Under the pieces are notes generated by a model that did not search any database, was not told the origin of the DNA, and saw only the letters and a list, made by a program, of their open reading frames with translations. Positions 1 through 38,950 of a DNA stretch of 38,950 nucleotides are shown here, in pieces. The position numbers were made by a program, and so were the translations under genes. Location of the stretch: the IMG/VR virus record IMGVR_UViG_3300011965_000002. One strand, written 5' to 3'. The stretch's first letter is position 1. Every line of letters begins with the position of its first letter. The DNA is from a virus.

Positions 1-14
1 CATCATTATCAGAG
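1..14 (+). repeat. Terminal 14-bp overlap CATCATTATCAGAG, second copy at 38936-38949
   Basis: Exact match of 1-14 with 38936-38949, in the same reading frame as the tape measure gene. The last base (38950, A) differs from base 15 (T). Confidence 0.85.
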
Positions 15-3000
15 TTGGGCTCTGCAGCGACAGAGGCAGGGCAAGCATTGAGTGAAGCATCAAGTGGTGCAGAGGAACTTGGGAGCTCCACATCATCCAT
101 AAATTCAGCGCCAATCAGCGAGGTTTCAGGGGCTGCGAATGAAGCAAGTAATGCATTAAATGACACAAGCCAAAGCGCTGAAAACCTTTCAACCAGTCTG
201 ACTAATGTGAACACGAGTGACCTTGTATCCGCCACATCCAGCACCCGTGACCTTGGAACAGAACTAGATAAAACGGCTGATGCCGCTAACAGATTAAGTG
301 ATAAGACTAAGGAGGCTAAGGAGGAAGTAGAGAACACCGGTCAGAGTACTCTCGGCCTTGCAGCCATCACGGCGGCCCTGAGCACACTAACCGCTGGGAT
401 GGAAATAGCTGCAAGGGAAGCAACCAACCTTAACGCTACCTTCCAGAAGATGGCCTCAGCCACTATGCCAGAACCAGCTGTGAGAAGCTTCGTAGCATCT
501 CTCATCAGCGCTAGACTACCACTTGAGGATGTCCTCGCCTACCTGAAGGTTTTGAAACAGAGCGGACTTCAGAGTGCTGACTCGTTACGTCGTGGTGTGT
601 ATGCTCTGAATGACCTCAGCCTTGCTACAGGCGTGAATAGAGATGAAGTTATCAGGTTTACGAATTCATTGATTGTTATGGGTGTCCGCCTCGATGAGAT
701 CCCTAAACATTATAATGCTATCGCATATGCTCAGGCGAACATCGTGGGCGGTTTTGGTACGTATATCAAGTGGATGGAGAAGTTTGACGCGTCATTTAAG
801 GAGTTAGGGCTCACAGTGGATCAGACTGTTGTCCTCATCGCTGCAGCGACGAAGAAGTTTGGTGGTGGTCGTGCAGCGTACACTGGTATGAGCCGGGCGC
901 TCAAGGAGTGTAATGGAGATCTCTCAGTCCTCGAACAAAAGTTAGGCTTGCAGCCAGGGCTCCTCAGCCGAGCATCCGCGATGACATCAAAGTACTCTGG
1001 GAGTATCGAAAAGAAATCAAAGATAATGAAAGAGAATGTCACGATATATGAGCGCCTCCAGGAGGGTGTGGAGAAGCTCCGTATTCAGTTCAGCTGGCTA
1101 ATCGCCCCGATCCTAAGTGTAGGGGGCCTGATTGGGGGTCTTGTGAGTACATATATGGCCTATCAGACGTACCAGTCAGCTGTTGCTACTGCAGCGAACA
1201 CTCAGACACTCGCAGAGATTGCGAAGGCAAAGGCACTCTTCACATCCACCGTGGCGACAGAGGCCCAGGCTGGTGCTGAGACAACAAAGACAGCAGCAAC
1301 TGTAACATCCACTCTTGCGACTGTGAGGAACACTGTCGCGAACCAGGCCCTCATATTATCTACGTATGGTTCAGCCGCGGCCTTGCAGACTGCGGTGGGG
1401 GCTGCGATGGCCCACGCGGGTGCTGTGGCGGTCGACACGGAGGCCCAGAATATGGGTATCCTTGCATCCCTCAGGTACACTGCGGCGCTGGCCTGGCAGC
1501 GGATCGTCACGGCTGCGACGACCGCCTACACGTATGCCCTCGCGGCGGCTCAGTGGGTCTGGAACGCGGCCCTCGCAGCCTCCCCGATCACATGGATCGT
1601 CTTAGCTGTGGCTGCTCTTGCAGCAGCCCTTGTGTATCTCTACTATAATTATCAGCCAGTTACGGATGCTGTGAACAAGTTTGCAGAAGGTCTTAAGTGG
1701 GTTGGTAGTGTTATCTATGGGTACCTCCTTGGAGCGTTTAATGCGCTGAAGGGTGCTCTCTCTGGGGTTGGTTCAGCGATTCAGGGGGCTCTTGGCGGTG
1801 CGTTGAACTGGATTATGGGTGGTCTCAAGCAATTAGCTGGTTTCATCTATTACGTCTTCTTCTCGTTCAAGTTCGTGGATGATATGGCCTCCAGGTTCGG
1901 TTTCCTGGGCCTGGCGATATCATTCGCCATCAATCCAATCAGGACAGTCATTGAATACGTGAAACAACTGAAGATAGCCTGGGATTCATGGAGCAAGACC
2001 AGTGAGGCCCAGAGGGTCTTCGCCGAGCTGGGAGCGGCGTTCAATGAGCTGAAGGCTGCGTTCGGTGAGGTCTGGGCCGCCTTGCAACCGGTCTTCAAGG
2101 CACTCGGGGAAGCGTTCAATGAACTCAAGAACGCGTTGTTCCCGGTCCAGGAGACCAGCAGGGCTGTGCAGTCCACTGGTAAGAGCGCCTCCTCCGCGTC
2201 CGGCCCGATACAGGTCTTCGTGGAGATCATCCGGGCCTTCGCATGGATCCTCACGAACGTGGTGGTCCCAGCCATCAGGATACTGGCGGAGTGGATCCAT
2301 TACCTCGTCCCTGTCTTCCAGGCCATTGGATTCGCCATATCCGCAGTGATACAGGTGATGGTGTTCATCGGGCAGGTGGTCTGGAACGTGATCACATTCC
2401 TCACGAAATTCGGTCAGGCCCTCCAGATGCTGATTAGTGGCCATATCACCTTCTCCCAGTTCATGAGCATAGTCTGGAACCTGTTCAAGGCCACGGTTGG
2501 CCGGATACTCCTCGAGGTGGTCCTCGCAGTGGGCAGGTTCGGGGCACAGTTGATCGGGAAAGCTGTGGCAGCGGCTTTAGGATTCGTTAACTCATTCCTA
2601 TCATTCATAAGGAGCCTACCTGGACGTCTCTGGATTATGCTCCTCATCGTAGTGCAGAGGATCATCGCATGGGCAAACAAGCTCAGGGAGATTGCCCGCC
2701 AGGCTGCCTCTAACTTTGTCTCAAAACTTATTGGAGGAATCACTGGACTCCCTGGACGTGTGAGTAAGGTGATGTGGGATGTGGTGAACGCGATTAAGAA
2801 CAAAGTGAATGACGCCTATAACGCGGCGAAACAGTTCGGTCAGAACGTGTGGAACGGTATCAAGAGTGCGCTGCACATAAAGAGTCCCAGTATCATCTAT
2901 AAACAGATAGAATCAGACACAGCCCTCGTGAATCAGCGATTCAGGAGCATGGCCAGCTCTGCAAGGGCTGCTGCAAGCACGTATGCGAAGGGTATACGTG

Positions 3001-4292
3001 AGGGTATGGATGTTGCAGGTGCAAACGTACCTATTGACGCCACCATAAAGGCTTCACCTGTAGCGGGGGCTGTGGATGAGACAAGGAAGGCCATCACTGA
3101 CATGCATGGAGTTACAAGGTCTGGGCTCACGAGCATCGTGAATACATGGAGCGGTATCAAGGAAACAACACAGAAGACACGTGACTCCTATAATGCTTCA
3201 GTGAATATCACACGAAACGCTATGACCACAATGAGCACCACGACAAAGACCACAATGACCCACATCAAGACAGGCTTCAACTCAATGAAAACTGAAGTAA
3301 TCTCCGCCGCCAGCCGCACAAAGACAGGAGTCACCGGGCACCTGAACACACTCTCAACCAACATCCGCAGATTCTACAACCTCGTCATGAACCCAGGGGC
3401 AGGAGGCCCCGCAGGAGGGCCCTCAAGAAGGGTGTTCACAACTCCCAGCATCCCCAAGCTTGGATGGGGAGGCCCGCCACGAGCCATGACACCCACACCA
3501 CCCCTAACAGGCCCCGAAGCCTATACTGCAAGGGGAGCGCGCCGCCTCCAAAAAATCGCTGAGGAATACTACAAGATGCTATCCTGCCCATCATGCTATG
3601 GGGCTGGCTGGGATTACTCAACGAGGATGACAGGATGGGTGAACCGGACAGTTGACAGGTACCGTGTAGGTTGGCTCCCAGGGATCACCCTGAAAGCCGG
3701 GGATTTCTCAACGTATCCTCCACGAGGACTTGCAGGGAACCTTGCAAGGTTCATCCCATTCATTTCAAGCGTGATAGGGCGAACACATTACAGGTTCTAT
3801 TATGGTGATAGTGGCCTGTCACCGGCCGAACTCCTCAGGGTAGGCTCATTTAACTGTTATGATGGGGCCCGCCTTGTTGTCGCCTTCGCCAGGGCCTTCG
3901 GGCTCCCTGCAAGTATCCGTTGCGGCTTGAGCTGGGGAGGTATACCCCATTGCGCAGCAAATGTCGCGGGGATGTGGTTTGACACAACCGCCTTCCAGCA
4001 AGGATATGGCTGGACAAGTCCCCGGGTAACAGGGTATGGCGGCCCAACAAGCCCAGATATAGGTGTGGGCCCTGCAAGGATTGAGCACCATGCAGGGGAC
4101 GTCCACATCAACGTCGAAGTCAATGGGGCCGCGGGATTGGATGAGAAGGAACTCGCGAAGAGGATAATGGAGGCGGTCACGGATAACAGGACGATCAAAC
4201 GCCTCACAAGCCACCCCGTCTTCCTCCGCAGATTCGATGAGGAGTACGGGCGGTACGCTGTGAATGATGCGAGGAGGACTGGTAGCAGATGA
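3..4292 (+). CDS. Tail tape measure protein (main part; 5' end at 38815) with a C-terminal transglutaminase-like, putative pseudomurein-peptidase domain
   Basis: Over 1400 aa, Ala/Ser/Thr-rich and helical, with hydrophobic segments and Trp/Phe-periodic repeats. Follows the chaperone gene across the junction. C-terminal FNCYDG...PHC...WFDTT motif. Confidence 0.92.
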   Translation, partial: SLSELGSAATEAGQALSEASSGAEELGSSTSSINSAPISEVSGAANEASNALNDTSQSAENLSTSLTNVNTSDLVSATSSTRDLGTELDKTADAANRLSDKTKEAKEEVENTGQSTLGLAAITAALSTLTAGMEIAAREATNLNATFQKMASATMPEPAVRSFVASLISARLPLEDVLAYLKVLKQSGLQSADSLRRGVYALNDLSLATGVNRDEVIRFTNSLIVMGVRLDEIPKHYNAIAYAQANIVGGFGTYIKWMEKFDASFKELGLTVDQTVVLIAAATKKFGGGRAAYTGMSRALKECNGDLSVLEQKLGLQPGLLSRASAMTSKYSGSIEKKSKIMKENVTIYERLQEGVEKLRIQFSWLIAPILSVGGLIGGLVSTYMAYQTYQSAVATAANTQTLAEIAKAKALFTSTVATEAQAGAETTKTAATVTSTLATVRNTVANQALILSTYGSAAALQTAVGAAMAHAGAVAVDTEAQNMGILASLRYTAALAWQRIVTAATTAYTYALAAAQWVWNAALAASPITWIVLAVAALAAALVYLYYNYQPVTDAVNKFAEGLKWVGSVIYGYLLGAFNALKGALSGVGSAIQGALGGALNWIMGGLKQLAGFIYYVFFSFKFVDDMASRFGFLGLAISFAINPIRTVIEYVKQLKIAWDSWSKTSEAQRVFAELGAAFNELKAAFGEVWAALQPVFKALGEAFNELKNALFPVQETSRAVQSTGKSASSASGPIQVFVEIIRAFAWILTNVVVPAIRILAEWIHYLVPVFQAIGFAISAVIQVMVFIGQVVWNVITFLTKFGQALQMLISGHITFSQFMSIVWNLFKATVGRILLEVVLAVGRFGAQLIGKAVAAALGFVNSFLSFIRSLPGRLWIMLLIVVQRIIAWANKLREIARQAASNFVSKLIGGITGLPGRVSKVMWDVVNAIKNKVNDAYNAAKQFGQNVWNGIKSALHIKSPSIIYKQIESDTALVNQRFRSMASSARAAASTYAKGIREGMDVAGANVPIDATIKASPVAGAVDETRKAITDMHGVTRSGLTSIVNTWSGIKETTQKTRDSYNASVNITRNAMTTMSTTTKTTMTHIKTGFNSMKTEVISAASRTKTGVTGHLNTLSTNIRRFYNLVMNPGAGGPAGGPSRRVFTTPSIPKLGWGGPPRAMTPTPPLTGPEAYTARGARRLQKIAEEYYKMLSCPSCYGAGWDYSTRMTGWVNRTVDRYRVGWLPGITLKAGDFSTYPPRGLAGNLARFIPFISSVIGRTHYRFYYGDSGLSPAELLRVGSFNCYDGARLVVAFARAFGLPASIRCGLSWGGIPHCAANVAGMWFDTTAFQQGYGWTSPRVTGYGGPTSPDIGVGPARIEHHAGDVHINVEVNGAAGLDEKELAKRIMEAVTDNRTIKRLTSHPVFLRRFDEEYGRYAVNDARRTGSR

Positions 4293-4489
4293 CGGATAAG
4301 ATAGTGCTCGGATTCGAGGCCTTCAGGGCGAATGGGAGCAGAGTAGTCTCAAGGATCGAAACAAGCCTCTATAACCCTTACACTGAGGGAGTAACCTACG
4401 GTGTCAGCGTCCCAGCGATGAAGGTCTCAGGGGAGGATGATCTCTGGGTGCAGGACGTCGGAGGATTCAGGGTTAGGGTGGTGATCTGA
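4289..4489 (+). CDS. Small hypothetical tail-module protein (66 aa)
   Basis: ATGA overlap with the tape measure stop and overlap with the next start codon. Confidence 0.6.
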   Translation: MTDKIVLGFEAFRANGSRVVSRIETSLYNPYTEGVTYGVSVPAMKVSGEDDLWVQDVGGFRVRVVI

Positions 4490-7257
4490 TGCCAACAGCT
4501 CGACTTTATGGTTCCTCGTTCACGTATCAGAGGGTGGAGAAGGACAAGTATGGGACGTACACGGAGACAACGTGGAGTGACACGGGGAACCTGAAGTATG
4601 ATGATGGGAAGTACGCTAAGACATCCCTCATAGCCTCAAAGTCAGGGACGGCCTCCAAGCCGGGCCGTTTAATAGCTAAGGGATTTTCAGGGTCAATCCC
4701 TGACAATTCTAAGATTAATAGTGTCACTGTGGAGTGGGAGGAGTACATACGTAACCCTAATGGCGGGACAACGGGCGTCCCGAACATCCCAGCAAGGTAC
4801 GTCTGCCTCTATTATGGTTCTTCCTGTTATTCATCCACTAAGACTGTATCGTCAGCAGTCCCCACCTCAGCGACGAAGAGGACACTTACATGGTCCTCTG
4901 GTGAGTTGCCCTCAGGATTCTCCAAGTCTACTCTGACATCATCATCATTCGGGGCCTACCTGAACCCTGCGAGGAATACGACGTACAATCCTGGGTACAT
5001 GTACGTTGATCACATCCAGTTGATCGCTTATTACACCACACCCACTTACTCTGTGAGTATCACGCGTACGGGTGGGGATAAGCCCAGGGACACTGTAACG
5101 TACACTTTCACGCTCACTAATACGAACAACACGCCTCACACTGTCCCGGTTGCCTGCACCATCACTTTCCCATCTGATTTCACCGTAACTGAGGCCAGCG
5201 GGGATGGGACATACACTGCAGGGTCATGGTCTGCCCAGGTCAAATCCACGTACACAGCTGTCCTCACAGTGAAAGGGTACTACACGGGCCCCGGATCCAA
5301 GCAGGTCTCCTTTCAGGAGTCTGTGACGGGCCAGTCCACGACGGACACATTCACAGTCACTAATCCGGCATGTGACATCGTCCAGAAGGACTACGACTAT
5401 GTCCCGAAGGGCGTGCAGGCCCAACTCACGTACACTGCCACCGGCCTCGGCACATCCTCCACCACCGTCTCCATACCCTTCCCAGGGTGGATAACAGTGA
5501 ATGGGTACAGTGGAGACGGGACATACTCGGATGGGACATGGACTATCCCCGCGGGGGGCTCCAGTCCACGCACCGCCACGATCACCCTCACCGTCACGGC
5601 CTCATCGGATGGCGTGTACATGCAGCAGATCAAGGACGCCACGAACACCCTCAGAAGTCTCAGGTGCCTCATCACACGCAGCGACCTCCCCAACCCACCA
5701 ATCTACCAGGTCCGGGTCCCAGTGGACCGCCTATCAGAGATGCCGTGGGGTGAGAAGAAACTTTATCTTATCTTCCCCCTCCAGGTCATGAAGAAGAAGA
5801 CGGATTGGCTCCGCAGCGGCCACATGTATGAGTACAGCGTCGTCGCGGATGGGGAGATCCTTCAATCATTCACACCATCCACCAGCCAGGCCAGCCTGGT
5901 CACGGTGAGACTCCCTGATACACATGTGAAGGACCTCAGGGTCTACCTCCACATGGCCAATGGCCTGGAGCAGGACTTCCAGTACCTCATCGCAGATCCT
6001 GTTATCTCAGAATCCCCGGTCTACAGTGGAGGGGGTGGGGAATGGCGGAGCCTGGTCCTGGATGACTACGTAGCGGTCCTGGAGCCACATGGATCCATCG
6101 GGCCCCTGGAACTCCTACCAGTGGAGCCGGATCTCCCGGACGGTGCGATCATAACAGGGTTCAGGGTTTCATACACCCTCAACACCACGACCCTTGCAGG
6201 TGACGGGTCACAGGGCGACGCGGATGTAGCCTTGACGCTACGTATACACGCAGAGGATGGCGTGTATGGTGAGAAACGACTCATACAGTCAACTGGCTGC
6301 TATGAGGAGGGCTGGCGCTATGATAAGTGGGGCCTCGTGGAGGCGGCCACAGGGAAGCTCCCTGAGACTGAGGATCCCTCCACTGGGGCGGCCCTATTCA
6401 CGTCTGGGTGGCTCGATGAGGTGTACGTCTCCTTCATCTTCGAGAACCCCACAGACAGTGAGGTGGTCGTTGAGGTCAGGGATGTGGCCCTGGAGATCTA
6501 TTACAGCCTTGATGATGACCTGGGACATGCAGTGTACTTTAATGGTGTACCCTCAACGAGTTTCGGGGCCGTGCTCCTGAATGAATCGGAGTTGCAGTTC
6601 GGTGGGAAGCTTAAACTGGACCTGGTGGATTTAACGGGCTGGAATGGGAATTATATTAAATCCGTGAAGATTGAGCCCATCTCCTTCCAACTCAAATTCT
6701 ACATTGGCGGTGAGAATATAGAGGAGGCGACGAGGATGGTCCGCGAATTCCTATCCCTTATCACCCCAGATATCAACAGGTACGGCCTGCCCGAGCCGAT
6801 GGCCCTCACCATGAGTTGGGATGACACAACATACTACTATGTCCTCCAGGATGAAATCGATGTGAAGAACCACGTCTCCGGATATGAGGTCACAGTACCC
6901 GTCACAGTCCCCTCTGGGCATGGGTATGGCCCCATGGTGAAGATGCCGGCCTCAGGGACCCATAAGAGCCTTATACCGCCCCGCCCAATCGTCTACGTCG
7001 ATGTGAATGAGGATGTGGAGAGCGTCACAGTCTCTGAGAGGGTCACCCAGGCCACCCTAACCCTGAACACCCCTATAACCGCCCCTAAGACCCTGATAAT
7101 TGACTCAGAGGATCGGAGGGTGACGGATACTAATGGGGAGGAATACACTGGAAGACTATCACTGAACTCCGAATTCTTCACCCTCCAACGCAGATACGAC
7201 TTCACAGCCTCAGAGGGTGCGACGGTACGGATGATTATACTGAGGGAGGCGAGGTAA
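4489..7257 (+). CDS. Distal-tail (Dit)-like protein with N-terminal beta-sandwich and DUF11-like adhesin repeats
   Basis: Position after tape measure. C-terminal ~240 aa resembles siphovirus Dit (VYFNGVPS...). Two Thr-rich Ig-like repeats with GDGTY..G.W and TA.(L/I)T(V/L) motifs. Confidence 0.65.
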   Translation: MPTARLYGSSFTYQRVEKDKYGTYTETTWSDTGNLKYDDGKYAKTSLIASKSGTASKPGRLIAKGFSGSIPDNSKINSVTVEWEEYIRNPNGGTTGVPNIPARYVCLYYGSSCYSSTKTVSSAVPTSATKRTLTWSSGELPSGFSKSTLTSSSFGAYLNPARNTTYNPGYMYVDHIQLIAYYTTPTYSVSITRTGGDKPRDTVTYTFTLTNTNNTPHTVPVACTITFPSDFTVTEASGDGTYTAGSWSAQVKSTYTAVLTVKGYYTGPGSKQVSFQESVTGQSTTDTFTVTNPACDIVQKDYDYVPKGVQAQLTYTATGLGTSSTTVSIPFPGWITVNGYSGDGTYSDGTWTIPAGGSSPRTATITLTVTASSDGVYMQQIKDATNTLRSLRCLITRSDLPNPPIYQVRVPVDRLSEMPWGEKKLYLIFPLQVMKKKTDWLRSGHMYEYSVVADGEILQSFTPSTSQASLVTVRLPDTHVKDLRVYLHMANGLEQDFQYLIADPVISESPVYSGGGGEWRSLVLDDYVAVLEPHGSIGPLELLPVEPDLPDGAIITGFRVSYTLNTTTLAGDGSQGDADVALTLRIHAEDGVYGEKRLIQSTGCYEEGWRYDKWGLVEAATGKLPETEDPSTGAALFTSGWLDEVYVSFIFENPTDSEVVVEVRDVALEIYYSLDDDLGHAVYFNGVPSTSFGAVLLNESELQFGGKLKLDLVDLTGWNGNYIKSVKIEPISFQLKFYIGGENIEEATRMVREFLSLITPDINRYGLPEPMALTMSWDDTTYYYVLQDEIDVKNHVSGYEVTVPVTVPSGHGYGPMVKMPASGTHKSLIPPRPIVYVDVNEDVESVTVSERVTQATLTLNTPITAPKTLIIDSEDRRVTDTNGEEYTGRLSLNSEFFTLQRRYDFTASEGATVRMIILREAR

Positions 7258-7258
7258 T

Positions 7259-9076
7259 ATGCGGTTCAAGGTCGGCCCGCTCCTCATACTGAACCATGAT
7301 GAAACCCCTCTCGTCTACCTTGACAGTGACGCCGTCCAGGTCACAGAGAAAGTCACATTCAACTCTTTCAGGGAGCTACGGGTCAACCATCCTCTCATCC
7401 ACGATGATGGGAGGGATTACAGCAGGTACATCCGCCCCGGGATGAAGATGTTCTGGTATACCACCACTGAGGGCGACTCCTGCCTCTACGTCATCGACGG
7501 GGCTGTTAAGTACGACTATGACGCTAACACCGTGGATTTCACGGCCCATGAGGCCGCCGCCGAGTTGCAGGACCTCCCACCAGTCTGGGTGGATCCTGTG
7601 GTCGCTGACAACTTCCAGGACGCCCGGATAGGCCAGCAGTGGACGACCACGACGAACGGGGGGCAGATCACTGAGGGCAAGGGGTACCTGCAGCTCTACG
7701 CCTCGCAGGGTACACAGATCGTCTGGGGCGGCGCCTCCACGTATAGGTCGCCCTGCATCGCCCACACACCCCTACTTGAGGGGAATAGCTTCACATTGAT
7801 CACCAGGATCATCCCCATGCCCACCTTGAAGAATGAAGCTCCATTCGGCCTCGCCATCACCAACAACAACTTCGAGGCATTCTATAGGATTGGAAGGCAC
7901 TGGAGCAGTGACGGGAAGCACTATGTGAGGACAGAGTACCGTAACCCCGGCGGTACCGAGACCCAAGTCCAGTCTGATGAGTATAAGGACCTCTCTGTGA
8001 TGGCGGCGACATGGTTCATGCTCGAAGTGGACGCTGATGGGAAAGCCACAACCTCATGGAGCCCTGATGGTGTCTCATGGACAAGTCACACGACAACACA
8101 GTTAACCTGGACTCCTACCCGGGCGGGGGTCTTCATCAGGAACTGGAGCCCTGACTACAACTTCGTGAAGGCCAGGGCAACGACTTTCAAGTACATCCCC
8201 TGGAGGGGGCGACTCGTCGATGTGACTGACGAGTACCTCACCAACCTGACCGGGGGCAGGTTCACCGCCACAGGGACACCCAGCGGCCTCCAGGCACGTC
8301 TCGGCGGCCTCCAGGACCCCTACAGTATCATCATGAAGGTCTGCGAGGATAACGGCCTCCAGGCCTCTTTCAGGTACAGGTATGACGCGGATGATGGTGG
8401 GATAAAGCGTGAACTCCTCCTCACCTCGGTGGATGATACTGTGAGGGGTGTGCTCCGCCTCGGTGAGGACATCGCCGGCCTGGAGGTGACCATCGATGAG
8501 TCCAGTGTTGCATCCGCCGCCGCGCCCAGGTTAACGGCCCTGAATGATGCCGAGAAACTGATCCCTGTCCTGCAGGAGTACCGTGAACTCCAGGTCACCA
8601 GGGGTGCGGGTATACCCTCGCAGGTCTACACGGACTCCCAGAACCGGCAGGTCTACGGGCCTAATGTCTCCGCGCCCTATGGGAAGACCGGGGGTGTGTA
8701 CGTTGTCGTTGCAGAGGACTCTGACGCCGAATACAGGAGGATAATAACCCCTGGGGTCCCAGATGAGGGCCGGGTCGTCTACGTGGACGTGTCCCAGGCA
8801 GATCACCCTTTGAACCTGTACTGGGACTTGGCAGGGAAGCTGGACGAGGCAAGGACACGGAAGATCACTCTCACCTTTGATTACATGGAGAAAAGCCCTG
8901 ATGCGGCGGAGTTCAGGTACAGGGTAGGGGACCTCCTCAGGATCATCCTCCCAGGTGAGGATAAGGCGGCGGAGTTCAGGGTCCAAACGACGGAGAAGAA
9001 CCCCTACGAGCCCGCTGCCTTGAAGATGGAGCTCGGCGAGGAACCCATCAAATTCACAAGGATAGGAGGTAGATAA
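7259..9076 (+). CDS. Tal/baseplate-hub-like tail protein with an inserted ConA/lectin-like beta-sandwich
   Basis: Position after Dit. Central Trp-rich segment (DNFQDARIGQQW...WSPDGVSW...AGVF) resembles ConA-like domains. Confidence 0.55.
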   Translation: MRFKVGPLLILNHDETPLVYLDSDAVQVTEKVTFNSFRELRVNHPLIHDDGRDYSRYIRPGMKMFWYTTTEGDSCLYVIDGAVKYDYDANTVDFTAHEAAAELQDLPPVWVDPVVADNFQDARIGQQWTTTTNGGQITEGKGYLQLYASQGTQIVWGGASTYRSPCIAHTPLLEGNSFTLITRIIPMPTLKNEAPFGLAITNNNFEAFYRIGRHWSSDGKHYVRTEYRNPGGTETQVQSDEYKDLSVMAATWFMLEVDADGKATTSWSPDGVSWTSHTTTQLTWTPTRAGVFIRNWSPDYNFVKARATTFKYIPWRGRLVDVTDEYLTNLTGGRFTATGTPSGLQARLGGLQDPYSIIMKVCEDNGLQASFRYRYDADDGGIKRELLLTSVDDTVRGVLRLGEDIAGLEVTIDESSVASAAAPRLTALNDAEKLIPVLQEYRELQVTRGAGIPSQVYTDSQNRQVYGPNVSAPYGKTGGVYVVVAEDSDAEYRRIITPGVPDEGRVVYVDVSQADHPLNLYWDLAGKLDEARTRKITLTFDYMEKSPDAAEFRYRVGDLLRIILPGEDKAAEFRVQTTEKNPYEPAALKMELGEEPIKFTRIGGR

Positions 9077-9078
9077 CC

Positions 9079-9264
9079 ATGAACATTGAACCCTTAAGGG
9101 TTGAGGAATCCGAATACAATGGCGTGAAAACACGCATATACATATACAGGGGCGCCATCATCGAAATATCAGGCGTCGATGACCTCTCAGATGAGGAGAT
9201 ACAGGGGAGGCTTGAGGAGGCCTTCAACCAGTTAAAGGCCGCTGAGGCGCCCCCTGAAGGTTAA
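9079..9264 (+). CDS. Hypothetical protein (61 aa)
   Basis: Good RBS (GGAGGT) and tight packing between tail genes. Confidence 0.65.
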   Translation: MNIEPLRVEESEYNGVKTRIYIYRGAIIEISGVDDLSDEEIQGRLEEAFNQLKAAEAPPEG

Positions 9265-9284
9265 TATGTGTGAGGTGATAGGGT

Positions 9285-11000
9285 ATGGCATCATACACCG
9301 CGACACAGGACGGGCTATGGAGCCAGGCCAGCACATGGGGTGGGTCCGGTGTCCCGGGGAACGGTGACACCGTAACCATCCCAGCTGGGCGGACGGTGAC
9401 CTTCGACGTCAACCAGTCCAGCTTCGCATCAGGACTGGCCGGTTTAACAGTGGATGGGGTCTTATCATGGAAGACTGACACCGTAACGTACCTCAAGATG
9501 GCCACTGATATCAATATTGGTGGTACGGGCACCCTACAGGTTGGCAGACCAGATAATCGGATCCAGAGGCCCGCGCAGGGGTCACAGGTCAGGGCAACGA
9601 TAAAACTGCAAGGATCCAACAGCAAAATCACAACCCCGAACATCTATGCCTATGGATGGGATGAACGCCTGAACAGGACCACGCTCGCAGCCAACGCCTC
9701 AGCCGGGGCCACACAGGTCGTACTCTCCGAGGATATGAACCTGCAGGCCGGGGACCAGATTCTCATCGGGGCAGGGACTGTGAACGACTATATGACGGAG
9801 TCTGCGAAGGGAGTGTACACCGTGTCCAGCTATGACAAGTCTACGAGGACTGTGACCCTCACCGGGGCCCTGGGCCATGGACGGCTGGCAGGAGACTACG
9901 TAGGAGTATATAACAGGACAATATTCTTCGATACAGTAAGAAATTCGTCCTTTGAATCGTATACTCCTGGTTATTATCGTTTTGAAGGCGCGACAATCAG
10001 GAACAGTATCGGGTGGACATCCACACTTAATATGCCGTTGGCTGACGGAGTCCTTGCGGATAAATGCACATTTATCTCTTCAGACTTAGGAATATATGGG
10101 GGGCAATATGGTCCTTATACTGTCCAGAACAGCACATTTTACGACACGAGCGTGAAGTGGTCACAGAATACAACGTTCAAGGACTGTGTCTTCATTCAAA
10201 GAGAATTTAATGACTATGGGTTCATAACTTATCTTGCCGGGGCCTTATTTGATGGTTGCTGGTTCCAGAATGCAAAAGCCGTGATTTATAGGTACTTAGA
10301 TTTAGGATATGGTTTTAGTCAGCACAAGGGCTGCAAGGCCCGTAACCTTCAAAGTGGAGCATATGGCTCCTTCTCGCATCGTATAACATGTTATAATATG
10401 GACTTCGGCGGATACACGCCAGTTAATAGGCTGCATAATCATAATCGGCTCTATGATTGCCTTGCACCCACCATCAGCATCGATTATGGGGGGGCTACAC
10501 TGGAGGGTGCCCTGGAGTCCTTCAACCACAACCAGCTCCCCGGAGACTACCGCCTCTACCAGTACGGAGGCGTCACACTCAAGGTCACAGACATCCCCGC
10601 ACCAGGACGCACGTACAGCCATAAAACAAGCCTCACATCCAGTTACAGCCCCGCGGTGGTGGGCCGGCCCCGCGGTGTCCTGGATCCCGGCGAGACCCTG
10701 GTCTTGACGGCGTGGATACGGAAGGATAAGACGTCAGCAGAGATGCCGTACACTCCGCGGGTGCAGGTGCTGCGCGGGGATAACTGGATCAATAAGAGGG
10801 ACTTGAATGTCCTGAAGGAGGCCCTGATGGATTCATCGAAGGTGAATGAGTGGGATAAGGTCGTAGTGAAGTACAGGAACACGGAGTCTTATCCTGTCAG
10901 GGTTTCGGGGCGTGTGAAGATGATGGGGTCCTCGGGGAATGTGTGGCATGTCCTCGGTGATGATGTCTCCGAGCGCGGTAAACTCGTATTCATCAAATAG
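9285..11000 (+). CDS. Tail fibre / receptor-binding adhesin (G8-like N-terminus, beta-helix-like middle)
   Basis: N-terminal W....TW...VP..GD.VTI motif typical of G8-like domains. Central repetitive short beta-strands (F..CTF, F.DCVF, F.GCWF). Last gene of the tail module. Confidence 0.7.
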   Translation: MASYTATQDGLWSQASTWGGSGVPGNGDTVTIPAGRTVTFDVNQSSFASGLAGLTVDGVLSWKTDTVTYLKMATDINIGGTGTLQVGRPDNRIQRPAQGSQVRATIKLQGSNSKITTPNIYAYGWDERLNRTTLAANASAGATQVVLSEDMNLQAGDQILIGAGTVNDYMTESAKGVYTVSSYDKSTRTVTLTGALGHGRLAGDYVGVYNRTIFFDTVRNSSFESYTPGYYRFEGATIRNSIGWTSTLNMPLADGVLADKCTFISSDLGIYGGQYGPYTVQNSTFYDTSVKWSQNTTFKDCVFIQREFNDYGFITYLAGALFDGCWFQNAKAVIYRYLDLGYGFSQHKGCKARNLQSGAYGSFSHRITCYNMDFGGYTPVNRLHNHNRLYDCLAPTISIDYGGATLEGALESFNHNQLPGDYRLYQYGGVTLKVTDIPAPGRTYSHKTSLTSSYSPAVVGRPRGVLDPGETLVLTAWIRKDKTSAEMPYTPRVQVLRGDNWINKRDLNVLKEALMDSSKVNEWDKVVVKYRNTESYPVRVSGRVKMMGSSGNVWHVLGDDVSERGKLVFIK

Positions 11001-11014
11001 GAGGCTGAATAGAG

Positions 11015-11398
11015 TTGATTGACGAAAAATATGATAGGATAAACAAGATAGCTGAATTCATCGATGGGTTGCAGGAGCAACTCGTTAAAGATGAAACATC
11101 ATGGATATGGGTTGATATTGAGAAGGCAGTTCTCTACCAACTTGATTACATGGAAATCGATAATATCCTCCGGCGTCTTGAAGAAGAAGCTCCATTGTTC
11201 TGGGATGGGACTATCCACCGATTGTGGTTCATCCACGCCGCGAACAGGGTCATAGATTATGCATACTTCCACGCAGACCTTGATGACATCGACATGATCC
11301 TCACATCATTGACTAACACGACGATGGAGATCCTGACAAGGAGCCTCAGGGAGGCCCCAGAGGATGTACTCTCTGAGTATGAAGTATGCATTGAATGA
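11015..11398 (+). CDS. Acidic hypothetical protein (127 aa)
   Basis: TTG start with a GGAGG upstream; lies between tail fibre and endolysin. Confidence 0.7.
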   Translation: MIDEKYDRINKIAEFIDGLQEQLVKDETSWIWVDIEKAVLYQLDYMEIDNILRRLEEEAPLFWDGTIHRLWFIHAANRVIDYAYFHADLDDIDMILTSLTNTTMEILTRSLREAPEDVLSEYEVCIE

Positions 11399-11416
11399 AG
11401 AATTTTGGGGTGAGAT

Positions 11417-12151
11417 ATGATGAAGAAGGAGTACAGGTTAGATGAATTCCTGGATATGAAGCGTCGCTGGGAGGCCTTCAGAATCCAGAAGGGTCGAAAA
11501 CCTAACTACGTGACTGATAAGGCGGGTGAAAAGATCCCAAGAGACGTGTTTGATGATATGCTACTAAGATATGAACGCTTCGTTGCACTCAACCATAGAG
11601 ATCCAGCCCTCATCAAAGTGAAGGGTAATACTGCTGATGACGGGTGGGTTACCACTGGGTATTTCCAGCAGGACTATCAGGACACGGATCACACCTGCGG
11701 CCCCAGCAGCCTCCAGATGGCTCTCTCTGCCCTTGGGTGCAAGATATCGGAGTCGGAGTTAACAAAGGCGGCTGGGACAACATTGAAGGGAACAGACCAT
11801 AAAGGTATGTTGAAGGCTATCACTTATGCAGCGAATAAGTGTAAAAAGAAACTTAAAGCCGAATTTAAAAAATTCAAGGCAATAGGATGGGATTCGATCA
11901 TTAAACACGTTGAGGGTGGCGGGGAAGTCATAATACACCTTGTCACCCGGCCAGGCCTTGACACGGATGTGAATGGTCGAGTGGTCTGGCGTGGGGCCTT
12001 CGGACACTACGTATACCTCGCCGGAATCAACAAGAAGAAGGGGATTGTGAGGATAGCGGATCCGACAAAGGGTGTCCGTGAATTTACACAGGGGCAGGTG
12101 GTTCAGGCCATGAATAACCTGTCACAGCCCAGCATACTCCTCATAAAATAA
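11417..12151 (+). CDS. pei: Pseudomurein endoisopeptidase (endolysin): two pseudomurein-binding repeats plus a C39-like peptidase domain
   Basis: Repeats LDEFLDMKRRWEAF...GRKPNYV and RDVFDDMLLRYERF...RDPALI. Catalytic motifs QDTDHTCGPSSL, GHYVY and ADP. Confidence 0.85.
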   Translation: MMKKEYRLDEFLDMKRRWEAFRIQKGRKPNYVTDKAGEKIPRDVFDDMLLRYERFVALNHRDPALIKVKGNTADDGWVTTGYFQQDYQDTDHTCGPSSLQMALSALGCKISESELTKAAGTTLKGTDHKGMLKAITYAANKCKKKLKAEFKKFKAIGWDSIIKHVEGGGEVIIHLVTRPGLDTDVNGRVVWRGAFGHYVYLAGINKKKGIVRIADPTKGVREFTQGQVVQAMNNLSQPSILLIK

Positions 12152-12172
12152 GGTAATCGGGGGGAGAGTGAT

Positions 12173-12946
12173 TTGGTAGAGGAGTATGTACTCCACCATA
12201 AAAGACGCCTCCATATCATACCCCTCGGGGACTTGCACGTAGGTGCCAGGAACTGCAACTATGACTACATTGAGTACGCGATTCGAACGATCAAGAACTT
12301 GAATGGCCCTAAACGTGTGTATATGATGGGAGATCTCCTGGAGACTGCGGATAAACGTGTAGGTGGAAGTGTCTTTGAGCAGGATATGAGCCTCGATGAC
12401 CAAGTATGCTTCATCAGGGACCTCCTGGAGCCCATAAGTGATGATATCGTCTTCTTTTGTAGGGGTAACCATGAGGATCGCCTTATCAGGATGTACGACC
12501 TGGACCTGACGCGTCTTCTCGCGGAAGATTTTGAGAAACCGTATGGTTATCAATGCCATGATGAATTCATTGTTAATGGCCGACCATTTAAGGTGATGGC
12601 GTATCATGGGAAGGGAAGCAGCAGGTCACCGTACCTAGCCTATGGAAAGTTAGTTAGGGAGCTGGGGAACTTCAAGGCCGACCTGTACCTGTATGGCCAT
12701 CTCCATATGACTGGCGCGTACCGGGAGTTTTACTGGAGCCCAGAGGGTGTCTCTCAGAGGGTGTATGTGCTCTCAGGACATTTCATGAAGTACTGGTCAG
12801 GTTATGCTGAGGCAGGTGCTCTCACGTATAGCCCAGAAGGTTTTGGGATCTGTAGTCTTAATAAGGACTGTTTCATCTCATATAACCCGTTCCATATACA
12901 TGAAAGGAGGCCTGATCTATTAGTTTGTGGTGATGGTGTAGGATAA
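12173..12946 (+). CDS. Calcineurin-like metallophosphoesterase
   Basis: Motifs GDLHVG, MGDLLE, GNHE, YHG and GHLH in canonical order. Confidence 0.88.
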   Translation: MVEEYVLHHKRRLHIIPLGDLHVGARNCNYDYIEYAIRTIKNLNGPKRVYMMGDLLETADKRVGGSVFEQDMSLDDQVCFIRDLLEPISDDIVFFCRGNHEDRLIRMYDLDLTRLLAEDFEKPYGYQCHDEFIVNGRPFKVMAYHGKGSSRSPYLAYGKLVRELGNFKADLYLYGHLHMTGAYREFYWSPEGVSQRVYVLSGHFMKYWSGYAEAGALTYSPEGFGICSLNKDCFISYNPFHIHERRPDLLVCGDGVG

Positions 12947-13260
12947 TGATGAATCGCTTCATGCAATTGAGGAGTAAACTGGACATCCCCTCATTAGATG
13001 AGATCACTGTAAGGTTTGAGAGAAAAAGATGCTTCCTCCCCACCGCCTACTGTTACCCTGAGATGAAGGTGATAGTCATCGAAGGGAACCCTGCAAGTCT
13101 GGAGAGGTATGGGCTCGCTGAACTCATCTGCCATGAACTAGCAGAATACGAGTATTACCATGAAAATAGTGGGGAAAGCATGCACAACAAAGATTTCAGG
13201 TTGATAGAAACAAGATACAGGGAGATCATAGAGGAAATAATCAGAGAAGAACATGAATGA
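12946..13260 (+). CDS. Hypothetical protein, possibly a degenerate zincin/metallopeptidase
   Basis: LICHELAE...MHNKDF resembles HExxH...H..F but has Glu in place of the second His. Confidence 0.5.
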   Translation: MMNRFMQLRSKLDIPSLDEITVRFERKRCFLPTAYCYPEMKVIVIEGNPASLERYGLAELICHELAEYEYYHENSGESMHNKDFRLIETRYREIIEEIIREEHE

Positions 13261-13324
13261 ACGTACATGACAATCAGATAGGTAATATTAAATATCTAAA
13301 AAATGTAATGATGATGTATGACCC

Positions 13325-13366
13325 GGGGGCCACTCTATTTTTCCTACCCCCCTCAAAGAGGCCCCC
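13325..13366. terminator. Stem-loop between convergent genes
   Basis: GGGGGCC / GGCCCCC inverted repeat around a T-rich segment, between a + strand and a - strand gene. Confidence 0.45.
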
Positions 13367-13375
13367 AGATCATTC

Positions 13376-14167
13376 TCATTCTATCATATTCAAGAGTTTC
13401 TCACGGTATTCAGCACTCAGATTCCTCTTCATGATCACCTCCCTTATATTCTCACGAGTGATGGGAAGATCTTGCTTCTCAAGTATCTCGATCACTCCAA
13501 GAAGGGCGGGAGTCTTCTTCAACTCCTCTATCTCCTCATCAGATAGTTCATCCTCAACGATCTCTGCATCTATAGTATCCTCCACCCTCTCAGGTTTAAG
13601 AGTGTTTGAGGACCTCTTAGTCTCGCGGTTCCTCTTAGGCCCATTGTTTGCCTCGTTGCGCTTGTTTCTCAGGATGTCAGTCTCCTCAGCAGGTGTAGGT
13701 GCATACCCTGCAAGGCTAACAATCCAGCCTAGAGGCATCCTAAGGGCCTTACTCACAGCCCTTGTCTCCGCCATGGACTGGATAGCATATTCATCCCGCC
13801 CATACCAGTTCTTTTCGTAGCTGCTGCAGAGCATCTCCGCAGCACCTATCACTGTCCCATCAGAGCGCCTCGCCGTGGCCCTGGCACGGTATATCACCTC
13901 CGGCTTTTTACGGCCACTATGCGGTTCCCTCTCGATCCTCTCAGTCTCCTCTATGACTGAGAAGACACCAACGAGGAAGCCAAGGGTTGTCCATCCCTCC
14001 ACTGTGACATATTTCTTCCCTTTTATGTCAACGTAGAGGTCTGCACCCTCTATTATATCTGTGAGGGTGCGTGATATCTTTGTGGCCGCGTCAACCATCA
14101 TCTCAGGTGATTCGAAGGAGAATAGGTTGGCTCTGCGTTTTTCTGGGAGGTTAGATTGTGCGTTCAT
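13376..14167 (-). CDS. Putative single-strand annealing recombinase (Rad52/Sak-like superfamily)
   Basis: KKYVTVEGW...SMAETRAVSKALR...LAGYAPTPAEE core followed by a charged linker, as in viral annealing proteins. Confidence 0.5.
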   Translation of the reverse strand: MNAQSNLPEKRRANLFSFESPEMMVDAATKISRTLTDIIEGADLYVDIKGKKYVTVEGWTTLGFLVGVFSVIEETERIEREPHSGRKKPEVIYRARATARRSDGTVIGAAEMLCSSYEKNWYGRDEYAIQSMAETRAVSKALRMPLGWIVSLAGYAPTPAEETDILRNKRNEANNGPKRNRETKRSSNTLKPERVEDTIDAEIVEDELSDEEIEELKKTPALLGVIEILEKQDLPITRENIREVIMKRNLSAEYREKLLNMIE

Positions 14168-14304
14168 GGTGCCACCCCCATAGTACCCTCAACCTGGATG
14201 ATGAAGAGGGCTGCCATCATCATCACAACTAGTAGTATTGTGATGATGTTAGTTGCTTGGACGTCACATTTGCACATGTAGGCTGTGTTTTTCTCCAATC
14301 TCAT
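14164..14304 (-). CDS. Small single-pass membrane protein (46 aa; not in ORF track)
   Basis: RBS TGAGGTGAGATAG then ATG at 14304. Hydrophobic IITILLVVMMMAALFIIQV. Stop overlaps the next ATG. Confidence 0.65.
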   Translation of the reverse strand: MRLEKNTAYMCKCDVQATNIITILLVVMMMAALFIIQVEGTMGVAP

Positions 14305-14359
14305 CTATCTCACCTCACATATAGCCCATCTCTTCGTTTTGGGCTCTGTTAATAAGATT

Positions 14360-14410
14360 GGGGTAAACATATATAAACATAGGGAATATTGCACACATTT
14401 ATATGCATCA
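14360..14410. promoter_or_regulatory. Divergent archaeal promoters
   Basis: TTTATATA on - strand (14377-14370) and TTTATATG on + strand (14398-14405) between divergent genes. Confidence 0.55.
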
Positions 14411-14443
14411 CTGTCATAGTCGATACTAGAACTGTTCAGGGAG

Positions 14444-14656
14444 GTGAAAAAACTGAGACACGGGAACATGATACGGATAACATCAAGTGTCAGCGTCCTA
14501 CCAAGCCAATACTCAAAACTAAAAGCAGTTTTAGAGTCGGCGCAGAATGACTATGGCGTCAGGATCTCTATACAGGAGGTCCTCAGGGATGGCCTGGATA
14601 GCATCCTCAACGACATGGATGTAGAGACTTACCTGAAGAACAAGGGATTGATATGA
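14444..14656 (+). CDS. Ribbon-helix-helix-like transcription regulator
   Basis: Alternating beta strand (RITSSVSV), then two helices (SQYSKLKAVL; ISIQEVLRDGL). Confidence 0.55.
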   Translation: MKKLRHGNMIRITSSVSVLPSQYSKLKAVLESAQNDYGVRISIQEVLRDGLDSILNDMDVETYLKNKGLI

Positions 14657-14706
14657 CGGAGGAACATGAAATATGAATGAAGAAGAATTAGTATGGGGTG
14701 AGATAG

Positions 14707-14856
14707 ATGAGTAGGATTACAGAAAAAACTGATTTCCCACCCACCCTCAGTATTAACTTAATTTTTAGTCATATAAATGTTTTCATCACCCCAACAAGTC
14801 ATGTAAACAAAAAACAATGTAATGTACATGATAAATGTTGGGGTGTGAACAGATGA
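14707..14856 (+). CDS. Possible 49-aa ORF
   Basis: Strong RBS GGGGTGAGATAG and a stop overlapping the Rep ATG. It also spans an AT-rich promoter-like 14-mer, so it may be non-coding. Confidence 0.3.
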   Translation: MSRITEKTDFPPTLSINLIFSHINVFITPTSHVNKKQCNVHDKCWGVNR

Positions 14857-16814
14857 ACTTCAAAGAAGCCCTGAAGGACAACTACTTCTCATCAGGACTA
14901 GACACAGAGGACTTCATCATCGCAGTCACACACCTCGCAAAGAACAGGAACATCCCAGAAAAAGACATAATACAGGCCCTAACAGCAACAAAGAAACATT
15001 ACAACGAACCATACACAAAAAAGGAGCACATCAAGGCCCTTGTGAAGGAAACATGCAAATCAGAGGCCCCAGATGATGAATCGCTGAAAACACTCAAATT
15101 ACTCCTCGACGATGAAAGAGCTGACAGAATACTCGAATGCCTTGAATCATACCAGCCAGAACCCATCATATCCATACCATTCCATGGAGACAGCGAGATC
15201 TACCTGGACGACCAGGAAAAAAGGGTGCTCCTAATCAAAACTATAAACATCAAGGGCAAATCAATCACAGAGGAACGGATAGTCATAGACGCCTACCCTG
15301 AGAAGATATCGATCTACGAATCACCACTCCCAGGTGAAACACGACAAATCAAAATACAGTGGATATCACCAACACGACAAAGATTCACTGAGGGCCCAGC
15401 ACCATTCGAGTACCACATAGAGACGCTGAAAGAATCCGGCCGCATATTCTACCACAACGTCTGCAGAGACGTCCTGGCCACCATAATCGGGTGGACGGCC
15501 TACAAGGGGAACGCAGTCATCGAAAGAGGAGTTGACACACCAGGATTCTACTACAACGAAAACGAGGGAAAAATATACTCAGTTAAATATGACCTCAAAG
15601 ACGTCACCACCGATGACATCGTAGCCTGCGCAGATTTGCTCTCCAGCCTCTCAGAGTACTTTGATGACCCTGTGAAGCTAGCGACAGTCTTGAAATGGTG
15701 CATCATAGCGCCGTTCAGTTATGTGCGCAAACAAGTTGGCGCTCCACTATTCCCATACCTGTATCTCTATGGTGCTTCAGGTTCAGGGAAGACCAGTGTC
15801 GCCAGGATAGGTCAGTACGTCTACACTTACCCTACAAGTGAGAACGATGTCGGTGGCTCCAGTTTTGACACAGTGGCGAGGGTAGGTCATAGGATCAGCC
15901 AATCAACCTTCCCTATCATCGTGAACGAACCAAAAGCCTGTTTTGACAGGCCCAGCACTGCAGAGATGATTAAGGTGATGGTGGAGTCAACGATAGGTCG
16001 CGGGAGACATGAAGGGAAAGTATTCAAGAACATACCCAGCCTATCACCAGTCATATTCACTTCAAACCATTACTTGCCACCAGATGACGCGCTACTACGA
16101 CGCCTTGAAGTGATAAACTTCATCCAGTCCGAGCGAAAGAAAGATGATGATTCTAAGGAGTTCAATGAGAAATTTAAGGTCAACACACCCCATAAGAGCC
16201 CATTAATGATTCTGAACAGCCTCGGATCATTCGCTGCAAGGGAGTTCATCGAGGACTTGGATCTCTGCACAGACGACTGGAAGACCGCCGCGAACAGTAT
16301 CATCCTCAGGTTCTATGCTGACGCTGGCCTGAAGCCCCCGGAGTGGTTGCTCGAGTGGTCAGAGACAGAGACATTAAATGATGTGGACGATGATATCAGG
16401 GAGCAGGTCAGGATATTCATTGTTGATCAGATCAATAATGAGGTCAGGAAGGCTAAATGGGTTGACAGTGAGGAATATAACGTGCAGAGAGACTTCTCCG
16501 AGAGTATTAGGATTTCTTTCTCTGAGAAGGCTGAGAATGTCCTGATGAATGGCCTTATACCCTACATGGTGCTGCATGATGGGTATAGGGGCCGACGTGT
16601 TGTGTTTACTGGAGGGTTTAAGGATGCTGTGAATAGAGCGACTGGTTTGTCGTTGACGTTGAAGGGCCTCTCTGACATCCTGGGTGAGCATTGGATGTAT
16701 GGTTCTGTGAAGGTGTCAGGGAGGGTGATGAAGTGTATGCATATCTCGTTTGATGAGTTTGTTAAGTTTGTTGATTTAAGTGAAATTGTGTTAGAAAAAC
16801 AGGAGGATTTTTAG
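14853..16814 (+). CDS. Replication protein: primase-C-terminal-like helical N-terminus plus P-loop helicase/ATPase (DUF927-like)
   Basis: Walker A LYGASGSGKT, Walker B-like IIVNE, VIFTSN and ALLRR motifs. Followed by an iteron-like field and PCNA. Likely start is ATG 14853 after GGGGTG. Confidence 0.65.
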   Translation: MNFKEALKDNYFSSGLDTEDFIIAVTHLAKNRNIPEKDIIQALTATKKHYNEPYTKKEHIKALVKETCKSEAPDDESLKTLKLLLDDERADRILECLESYQPEPIISIPFHGDSEIYLDDQEKRVLLIKTINIKGKSITEERIVIDAYPEKISIYESPLPGETRQIKIQWISPTRQRFTEGPAPFEYHIETLKESGRIFYHNVCRDVLATIIGWTAYKGNAVIERGVDTPGFYYNENEGKIYSVKYDLKDVTTDDIVACADLLSSLSEYFDDPVKLATVLKWCIIAPFSYVRKQVGAPLFPYLYLYGASGSGKTSVARIGQYVYTYPTSENDVGGSSFDTVARVGHRISQSTFPIIVNEPKACFDRPSTAEMIKVMVESTIGRGRHEGKVFKNIPSLSPVIFTSNHYLPPDDALLRRLEVINFIQSERKKDDDSKEFNEKFKVNTPHKSPLMILNSLGSFAAREFIEDLDLCTDDWKTAANSIILRFYADAGLKPPEWLLEWSETETLNDVDDDIREQVRIFIVDQINNEVRKAKWVDSEEYNVQRDFSESIRISFSEKAENVLMNGLIPYMVLHDGYRGRRVVFTGGFKDAVNRATGLSLTLKGLSDILGEHWMYGSVKVSGRVMKCMHISFDEFVKFVDLSEIVLEKQEDF

Positions 16815-17111
16815 GTGAACCTAAGAGGTAACCTGAAGGTAACCCAAAGTAACCTCAACCATGAGGTTACCTTTAAAGACCTGGAGAGCCTTTTTTTCGG
16901 TAAAAAGAGGTTCTCAGCGATTTCCGAAAAAGGTAACCTGAACCTGAGGGGTGATACCCTATACCAAAAAAATTTTGGTCAAACCCTTAAGTTACCTTGG
17001 TTACCAAGTTACCTTTTATATATGGGTTACCAAAGTTACTTTGGTTACTTTTCCTCAGAATCCTCAGATAACCCGGAAACCCACAAAAAAGATGTTAAAC
17101 CCCGGGTTACC
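16814..17111. repeat. Putative replication origin: field of RGTWACY repeats around an AT-rich core
   Basis: GGTAACC at 16827, 16838, 16932; AGTAACC 16848; GGTTACC 16865, 16999, 17025, 17105; AGTTACC 16990, 17007; AGTTACT 17034; GGTTACT 17043. TTTTATATAT at 17014-17023. Confidence 0.7.
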
Positions 17112-17151
17112 GGGACAAGAACAAGCCAAAACATATATAGAGGTGAGATAG

Positions 17152-17442
17152 ATGAATAAAAACACAAAAGAGAGATTATGGGGATTTAAAGAAATAACCC
17201 ACTATCTTGGGTACTCAATCAAAGTCAAACCCACACTCGAAAAAATCGCGAAAGGATACAAAGTCAGCATTGCAGTCATCGAAGAATTTCAACCCCACTT
17301 CACACCCACAACCGGTGGGATGAGTCAGACAACCCTCGAAGTAGGAGTATACAGGACAAGAACAGAGTCAATCAAGAAGATAAAGGAGATAATGGACACA
17401 ATAACAATAGAAGACCTCCTCATAGGAGGGATGAACCAGTGA
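17152..17442 (+). CDS. Hypothetical protein (96 aa)
   Basis: RBS GAGGTGAGATAG and overlap with the PCNA start. Confidence 0.75.
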   Translation: MNKNTKERLWGFKEITHYLGYSIKVKPTLEKIAKGYKVSIAVIEEFQPHFTPTTGGMSQTTLEVGVYRTRTESIKKIKEIMDTITIEDLLIGGMNQ

Positions 17443-18203
17443 AAGCCATAAAACTCGAGACAGACAACCCATCAGACCTTCACAGCATAACACAGATGTT
17501 AACACAGATAAACGTTGACATCGCCACCATCCACGCCACGCCAGAATCCCTCACCATAACCGGAATGGACGGCTCACACATCACCTACTACAACATAGAG
17601 ATCACACCAGAATTCTTCACAACATACAAAGTCCCAGAGGAAGAAGAAATCATAATCCCTGTTGAAGAACTCAACAACATCCTGAAACTCACACGAAGAG
17701 AAGACACAATCACCATCACCAACAAAACCGATGATGAAGAGAACACCACATCCCTCATCATCACCAGGTCAACAGAGAAAGGCGAAACCAGGTTCACAAT
17801 ACCCTGCCCTGACACAGAATACGCCACACCAACAGCACAAATAGACACATTCCAATTAAACGCAACCCTCACAGTCAACACAGACATCATCACATCCTTC
17901 TTCAAAGACGCAGCCCTCACATCATCAGAGAGTATAGACATAAAAGTTGATGAGGACTATCTACATCTCAAGACATGCAATGATTACAATCCTTTCCAGG
18001 TCATCTTCCGCCATGTGCATGGGGAGAGAGTGGATGGAGAATACTTAAGCCGATTCACAATAGAAAAACTCAAACCACTCATCCTACCCAGGTTTGAGAC
18101 CGTCACAATCCATATCGACAATGAGAAACCCATCAGATTAGAATACTCGTCCAATGGGGTTAAGGCGAATCTCCTTCTCGCCCCACGGATCATAGGAGAA
18201 TAA
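17439..18203 (+). CDS. pcn: Virus-encoded archaeal-type DNA sliding clamp (PCNA)
   Basis: 254 aa. MDGSHITY, EELNNILK, HGERVD, EKPIRLEY and LLAPRI match conserved PCNA motifs. Confidence 0.9.
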   Translation: MKAIKLETDNPSDLHSITQMLTQINVDIATIHATPESLTITGMDGSHITYYNIEITPEFFTTYKVPEEEEIIIPVEELNNILKLTRREDTITITNKTDDEENTTSLIITRSTEKGETRFTIPCPDTEYATPTAQIDTFQLNATLTVNTDIITSFFKDAALTSSESIDIKVDEDYLHLKTCNDYNPFQVIFRHVHGERVDGEYLSRFTIEKLKPLILPRFETVTIHIDNEKPIRLEYSSNGVKANLLLAPRIIGE

Positions 18204-18219
18204 AGGGAAGGGATTTGTC

Positions 18220-18789
18220 GTGACAACAGTCCACATCAACACAAACGTGAAACTAAGACGCAGAAACCTTAAAAACGCCGTCCTATACATCGTCGATAAA
18301 TACGGGGATGAGATAGGCCTCTCAAGTGATGGTATCTGCGAAAAGATCATCGAAGAAGGCCTGATGCACAGTAGATCCTCCCCGACCAGGAAGATGGTAG
18401 CATACACGCTCTCACAACTGAAACGTGAAGGTATGGTGAGGGTGGATAACACTACAAGAGGTCCAAGATTCAGTCTCGAACCACACGTCAATGTTCAAGT
18501 CCATCAAAGCCCCGCGCCCAGGACTATCTGGGCGGAATTATACATGGAAACCATCCAAGCCCTCAAAGTCTCTGACGAACCTCTCACAACCCATGAACTC
18601 TTCGAAGTCGTGACAGATAACGGTGAATACAAGGGATATCATCTCACTGAAGAGGAGTATGTGACGAGGGTCATATCACCCCTCTCCTGTCAGGGTTATC
18701 TTATGGAGATAGATGAACCTGAGAGGTGCGCCAGGTGTTGGGGATACCGTGAGAATGGATTCAAAACAAGCAATGAGAGGATGAGTTGA
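18220..18789 (+). CDS. Putative tandem winged-helix DNA-binding protein
   Basis: GLSSDGICEKI...VAYTLSQLKREGMV and PLTTHELFEVV...ISPLSCQGYL patterns. Confidence 0.5.
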   Translation: MTTVHINTNVKLRRRNLKNAVLYIVDKYGDEIGLSSDGICEKIIEEGLMHSRSSPTRKMVAYTLSQLKREGMVRVDNTTRGPRFSLEPHVNVQVHQSPAPRTIWAELYMETIQALKVSDEPLTTHELFEVVTDNGEYKGYHLTEEEYVTRVISPLSCQGYLMEIDEPERCARCWGYRENGFKTSNERMS

Positions 18790-19376
18790 CGGTGATGCTC
18801 ATGAAATCTGTTGAATTCGCGTCTAAAGAATGGTGGGAGCTGAATAAGAGAGAATCAGAGAGGATCGAGGATTCCATAGTCCGGCTGAGAGAGGAGGGCT
18901 ATGAATATAAGGAGATCTGTGATGCCCTCGGAGTAAGCCGTGGGAGAGTGTGGAAAGTCCTGTCAAAGCATGGCCTAGTCCACAAGTTCAAGGACATGGA
19001 TAAGGTCACCAGGACTGTTCACAGACTCTACAAGAATGGGTACACCATCCCTGAGATCGCGAGGACTCTGAGGATCAGTGAGAAGTCTGTACGTCAACTC
19101 GTGAGGAAACTTGATTATCCTTACAGGTGGCGTGTGAACAGGGAAGGCAGATTCTTGAAGGTGGGGTGGGAACATCCCCGCCCCTTCACCATCTTTGAGC
19201 TCCATAAAGCCTACAAGCTACACGTTGAGGAGGGGTGGAGTATCCTGAAGCTCATGAAGATCCTCGGTGGCGGATACATGACTGTCAGGAGGTACATACA
19301 AGCATATGGTGCAGGGGAACTCGATGAGGTCTGGGAGGCCTATGATGAGTACCATGGCGACCGTAAGGGCCCTTAA
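18786..19376 (+). CDS. Multi-HTH transcription regulator
   Basis: Three HTH-like units: GYEYKEICDALGVSRGRV, GYTIPEIARTLRISEKSV, GWSILKLMKILGGGYMTV. Confidence 0.75.
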   Translation: MTVMLMKSVEFASKEWWELNKRESERIEDSIVRLREEGYEYKEICDALGVSRGRVWKVLSKHGLVHKFKDMDKVTRTVHRLYKNGYTIPEIARTLRISEKSVRQLVRKLDYPYRWRVNREGRFLKVGWEHPRPFTIFELHKAYKLHVEEGWSILKLMKILGGGYMTVRRYIQAYGAGELDEVWEAYDEYHGDRKGP

Positions 19377-19394
19377 CCTCTGAGTGGGCCCTTA
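19364..19394. terminator. 9-bp inverted repeat at the end of the HTH gene
   Basis: TAAGGGCCC (19364-72) / GGGCCCTTA (19386-94). Confidence 0.45.
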
Positions 19395-19400
19395 TTCATC

Positions 19401-19411
19401 GTTATATAAAC
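19401..19411 (+). promoter_or_regulatory. TATA box for the SWIM-csx16 unit
   Basis: TTATATAAA about 25 bp upstream of the SWIM ORF. Confidence 0.5.
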
Positions 19412-19427
19412 ATATAACGAAGGGAGG

Positions 19428-19685
19428 GTGTTGTTTTTGACTCGGATGAATAAGATTAGGAATGCGAGGAGGCTTAAGGCCACATTCAAGGGTGAATGTG
19501 ATGAGGGTCGTCTCTATGAGGTAGAATCAGGGGATAACCTGTACAGTGTCCTTGTGACTGATTCCACGATCAAGTGTAATTGCCCTGACTATGAGTACCG
19601 CTGGTTTAAGGCGGAGGCATCATTCGTTTGCAAGCACTGCTGGGCTGTGCTGATGGAGATAGCGCAGAGAGGTGGTGGTTGGTGA
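19428..19685 (+). CDS. SWIM zinc-finger protein
   Basis: CNCPDY...CKHCWAV (C-x-C-xn-C-x-H). Confidence 0.85.
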   Translation: MLFLTRMNKIRNARRLKATFKGECDEGRLYEVESGDNLYSVLVTDSTIKCNCPDYEYRWFKAEASFVCKHCWAVLMEIAQRGGGW

Positions 19686-20008
19686 TGAATTACATAATCA
19701 CAAGGCATCAGGGTACTGTGGATTGGGTGAGGGCTAAACTGAATGGTAAAGGCCTTGACCGGGACGTCTTCGTGGCAGGTCATCTTAGTAATGAGATGAT
19801 CATGCGCATGAAGAAGGGGGATGCTGTCTACGGCATCCTCCCCATCCACCTCATCAAGAGGTTGCTCCGTAAGGGTGTGGAGTATTATCATGTGGTGTTG
19901 CCTCGTGTTCCTAGGGAGTTTCGTGGTAGGGAGTTGTCTCTGGAGCAGGTTAGGGAGTTTGGTGGTGAGATCTGGAAGATTGAAGATATTGATTGTGTGA
20001 AGGTGTAG
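19685..20008 (+). CDS. csx16: Csx16-family protein (CRISPR-associated, ring-nuclease-like), 107 aa
   Basis: ITRHQGTVDWV, GHL, KGDAVYGILPIHL and FRGRELSLEQV follow the Csx16 (VVA1548) signature RH.G..W...V.G.LP..L...RG.EL. ATG 19685 overlaps the SWIM stop. Confidence 0.8.
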   Translation: MNYIITRHQGTVDWVRAKLNGKGLDRDVFVAGHLSNEMIMRMKKGDAVYGILPIHLIKRLLRKGVEYYHVVLPRVPREFRGRELSLEQVREFGGEIWKIEDIDCVKV

Positions 20009-20010
20009 TT

Positions 20011-20427
20011 ATGAATGAGAGGATTGATAGTAGTGTGGTTAATAGTCTGGTTTCTGATGAAAGGTATGATATATTTTTGAGGGGGGATAGGGATGAGTTT
20101 GTTGAGGAGATTTTTAGGCGGGTGTATGGTCTGGTTCCTGATGGGTTGAAGTTTGAGATGGAGTATATTATGAGTGGTGAGGTTTTTGATGAGTTGGATA
20201 TGATTGATTTGGGTCTTGATAGTGAGGTGGTGCTTCGTGAAAAGGATATGATTCTGAGTAGGTTTGATGAGATGAGTGGCAGGGTTGTTAATTGTCTCCT
20301 GGATATGGCTGTGGATGTTGATTTGATCGTGTTTTTTATGAATTGTGTAAGTTTTATTTATGATATGGCTGAGGCGGGCATTGATATGAAGATGGGTCGT
20401 CTTAATAGTAGTATTGTTGAGGAGTGA
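20011..20427 (+). CDS. Highly acidic hypothetical protein, C-poor DNA
   Basis: D/E-rich 138 aa from ATG 20011. Confidence 0.7.
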   Translation: MNERIDSSVVNSLVSDERYDIFLRGDRDEFVEEIFRRVYGLVPDGLKFEMEYIMSGEVFDELDMIDLGLDSEVVLREKDMILSRFDEMSGRVVNCLLDMAVDVDLIVFFMNCVSFIYDMAEAGIDMKMGRLNSSIVEE

Positions 20428-21512
20428 TATGTATGGATGAAAAGATGGAAGCTATAATGTATCGTTTGTCAAGGTTTGATACCTTAAAAGACCGTCTGCA
20501 GATCTATGATGATTTAGATGTTCTTTTAGGTTCTTCTAAGGATATTAGGGATCTTAAAGAGGAGCAGATAGATTATTATGGTATAGATGATGTCAGGGAT
20601 AGGATTGTTGATGAACTTAAAATGTGTGGGATTGGTGATAAATATGTTCCAGAGGTATATGTCCATGAGAAACTCAGGGACATTATAGCCTGTGACAAGA
20701 GGATACAACAGATTGCCGAGGCGATATACAGGGGAGAGGATGATATACCTTCATTACAGTTAAAACCAGTTAAATACAGGGAAGAAAGAGAGTACAGGTT
20801 TGCCTATGACCCTAAAGATGGAGTGATTACTATGGAATTTAAAGATAAAGATATAAACATGGTTATCTGTGAATTGGATCGTCAGGTTACAATGGAGGAT
20901 CTTAAAACTGTTGATTCTGTGAGGGCTGTGATCAGGGAGATGATCAGTGATGTAATCGTGTTAAATGAGGTTGAAGAGATGACATATTCTTTTAAATGTC
21001 AGGTATTTAGGGAGAATTATGAACAGTTAATACGGGATGTTTTTATAGAGGTAGAAGGGTTGCTTGGGGAGGAAATAAAGACAGAATTTGAGTATATTAA
21101 AGATGAGGTTTTCTTTAAAGAGTTTGATAACATTGATTATTGTGCTGATATAGGTGGAGTAGAGAAGATATTTGGTAAGATAGATTCTATTAAAGACAAT
21201 GTGGTCATGGATTTGTTGCATCGTCGCATTGATAAGGAGATAATAGCACGATTTATAAATGCTGTTGATTTGCTTGTATGTATAGCAGAGACTGGGGTGA
21301 GGATAAAACAGGGTTATGGAGATGGAGCGGCTCCGAATGTGAAAGAAAAAGATGCTGGAGCTTATTGGGATAGAATAGGTTCTGATGTATATAAGGTAGG
21401 ATGGGGGGATATTACAGGGTATTATAATGATGTAGAGATCTATATTGACTTAGATGATTCTGTGAAGGCTATTGGAGAATTTGTAGCCGATGCTGTTCTT
21501 AGAACCTTTTAA
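20424..21512 (+). CDS. Acidic hypothetical protein (362 aa), low GC
   Basis: Long open frame in AT-rich DNA; no family recognised. Confidence 0.8.
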   Translation: MICMDEKMEAIMYRLSRFDTLKDRLQIYDDLDVLLGSSKDIRDLKEEQIDYYGIDDVRDRIVDELKMCGIGDKYVPEVYVHEKLRDIIACDKRIQQIAEAIYRGEDDIPSLQLKPVKYREEREYRFAYDPKDGVITMEFKDKDINMVICELDRQVTMEDLKTVDSVRAVIREMISDVIVLNEVEEMTYSFKCQVFRENYEQLIRDVFIEVEGLLGEEIKTEFEYIKDEVFFKEFDNIDYCADIGGVEKIFGKIDSIKDNVVMDLLHRRIDKEIIARFINAVDLLVCIAETGVRIKQGYGDGAAPNVKEKDAGAYWDRIGSDVYKVGWGDITGYYNDVEIYIDLDDSVKAIGEFVADAVLRTF

Positions 21513-21515
21513 TTC

Positions 21516-21545
21516 ATAACTTATAACTTACAAGTTATAAGTTAT
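21516..21545. repeat. Perfect 14-bp inverted repeat ATAACTTATAACTT-AC-AAGTTATAAGTTAT
   Basis: Directly seen, between convergent transcription units; built from tandem TTATAA(C/G) units. Confidence 0.9.
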
Positions 21546-21550
21546 AACAG

Positions 21551-21581
21551 ATGGGGGGAAAAAAGAAGAAAAAGGAAAACA
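21551..21581 (-). terminator. Pyrimidine/U-rich archaeal terminator of the minus-strand cassette
   Basis: TTTTCCTTTTTCTTCTTTTTTCCCCCC on - strand right after the last stop codon. Confidence 0.6.
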
Positions 21582-21719
21582 CTACAGATACTCGATATGT
21601 ATATCAAAATCGGTTAACGCTTCTGCGAAGATGGCAACATAGTCTAACATATCAGGATCATCATAGTAGTATTGATAAATACTGTCTATGAAGTCCTGTA
21701 TCACCACCTCTAATTTCAT
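21582..21719 (-). CDS. Small acidic protein (45 aa, MKLEVVIQDF...)
   Basis: RBS GGGGTGGTG before ATG 21719; Asp/Tyr-rich. Confidence 0.6.
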   Translation of the reverse strand: MKLEVVIQDFIDSIYQYYYDDPDMLDYVAIFAEALTDFDIHIEYL

Positions 21720-21735
21720 AGCACCACCCCACGGA

Positions 21736-21921
21736 TCACTCCTCCCTCCTAAGGACTCTCCACCGGCCCAGGACAAGGGCCTTCTGGAGAGCTGTGAATT
21801 CCTCGGGAGTGATGTCATACTCCCTGAGGAACTCATCAAGGGACATCTTGTCCACTATTTCGTGTCTGTTCAAGGTCATCCCAAGAATATGGGATAACCT
21901 GAACCTTTTCTCTGTACTCAT
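21736..21921 (-). CDS. Small hypothetical protein (61 aa)
   Basis: RBS TGAGGTGAGATAG. Confidence 0.7.
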   Translation of the reverse strand: MSTEKRFRLSHILGMTLNRHEIVDKMSLDEFLREYDITPEEFTALQKALVLGRWRVLRREE

Positions 21922-21940
21922 CTATCTCACCTCAATAAAA

Positions 21941-22075
21941 CTACACTATCCTCTTCACCCTGATCTCGAGGAGGACAGCTTCATCATCCTTCATGCCGAG
22001 TGCTTCCCTGACGGCTATGGGGATTGATATCCTCCCCTGCCTGTCAGGTTTGGCGGTGAAGGTGAACTCAGTCAC
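21941..22075 (-). CDS. AbrB/MazE (SpoVT-AbrB)-like DNA-binding protein (44 aa; not in ORF track)
   Basis: Translation MTEFTFTAKPDRQGRISIPIAVREALGMKDDEAVLLEIRVKRIV matches the D..GRI.IP..VR..LG motif. GTG start overlaps the upstream stop. Confidence 0.75.
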   Translation of the reverse strand: MTEFTFTAKPDRQGRISIPIAVREALGMKDDEAVLLEIRVKRIV

Positions 22076-22325
22076 CTTCACCACCCCTCTCGTCGATGTA
22101 TTTCATGACGCGGTCGAAGAGTTCCTCTGCGGTCTGACCATCCTCATAGCTGAGCCAGTGGATGGCTACTGAGTCTTCGTCGAGTTCCTCTGGGTAGTAG
22201 AAGTCCTCAACGAGTTTGAGGGCATCCTCAAAGGCCATCTCAGCTTCCTCGTATTCTTCCAGGATTTCATCTTTGAGTTCATTGGCGAGCTGGATGATCT
22301 CCAGCTCCTCTTTTGTTCTTTTCAT
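22068..22325 (-). CDS. Very acidic small protein (85 aa)
   Basis: 29 D/E versus 8 K/R by hand count. Confidence 0.75.
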   Translation of the reverse strand: MKRTKEELEIIQLANELKDEILEEYEEAEMAFEDALKLVEDFYYPEELDEDSVAIHWLSYEDGQTAEELFDRVMKYIDERGGEGD

Positions 22326-22327
22326 GA

Positions 22328-22885
22328 CTATTCCTCCCTCCTTTCAAGTTCTTCTTCGAGGAGGTTAATCGCCTCCTCAACATATTCAGGGTCAGCCCAT
22401 TTAAGCTGACCCCGTGCTTCGAGCCATCCGCATAGCTTCCTATACTTCCCCAGGGTGGTGAGCCCTGGGGCGTGGATTATTCTGTCGATTTCGTACCTGA
22501 GAACCCCACGATAAAAGTCCTCGATGAAGGCTATTACGCCTTCATCAACCGGGCCCTCCACCCTGTACAGTGGCACAACCCTCCCAGTGGACTCGACGTA
22601 AGCGATAACTGTGAGGGTTTCATCCCTCCTGCGGTACAGGTAGAGGCCCTCCCGGATCCATGTCCCGGTCCAGTGCCACCGTTCTACCTCCGCAGCCACA
22701 AGTATCCTACCCAGCCCCATGTAGGGCTGGTAAAAATCAACATCATCCTCGGCGGCTATGCCTCCGACCCTTACGATCTCCCACCCCTTAGCGTTGGGGT
22801 GGGGTTCAAAAGAAATAGCTTCGGCGAGTTCCTTTGGCCTTATTAGGAACTCTTGACCCTCTCTTTTTAGGATGGTGAGGTTCAT
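22328..22885 (-). CDS. Hypothetical protein (185 aa)
   Basis: RBS GAGGTGAGG; tightly packed in the cassette. Confidence 0.75.
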   Translation of the reverse strand: MNLTILKREGQEFLIRPKELAEAISFEPHPNAKGWEIVRVGGIAAEDDVDFYQPYMGLGRILVAAEVERWHWTGTWIREGLYLYRRRDETLTVIAYVESTGRVVPLYRVEGPVDEGVIAFIEDFYRGVLRYEIDRIIHAPGLTTLGKYRKLCGWLEARGQLKWADPEYVEEAINLLEEELERREE

Positions 22886-22891
22886 GTGTCC

Positions 22892-23026
22892 TCACCTCCC
22901 CCAGGCTAACTGGATGTCACCCCAGTCAGCCTGTTCCTCGAACTCTGAGGAGGCCCTGAGAAGGGCCCCATGCGCGATCTCTACTTCCGCGCATATTTCC
23001 ACAATTTCTTTTCGCATATTCACCAT
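22892..23026 (-). CDS. Small protein (44 aa, MVNMRKEIVEIC...; not in ORF track)
   Basis: RBS GAGGTGAGGTAG; first gene of the minus-strand cassette. Confidence 0.6.
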   Translation of the reverse strand: MVNMRKEIVEICAEVEIAHGALLRASSEFEEQADWGDIQLAWGR

Positions 23027-23048
23027 CTACCTCACCTCATTTTCTTGT

Positions 23049-23200
23049 GGGGTTCAGGTGTTTTCACCTGTACCCCGTTGAGTGTATTCTGTTGGAGGGA
23101 GTATATAAATGTTTTCCTCCCTCCACCTATACACTCCATGATATACCTTATTCTGGATACTAATATATATACTTTTCTATTCCTCGTTTACTTTTAATAG
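23049..23200. promoter_or_regulatory. Divergent promoter region with two stem-loops / operator
   Basis: Hairpin 23049-60/23065-76 (11 of 12 bp). Nested inverted repeats 23080-87/23129-36 and 23093-101/23117-125 enclose a - strand TATA (GAAAACATTTATATA). A + strand TTTTAATA lies ~25-30 bp before the csf1 ATG. Confidence 0.65.
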
Positions 23201-23222
23201 CAGAACAAAAAGACGATAAAAC

Positions 23223-23846
23223 ATGAAACTCAGCACAATGTACACCAAAGCCACAAAACAAGAACCCAGCCCCGGCAAAGAACAAGGAACGTGCTGCATA
23301 TGCCACCAACAAACCAGACAAGGACACAAAAAAAGACTCGGCACAACCTTCACAACAACAGACCAGACAAGCAGAGGAGACGTCATCTGCCCCTACTGCA
23401 TGACACTCAAAAAAGACAGCAACAAACTCCGCAGGACAATGTGGATCCTCACAGAAGACAAATTCCACCCATTCAAACGCCCAGAACTCCCACAGATCCT
23501 CAAAGAACCACCAGACAAACCATACTACCTCTACCTGACAAGGACGTACAAGAAGATAGGCTGGATAATCATGGACGGCCTCCTGAACCAACCCAACCAG
23601 AAGATCATCAGATTAGCCTGTGACATGGAAACACATACACTAAGCCGTGAATTAGCAGTCCAGACCATAGAATGGATTAACGAGCTCAGAGAAAAATACA
23701 GAATCAGTAAGACGGAGATGAAGACTGGTGATGTGAACCCAGGGAAACTACAGGACATGACCGTCAGGGAAGCCAGGAACCTGAACATCACCCTAAACAA
23801 ATTGAAGGGTAACCCCACATGGGAGTTACTCATAGACATGGCATAA
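23223..23846 (+). CDS. csf1: Type IV CRISPR-Cas Csf1 (Cas8-like large subunit)
   Basis: Zn-finger CCIC...CPYC, then PP..P(Y/F)...TR.YKK.GW and C-terminal GNP.WELL motifs; first gene of a csf2/csf3 operon. Confidence 0.8.
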   Translation: MKLSTMYTKATKQEPSPGKEQGTCCICHQQTRQGHKKRLGTTFTTTDQTSRGDVICPYCMTLKKDSNKLRRTMWILTEDKFHPFKRPELPQILKEPPDKPYYLYLTRTYKKIGWIIMDGLLNQPNQKIIRLACDMETHTLSRELAVQTIEWINELREKYRISKTEMKTGDVNPGKLQDMTVREARNLNITLNKLKGNPTWELLIDMA

Positions 23847-23867
23847 TATTAGAGAGGTGAAAAAGGG

Positions 23868-23999
23868 ATGACCCAAAAGAAGAACCCGGCACCCATCCTC
23901 GTCAGGATAGGGGTATGGGTGACCATGATCTGCCTGGGAATAGTACTATTCTTCGTAGTCCTGGGCCTAATATCCGCAATACTTGGAGGAGGCGTATAG
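23868..23999 (+). CDS. Small membrane protein (43 aa; not in ORF track) inside the type IV operon
   Basis: RBS GAGGTGA. MTQKKNPAPILVRIGVWVTMICLGIVLFFVVLGLISAILGGGV has a basic N-terminus and a long hydrophobic stretch. Confidence 0.65.
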   Translation: MTQKKNPAPILVRIGVWVTMICLGIVLFFVVLGLISAILGGGV

Positions 24000-24000
24000 G

Positions 24001-24348
24001 ATGACTGATGAGAAGACTGAAAACGCCCTCGCAAAGTGCCTTGCGATGACGTATAGGAACATTGAATGGAAGAAAGTTGGTGTGAAATCAGCGTACACAT
24101 ACTTCACAGACCGTGTGCGCGCAGCAAGCCGCATGAGCACCATCACATCCTTCCTAGAAGAACTAAACAGGATGTGCGGTGTCAGCTTCACCCAGCACAG
24201 CCTCAAAGACATAAACACACTCAAAGAGAACGAAGACGAAGCACTCAACCTCCTCAGACACGAGACCAACTACGCAGTCCTACTCGCCCTGGAAGTTGTT
24301 GAGAAACTCAAAATGAAGAAAGCAGAGGATGAAGGTGATGAAGTATGA
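24001..24348 (+). CDS. cas11: Type IV-B small subunit (Cas11-like)
   Basis: 115-aa all-helical protein between csf1 and csf2 (Y..I.W...AYTYFTDRVRAA...FLEEL). ATG 24001 after GGAGGAGG. Confidence 0.7.
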   Translation: MTDEKTENALAKCLAMTYRNIEWKKVGVKSAYTYFTDRVRAASRMSTITSFLEELNRMCGVSFTQHSLKDINTLKENEDEALNLLRHETNYAVLLALEVVEKLKMKKAEDEGDEV

Positions 24349-25187
24349 GGACTGTTAAGTACCCTGGAGTGTTAACTGCCAGGACACCTATCCATCACGG
24401 CGGCCCTGAAGTCTATGGGACGATAAAACCCATACTCACACTCCCCACACTCATAGAGGATGAGAAGGGGATGAGGGTTGAGGACGTCCCCTACATCCAT
24501 GGGAATGCGATCAGGGGGTACCTCCGCCGCCTGGTCATGCAGGACTTCCTGGATCAACTCGATTATGACCTCAAATCAGCGAAGATCTACCATTTTCTCT
24601 TCACAGGGGGCCTCCTGGAGGCTAACACAAAATCCTCTGGTATGATTGACGTGAAACTCAAATCAGGGATCCGCAAGTACATCCCACCAGCAAGTCTCTG
24701 GGGTTCTGCCCTGGGCAATCAGATGCTCCAGGGCAAATTGAAGGTGGACCTTGCAGAACCGATCTGCAAGGAACTTTACTGGCAGCAGAAACAGTACTGT
24801 GACATCGATGGCCCTTCAAGTTATTTCCTGAAGGCGAGGGACTTCGGGACCCGCCTTGATAGTCTCAGGGAGTACAAGGAGGACAGAGAGGATGGAGAGC
24901 AGGCGACGCAGATGAAGTACGAGTTCGAAGTCATCGTGAAGGGTGCGAAGTTCTATCATGAATTCACACTCACAGACACTGACCCTGTTGAGGAATCATG
25001 TTTCATCCGGGCATTGAACCTGTGGAGCGAACGCCCCTACCTCGGGGGGAAGAGCGGTTCAGGGTACGGGAAACTGGATATCCGCTATGACTATGACCCT
25101 GATGCTGAGGCAACATACCTCTCGTATGTCGAGGAGAAGGCTGACCTGATCAGAGAGTTTCTTGATGAATTACAGGCAAACTGGTGA
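24345..25187 (+). CDS. csf2: Type IV CRISPR-Cas Csf2 (Cas7-like RAMP backbone)
   Basis: LTARTPIHHGG, VPYIHGNAIRGYLRR, LFTGG, SLWG, GTRLD, QMKYEFE and the G-rich loop LGGKSGSGYG. Confidence 0.9.
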   Translation: MRTVKYPGVLTARTPIHHGGPEVYGTIKPILTLPTLIEDEKGMRVEDVPYIHGNAIRGYLRRLVMQDFLDQLDYDLKSAKIYHFLFTGGLLEANTKSSGMIDVKLKSGIRKYIPPASLWGSALGNQMLQGKLKVDLAEPICKELYWQQKQYCDIDGPSSYFLKARDFGTRLDSLREYKEDREDGEQATQMKYEFEVIVKGAKFYHEFTLTDTDPVEESCFIRALNLWSERPYLGGKSGSGYGKLDIRYDYDPDAEATYLSYVEEKADLIREFLDELQANW

Positions 25188-25936
25188 TGATCATGTCTCT
25201 TGCTGCCAGGATCCAGGATAAAATCAGCGCCTACCAACCAGGAGGGGATGCACACACACCCTTCAAGGCGGAATTCAGGGTCAAACCACCAGTATTCACA
25301 GGGAACGCATGGATCTACCTCGACGGGATCATCCAGTACCTCTGCACCAGGGAGGCCCTCGGCGGGGACTTCTATGACATCCCCACCAACCACCTATTCG
25401 ACTTCAGCTCCATGCAGCTCCCGTTGAGGCGGACGGGGGACGTGTATCATGCCAGCGTCGGCGTCTATAGGGCCCCGAGGCTCAGAACATCCCGCATCTA
25501 TAAGCGTTTCGAGGATTACTTCATCGAGAACCATCCTCAACTACTCAACAGGTCATATGGTATAGGCAGCGGCCACTACAAGAACCATATGATCACCTAC
25601 CCAATAATAGTCACTGACACCGTGACTTTCTATGGCTGTGGCGACATAGTGGAGGTGGAGAGGCTCCTCAAACACCTCACACACCTGGGGAAGAAGACAG
25701 GCATCGGCGGCGGTAAAATCCTCAAACTCAAGGTCAGGGAGACGGAGATGGATCATAGCTTCTACCATGATGAGTATGGGGTGATGAGGCCCATCCCCAC
25801 AAGCCTGAAGGTCCCCCTACCTGTAGGGGCGGGCCAGGTGATTATGAAGATGGCCTATAAGCCACCATACTGGGACAAGAGGAACATAGACCTCTGCATA
25901 GCCCCCAAGAATCAGCTAGTAGGGGAGGCCCTATGA
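25184..25936 (+). CDS. csf3: Type IV CRISPR-Cas Csf3 (Cas5-like RAMP)
   Basis: LDGII, LPL..TGDVYHAS, KRF, GSG.YK, VTFYGCGD, LGKKTGIGGG, MRPIP and YKPPYW motifs. Confidence 0.88.
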   Translation: MMIMSLAARIQDKISAYQPGGDAHTPFKAEFRVKPPVFTGNAWIYLDGIIQYLCTREALGGDFYDIPTNHLFDFSSMQLPLRRTGDVYHASVGVYRAPRLRTSRIYKRFEDYFIENHPQLLNRSYGIGSGHYKNHMITYPIIVTDTVTFYGCGDIVEVERLLKHLTHLGKKTGIGGGKILKLKVRETEMDHSFYHDEYGVMRPIPTSLKVPLPVGAGQVIMKMAYKPPYWDKRNIDLCIAPKNQLVGEAL

Positions 25937-26583
25937 TAACAGGCGCTGTGACACCAATCAAGGATCATAGGGTCATACATGGCGATGCATTCAACGATGA
26001 CACCTACCAGCTTCTCCTCAATGATAAGAAGGCCGGCATCCTCTTCACAGACCCACCATTTGACCTCTACGACTTCAGTTGGCTTAACAAGGCCCTCAGG
26101 TGCATGGATGATGAGTGGGCTGCATTCATCTGTTTATCAACAGAACAGGTTAAAGTCCTGACAAAGGAATTCTATGACTATGTTAACTATTATTACACGA
26201 TAATAATGAAGCCTAAACCGAATAAGCGCATATTCACACCCATACCTAACTCATACCACATCGTACACCTCAATGGCGGCAGAAAACACATCAGAACTGA
26301 TAAACCCTTATACTCAACCATGAACGAATCCTACTACCTGAACGAACCTGGTGGGTCGAGGATGAAACATGTCCATCAGGGATGGGCGAAACCGCCCGCG
26401 ATGATAACTCACCTCCTCAGCCATTATGTAGTCCCTGGGGATATCATCCTCGACCCATTCGCAGGTTCAGGGGCTACTATAATGGCCGCGGAGAACCTTG
26501 GAGCCGTATGCTACGCGATAGAAAAGGAATTCGAACAGATAGCAGAATTAATGACTAACCTAAGGATGAATGGTCTAAGATGA
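25933..26583 (+). CDS. Amino (N6-A/N4-C) DNA methyltransferase, beta-class motif order
   Basis: Catalytic TDPPF precedes the SAM-binding DPFAGSG; HGDA and AKP motifs; ATGA overlaps at both ends. Confidence 0.88.
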   Translation: MITGAVTPIKDHRVIHGDAFNDDTYQLLLNDKKAGILFTDPPFDLYDFSWLNKALRCMDDEWAAFICLSTEQVKVLTKEFYDYVNYYYTIIMKPKPNKRIFTPIPNSYHIVHLNGGRKHIRTDKPLYSTMNESYYLNEPGGSRMKHVHQGWAKPPAMITHLLSHYVVPGDIILDPFAGSGATIMAAENLGAVCYAIEKEFEQIAELMTNLRMNGLR

Positions 26584-27287
26584 GGAAATTCAAGGAAGCC
26601 ATGAAGATCTACGCAACCCGGGACGAGTTCCTGGAACTCAAAGCCCAAACCCTCAGATTCATCAAGAAACTCTTCAAAGATTACAGGCGTCCATACGTTG
26701 CATTCAGCGGAGGGAAGGACAGCACAGTCCTCCTCCATTTAACCCTCCTCATAGAAAAGGACGTTGACGTTGTTCACACTGACTGGGGCCCAGCATTCGT
26801 CCCGCGCAACATCAAGGACAGGATACTCAGGAATGCTATGAAGATCGGAGCGAAAAAAGAGAACCTTAAAGTCCTCAAGGTGAAGGAAGGTTGGAGGCTG
26901 AGCCAGAGGGAAATCCCAGGCATCCCCCCAAGTTTTTGGGTGGAACTTAAATCCCTGATAGATGCCAACGGCTTCGACCTCGTCCTCCTCGGTTTCAGGG
27001 CTGATGAATCACGTAAACGATGGAAAAGAACAAGGAGGATCCTGGACACGCGCAGAGACCCCCATGAGGCTTACCCTCTAAGGGATTGGAGTTTTGAGGA
27101 CATATATGCATACATATACCATGAAGGCCTGCCTCTGCTCAGACATTATGATGATTATTCAGGGCTTCTCGGGTATGATAAGACGAGGTGGGTTACCTAT
27201 TTTGATAGTGAATTCGATCATCTGGGGGCATCATATGTTGATGGGGTGCTTAGGCCAGAGTACAGGCACCCTGATATGGAGGGATAG
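26580..27287 (+). CDS. cysH: CysH/PAPS-reductase-like PP-loop protein (type IV-B accessory)
   Basis: AFSGGKDS, GFRADES..R and YPLRDWS..DIYAYI motifs; no cysteine residues. Confidence 0.88.
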   Translation: MRKFKEAMKIYATRDEFLELKAQTLRFIKKLFKDYRRPYVAFSGGKDSTVLLHLTLLIEKDVDVVHTDWGPAFVPRNIKDRILRNAMKIGAKKENLKVLKVKEGWRLSQREIPGIPPSFWVELKSLIDANGFDLVLLGFRADESRKRWKRTRRILDTRRDPHEAYPLRDWSFEDIYAYIYHEGLPLLRHYDDYSGLLGYDKTRWVTYFDSEFDHLGASYVDGVLRPEYRHPDMEG

Positions 27288-27315
27288 ACCTCTAAGGAAA
27301 TTAATGGGGTGAGAT

Positions 27316-27420
27316 ATGATGGAGAAGGTGAGAACAACAGTCACAATCCCAGAGTACCTCTACGAGTACATGAAGGAGATTGTGAAACTGGCTAAGGATG
27401 AAGGATGTGTAGCAAAATGA
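27316..27420 (+). CDS. Short RHH-like peptide (34 aa; not in ORF track)
   Basis: RBS GGGGTGAG. VRTTVTIPEYLYEYMKE is a CopG/RHH-like strand plus helix, but the second helix looks short. Confidence 0.45.
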   Translation: MMEKVRTTVTIPEYLYEYMKEIVKLAKDEGCVAK

Positions 27421-27827
27421 AGGAAGATAGAGCGAACTCAAAGAACTCAAAGCTAACTGTAGAGTGGAACTCAAAGAATTCTGCTAAAGAGGAATTAAAG
27501 TCCTGGAGGTCCTCACAGTACCGTAGATTCCTTGAATCAGAGGCGAAGACAAGCCTCCCTGTCACGAGTCATGACATCGAGGAAGTGATGTGGATCGTTG
27601 AGAGAGTGAAACTCTCAGATCTTCATGCGAGGGCGACATGGGAGCAGGTCCTCCTTGCCCTCACAGTATTCATCCTTGAATCCAGACTTCCCTACACCAT
27701 CCAATTCGAGCGTTATAGTATCCTTAAAAAGTATCGGGTTGATGTACGCCTCTACGCGACTGTGTTGCGGAATCTTCTCAGGGTTTATCGTTTGAACATG
27801 CCTATACAGTCCTCCCTATCACGGTAG
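27417..27827 (+). CDS. Helical protein, possibly a single TFB-like cyclin fold
   Basis: ATGA overlap. Five-helix pattern with LHARATWEQVLLALTVFIL reminiscent of the TFB RGRS.E.V.AA.LY segment. Confidence 0.4.
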   Translation: MKEDRANSKNSKLTVEWNSKNSAKEELKSWRSSQYRRFLESEAKTSLPVTSHDIEEVMWIVERVKLSDLHARATWEQVLLALTVFILESRLPYTIQFERYSILKKYRVDVRLYATVLRNLLRVYRLNMPIQSSLSR

Positions 27828-27896
27828 GCGTGTGGCATCTTGACTGTGTTACGTTATATAGTGAGAGGGGACTATTTATGTCCCCTGGTGAAGGCT

Positions 27897-28046
27897 ATGA
27901 GTCTTTGTCCATATTGTGGGTCCGAGAGAAGGGATTATATCGACGAGGATGGGTACATGGTCTGCAAGGATTGTGGCCTTGTCCTCGCTGCACTGTACCC
28001 TTACACTGCAGGTTTGAGATTGCATCTCCCTGAGGGCCTCCTATAA
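27897..28046 (+). CDS. TFIIB/TFB-type zinc-ribbon protein (49 aa)
   Basis: CPYCGS...DEDGYMVCKDCGLVL; RBS GGTGA before ATG 27897. Confidence 0.75.
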   Translation: MSLCPYCGSERRDYIDEDGYMVCKDCGLVLAALYPYTAGLRLHLPEGLL

Positions 28047-28052
28047 CCGGGG

Positions 28053-28340
28053 GTGAGATTATTGGCGAATGAATATATCTTGGAACACTTAGAGGCCTTT
28101 AACTCTTCCCTCGTCGATTTTATTAACCGTTTTGAGTGGGTTGAGCGTGGAGTTGTGGAGGTCTGTGACATACTCAACTTCGCAGCTCTTATTGTCGGTG
28201 TGGCTGTCTGTTTCCTTCCTGATGAGTATGGTGGTGTCTGTATCTATATCGATGACGATGCAGTTGAGTACCTCCCATTGATACTCGACGTGTTCAAGAA
28301 GAACTACGTGAACTGGGGTCTCAGGGAGCCGCTGATCTAA
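28053..28340 (+). CDS. Hypothetical protein (95 aa)
   Basis: Open frame packed in the operon. Confidence 0.6.
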   Translation: MRLLANEYILEHLEAFNSSLVDFINRFEWVERGVVEVCDILNFAALIVGVAVCFLPDEYGGVCIYIDDDAVEYLPLILDVFKKNYVNWGLREPLI

Positions 28341-28347
28341 TATTGGG

Positions 28348-28572
28348 GTGAGATATATGGGTGTTGATCATGGAAAGCTGAGTACATACGTTGTTGGTGT
28401 TATGGTCCTTGTCTATGGGTATCTTCTGAGTAACCCGTCCCTTATTGAGGGATTCATGGCTAAAATGGGCTTGGCAGGGTACAGTCCACTTGTGTTATCG
28501 ATACTTGCATTCACATATGATTATTTCTTCCCAAGAGAATCATCAGAGATGGAAGGCCCTGATGAGGCCTGA
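28348..28572 (+). CDS. Small membrane protein, holin-like
   Basis: Two hydrophobic segments and a charged C-terminus. Confidence 0.55.
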   Translation: MRYMGVDHGKLSTYVVGVMVLVYGYLLSNPSLIEGFMAKMGLAGYSPLVLSILAFTYDYFFPRESSEMEGPDEA

Positions 28573-28589
28573 ATAAAGGGTGGTGATGA

Positions 28590-28898
28590 GTGGGAGCGCA
28601 TCAAATCCAATGCGATGACATTAAGAACCTTACCAGGGACCTTGCTGAGATTAAGGCAGTCCTCAGGGAGAAGAATGTTATGAATGGGTTCACAAGGGAG
28701 CGTATTGAGGATCTTGAGAAGACTGATGATGAGATCTATGAACGCCTCGATGGACTCCATGATGACCTTGTAAGTCTCCGTGAGGAGGTCTATGGCCTTA
28801 ATGTGACTCTTAGACTCTTTTATCGGATTAATGTGGCTGTGATAATCTCTGTTTTCACTACTCTCGCGGTTTATGGGTTTAAGGTTATCCTGCTTTGA
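28590..28898 (+). CDS. Coiled-coil protein with a C-terminal TM helix (XhlA/holin-like)
   Basis: Heptad pattern, then INVAVIISVFTTLAVYGFKVILL. Confidence 0.55.
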   Translation: MGAHQIQCDDIKNLTRDLAEIKAVLREKNVMNGFTRERIEDLEKTDDEIYERLDGLHDDLVSLREEVYGLNVTLRLFYRINVAVIISVFTTLAVYGFKVILL

Positions 28899-28934
28899 AC
28901 TTCATTATAGTGTAATATAGCGAAGTATACTGGT

Positions 28935-29459
28935 GTGATGATGAAGGGTGAGGAAGAGAAGCACAGGGAAGCATACGACCATTACCTCGCCCACATTGAG
29001 GCAGGATACACAAAGACGGCGAGCGTCAAAGAAACAGCCAGAAGGATAGGGGTCTCCGAGGCAACAGTCTGGAACTGGAAGAGACGCTTCCACTGGGATG
29101 AGAAACAGGCAATAGACAGCTACGAGATCAAACAGACATTCAAGGAACGGAATCATGAAATCATCATAGACTTCAAGACCAAATACCTCGCATTCCTCAA
29201 TGACCTCATCGACCAGGCCATAGAGGAATTCCGTGAGGGCCGAGGCGTCGTCATGATACGTGACGTCGGAGACCTCGAAAGAGTAATCAAAGTAGCCCTC
29301 CTCCTCCAGGGCGAGGCCACAAGCAGGACTGAGAGCAGCGTCCTGCAAGTGAACAGGGAGAAGATAGAGGACTATGAGGAGTACTTCAGAGAATTAGAGG
29401 AGGAACTTGGACTGGAGGATGGTGCGGATGAGGATCAAGGCGCGGAGGGGATTTACTGA
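28935..29459 (+). CDS. terS: Terminase small subunit
   Basis: HTH ARRIGVSEATVWNWKRRFHW; immediately upstream of TerL. Confidence 0.8.
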   Translation: MMMKGEEEKHREAYDHYLAHIEAGYTKTASVKETARRIGVSEATVWNWKRRFHWDEKQAIDSYEIKQTFKERNHEIIIDFKTKYLAFLNDLIDQAIEEFREGRGVVMIRDVGDLERVIKVALLLQGEATSRTESSVLQVNREKIEDYEEYFRELEEELGLEDGADEDQGAEGIY

Positions 29460-30783
29460 TGCTGAGAAAGACTTCCTCACTGAGACAGTCCTTAAGAACC
29501 CTTACATTCCACATAAACCCTTCCTCAAACAGGCCATATTCCTCACAAGGCTTGACAGGGAACTGCTCTACGGTGGTCAGGCTGGTGGAGGGAAGTCTGA
29601 CGCCCTCCTCATGGCAGCCCTGCAATACGTCATGTACCCGGACTACCATGCACTCCTACTCAGGAGGACTTACAAGGAATTAGCTCTCCCAGGTGCCCTC
29701 ATGGATCGTGCGGATGAATGGTTAACACCAACGGATGCTGAATGGAATGCTGAGAACAAGACATGGGAATTCCCATCCGGCGCGACCCTCACCTTCGGGT
29801 ACCTTGAACATGAGAGGGATAAACGCCGATACCAGTCCTCAGAGTTCCAGTTTATAGGCTTTGATGAACTCACAGAGTTCACAGAGTCACAGTACACCTT
29901 CCTCTTCAGCAGGAACAGGAAGACAGAGGACAACCCCGTCCCGCTGAGGACGAGGGCCGCTACGAACCCTGGAGGTGTGGGCCATGACTGGGTGAAACAG
30001 CGATTCATTGAGGGCCCATCACCATTCCTCCCATCCAGTTACACTGAGAATCCCTACCTCGACGCCTCTTATGAGGAAAGCCTTGACCTCCTCGACCCGA
30101 TCACCCGTCGACAGCTCAAATATGGAGATTGGTCAGCAACGATAGAGGGCAGGCTCTTCACTGAGGATATCATCGACTTCTATGATGAGACACCGACACC
30201 AGAACAGACCAGCCTCGCGGTCAGGTACTGGGACCTGGCAGCCACACCTGACAAGAATGATGATTCTATAAGTGGTGGTGCGGACTGGACAGTAGGCGCA
30301 CTCCTAATCCTCGACAACTCAGGGAGCCTCTACCTTGAGGATATCATACGATTCAGGCTTTCACCAGCCGAGGCGGAGGACATGATACTTAGAACAATCC
30401 GGGAGGACTTTGAGGTCTACAGGGAGAAGTACATGGCACGCGCTGAACTCGAGGGAGGCGCATCTGCAAGGTATGTGATGGAATCCCTCCGCCGACGCCT
30501 GGCTGGTGTTAACTTCGATGGGGCCCCGGTTCAGGGTAAAAGTAAGTTGGATCGGGCCCGGGCTCTCCTCCCAGCATTCAGGAGTGGCCAGTTAAGGCTT
30601 AAGAGGGATGCTCAGTGGCTCTACACCTTCACGAGGGAACTCCTCGCATTCCCATCAAGGGGTGTTCATGATGACCAGGTCGACGCCCTCAGCGGGGCCT
30701 ACCTCCAGGTCGCTGACATGACCTCAGGGGATCCGTATGGGGCTTCAGGTAGGCGGTATAAAGGTTATGGGGTGACATATTGA
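29407..30783 (+). CDS. terL: Terminase large subunit
   Basis: Walker A YGGQAGGGKS, Walker B FIGFDE, ATNPGG, nuclease YWDLAA and HDDQVDA. Confidence 0.96.
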   Translation: MDWRMVRMRIKARRGFTDAEKDFLTETVLKNPYIPHKPFLKQAIFLTRLDRELLYGGQAGGGKSDALLMAALQYVMYPDYHALLLRRTYKELALPGALMDRADEWLTPTDAEWNAENKTWEFPSGATLTFGYLEHERDKRRYQSSEFQFIGFDELTEFTESQYTFLFSRNRKTEDNPVPLRTRAATNPGGVGHDWVKQRFIEGPSPFLPSSYTENPYLDASYEESLDLLDPITRRQLKYGDWSATIEGRLFTEDIIDFYDETPTPEQTSLAVRYWDLAATPDKNDDSISGGADWTVGALLILDNSGSLYLEDIIRFRLSPAEAEDMILRTIREDFEVYREKYMARAELEGGASARYVMESLRRRLAGVNFDGAPVQGKSKLDRARALLPAFRSGQLRLKRDAQWLYTFTRELLAFPSRGVHDDQVDALSGAYLQVADMTSGDPYGASGRRYKGYGVTY

Positions 30784-32144
30784 GTTTCATTGAGAGGATA
30801 AAATCTATTATCGGGTCTGTGACTGCCAGGGGCTCCGTCGACGCGCCTGTGATGGTTAGAGGGTACCGTAGGGAGAGGCCCCGACAGGTAGGCTCGGATC
30901 TGACTCTTGAGCAGATAAAGTATGTGATGAGGGATACTCAGGTAGGGACAGCATACCACCTCTTCGAGAGCTTCCTCCTATCCAGGCAGATGACCCTCAA
31001 GAAGGACCGATCAGGGGCCCGTGATGACGTGGCAGGGGAGGTTGAATCCTTCGTATCTGACATCTATGAGAAGCTCAAAGGCTTTGAGAGAAGATTACGC
31101 CGTGACATCTACACCGCCATCCTCTACGGCTTCAGCGCCCATGAAATCATCTACACGACGAAGGAGATAAATGGGAGGATCCTCCTCACCATCGATGACC
31201 TGATACCCATCCACCCAGAGACGGTCTACTATGATGATTCATTCATCTTCGATGAGGATACAGGGGAGTTCCTGGGCCTGAAACAGACACTCCCCTACTA
31301 TGCCACGGGGGATGAGGAGGGCCCTGAGTACATCCCACGGGAGAAACTCCTCATATTCAGTTTCAAGTCACACTTCAATGATCCTCGTGGCCGCAGCATC
31401 CTCGCGGGGATCTATGACAACGTCCAGTTTAAGGAGGATGCGATGCGCTGGCTCCTCATATTCCTCCAGAAACATGAGAACCCCACACTCGTCGGGAAAG
31501 TCTCCAACCCCGCGAATAAGGAGGGCCTCCTGAGGAGCCTGGAGATGATTGATGAGGGCCTCACGAAGATAACTGTTGGGAAGGAGGATAGTGTTGAGCT
31601 TGTTGAATCATCAAAGAATGGTGACGCCTTCTTTGAGTTTATCAAGTACAATGATAACGTTATACTCCGCCAGTTCCTCATTGGCACACTCCTCCTTGGC
31701 CAGTCGGATAAGGCGAGTGGTAGTTATGCTCAGTCAATGACCCAGGAGTCTATCCTGAGAACAGCCCTGGAGGGGATACACAATGATATCGCTGGGGCCG
31801 TCAACGAGGTTATCCTCCGCCTTGTTGAGTATAATTTCGGGGATGAGGCGGTTAAATCGGCTCCGCTGATAGAATTTGAGACATTCACGGATAGGCAGAC
31901 GCTTGAATTGCTGCAAACCCTCCAGGGATACGCGACAGGCCTCCTCATTGACACTGATTCTGAGTGGTTCAAGAAGCTCATCGAGTACAGTATACAGGAT
32001 GCTACAGGTGAATCAATCCCATTATCCCCTGAGACCCGCGTCGCGCCGGTGACGGACCTTGAAGACCTCCCACCTGGCGAGTTACCGGAGATGGAATCAC
32101 GTCTTGATGAGTTACTAAGACAGATGCAACACCCCCCTATGTGA
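30780..32144 (+). CDS. Portal protein (DUF935/Mu gp29-like)
   Basis: 454 aa after TerL; AILYGFS.HEI, PRGRSIL and GSYAQS motifs. Confidence 0.88.
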   Translation: MSFIERIKSIIGSVTARGSVDAPVMVRGYRRERPRQVGSDLTLEQIKYVMRDTQVGTAYHLFESFLLSRQMTLKKDRSGARDDVAGEVESFVSDIYEKLKGFERRLRRDIYTAILYGFSAHEIIYTTKEINGRILLTIDDLIPIHPETVYYDDSFIFDEDTGEFLGLKQTLPYYATGDEEGPEYIPREKLLIFSFKSHFNDPRGRSILAGIYDNVQFKEDAMRWLLIFLQKHENPTLVGKVSNPANKEGLLRSLEMIDEGLTKITVGKEDSVELVESSKNGDAFFEFIKYNDNVILRQFLIGTLLLGQSDKASGSYAQSMTQESILRTALEGIHNDIAGAVNEVILRLVEYNFGDEAVKSAPLIEFETFTDRQTLELLQTLQGYATGLLIDTDSEWFKKLIEYSIQDATGESIPLSPETRVAPVTDLEDLPPGELPEMESRLDELLRQMQHPPM

Positions 32145-32182
32145 GTATAATTCATCGTAAATTACTCAGGCCCTGATGGTAG

Positions 32183-32917
32183 GTGGAATTTAGAATGGTG
32201 AAGCGTGAACTCCTACACGTCCGTGCAGTGACAGGTGACATGGAGAAGAAACTCAAGAAGGCCTTCAAGGCTGCTGCTGAACGATGGGAGAAAGAACTGA
32301 GGAGCTGCGAGACTGAGGATGAATTCATAGAGAAAGTGTTCAACAAGGCCGTTAACCCAATCTACTCAGTTAAAGGCGTTGAAGAGGTTATCAATGGCGC
32401 GGGGAGGGCGTTCACGGCATATGACATGCCACTCGGTCTGAGGAAGGAGCTCTTCAATGAAGTCCTCAAATCTGATATTTCAGGGTATATGGCGAAGGTG
32501 AACCGGGAGGTTGGTGATGACATCTTGAAGCAGATGTCACGGATGGTCTCTGAGAAGAAACCTTACACCGAGATGATGACAGAACTGCCACGCCGCTACG
32601 AATCCCTCTCCACCTTCAGATCAAGGACTATCGTGAGGACAGAGATGCTCCGAGCAGGGAACATGGTCGAATACCAGCGAGGCCTTGCAGACCCCGCGAA
32701 CCAGTACTACCGCGTCATAAGCCATCCTAACTGCTGCCCAGACTGCGCAGAACTCTACGGGTACGGTGAATCATTCTTCAGAGCCGATGAAGTGGATAAA
32801 CTCCCACCACTCCACCCTAACTGCAGGTGCGTAGTGGACTGGCCAAGTGTCTTCGACCTGCCACCAGAACTCCAGGCGGAGGTCCTTGGCACTGTAAGAG
32901 GTGATACTATTGTCTGA
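32183..32917 (+). CDS. Minor head protein (Mu gpF / SPP1 gp7-like)
   Basis: TIVRTE..RA.N, CPDC and PPLHPNCRC. Confidence 0.88.
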   Translation: MEFRMVKRELLHVRAVTGDMEKKLKKAFKAAAERWEKELRSCETEDEFIEKVFNKAVNPIYSVKGVEEVINGAGRAFTAYDMPLGLRKELFNEVLKSDISGYMAKVNREVGDDILKQMSRMVSEKKPYTEMMTELPRRYESLSTFRSRTIVRTEMLRAGNMVEYQRGLADPANQYYRVISHPNCCPDCAELYGYGESFFRADEVDKLPPLHPNCRCVVDWPSVFDLPPELQAEVLGTVRGDTIV

Positions 32918-33959
32918 AGACGTTAAAGACGAAGAAAGAGTCGAGGAAGAGACACGGGAGCCACAGAGGATGAAAGTTGATGCTGTGATGTGGTCCCCCG
33001 GGGTCATATACCCATTCCTGGATGGAACACCAGGGAAAGTCTACGCTGACAAGGAACTCGCAGATGAAGTGTACGAGAAGATACTTGCAAGGGTCCAGGA
33101 CGGAGGCCTCCCCATCACCATAGACCACCTGGACCAGGACGACCTGGAGATACTCAAGGAACTCGGGTACGGCGTGGTTGGAAGGGTTACAGGGGTTGAA
33201 CTCCGCAATGGACGAGTACACGCAACAGAGATAACATTTGACGGAGAGGCCATCCCACAACTCCTCAAAGATGGCCTCATGAGGGCCTTCAGTATAGAAG
33301 CAGAGGTTGAAACCGAACCCGTAGAGGATGGGTACCGCATCATAGGCTTCAGGGACGTGACAGGTGTGAGCATAGTGAAAAAACCAGCCTGCCCATCCTG
33401 CCTCGTCTACCGCATCAATGCGTACACATCAAATGATAAGCTGAGAATCCAGATGAAGTTCACGCCAAGAGGTGATATAATGAAAAAAGAGGATGAAATA
33501 ACTGAATCCGAGGTAAAAGCTCAGGAAGAAGTTCCTCCGGAAGATGGAGGCGAGGGAGACACAGTGGAATTACTCCCAGACCTCATAGACAGAATAAATG
33601 AATTGATAAATGAACTCGATGCCATGATCACCAGGATCCAGGAACTCCAACCAGTTGAGGATGGTAAAGAGGCTCCGGCGGAGGAAATCGCAGAGAACCT
33701 TGCAGATGACCTGAAAGAGAAGGCAGCAGCCCTAAACGCTAAGAAACTCGTCGAGAAGTACATTGAGGAAGGTAAAGTGAAACCCGCGGAGACAGAGGCC
33801 CACATCAAACTTGCGATGAAAGCCCCAGCTGAGTACTCTAAGATCATGGATGAAGCACCCCAGGTCATTGAGATGTCAAGGATGTCCAGGAACCCGGCTG
33901 ATATGAAGGAGAAAGAGTTCTACACGTATGAAGAATACCGTAAAAGATTCCACAGGTGA
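32901..33959 (+). CDS. Capsid maturation protease with C-terminal scaffold region
   Basis: PITIDH and FSIE motifs with an acidic helical C-terminus; lies between minor head and capsid genes. Likely start TTG 32910. Confidence 0.75.
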   Translation: MILLSEDVKDEERVEEETREPQRMKVDAVMWSPGVIYPFLDGTPGKVYADKELADEVYEKILARVQDGGLPITIDHLDQDDLEILKELGYGVVGRVTGVELRNGRVHATEITFDGEAIPQLLKDGLMRAFSIEAEVETEPVEDGYRIIGFRDVTGVSIVKKPACPSCLVYRINAYTSNDKLRIQMKFTPRGDIMKKEDEITESEVKAQEEVPPEDGGEGDTVELLPDLIDRINELINELDAMITRIQELQPVEDGKEAPAEEIAENLADDLKEKAAALNAKKLVEKYIEEGKVKPAETEAHIKLAMKAPAEYSKIMDEAPQVIEMSRMSRNPADMKEKEFYTYEEYRKRFHR

Positions 33960-34465
33960 TAAGGATGGTTGTGAAATACAATTATGGTGAAATAGGCCCC
34001 GGGGTTGCCATGGAGCTCAAAGAGGGGAACCTAACAGTCTCCGAGGTTAACACCCCACAGGGCAGACAGGTAGGTGCAACATTCCAGTACCCTGCCAAGA
34101 AAGGGGATATCATGGCCCTTGCAGGAGACCTCCTAGTCGAAAAACTCAGAAGCGGAGTGTCAGGGAAACCCATCGGCGTCCTGGAGGATGAACCACAATT
34201 CCAGGGCCAGCCACCATCATCAAACGCTACCTACGGGAACTACCCGAACAGGATCGCAGCGGTCAAACTATTCGGTGTTGCTGTGAGGGAAATGGAACTC
34301 ACGTCATCAAACGCGGCGATCACTGCAGGGGACTACATCAAAGTCGCCTCTGATGGGCAGACTATAGACAAGTCAACTGACCCTACTGATAAGATAGCCC
34401 TTAAATCAGCATCCGCCAATAGTGGCGCTGAGATACCAGTCCTCGTAGGCTACTACTACAAATAA
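33956..34465 (+). CDS. Capsid decoration/cement protein
   Basis: Position before the major capsid gene; AITAGDYIKVASDG...IAL motif typical of decoration proteins. Confidence 0.65.
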   Translation: MIRMVVKYNYGEIGPGVAMELKEGNLTVSEVNTPQGRQVGATFQYPAKKGDIMALAGDLLVEKLRSGVSGKPIGVLEDEPQFQGQPPSSNATYGNYPNRIAAVKLFGVAVREMELTSSNAAITAGDYIKVASDGQTIDKSTDPTDKIALKSASANSGAEIPVLVGYYYK

Positions 34466-34474
34466 GGTGATAAT

Positions 34475-35401
34475 ATGCCCGCTATAACAACCACAATGCC
34501 ACCTGAGGCCCTCCTCAGGAAACATAACCTGGAGTACTTGGAGTACTATATAACTGAGAAACTCATACCTGAGGTCCCATTCCTCAACATACTCCCAACA
34601 GCTGATAACACGACAGGGGAGTTCACCAGTGTCGTGGAATCTATGAACCCGGTCGCTGATATCAAGGATGGGAAGCAGGGACTTCCTGGCCTTGCTAGTG
34701 AGGCTTCAGACCTGACCACGATCCAGTTGAAGGCTGGGAAGGTTGTCTCTGGGAACACAGTCTCATATGGTTACAGCCTCGCATACACTGACAAGGACGC
34801 TGATAGAGGCCAGTTCACAGCTGATATACAGTTAGCGACTCAGAGGATGATCGCAGGCTTCGCATACTTCCTGAACGAGTACATCGCATCAGAACTCGTT
34901 AGGACAGCAGGCCTATCCGCCCCAGATGACCTCAGTGACTGGGCCCTCGATGAATATGATCCCCGCGGAGACCTCCTCAAGATACGTAAGAAATTCAGGG
35001 AAGAAACAGGCCTATTCCAGGCTGATATGGTCCTCCTATCACTTGATCCATACTGTAAGATCCAGGAGTACCTCCTAAGCTTCGATAAGGAGGTGGATGA
35101 GGAGAACATGTCAGTCGATGGTATGATGATCAAGAACGTTGGTGACTCCTTCGATGACACGAAGGACATGATCGTCATGGACTCTAAGGCCCCTCCAGGC
35201 ATCATAGAGAAGTATGTTAGCCCAGAATACTCAGCACTATCATCACAGGCCGCCCCAGGAGTCCCACCAGCACTTATCAACATCAACGAGGTTAAAGAGG
35301 ACACCTACCCACACAGGAACATACTAGAACTCTGGGTTGACATCGGATACAACAGTAGGGAGCCTGGAAGCCTCATGACAGGACAACTTATCAGATCATA
35401 G
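34475..35401 (+). CDS. Major capsid protein (HK97 fold)
   Basis: 308 aa at the canonical position in the head module. Confidence 0.8.
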   Translation: MPAITTTMPPEALLRKHNLEYLEYYITEKLIPEVPFLNILPTADNTTGEFTSVVESMNPVADIKDGKQGLPGLASEASDLTTIQLKAGKVVSGNTVSYGYSLAYTDKDADRGQFTADIQLATQRMIAGFAYFLNEYIASELVRTAGLSAPDDLSDWALDEYDPRGDLLKIRKKFREETGLFQADMVLLSLDPYCKIQEYLLSFDKEVDEENMSVDGMMIKNVGDSFDDTKDMIVMDSKAPPGIIEKYVSPEYSALSSQAAPGVPPALININEVKEDTYPHRNILELWVDIGYNSREPGSLMTGQLIRS

Positions 35402-35402
35402 G

Positions 35403-35762
35403 GTGACTGTTATGTTCACAAGACTTCTTAGACGTAAAGGAGGCCCTATTAAGGGCCTCACCGACTTTATTCATGAACTCGTTGTCTCTGTCTCTGAGAT
35501 CAGTGGCAGTGTCTCTACCCTCAATAACCGAGTTCTTGCTGTGGAGAACAAATCCGTTGAGATCATCGGGCCGCGGACAGGGACAGGTGAAGAGGAGACA
35601 GTGCCTCACACTCTCGGCGTAGCTCCAACAAAGGTTGTTGTTGCCCTTGCATCAGTCCCTGGGGAGGGAGGGGCGCTAAGTAGTGTAGGGGCTAAAACAA
35701 ACACGACTGTGAAGGTGACTGTAACAGGATCTGCTGATTACTACCTCATCCTGCAGAAATAA
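35403..35762 (+). CDS. Putative head fibre / minor structural protein
   Basis: Short coiled coil plus VPHTLGVAP beta-rich C-terminus. Confidence 0.45.
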   Translation: MTVMFTRLLRRKGGPIKGLTDFIHELVVSVSEISGSVSTLNNRVLAVENKSVEIIGPRTGTGEEETVPHTLGVAPTKVVVALASVPGEGGALSSVGAKTNTTVKVTVTGSADYYLILQK

Positions 35763-35784
35763 GACTCTGTAAGAGGGTGTATGA

Positions 35785-36174
35785 ATGGTTTCAGTTGACA
35801 CTGAGAAGATCGTCGAGATGGTGAGCGTCTACGTCGACACTCCCTCAGATACCCTCGTTAATGGTGCGGTGGATAACGCTACTCAGACAGCGCTTCAATC
35901 ACTGCGCACAGCAGGCTACGATGAGACTTCACTCGATGGGTACACTGAGGACACATACAGAGTGGCTATAGAGTTCTACGCGATAGCAGACCTTATCAGG
36001 GCACTCTACAATGCTAATGACTCGTCAGGGGAGGAACAGGTCAGGTACTACATGGAGAGAGGGGATCGTCTGATACGTGAACTGATCAGTGAACTCGATG
36101 AAGGCTCCTTGAACCCTGAAACCAGCCCCATATCCGCCACTAAAACAGATTACAAGTATAATACGAGGTACTAA
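35785..36174 (+). CDS. Head-tail adaptor-like protein
   Basis: Helical 129 aa at the adaptor position. Confidence 0.55.
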   Translation: MVSVDTEKIVEMVSVYVDTPSDTLVNGAVDNATQTALQSLRTAGYDETSLDGYTEDTYRVAIEFYAIADLIRALYNANDSSGEEQVRYYMERGDRLIRELISELDEGSLNPETSPISATKTDYKYNTRY

Positions 36175-36204
36175 AAAGGATAGAATGTTTTTAGGAGTAG
36201 TGTC

Positions 36205-36636
36205 ATGGTATTTGAGATCGAGATAGACCGCGGCGCTCTTGATGCCCTTGCAGGGGCCGCGGATAAGGTGAAGGACTACATAATCGCCGGCCTCGATGAT
36301 TTCATGAGGAGCATTGAGTCAGAGGCTAAATTCAGCGCTCCGATCAGGACTGGGAATCTCAGGGCGAGTCATGTGATCTATGCTCCTGATGAGTTCACCC
36401 GTGTCCTGACTGTTGACACGAATCAGGCCCCATACGCGGTGTTTGTACATGAGGGTACCAGTCCACATATCATTGAGCCTGTCCATGCGAAGGCCCTGTT
36501 CTTTGATGGCAGGTTCGCGAGGAGGGTTCATCACCCTGGGACTCCACCCAACCCCTGGATGAGGGATGTGATTGAGGACGCTGACCCCACAAGTCACATA
36601 GAAAACTACCTCTCACTACTCCTTGGAGGTTTATAG
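36205..36636 (+). CDS. HK97 gp10-like tail completion/neck protein
   Basis: APIRTGNLRASH, YAVFVHEGT and HPGTPPNPWM. Confidence 0.85.
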   Translation: MVFEIEIDRGALDALAGAADKVKDYIIAGLDDFMRSIESEAKFSAPIRTGNLRASHVIYAPDEFTRVLTVDTNQAPYAVFVHEGTSPHIIEPVHAKALFFDGRFARRVHHPGTPPNPWMRDVIEDADPTSHIENYLSLLLGGL

Positions 36637-36637
36637 G

Positions 36638-37069
36638 ATGCCTGATTACTCCTACATCAAGGATATAGGTTCAAACCTTGTTGATCTTCTTGAATCAACA
36701 GGCCTGTTTGATGATGTGCGTTTAGGGGTCCCTGAGAAGACTCCTCAGTTTAAGAGGGCTGTTGCAACTGTATACATGACTGAGGGCTCATTTGAGAACA
36801 CTATGGGGTCATATAACATACCAGTAGAGGCTAAGTCAGTTGTATTCGCAGTGTATCGCGGTACAAAGCCAGAGAGTTATGATAGGGCCATGGATGACCT
36901 TACAACGATCATAGGGAAATTTAACAGTGACAAGGACTGGTATACAGTGAAGGGCGCGACACGCATGACAAGCATAGAATCATATCAGTACATACCCCGA
37001 GCCGTTGGCCAAGCATTCTACACGACGATAATATACACCCTCAAACACGACGTTAGACAACCCTACTAA
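36638..37069 (+). CDS. Tail terminator-like protein
   Basis: Position between gp10-like and tail tube genes; ATG 36638 after GGAGG. Confidence 0.55.
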   Translation: MPDYSYIKDIGSNLVDLLESTGLFDDVRLGVPEKTPQFKRAVATVYMTEGSFENTMGSYNIPVEAKSVVFAVYRGTKPESYDRAMDDLTTIIGKFNSDKDWYTVKGATRMTSIESYQYIPRAVGQAFYTTIIYTLKHDVRQPY

Positions 37070-37098
37070 GATTATAAAACATTTTTTGAGGTGAATAC

Positions 37099-38082
37099 AT
37101 GCCACCAGTACGATATTTTGGTTTTAAGAAGGAAACAAGCTTCGGGACTGAGGCAACAGGCTCCAAGTATGATATCACGATAGCAGAGTCAGTCAGCCTT
37201 GATGTCCCTGATGACCCTGTGATACCTTTACCCACATTATCCGCGTTCCCGCGCGGACAAATCGCAGGGTACTACGCGAACAAGGGCTCATTCGAGTACC
37301 CAATAGATATCAAGACGATAGGATACCTCCTCTACTTTGGTATGGGAGGTTATACCTTCACTTCAGGGACACCAAACAACACACACGAATTCTATGCCTC
37401 CCAATCCAAGACGCTACCATCATTCACGACACGTGTGGGTAAGGACACCTTTGAGCACGTGTTCCTGGGGACTGTTGTGAACAAGATGAACGTCTCAGTA
37501 GAGGATGAAGTCGCGGTGATGAAGACGGATCTCCTCGCTAAGAAGGATAAGAAGGATAATATAAGGACAACCCTGAATGAGCCGAGCGGGATATTCCCAA
37601 TAGCGTTCTACAAGGTGAACGTATCGATTGGAGGCACTGATAAATCCCCTAAGATCAAGTCCTGGGAGCTTGAATATGATAATGGTATCAAGGAGGATTC
37701 TGGTCGCGGATTCGGATCCAGGTTCCCCTACGCATTCTATACAGGGGATAAGTCCTGTAGCCTCACCCTGAAGATGAAGGACGATGACAGTTCTATTCTT
37801 GAAGCCTTCTGGGGTGACAGTTCAGGTGCTAGTGAAAGCTCACCCGCCACATTCCAGGTTGTCACCACATTCGACGCCGGCTCAGCAGGCACTATGACCG
37901 TAACATTCCCTAAATGTTACTACAAGAAGATTGACACATCAATTAAGGGTGCTGAGCCCAGGGAACCACAAGTAGAACTCGGATGCCTTGAAGATGAAGT
38001 AACACTCAATGATGGCACCACAAAAGTAACCACACCTTGCTATGTCAAGATAGTGAACTCCGAGACAAGCGTATCAACCTAA
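37099..38082 (+). CDS. Major tail (tube) protein
   Basis: YFGFKKETSFG N-terminus, beta-rich, canonical position. Confidence 0.85.
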   Translation: MPPVRYFGFKKETSFGTEATGSKYDITIAESVSLDVPDDPVIPLPTLSAFPRGQIAGYYANKGSFEYPIDIKTIGYLLYFGMGGYTFTSGTPNNTHEFYASQSKTLPSFTTRVGKDTFEHVFLGTVVNKMNVSVEDEVAVMKTDLLAKKDKKDNIRTTLNEPSGIFPIAFYKVNVSIGGTDKSPKIKSWELEYDNGIKEDSGRGFGSRFPYAFYTGDKSCSLTLKMKDDDSSILEAFWGDSSGASESSPATFQVVTTFDAGSAGTMTVTFPKCYYKKIDTSIKGAEPREPQVELGCLEDEVTLNDGTTKVTTPCYVKIVNSETSVST

Positions 38083-38104
38083 AATGATATAGGAGGAATT
38101 AGTT

Positions 38105-38548
38105 TTGAGCAAAAACAAGGAGAACATCCAATTATTTGAGGAACTCCTGAAAGGGAGGGAAGGATACGTTGAACACAAGGTTGAGGGTCTTGAAAGACCA
38201 GTGAAACTAAGACCACTTACATGCTCTGAGATACTGGAACTGCAGAAGATAGAGAAAGAGGGGATGAAGGCCACAATCGATATAGAGGGCCTCATGAATA
38301 TGTCCCCAGGTGAGCGCAGAGCAGCTGTGAAGGACCAGACACAGAAACTGAAACAAGAACTTGACTTCGCGAAGACACAGGAGGCCAGGGCCAAGGTGAA
38401 AATGACCGCGGTGGCCTACTCCTCAGAGACCCCGATGGAGATAATCCAGAGGCTCCCTCACCGTGTCCTGAATGACCTGTTCATGAAGGTCATGGAGATC
38501 AGCAGCGTATCAGAGGAAGAACTGGACACACTCAACCAATTTCGCTGA
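38105..38548 (+). CDS. Tail assembly chaperone (gpG-like)
   Basis: Between tail tube and tape measure; VKLRPLT..E motif. Confidence 0.75.
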   Translation: MSKNKENIQLFEELLKGREGYVEHKVEGLERPVKLRPLTCSEILELQKIEKEGMKATIDIEGLMNMSPGERRAAVKDQTQKLKQELDFAKTQEARAKVKMTAVAYSSETPMEIIQRLPHRVLNDLFMKVMEISSVSEEELDTLNQFR

Positions 38549-38783
38549 AGAAGATGAAGGACGTATCCTTTGGGCTGTACACAACTCAGGGGCGCGTATA
38601 TGTGACAGAGCATCAGACCTAACCGAGAAACAAAGAGTCTTCCTAGCCCACGCATACTACCTCGAATTGAGGGAGGAGCGCGAATTCCTCGCTAAGGCCC
38701 TCGGCGCGGAGGTTAGTGATGGGGGTGGAGGAGTCTCAGAGTCTATGAAACGGAAGGCGAGGAGGATGGCCCAACGGGTCTAA
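38541..38783 (+). CDS. Frameshift extension of the tail chaperone (gpT-like), +1 frame
   Basis: 80-codon frame FAEEDEGRILWAVHNSGARIC...LTEKQRVFL with no usable start; overlaps TTT CGC TGA at the chaperone end. Confidence 0.7.
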   Translation, partial: FAEEDEGRILWAVHNSGARICDRASDLTEKQRVFLAHAYYLELREEREFLAKALGAEVSDGGGGVSESMKRKARRMAQRV

Positions 38784-38814
38784 ACCACTCCTCATTTTTT
38801 TTTAGGGTGCATGT

Positions 38815-38950
38815 ATGGATGAGATAAGTGTAATTGTAAGACTATTAGACGAGTTCAGTGGGAACCTGTCATCGATGGTATCCACCGCAGAGTCTGCTCT
38901 TTCAAGCCTTGAATCGACAGTAAATTCAGCATCATCATCATTATCAGAGA
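38815..38950 (+). CDS. N-terminus of the tape measure protein (continues at position 15)
   Basis: MDEISVIVRLLDEFSGNLSSMVSTAESALSSLESTVNSASSSLSE is open to the window end and in frame with the ORF at the window start. Confidence 0.85.
   Translation, partial: MDEISVIVRLLDEFSGNLSSMVSTAESALSSLESTVNSASSSLSE

Follow-up and report, generated by a model that had tools for sequence, protein, structure and literature searches.

A virus genome that carries no recognisable type III CRISPR locus encodes a full-length member of the Csx16 family, and on present sequence evidence this stand-alone gene is most likely a candidate anti-CRISPR of a known kind and not a new mechanism. With a probability of about 0.68, the product would act as a functional, homodimeric ring nuclease, expressed by the virus, that degrades cyclic tetra-adenylate (cA4) and so keeps the host effector Csx1/Csm6 off. 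The observations behind this model are the family membership of the protein, its conserved residues, purifying selection and its place in a virus genome, together with spacers that target the virus and, next to arrays that share the repeat of those spacers, a cyclase-competent type III system with a CARF-HEPN effector; from these we infer that the protein cleaves cA4 and that the virus benefits.

The gene is one of a short run of features (Table 1) in the window, by which we mean the whole stretch of DNA that was analysed (38,950 nucleotides). The original prediction had recognised a clear Csx16 signature in the 107-residue product, which begins MNYIITRH, and the profile search that it called for bore this out. 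The protein matched PF09652 (Cas_VVA1548) in Pfam over profile positions 1–89 of 91 (E = 5.9e-31; 107 bits against a cut-off of 25), TIGR02620 (Csx16) in NCBIfam (57.4 bits against a cut-off of 46.35) and the Csx16 models of PADLOC (E = 6.5e-33), a match far beyond chance, and is thus a full-length family member as judged by three profile libraries. The ATG at 19685 was taken as the correct start because it aligns with the start of the relatives and because the upstream TTG at 19628 falls within the preceding SWIM gene. A Pfam scan at E ≤ 1 returned PF09652 alone, with no match to PF08960, the profile of the DUF1874/AcrIII-1 family, so that the proposed distinction from DUF1874 holds at the level of sequence. 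The suggested link to ring nucleases also has a published footing: Csx16 was predicted to be a ring nuclease by Makarova et al. (2020), as cited in PMC8284326, and Hoikkala et al. (2025; PMC12409355) subsequently found that one cellular representative acts in vitro as a ring nuclease specific for cA4.

Table 1. Features of the Csx16 locus and gene content of the collinear variants of its accessory slot.
Feature	Position in the window	Strand	Basis or remark
TATA-like box TTATATAA	19402..19409	+	Read from the sequence; precedes the SWIM gene
Small SWIM zinc-finger gene, 82–85 aa	19428..19685 (start GTG 19428 or TTG 19437)	+	PF04434
Csx16, predicted cA4 ring nuclease	19685..20008	+	PF09652, TIGR02620, PADLOC; conservation; AF2 model; dN/dS
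138-aa acidic ORF	20011..20427	+	2 nt past the Csx16 stop; GC 39%
362-aa acidic ORF, last gene of the unit	20424..21512	+	GC 36.5%
Type IV-B module (csf1, cas11, csf2, csf3)	23223–25936		3.2 kb downstream of Csx16; profile matches
Slot variant L006/L007			Behind the TATA block: Csx16 only
Slot variant L012/L013			Behind the TATA block: SWIM + Csx16
Slot variant of the window			Behind the TATA block: SWIM + Csx16 + the 138- and 362-aa low-GC acidic ORFs

An exhaustive HMMER search recovered Csx16 homologues in 553 representative clusters at E ≤ 1e-3. The family also includes proteins of about 205–228 residues that consist of two Csx16 domains in tandem, and fusions of 400–690 residues in which the Csx16 domain lies at one end or the other (examples among the representative proteins are P0012, P0016, P0018, P0021, P0049, P0064–66 and P0087–88). 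In an alignment of 70 sequences H8, G50 and P53 were invariant, and R7, H33, D46, L52, R80, G81, E83 and L84 were conserved in at least 90% of members; the window protein retains every one of these columns. The corresponding motifs, an N-terminal T/S-R-H, a second histidine, an aspartate before strand 3, an LP loop and R-G-x-E-L, are accordingly all present, in a clade that is only about 35–45% identical to most members of the family. Pairwise dN/dS values among the viral and cellular copies lay between 0.08 and 0.29, and the gene is therefore under purifying selection.

The AlphaFold2 model of the protein was confident (pLDDT 94.6), with alternating strands and helices, and its top match in the ESM Atlas was itself a Csx16 cluster (TM 0.75/0.81; rmsd 2.1 over 97 residues). 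When modelled as a homodimer the protein gave an ipSAE of 0.55 against 0.00 for the best control. Among proteins of solved structure, 20 of 30 pairs of one chain reach this mark, as against 1 of 23 single chains. The contacts agreed completely (100%) between the three dimer runs, with a partner pLDDT of at least 84, and the predicted interface takes in the conserved loop P53–H55 together with the C-terminal strand. Csx16 is thus predicted to be a small single-domain α/β protein that has a derived Rossmann (CARF-like) fold and pairs as a homodimer. No solved structure matching it by sequence and no PHROG family was found for it, Foldseek comparison of the model with PDB and BFVD yielded no match at E ≤ 0.001, and a wide structural search (VIA) returned generic Rossmann-like rows only, in which CARF proteins were not prominent.

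The window is the genome, about 38.9 kb long, of a tailed archaeal virus whose likely host group is the pseudomurein-walled methanogens. It encodes packaging and structural proteins (small and large terminase, a Mu-like portal, a Mu F-like protein and protease/scaffold proteins), tail proteins (tail tube, tape measure, Dit- and Tal-like proteins), a PeiW-like C39 peptidase with a pseudomurein-binding repeat for lysis and, for replication, PCNA. Positions 1–14 and 38937–38950 are identical (CATCATTATCAGAG), and the tape-measure ORF, whose start lies near 38800, crosses the junction into 3–4292; the genome is therefore circular (or circularly permuted) and essentially complete. None of the ORFs scanned across it matched Cas10, Csm/Cmr or a CARF effector, in agreement with the claim that no type III locus surrounds the gene; this absence is a matter of context and not a property of the protein, and so leaves its family membership unaffected. 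Nor was an integrase seen among the ORFs scanned. A type IV-B CRISPR-like module is present (Csf1, E = 4e-29; Cas11, 1e-23; Csf2, 7e-69; Csf3, 1e-46); it has no array, and beyond it lie genes for a DNA methylase (PF01555) and a PAPS-reductase/PP-loop protein (whole region 23223–27287). The relative L006 departs from the window after 25235, and the region there is shorter (217 and 136 aa).

Csx16 had been described as lying downstream of its own TATA box and coupled to a SWIM-finger gene, and both statements held in part. The box is present, but it precedes the SWIM gene and not Csx16 directly; the TTCATCGTTATA...CGAAG block that surrounds it is kept in L006, where it stands directly before Csx16. 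The SWIM ORF matched PF04434 (E = 4e-5; 23.5 bits against a cut-off of 19.6) with the motif C-x-C-x16-C-x-H, and the Csx16 ATG overlaps its TGA stop codon (GTGATG), so that in the window the two genes are indeed linked; the arrangement is, however, specific to the lineage and missing from the collinear L006. The SWIM protein is 100% identical in L012/L013 and is absent from L006/L007, no SWIM gene was found beside any other viral Csx16 gene, and no homologue was found outside its own cluster. We therefore rejected the idea that SWIM is a conserved partner of Csx16; it is an accessory.

Comparison with the two sets of metagenomic contigs that are collinear with the window (87–99% nucleotide identity) revealed what varies behind this putative promoter. 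The TATA block is common to all, and the genes that follow it differ as listed in Table 1; in both relatives a divergent minus-strand cassette ends at most about 27 nt past the Csx16 stop. Csx16 is thus the sole constant gene of a variable accessory slot in three collinear virus variants. In the window the slot is extended by two acidic ORFs, which sit in a 1.7-kb insertion of low GC content (20009–21735; 36–39% against 50% for the genome) that no other variant shares. Residues 195–297 of the 362-aa product align with residues 23–129 of the 138-aa product (E = 1.7e-10, 31% identity), making the two partial paralogues. Neither gave a family above threshold in Pfam, PHROG or PADLOC, the longer gave no usable Atlas match, and the 138-aa ORF has no counterpart in L006, L007, L012 or L013. 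A palindrome follows the insertion at about 21514–21549. The Csx16 gene itself is the least conserved collinear block in L006 (83% nucleotide identity against 87–98%), and that of L012 (5321–5644) is a mosaic, its product being identical to that of the window in the first two thirds and to that of L006 in the last third, which points to recombination inside the gene.

Stand-alone Csx16 genes were also found in other viruses. In a phage collection relatives occurred only in the Methanobacterium viruses PhiF3 (42% identity) and Drs3 (35%), where PhiF3 ORF30 (QGZ14607.1) and Drs3 ORF3 (AXN53384.1) are already annotated as Csx16/Cas_VVA1548; these are probably the two phage genomes with Csx16 that were counted among 28,114, against 36 with AcrIII-1, in PMC12409355. 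Three further IMG/VR contigs carry a stand-alone copy, one of them together with a PeiW-like lysin with a pseudomurein-binding repeat. These three viral loci, and one unrelated bacterial fragment, were obtained with a 13-sequence alignment as the seed of the scan; scans of viral contigs and of genome contigs with the single protein gave no match. Among virus-like contigs, the P0011 gene is accompanied by a PMBR/C39 lysin, RecT and thymidylate synthase, that of P0013 adjoins a gene with PMBR and Peptidase_C71 domains, and that of P0015 lies amid dUTPase, Rad52, HNH and methylase genes. In all, no fewer than eight further contigs, viral or virus-like, have a stand-alone Csx16, mostly with pseudomurein endoisopeptidase genes (the contigs are PhiF3, Drs3, L008, L009, L010, L021, L023–25 and L027), and the gene thus recurs in viruses of pseudomurein-walled methanogens. 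One of these viruses, L008, has a DUF5591 gene and a TGT-like gene (archaeosine/queuine transglycosylase family) 1.2 kb downstream of Csx16 (3162–4681), and these may be a counter-defence based on DNA modification.

In a quick, unrooted tree, from which the direction of transfer between host and virus cannot be read, the window type, L008, L009/P0011, PhiF3/P0014 and two cellular Methanothermobacter copies formed one clade (SH-aLRT 97). The suggestion that the viral gene is host-derived found no support here, as the nearest clusters are all in virus-like contigs and the two cellular copies lie inside a virus-rich clade. These orphan chromosomal genes (P0008 and P0010; L003 10001–11308 and L014–L017) are 74–79% identical to that of the window and occupy a fixed site, with a gene for a PEP-utilising enzyme on one side and one for an acidic protein of 265–281 residues on the other; no cas gene was found within 10 kb. 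The acidic neighbour evolves fast (64% identity between two contigs). It was considered as possible kin of the acidic ORFs in the window and rejected, as BLASTP gave E-values of 0.25–0.6, hhalign a probability of 0.3%, and tblastn against the window no match. In some contigs a small AbrB/MazE-like ORF comes before the orphan gene, and HepT/MNT, VCA0040-like and NERD genes are found nearby.

The virus is targeted by CRISPR. Metagenomes were scanned with the 30-nt CRISPR repeat of Methanothermobacter thermautotrophicus, ATTTCAATCCCATTTTGGTCTGATTTTAAC; the scan gave 100 stretches, 81 arrays and 1435 unique spacers, which validated the repeat. Eighteen of the spacers match the window, four of them perfectly over their full length and the rest with 1–3 differences. 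The protospacers include those at 541–572, 2708–2743, 19002–19037, 23254–23289 and 38116–38164, and one in the SWIM gene (19460–19491, 1 mismatch); no spacer among the 1435 matches Csx16 of the window. Three spacers match csf1 and two the DNA methylase. Others from these arrays match L006, L012, L008, L021 and PhiF3, and the small array contig L042 by itself accounts for about nine that target this virus lineage. A perfect match at L021 2155–2191 falls within the Csx16 gene of that methanogen virus contig, so that in this virus CRISPR targets the counter-defence gene itself. In the orientation in which they were extracted, 36–37 of the 39 distinct protospacers in the window and related viruses are followed by NGG, that is, a 5'-CCN PAM in the sense of the crRNA; CCN is the PAM deduced for the type I-B system of M. 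thermautotrophicus (PMC4613674). Ten of the 18 spacers that match the window would give crRNAs complementary to mRNAs of the plus strand, and could therefore be used by a type III complex.

Such a complex is encoded beside arrays of the same repeat. In two contigs the arrays adjoin Cas5-Cas3-Cas4-Cas1, then Cas10-Csm2-Csm3-Csm4-Csm5 and then a CARF-HEPN protein of the Csx1/Csm6 type (E = 2.9e-143), and the HD and GGDD motifs of Cas10 are intact. The host locus type thus probably pairs type I-B with a Csm system that is cyclase-competent and has a CARF-HEPN effector, and the host of the virus is likely to be Methanothermobacter. The host type of this mobile element accordingly has the system at issue and targets the element, as read through metagenomic contigs that share the repeat: the matching spacers sit in short array contigs, and their tie to the type III genes is this repeat across contigs and not a single isolate. 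Since the virus is targeted and type III genes lie beside arrays of the same repeat, an anti-type III role is well motivated.

We propose that the virus would express Csx16 from its own promoter while host Csm complexes, guided by anti-virus spacers, bind viral transcripts. Cas10 of the bound complex would then make cA4, which would activate the CARF-HEPN ribonuclease Csx1/Csm6; the Csm6 of M. thermautotrophicus was activated best by the tetra-adenylate A4>P (bioRxiv 10.1101/153262). Viral Csx16 would bind cA4 in a symmetric site to which both subunits contribute conserved loops (T/S-R-H after strand 1, LP-x-H after strand 3, and R-G-x-E-L) and cut it into linear products, so that the effector would stay off and the infection could proceed.

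Other roles for the protein were weighed against this model. Csx16 might oppose type III immunity as a cA4 sponge, or as a very slow nuclease, by sequestering the messenger as some Csx15 proteins are reported to do. A small dimeric fold that would bind cyclic oligoadenylate is predicted for it, the related candidate Csx15 works well as a sponge and slowly as an enzyme (bioRxiv 10.64898/2026.01.21.700848), and binding and catalysis are inseparable by sequence alone. Against this, the polar residues conserved in the family (R7, H8, H33, D46, R80 and E83) are all kept, and the Csx16 assayed earlier fully degraded a 100-fold excess of cA4 (PMC12409355), so we regard a sponge as distinctly unlikely. 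The same assay bears on the idea that the substrate has shifted to a different messenger, for instance cA3, cA6 or a cyclic nucleotide of the CBASS type, and the target hence to another signalling defence. The low identity of the clade to most Csx16 proteins means that specificity could have shifted, and Crn4 is a precedent for broad activity in a ring nuclease; yet the assayed Csx16 stayed specific for cA4 even at a tenfold higher enzyme concentration (PMC12409355) and the preference of Methanothermobacter Csm6 for tetra-adenylate (bioRxiv 10.1101/153262) argues the same way, making a change of substrate highly improbable.

The protein might instead tune the host and leave immunity unblocked, damping cA4 signalling and thereby sparing an infected or carrier cell dormancy or death from collateral RNase activity, in the manner of cellular ring nucleases, which reset the system. 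The orphan copies at a fixed Methanothermobacter site far from cas genes indicate that a stand-alone Csx16 can be kept by cells, and a carrier state is conceivable even though no integrase was seen among the ORFs scanned. Mechanistically, however, the reaction would be the same and its benefit would still go to the virus, and the heavy targeting of the virus by spacers fits conflict better than cooperation; we consider this role improbable. Finally, the gene and the type IV-B module lie near each other in one genome, as they do in the relatives L006 and L012, and Csx16 could be an accessory of that module and no counter-defence. Type IV-B has no Cas10 cyclase, however, and would therefore offer no cyclic oligoadenylate for Csx16 to degrade, which speaks against the link; the divergent minus-strand cassette separates the Csx16 unit from the module, and five other virus records that bear Csx16 (the complete Drs3 and PhiF3 genomes and three contigs) gave no Csf2 match. 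The link was accordingly rejected as hardly credible.

With Csx16 as a viral cA4 ring nuclease the preferred reading, a broader picture can be drawn, which we offer as speculative and rather unlikely when all its parts are taken jointly. Csx16 would be primarily a viral gene in Methanobacteriales viruses, as AcrIII-1 is in those of Sulfolobales, and would anchor a counter-defence slot of fast turnover behind one conserved promoter; SWIM and the two acidic proteins would be new, co-acting anti-defence factors, for example against the type I-B system of the host, the source of the spacers with a PAM, and the orphan Methanothermobacter copy would have been captured from such viruses.

That Csx16 is a ring nuclease, that it occurs in two phage genomes and that the Drs3 and PhiF3 genes are so annotated was already known; what is new is its recurrence in methanogen viruses, its position as the fixed gene of a variable slot and the dense targeting of its carrier by a host locus type with a cyclase-competent Csm system. 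To our knowledge AcrIII-1 is the only proven viral ring-nuclease anti-CRISPR, and we know of no viral Csx16 that has been assayed as one. If confirmed, the window protein would establish Csx16 as a second family of viral ring nucleases in archaea and would help to account for the persistence of methanogen viruses in biogas reactors in the face of dense CRISPR targeting, while leaving the known principle unchanged. With this locus a compact test case exists in nature, in a methanogen that is genetically tractable and industrially relevant.

The window protein matches the cellular Csx16 proteins in family, size and conserved residues, as well as in its predicted Rossmann-like fold and dimer; the cellular proteins are associated with CRISPR, whereas the window copy is encoded by a virus without a type III locus, in a clade whose contexts are mostly viral. 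The PhiF3 and Drs3 genes likewise stand alone in tailed viruses of pseudomurein-walled methanogens, but their products are much less similar in sequence (42% and 35% identity, as above), and they occupy other genome positions, among other neighbours, with no SWIM gene and no Csf2 match. The orphan copies of M. thermautotrophicus also stand alone and belong to the same clade, differing in their fixed chromosomal site near HepT/MNT and NERD genes and in a short N-terminal extension. A parallel in proposed role is AcrIII-1/Crn2 (DUF1874), which by sequence is a separate family; it is small, dimeric and encoded by viruses, and by destroying cA4 it switches off the effectors of type III immunity, as we propose for viral Csx16.

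Follow-up and report, generated by a model that had tools for sequence, protein, structure and literature searches.

The stretch of viral DNA analyzed here (IMGVR_UViG_3300011965_000002, 38,950 nt, referred to in its entirety as the window) almost certainly contains a complete, selection-maintained type IV-B effector cassette, in which csf1, cas11, csf2, csf3 and a cysH-like gene are accompanied by a DNA methyltransferase (MTase) gene, in a ~39-kb tailed virus of Methanothermobacter; the lineage of this MTase was found here in this slot only. An earlier note had proposed an array-less type IV-B effector operon composed of the five genes other than the MTase gene. All five were recovered at the coordinates in Table 1 by strong profile matches (PADLOC, E 4e-29 to 7e-69, and 1.1e-23 for Cas11; Pfam PAPS_reduct for the cysH-like gene), the proteins matching Csf/RAMP profiles, but the MTase gene and a 43-aa ORF had been left out of that list. 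The linkage by overlapping stop and start codons, also described there, is real: ATGA overlaps occur at each of cas11/csf2, csf3/MTase and MTase/cysH, and TGATG at csf2/csf3.

Table 1. Features of the viral genome and its type IV-B cassette.
Feature	Position	Strand	Evidence or remark
Virus genome (IMGVR_UViG_3300011965_000002)	38,950 nt, ~39 kb		Tailed virus
csf1, large subunit, 207 aa	23223..23846	+	PADLOC Csf1_0_IV, E 4.3e-29
43-aa hydrophobic ORF	23868..23999	+	Translation; own GAGGTGA ribosome-binding site
cas11, small subunit, 115 aa	24001..24348	+	PADLOC Cas11_0_IV, E 1.1e-23
csf2, Cas7 backbone subunit, 280 aa	24345..25187	+	PADLOC Csf2_0_IV, E 7e-69
csf3, Cas5 subunit	25184/25187..25936	+	PADLOC Csf3_0_IV, E 1.1e-46
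Minimal beta-class DNA amino-methyltransferase (N6_N4), 216 aa, intact	25933..26583	+	Pfam N6_N4_Mtase, E 8.6e-14
Protospacer in MTase gene	26122..26165	.	Spacer in digester RNA library, run X16
cysH-like PP-loop enzyme (CasCysH), 235 aa	26580..27287	+	Pfam PAPS_reduct, E 9.4e-16

The window looks complete, as a genome that closes on itself: the tape-measure ORF is open across the end-to-start junction, with its ATG ~140 nt before the end of the window. Searches of the window for CRISPR arrays, tRNAs and Rfam families were negative, and the CRISPR repeat of the host was present in 0 copies even when 10 mismatches were allowed. Likewise, in the ORFs compared with the Pfam, PHROGs and PADLOC profiles, no Cas1/2/4/6, DinG or integrase family turned up. 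These searches bear out the earlier description of an apparently complete genome without an array, cas1/2/4/6, dinG or a visible integrase.

Csf1 residues 11-206 aligned to positions 14-214 of the 227 in the PADLOC profile Csf1_0_IV, and CCxC...CxxC zinc-finger cysteines were present close to the N-terminus; the match to NCBIfam TIGR03114 (E 1.6e-8) was under the curated cut-off, and a sequence search of solved structures gave no match for Csf1. Cas11 had a second PADLOC match (Cas11_1_IV, E 8e-7); an upstream TTG at 23983 would extend it to 121 aa, as compared with 115 aa in the gene calls of relatives. Csf2, for which 174 homologues were found, matched Pfam RAMPs (E 1.9e-7, over the cut-off) and NCBIfam TIGR03115 (E 1.5e-14). 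Its best match by sequence among solved structures was the IV-C Cas7c (11fs_C, E 5.3e-10, residues 21-248), and further matches were the IV-B Csf2 (7jhy_e, E 2.1e-4) and the IV-A Csf2 (8rc2_A, E 3.3e-4). Csf3 matched NCBIfam TIGR03116 (E 1.1e-18) and the solved IV-A Csf3 (8rc3_F, E 1.7e-5); its start is more likely ATG 25187 (249 aa, as in relatives) than GTG 25184 (250 aa). The SGGKDS motif of the CysH-like protein was intact, and in an alignment of 25 cassette CysH proteins S43, G44, G45, K46, S48, G138, R140, E143 and R147 were invariant, with no invariant Cys; the protein is a predicted PP-loop ATP alpha-hydrolase. The 43-aa ORF consists of a Lys-rich N-terminus followed by ~30 hydrophobic residues, and its stop lies one base ahead of the cas11 ATG. 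It gave no match in a Pfam search and is possibly a small membrane protein. It is also a called gene in two near-identical contigs (L003 and L004), and distant cassettes that lack it have unrelated genes of 82-142 aa, or nothing, at the csf1-cas11 junction; its standing as a cassette component is uncertain.

The MTase is the most distinctive part of the window cassette. It also matched PADLOC MTase_II (E 3.1e-15), and motif IV (DPPF, residues 40-43) is ahead of motif I (FAGSGAT, residues 176-182). The AlphaFold2 model (pLDDT 88.8) best matched M1.HpyAVI (5hfj/5hek, TM 0.69-0.81), followed by CcrM, M.MboIIA, N4CMT, M.RsrI and M.PvuII. M1.HpyAVI, a minimal beta-class N6-adenine DNA methyltransferase of Helicobacter pylori, resembles the cassette MTase in fold (~205-211 aligned columns), small size and motif order; however, the two are only 20-22% identical, and M1.HpyAVI is part of a restriction-modification system, whereas the cassette MTase lies inside a Cas operon. 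The closest relatives of the cassette MTase that were found come exclusively from such cassettes: among 1.84 billion representatives, the nearest ones (76, 34, 28 and 25% identity) are all situated in the csf3-cysH slot, and next in rank are two phage methyltransferases, P0155 and P0156, which are longer and not part of a cassette. The keeping of one slot down to 25-34% identity, together with translational coupling (ATGA at the two MTase junctions in the window; overlapping MTase and cysH genes in L072, whose layout is csf3-MTase-cysH-cas6), argues against a casual anti-restriction passenger. The slot and the coupling also speak for RNA-guided or RNA-scaffolded modification, in which the Csf complex would bring the adenylating CysH-like enzyme and, where the lineage has one as here, the MTase to bound targets to leave an epigenetic mark. 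In agreement with this, the slot of other relatives contains further nucleic-acid enzymes (a second MTase family, or a trio of IbrA-like PAPS reductase, GNAT and ParB_N), and epigenetic or AMPylation roles have been speculated for CasCysH (PMC7038947, PMC8175902). Nevertheless, we consider such modification quite unlikely. The slot contents vary and are often missing: L005 and L044 have no MTase, L043 has another gene in its place and L008/L009 retain a remnant of it, and elsewhere the slot holds Cas6 or is empty. Such heterogeneity means that no single chemistry is required, and since sister cassettes lack the MTase, it is unneeded for the core function. Moreover, one old, inherited insertion would equally hold the MTase in place, and in its modelled fold it is an ordinary DNA methyltransferase of the stand-alone, site-specific kind, lacking any additional docking domain.

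The dN/dS values as compared with L046 were 0.126 for csf2, 0.092 for csf3, 0.118 for the MTase gene and 0.145 for cysH, and those as compared with L043/L044 were 0.12-0.25, indicating strong purifying selection on the cassette genes. Relaxed selection, which the earlier note had named as evidence that would count against its proposal, is thus not what the values of 0.09-0.15 indicate. The cassette is retained widely over Methanobacteriales-linked contigs and IMG/VR viral contigs, the Csf2 cluster at 90% identity is located on contigs of 36-40 kb, and sequencing runs from 12 studies, on sludge, digesters, bioreactors and manure, contain the stretch. In four metatranscriptome libraries, contigs map to 23239-27341; as to expression, which the earlier note had also raised, the presence of the cassette in these assemblies fits transcription, short of proving it. 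These data bear on whether the cassette might be a passenger, selfish or in decay, or might regulate viral or host expression as a general RNA binder with no CRISPR link. A recombinant IV-B complex bound heterogeneous RNA with no sequence preference (PMC7937560), and the L042 cassette has lost internal parts of csf1 and of the csf3-MTase-cysH stretch, both of which favor this possibility. Because purifying selection is strong and the cassette widely retained, a decaying passenger is ruled out in the window; a regulatory role is unaffected by this argument, and we hold the explanation as a whole to be improbable.

The endolysin of the virus has a pseudomurein-binding repeat and a Peptidase_C39 domain. 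Spacers in the arrays of M. thermautotrophicus matched the virus at 13107-13142 (35/36 nt) and 19460-19491 (31/32 nt), and those of a second genome at 33015-33051 and 15672-15708. The run X16 contig on 26122-26165 has the 30-nt string ATTTCAATCCCATTTTGGTCTGATTTTAAC on both sides, which is the CRISPR array repeat in 13 of 301 sampled Methanobacteriales genomes, including M. thermautotrophicus. The pseudomurein-binding repeat and the spacer matches identify the host as Methanothermobacter, a heat-loving methanogen, in line with the earlier designation as a methanogen virus. Cas10/Csm1 was found in four of the five repeat-bearing genomes (E ~1e-170), and the sampled host genomes carry type III-A. 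Csx16 is a further product of the virus (Pfam, 1e-30; PADLOC, 1e-32), its gene being 81% nucleotide-identical to a host gene; in L005-L007 Csx16 is immediately upstream of the cassette. Cas6 is located in the csf3-cysH slot of L016/L041, with no CRISPR array within 10 kb of these cassettes, and after cysH in L072; the copy tested, that of L016, was 44-52% identical to the chromosomal Cas6 of Methanobacteriales.

A counter-defence function is our best guess for the cassette, and we tentatively favor an anti-CRISPR sponge of host crRNAs with an accessory MTase. One translationally coupled transcript, starting in the AT-rich region upstream of csf1, would yield a nuclease-free, Csm-like filament of Csf2 and Cas11 on small RNAs, capped by Csf3 and Csf1. 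As the virus has neither an array nor Cas6, the RNAs must be cell-derived, most plausibly the host's own Cas6-processed crRNAs, which, loaded in an inert complex, would be kept from the type III-A effectors of the host and any of type I. In that case the cassette and Csx16, which may degrade the signal molecules of type III systems, would belong to one counter-defence set, the cassette being its anti-CRISPR arm. The CysH-like ATP alpha-hydrolase probably adenylates bound nucleic acid or yields a nucleotide product, and the MTase may methylate DNA, most simply shielding the virus from host restriction. The host type III-A system, the viral Csx16 and the Cas6 in relatives' cassettes fit this host-RNA mechanism. 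Against the sponge, a five-protein anti-CRISPR has been judged unlikely, known Acrs being simple (Pinilla-Redondo et al., PMC7038947), crRNA was not preferred by the recombinant IV-B complex (PMC7937560), and CysH, the most constant IV-B partner, gets no necessary role. Since the host keeps and expresses spacers against the virus, one of them at the cassette, any protection is incomplete.

Alternatively, the Csf complex with host crRNAs or other guides may bind the DNA or RNA of competing elements, blocking their transcription or replication without cutting in a type IV-A-like manner, and so exclude superinfection. Type IV systems are mostly on mobile elements with mostly plasmid-targeting spacers, and IV-A represses its targets without a nuclease (PMC7038947, PMC12669027). 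The cassettes of L001 and the window are 99-100% identical in viruses with different packaging modules, mosaic breakpoints are located inside the cassette, as would be expected for a trait traded among rival elements, and Cas6 in relatives' cassettes would provide guides. However, IV-A requires a helicase, and the virus has no DinG or RecD partner, nor an array of its own to aim at competitors; the host spacers match the virus itself, and borrowed guides would therefore hit self. We consider this competition rather unlikely.

The solved IV-B complex (PMC7937560) resembles Csm, has no nuclease subunits and had formed on heterogeneous RNA. Its source, the IV-B system of the Mycobacterium sp. JS623 megaplasmid (PDB 7JHY), shares csf1, cas11, csf2, csf3 and the cysH-like gene with the virus, and both are on mobile elements without an array, Cas6, adaptation genes or a nuclease. 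The carrier is an archaeal virus here and an actinobacterial plasmid there, the virus has in addition the MTase (csf3-cysH) and the 43-aa ORF (csf1-cas11), and its Csf2 is closer in sequence to the IV-C Cas7 than to JS623 Csf2. The Thermococcales IV-C effector (PDB 11fs; PMC13676074) is likewise archaeal with Cas11 and Cas5 partners, whereas the virus has the 207-aa Csf1 large subunit and CysH. The novelty of IV-B in an archaeal virus, implied by the earlier note, was overstated. Such cassettes, with csf1/cas11/csf2/csf3 and a non-canonical cysH as here, are published in tailed or other archaeal viruses, namely the Bathyarchaeia 'Fuxiviridae' (PMC10848311) and the Methanoperedens virus Mp_virus_41kb (bioRxiv 10.1101/2023.08.02.551345), and both have been proposed to act in counter-defence; a viral contig linked to Methanobrevibacter was likewise seen to carry csf2/csf3 genes (PMC9723712). 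An RNA-sponge role for IV-B was proposed in PMC7937560 and in the Methanoperedens preprint. The Fuxivirus has a mini-array and Cas4, neither of which is present here. A cassette gene is hit by a host spacer in both viruses, cas7 in the Fuxivirus and the MTase gene here. Compared with both virus groups, the host of the present virus, assigned by spacer matches, is cultivable, and the accessible cassette descriptions of both name no methyltransferase. Thus, virus-borne array-less IV-B is already known, archaeal viruses included, and what is new here is the extra DNA methyltransferase in the cassette.

The cassette forms a tight row of genes on the + strand. The earlier note had read csf1, cas11, csf2, csf3 and a cysH-like gene from the sequence and had proposed profile searches, which gave strong matches for all five. 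For Csf1, Cas11, Csf2 and Csf3, the Pfam and NCBIfam calls were concordant with those of PADLOC, with lower scores, and in the PADLOC and NCBIfam profile searches Csf1 had no match to HD or Cas10 with an E-value below 0.01. Csf2 matched solved Csf2 and Cas7c structures by sequence; neither Csf1 nor Cas11 matched a solved structure in this way. In the alignment of the CysH-like protein (25 cassette homologues), SGGKDS was invariant and no Cys was conserved, and a cysteine-free PP-loop protein is what has been published as 'CasCysH' (PMC8175902). The linkage by overlapping stop and start codons described in the earlier note was also found (ATGA at cas11/csf2, csf3/MTase and MTase/cysH; TGATG at csf2/csf3), and its statement that Cas1, Cas2, Cas4, Cas6, DinG, a CRISPR array and an integrase are missing held for the scanned ORFs of the self-closing genome. 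DinG/RecD, Cas6/Csf5 and adaptation genes were absent among these ORFs, which comprised all but a few small ones of the structural module, and the window contained no array-type tandem or interspaced repeats. We assign the cassette to subtype IV-B by gene content, with which every gene-content feature tested agreed. The small hydrophobic ORF behind csf1 was kept solely in near-identical contigs. Directly 3' of cysH, a 34-aa ORF with a strong GGGGTGAG ribosome-binding site resembles a ribbon-helix-helix N-terminus (VRTTVTIPEYLYEYMKEI) and may encode a small regulator. A docking peptide for the sliding clamp was considered for the C-terminus of Csf1 and rejected, as inspection of the terminus (...NPTWELLIDMA) by eye gave no motif of the type Qxx[ILM]xx[FY][FY].

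Features of the viral genome, with positions and principal matches
Feature	Position	Description	Match
Cassette	23223-27287	+ strand	
csf1		207 aa, small large-subunit type; zinc-finger cysteines	PADLOC Csf1_0_IV E 4.3e-29, residues 11-206
43-aa ORF		hydrophobic, between csf1 and cas11; own ribosome-binding site	
cas11		small subunit	PADLOC Cas11_0_IV E 1.1e-23
csf2		Cas7-like RAMP backbone	PADLOC Csf2_0_IV E 7e-69, full length; Pfam RAMPs above cut-off
csf3		Cas5-like	PADLOC Csf3_0_IV E 1.1e-46; TIGR03116 E 1.1e-18; solved Csf3 8rc3_F E 1.7e-5
DNA methyltransferase (MTase)	25933-26583	216 aa, between csf3 and cysH	Pfam N6_N4_Mtase E 8.6e-14
cysH-like		final cassette gene; PAPS-reductase-family PP-loop protein	Pfam PAPS_reduct E 9.4e-16
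34-aa ORF	27316-27420		
RNA-library short contig	26122-26165	run X16	
Endolysin	11417-12151		pseudomurein-binding repeat (weak); Peptidase_C39
SWIM zinc-finger ORF	19428-19685	just upstream of csx16	
csx16	19628-20008	stand-alone	Pfam PF09652 1e-30; PADLOC Csx16 1e-32
Low-GC stretch	20000-22000	GC 0.386 vs ~0.50; strong GC skew	
362-aa ORF	20424-21512		
Tape measure	38803-38950 joined to 1-4292	1,400 aa	
Protospacer	13107-13142	array of G023	35/36 nt
Protospacer	19460-19491	array of G023	31/32 nt
Protospacer	33015-33051	array of G021	2-3 mismatches
Protospacer	15672-15708	array of G021	2-3 mismatches
Further protospacer	19355-19379		

The genome is that of a tailed virus, in which small and large terminase, portal, head-maturation, minor-head, minor tail and tape-measure proteins were identified. 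The tape-measure ORF, whose ATG lies ~140 nt before the end, stays in frame across the end-to-start junction, and thus the sequence of 38,950 bp is self-closing. A 14-nt string, CATCATTATCAGAG, is present at both window ends and is not an exact terminal overlap. A homologue of PCNA is encoded by the virus. The window and its scanned ORFs gave no tRNA, Rfam family, CRISPR array, integrase or helicase, and zero matches were obtained when 19 kb were compared with deposited phage genomes by megablast. The low-GC stretch may be recently acquired DNA, and the 362-aa ORF within it had no Pfam, PHROG or PADLOC match.

The two endolysin domains point to a pseudomurein-walled host; PeiW and PeiP, the corresponding enzymes of psiM-type viruses, belong to a protease family other than Peptidase_C39. 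The short contig from a digester RNA library lies inside the MTase gene and is bordered at both ends by ATTTCAATCCCATTTTGGTCTGATTTTAAC, a 30-mer that forms regular arrays with 65-68 nt spacing in 13 of the 301 Methanobacteriales genomes sampled. A literature search found no paper on this repeat, which has zero copies in the virus. The host genus was identified via an exact protein match, as one array carrier (G023) has a protein that is identical to AAB84968.1 from Methanothermobacter thermautotrophicus. Spacers of its array (L062) and of the array of a second carrier (L056 in G021) match the virus with 1-3 mismatches overall, and one G023 spacer is present twice in the array. Type III-A Cas10/Csm1 was found in four of five repeat-bearing genomes (E ~1e-170), lying ~13 kb from the array start in G023. 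Csf2 was not found in the five repeat-bearing Methanothermobacter genomes, which thus give no evidence of a provirus. Taken together, the repeat-bearing arrays, the spacer matches and the protein identity indicate that the host genus is Methanothermobacter and that it targets this virus, cassette included. The sole further cas-type gene among the scanned viral ORFs, csx16, shares 81% nucleotide identity with a gene on the M. thermautotrophicus chromosome (G023:C1:402482-402800), and in three related loci (L005-L007) it lies immediately upstream of the IV-B cassette. We regard viral Csx16 as a candidate host-derived factor against type III systems.

In published work, Csf2 and Cas11 of type IV-B form a Csm-like, nuclease-free filament, which assembled on heterogeneous RNA (PMC7937560), and the biological role of this complex was still called unclear in September 2026 (PMC13676074). 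It may be that the filament binds RNA in a role outside CRISPR, which we regard as quite unlikely. The virus has no guide source of its own, array, Cas6 and host repeat all being absent, and guides borrowed from the cell might serve in competition among mobile elements, a use that we consider unlikely. We prefer a joint account, to which we give a little less than an even chance. The Csf complex would load small RNAs from the cell, most plausibly the crRNAs of the host, and this loading would blunt host CRISPR; Csx16 would work alongside it against type III signalling, and the MTase and other enzymes encoded between csf3 and cysH would shield viral DNA from restriction.

In the MTase, DPPF (residues 40-43, catalytic motif IV) precedes the SAM-binding FAGSGAT (residues 176-182, motif I), which is the beta-class order, and D40 and P41 are invariant and P42 nearly invariant in the alignment. 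An AlphaFold2 model (pLDDT 88.8) superposed best on M1.HpyAVI, a minimal N6-adenine DNA MTase (TM 0.69-0.81), followed by CcrM, M.MboIIA, an N4-cytosine enzyme, M.RsrI and M.PvuII; by its predicted fold, the protein is a DNA amino-methyltransferase. Complex prediction for the CysH-like protein with the MTase scored 0.00, a value with no bearing either way. Among relatives, gene order was kept except at the csf1-cas11 junction, where unrelated small genes are found, and at the csf3-cysH junction. The latter slot holds the MTase of the window lineage (window, L045-L050, L011, L071 and L072), a second N6_N4 family with a DPPW motif (L010, L011), an IbrA-like PAPS reductase with DUF3440 together with GNAT and ParB_N (L013, L017, L018), Cas6 (L016, L041), a 159-aa protein without assignment (L043) or a 50-residue MTase remnant (L008, L009), or is empty (L044, L005, L019, L021 and bacterial-type cassettes). 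In L072, cysH comes after the MTase, and the L071 contig stops before the next gene is identifiable. Cas6 from L016 shares 44-52% identity with Methanobacteriales chromosomal Cas6, and no mini-arrays were found within 10 kb of the two cassettes with Cas6 in the slot. L072, a low-GC relative, also carries Cas6 after cysH, and its cas11 is separated from csf2 by an inserted NUMOD3-domain gene (a DNA-binding module of the homing-endonuclease type) and an inserted 73-aa ORF (L072:1302-1784).

When 1.84 billion representatives were scanned with HMMER, the MTase's own cluster alone fell below 1e-30. The next matches, P0153 (34% identity) and P0154 (28%), are both encoded immediately 3' of csf3, and subsequent ones are 320-390-aa phage methyltransferases outside cassettes. 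Since the nearest relatives all adjoin csf3 and the later ones lie outside cassettes, the short MTase is an old and cassette-specific lineage, yet a dispensable one. Its fixed position and coupling are the main point for guided nucleic-acid modification as the role of the cassette, a distinctly unlikely reading against which the frequent loss of the MTase chiefly speaks. We hold it very improbable that the Csf complex uses host crRNAs, anti-virus ones included, as guides and brings the coupled MTase and the CysH-like adenylating enzyme to matching protospacers, masking the sites that the host targets; if this were true, the cassette would be an RNA-guided epigenetic writer serving viral self-protection.

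One NCBI metagenome assembly and numerous Logan contigs contain near-identical cassettes, and the stretch was present in runs of 12 studies (sludge, digesters, bioreactors, manure); the 90%-identity Csf2 cluster is encoded on contigs of 36-40 kb. In L001, the same cassette adjoins a different packaging module. As compared with the related cassette L046, csf1 and cas11 are 100% identical and the remainder has diverged (csf2 93%, csf3 83%, MTase 76%, cysH 88%), which points to recombination inside the cassette with a breakpoint within csf2; dN/dS in this comparison was 0.126 for csf2, 0.092 for csf3, 0.118 for the MTase and 0.145 for cysH, values that show purifying selection. Contigs from four RNA (metatranscriptome) libraries lie along 23239-27341, which fits transcription of the cassette and falls short of proof. 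Such contigs were sparse or absent at ~16670-20000 and 27342-29342, with the cassette covered, although expression cannot be ranked from contigs and gaps in them are no proof. An ENA biogas-fermenter contig (L042, 2673 bp; Csf2 87% identical) carries a decayed cassette, with an internal deletion in csf1 and another that fuses csf3 residue ~131 to cysH ~74, the MTase being gone.

At least 174 homologues of Csf2 were found, many of them ~55% identical and from records of Methanobrevibacter, Methanobacterium and Methanothermobacter. In IMG/VR, a scan with the single protein gave zero matches and an alignment-based one 26 viral loci, and tblastn against deposited phage genomes returned Skermania phage SPI1 alone (25% identity). 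In the host's phylum, Csf2 was found in 5 of 329 species genomes, all of this clade except divergent fragments in G162, a Methanobacteriales genome. These Csf2-like matches (contigs C20 and C5; L078-L080; E 4.6e-21, 4.2e-20 and 4.1e-10) may represent another type IV variant, and G162 additionally has a canonical copy of the window's Csf2 clade. In L005-L009, csf1 is relocated to the cassette end (cas11-csf2-csf3-cysH-csf1); this group consists of Methanothermobacter-labelled relatives and of contigs binned as Patescibacteria and Synergistaceae, and the bacterial labels of these ~58%-identical cassettes look like mis-binning of viral contigs.

Virus-borne IV-B systems have already been published, archaeal viruses included (PMC10848311; bioRxiv 10.1101/2023.08.02.551345), and csf2/csf3 have been described on a Methanobrevibacter-linked viral contig (PMC9723712). 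The words 'methyltransferase' and 'methylase' are absent from the type IV reviews PMC7038947 and PMC8175902. New here are the cassette-specific DNA MTase lineage and the variable csf3-cysH slot, as well as the assignment of a Methanothermobacter host with its type III-A context and the anti-cassette spacer in an RNA library. Type IV-B is the one widespread CRISPR-Cas subtype without known biological role (PMC13676074), and the cassette leaves that role unsolved but is unusually well specified as a test bed. The host belongs to an identified, cultivable genus, with an M. thermautotrophicus genome carrying near-perfect anti-virus spacers; the host also encodes type III-A, a system that the IV-B complex structurally resembles; and the cassette occurs commonly in anaerobic digesters and was found in digester metatranscriptome assemblies. 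Cassettes with the MTase, a different MTase, Cas6, the IbrA/GNAT/ParB trio or an empty slot form natural comparison sets, and the cassette-only MTase lineage is a concrete handle for the published 'epigenetic' idea on CysH. In pairwise comparison with solved proteins, Csf2 was closest to the IV-C Cas7 (E 5.3e-10), followed by the IV-B (2.1e-4) and IV-A (3.3e-4) proteins; its sequence is nearer to the solved IV-C Cas7 than to the IV-B protein of the Mycobacterium sp. JS623 megaplasmid, and the subtype call made here is one of gene content, not of a Cas7 tree.

Follow-up and report, generated by a model that had tools for sequence, protein, structure and literature searches.

We identified a type IV-B cassette in which a gene for a predicted DNA amino-methyltransferase is inserted between csf3 and a cysH-like gene. 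It lies in a 38,950-nucleotide stretch of viral DNA (IMG/VR record IMGVR_UViG_3300011965_000002), referred to here over its full length as the window. The cassette is an array-less type IV-B system, and what is specific to the window is the presence in that cassette, on a methanogen virus, of a clade of β-class DNA methylases. The conserved csf3-methylase(-cysH) gene order, together with a second methylase family found at the same position in other loci, supports at the level of sequence some tie between the cassette and nucleic-acid modification. What type IV-B and its CysH-like protein do has been an open question ever since the subtype was delineated, and a small clade with a methylase between csf3 and cysH makes it accessible to a clean experiment. 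Should the methylase turn out to act autonomously, the junction would still be a cargo hotspot, and inferences from gene adjacency would be weakened.

The cassette consists of six tightly packed plus-strand genes extending from 23223 to 27287 in the order csf1, cas11-like, csf2, csf3, methylase and CysH-like. The first gene, csf1 (23223..23846, + strand), encodes a Cas8-like large subunit of 207 aa that matches TIGR03114 under its cut-off (E = 1.6e-8); a homolog in L001/L002 that is 100% identical to it has a weak PF27781 Csf1 match. The csf2 gene (24345..25187, +) encodes a 280-aa Cas7 protein with matches to PF03787 RAMPs (32.2 bits, cut-off 22.1) and TIGR03115 (E = 1.5e-14), and its product is 37-58% identical to Csf2 of more than 70 viral loci. 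The csf3 gene (25184..25936, +) encodes a 250-aa Cas5 protein (TIGR03116, E = 1.1e-18) whose relatives carry PF27782 Csf3. The NCBIfam models for Csf1, Csf2 and Csf3 all match the window genes below their equivalog cut-offs. The 121-aa cas11-like small subunit (23983..24348, +) found no family in Pfam or NCBIfam profile scans, and its assignment comes from its position between csf1 and csf2 and from phmmer/jackhmmer searches that match it to the corresponding gene of related type IV-B loci. The type IV-B gene set of csf1, cas11, csf2 and csf3 is thus contained in a single operon, with reciprocal matches to more than 70 cassettes. No array-type tandem or spaced repeats were detected in the window or in the five clade relatives scanned, and no Cas6, adaptation-gene or helicase domains were found among the scanned window ORFs.

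The csf3 and methylase genes share a 4-nt ATGA stop/start overlap at 25933-25936 (cctATGAtaa), and a second 4-nt ATGA overlap at 26580-26583 (aagATGAgg) joins the methylase to the CysH-like gene; from these junctions we infer translational coupling of csf3, the methylase and the CysH-like gene. Overlaps of 4 nt also occur at cas11/csf2 and csf2/csf3. As they are common in the window, they point to a compact operon and to no methylase-specific link.

The gene in the accessory slot (25933..26583, +) encodes a 216-aa protein that is very probably an intact and unusually compact β-class SAM-dependent amino-methyltransferase of the N6-adenine or N4-cytosine type acting on DNA. It scores 52.4 bits against PF01555 (N6_N4_Mtase; Pfam gathering threshold 26.7), with the alignment covering the C-terminal part alone (residues 137-204). 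Motif IV (TDPPFD at residues 39-44, DPPF at 40-43) lies N-terminal of the SAM-binding motif I (DPFAGSG at 174-180, FAGSG at 176-180), the permutation of the β class. Across 51 relatives D40, P41, D174 and F176 are invariant, and P42, G178 and G180 are nearly so. The Asp of DPPF presumably favors N6-adenine as the target.

An AlphaFold2 model built from 51 homologs is of high overall quality (pLDDT 86.6, pTM 0.85), and its weak part is restricted to residues 93-150, where β-class enzymes have their target-recognition region. Among PDB structures, Foldseek places M1.HpyAVI nearest to the model (TM 0.72-0.8), followed by CcrM, M.MboIIA, an N4-cytosine methylase, M.RsrI and M.PvuII. The Foldseek probability is 1.00 for M1.HpyAVI, CcrM, M.MboIIA, M.RsrI and M.PvuII, and the TM values by model length are 0.65-0.72 for the best matches (M1.HpyAVI, CcrM and M.MboIIA). 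A phmmer search of PDB sequences likewise retrieved CcrM, M1.HpyAVI (DpnA) and M.RsrI. Like the β-class N6-adenine enzymes M1.HpyAVI (PDB 5HFJ/5HEK) and CcrM (6PBD), whose fold the model matches at a Foldseek E of ~1e-13, the window methylase has its DPPY-type motif IV first and its FxGxG motif I last, and it is as compact as M1.HpyAVI. Unlike these enzymes, to which it is 20-24% identical, it carries DPPF in place of DPPY and resides in a Cas operon. Profile searches, which restriction enzymes often escape, found no nuclease domain among the neighbors of the methylase (csf3, cysH and a TFB-like 140-aa ORF).

The gene that follows (26580..27287, +) encodes a 235-aa PP-loop/PAPS-reductase-like protein of the type IV-B-associated kind termed CasCysH (PF01507 PAPS_reduct, 58.8 bits, cut-off 22.5). 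It contains SGGKDS at residues 43-48 and GFRADES at 138-144 and has zero cysteines. The window protein fits the CasCysH clade, with the PP-loop kept and the catalytic cysteine absent, in agreement with the published description of cysteine-free CasCysH (PMC8175902), and an alignment of 28 CasCysH homologs has no conserved Cys column. Such homologs, 25-45% identical, lie downstream of csf3 in more than 20 loci, either directly or past inserted genes. A bona fide PAPS/APS reductase, which works with a C-terminal catalytic cysteine (ECGLH) or an Fe-S cluster, is ruled out: the protein has no cysteine at all, and its TIGR00434 score of 25.8 bits falls far below the cut-off of 165. A DndC role is ruled out by the same lack of cysteines and by a DndC model score far under its cut-off (TIGR03183, 21.2 bits, cut-off 290). 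Matches to TilS, TtuA and LarE are weak. These results and those for the methylase bear out the observations of the preliminary description, which had reported an amino-methyltransferase with DPPF and DPFAGSG motifs between csf3 and cysH with ATGA overlaps on both sides, and a CysH-like protein with SGGKDS and GxRxxES motifs and no Cys.

To place the methylase among its relatives, we combined two protein searches. A word-indexed set of 5.8 billion proteins contained two close methylase clusters only, at 99% and 76% identity, and both are encoded in the order csf3-methylase-cysH. The 76%-identical methylase belongs to L002, in which both 4-nt overlaps are present. When 1.84 billion representative proteins were scanned exhaustively with HMMER, the next methylase matches were P0079 (34% identity, 206 aa) and P0080 (28% identity, 214 aa), so that the top non-self matches are exactly the cassette-resident methylases. 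P0079 (L255) directly follows a csf3 whose product is 63% identical to that of the window; this contig stops after 39 codons of the gene downstream of the methylase, and cysH is not identified there. P0080 (L256) lies in a cassette with the order csf1-cas11-[NUMOD3 gene]-csf2-csf3-methylase-cysH-Cas6. In all four lineages (4/4) the methylase stop overlaps the start of the next gene by 4 nt, and the four cassette methylases align end to end. In a tree with 47 other relatives they form one group (SH-aLRT 84; 98 for three of them), on long branches that call for caution.

Among the farther relatives, phage methylases ~370 aa long predominate; they have an N-terminal domain, recognizable in one of them as ParB_N. 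Others are short methylases beside terminase genes without csf genes. The methylase alignment was used to seed 80 IMG/VR loci, and none of these has csf genes beside the methylase. Because the nearest relatives occur only in cassettes and phage methylases lie beyond them, we regard the four as a small subfamily that resides in cassettes and arose from ordinary phage methylases. Comparison of the window with L002 revealed that the methylase diverges faster than any other gene of the operon (identities: csf1, 100%; cas11, 99%; csf2, 93%; csf3, 83%; methylase, 76%; cysH, 88%), a rate expected for an arms-race anti-restriction gene. One of the 80 methylase-seeded loci, L297, has a csf1-like ORF 4 kb from its methylase.

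To determine how often the slot between csf3 and cysH is occupied, we gathered loci by CysH alignment (IMG/VR, species genomes and metagenomes) and Csf2 alignment (IMG/VR) and added the window. Three further loci (L002, L250 and L256) came from exact look-up of the contigs encoding the methylase relatives P0005, P0057 and P0080. Loci were annotated with jackhmmer profiles seeded from the six window proteins, and slot contents were assigned by Pfam scans of the inserts. After duplicate removal there were 77 loci with csf2 and csf3, 64 of which have CasCysH downstream. The slot is empty in 45 of these 64 (70%), with cysH no more than 120 nt after csf3, and contains inserted genes, mostly of modification type, in the other 19 (30%).

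The β-methylase occupies the slot in the window, L002 and L256. A methylase-like family of 215 aa with DPPW and CxGxG motifs (P0054) is found in L010, L250/L251 and L376, and IbrA-like genes (PAPS_reduct+DUF3440), often with ParB_N and sometimes with GNAT or PD-(D/E)XK, in L012, L176, L339, L250, L376 and L393. Cas6 fills the slot in L337 and L395, and a GT2-like gene in L345 and, below cut-off, in L011. Matches that all remain below cut-off are SpoU-like (L347 and L369), Methyltransf_25-like (L371) and HAD-like (L392). Unassigned ORFs are present in L341 (166 aa) and, beside their weak matches, in L347 (136 aa) and L371 (217 aa). Methylases are also common elsewhere in the surveyed viral contigs.

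A BLASTP comparison of the β-class methylase P0001 with the slot methylase of L010 (P0054) was not significant. Homology is evident from a profile comparison (96.5%, E = 8e-10), but at a level to be expected of any pair of β-class methylases, so the two are counted here as separate families. Members of the P0054 family are also found in the absence of csf genes, in a phage module comprising a SNF2 helicase, the methylase-like gene, a 260-aa protein (L252/L253), an IbrA-like gene and ParB_N.

In a tree of Csf2 and Csf3 the window falls inside a fully supported clade of 10 loci in which the slot takes five states: β-methylase, empty, Cas6, IbrA+GNAT+ParB and an unrelated 166-aa ORF. The β-methylase is found on both sides of the basal split of this clade. 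The 166-aa ORF, in the L256 sister locus L341, was considered as a decayed methylase and rejected, as tblastn gave no significant same-strand similarity. The pattern of slot turnover resembles that of a permissive cargo site.

The closest characterized system is the Csf complex of Mycobacterium sp. JS623, a type IV-B system with CasCysH (PMC7937560, PMC8175902). The window shares with it the csf1-cas11-csf2-csf3 order, the lack of an array, Cas6, adaptation genes and nuclease, and a cysteine-free PP-loop CysH-like protein downstream. It differs in the DNA methylase between csf3 and cysH, in Csf proteins too diverged for the NCBIfam cut-offs and in its carrier, an archaeal virus as opposed to an actinobacterial plasmid. 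Type IV-B has already been reported from archaeal viruses, namely the Fuxiviridae of Bathyarchaeia (PMC10848311), which likewise encode the cassette with a CysH-like protein. In the Fuxivirus, however, CysH adjoins Csf3, a mini-array is present and a methylase stands alone elsewhere (gene 47), whereas the window has no array and carries its methylase within the operon.

The next closest methylases after those of the cassettes, at 22-32% identity, are the phage proteins of ~370 aa and the short pre-terminase orphans. Like these, the window methylase is virus-borne and near terminase genes; unlike the ~370-aa proteins, it has no N-terminal domain of ~150 aa and sits within a Cas operon. CasCysH resembles DndC, SspD and BrxP of BREX type 4 as a PAPS-reductase-fold PP-loop enzyme in a DNA-marking context, and the analogy between CasCysH and PAPS-reductase-based DNA modification has been drawn before (PMC8175902, PMC12839542). 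Unlike those enzymes, CasCysH lacks cysteines and is not accompanied by a cysteine desulfurase, which excludes phosphorothioation chemistry. Our literature search found no paper joining type IV-B to a methyltransferase or to ParB, save for an 'N6-MTase' label in a figure legend (bioRxiv 10.1101/270033).

Two accounts of the methylase are almost equally likely in our assessment. The one that we prefer, at a little under an even chance, is that it is functionally coupled at module level to Csf and CysH. Coupling is suggested because the nearest methylase relatives are cassette-exclusive and seemingly monophyletic, because their position is kept down to 28% methylase identity, because different methylase families were recruited independently to the same junction and because modification-type enzymes predominate in the filled slots. 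The other, which we regard as a serious contender short of an even chance, is that an ordinary stand-alone phage anti-restriction methylase landed in a permissive cassette junction, where it would methylate a fixed short motif on viral DNA against host restriction, independently of Csf, RNA and CysH. This account draws on the family of phage methylases, many of ~370 aa with an extra N-terminal region or short and beside terminase genes, and on the lack of a methylase in most cassettes. It would also explain the fast slot turnover and a methylase that diverges faster than its neighbors, and no second methylase was found among the scanned window ORFs, so that this one could be the only protective one of the virus. 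The empty slots (45/64), the turnover and the fast divergence also weigh against coupling, as do the distant relatives by terminase genes and the abundance of methylases in viral genomes, where they typically lie close to terminase, as this operon itself does. Against an independent methylase stand the nearest relatives among 1.84 billion proteins, all cassette-resident and in the same position to 28% identity, and the independent recruitment of unrelated methylase families to the slot. Co-folding of CasCysH with the methylase gave a score of 0.00, which counts neither way.

Two readings that give RNA a direct role have far lower probability. We consider it very unlikely that the Csf ribonucleoprotein base-pairs with a target and recruits the methylase and CysH to mark the locus for silencing or protection. 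The shared operon and the Cas6 genes of the sister cassettes L256, L337 and L395 are consistent with such guidance, and the short recognition region modeled with low confidence (93-150) could mean that a partner is needed for targeting. M1.HpyAVI, the closest solved structure and similar in size at ~230-240 aa, is however an autonomous motif methylase, neither a CRISPR array nor Cas6 is present in the window, and scans of five clade relatives likewise gave no arrays. The one type IV-B complex that has been purified bound heterogeneous non-CRISPR cellular RNA (PMC7937560), which argues against guidance and would suit the least probable reading, that the methylase modifies RNA in the Csf filament or host RNA captured there. 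This reading also gains from the many PP-loop relatives of CysH that modify tRNA, with the weak TilS, TtuA and LarE matches, and from the weak SpoU-like matches in the slots of L369 and L347 as a SPOUT-type parallel; the latter are below the Pfam cut-off, and the close structural and sequence neighbors of the methylase are all DNA methylases.

These results also bear on what the preliminary description had proposed. Direct RNA-guided aiming of the methylase by Csf, its central idea, is not supported by anything found here in this array-less system. Its broader idea, a tie of the cassette to nucleic-acid modification, gains from the csf3-methylase order in three further lineages (76%, 34% and 28% identity) and loses from the empty slots. 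Its call for methyltransferase co-occurrence across type IV-B neighborhoods finds two methylase families in the slot, with the empty majority coming near to the absence from related loci that it had named as counterevidence. The cassette had further been put forward as a candidate undescribed system; because cysteine-free CasCysH (PMC8175902) and a link of type IV-B to epigenetic silencing or restriction-modification (bioRxiv 10.1101/780106) are both published, we regard it as a type IV-B variant and as no undescribed system.

Under module-level coupling, the methylase would be co-transcribed and co-inherited with Csf and CysH, and the cassette would act as a viral nucleic-acid-modification or counter-defense unit. 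CysH would be its constant enzyme, and the chemistry contributed by the slot gene would vary; in the window it would be SAM-dependent N-methylation, with N6 of adenine within a short DNA motif as the most likely target. A bolder version, which we hold to be improbable, makes type IV-B cassettes into machines for nucleic-acid modification that are programmable or built on an RNA scaffold. In this version CasCysH, using ATP to activate a base or backbone group, and an interchangeable slot enzyme would both be brought in by the Csf ribonucleoprotein, and whatever DNA or RNA the complex holds would receive a chemical mark. The slot enzyme would be the amino-methyltransferase in the window and, in other cassettes, IbrA with ParB, a glycosyltransferase, or a methylase of the DPPW or SPOUT type.

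From its gene content, the carrier is a psiM2/psiM100-like siphovirus of Methanobacteriales. The rest of the window encodes siphovirus tail proteins, PCNA, small and large terminase subunits, a Mu-type portal and a tail tube protein. Its large terminase shares 45-49% identity with the counterparts in the Methanothermobacter phages psiM100, psiM2 and PhiF3. No Csf2 was detectable in psiM100, psiM2 or PhiF3, a megablast of positions 23000-29500 against GenBank phages returned no match, and the sole isolated GenBank phage with a Csf2 match is Skermania phage SPI1. Relatives that are near-identical or 76% identical were recovered from Logan run assemblies and a biogas-fermenter metagenome. The operon of the window is located just upstream of terminase.

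Alignment of the window cassette (23223-27287) with that of L002 (574-4642), a relative sharing the csf3-methylase-cysH order, revealed that protein identity drops along the operon (csf1, 100%; cas11, 99%; csf2, 93%; csf3, 83%; methylase, 76%; cysH, 88%), a pattern suggestive of a recombination boundary, or of diversifying selection, with the methylase at its centre. After cysH, the window encodes a 140-aa ORF (27405-27827) whose L002 homologue contains a TFIIB-type zinc ribbon (PF08271); based on this homologue, the ORF is consistent with a putative archaeal transcription-factor mimic positioned ahead of the late genes.

Some type IV-B cassettes of the window's own clade carry Cas6 genes, located after cysH or in the csf3-cysH interval (L256, 4989-5444; L337, 8575-9273; L395, 8572-9270). 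The examined stretches of these three Cas6-bearing loci yielded no CRISPR array. A homing endonuclease-like NUMOD3-domain gene is found between cas11 and csf2 of the L256 cassette (1302-1784).

IbrA-like genes (PAPS-reductase+DUF3440) are associated with type IV-B cassettes in at least 11 of the 77 non-redundant viral loci. They are encoded inside or directly after the cassette (L176, 3669-6017; L250, 5499-8511; L012, 3997-5352; L170, 7486-9203; L374, 5491-7157; L376, 5852-9661; L393, 8469-11608), and a ParB_N protein is their usual companion. We found no link of IbrA-like or ParB_N proteins to type IV-B cassettes in the literature searched.

One phage module that lacks cas genes is conserved across three loci (L252, 4607-8980; L253, 4087-8487; L254, 3611-8220) and encodes, in order, an SNF2 helicase, a DPPW methylase-like protein of 215 aa from the P0054 family, an IbrA-like PAPS-reductase+DUF3440 protein and ParB_N. 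This module is probably a DNA-modification unit. In L252 and L253, a 260-aa protein without assignment is encoded between the methylase-like and IbrA-like genes.

A type IV-B cassette that lacks annotation seems to be present in the isolated actinophage Skermania phage SPI1 (KR011061.1, 32609-36242), where Orf42 matches Csf2; the five successive genes Orf40 to Orf44 are each annotated 'hypothetical protein', and this putative cassette has no gene in the csf3-cysH slot. On the Promethearchaeota-labelled contig L250 (8508-12648), sugar-nucleotide genes and a class I methyltransferase lie ahead of the cassette's CasCysH, and after it come a GT2-radical SAM fusion and another GT2 gene.
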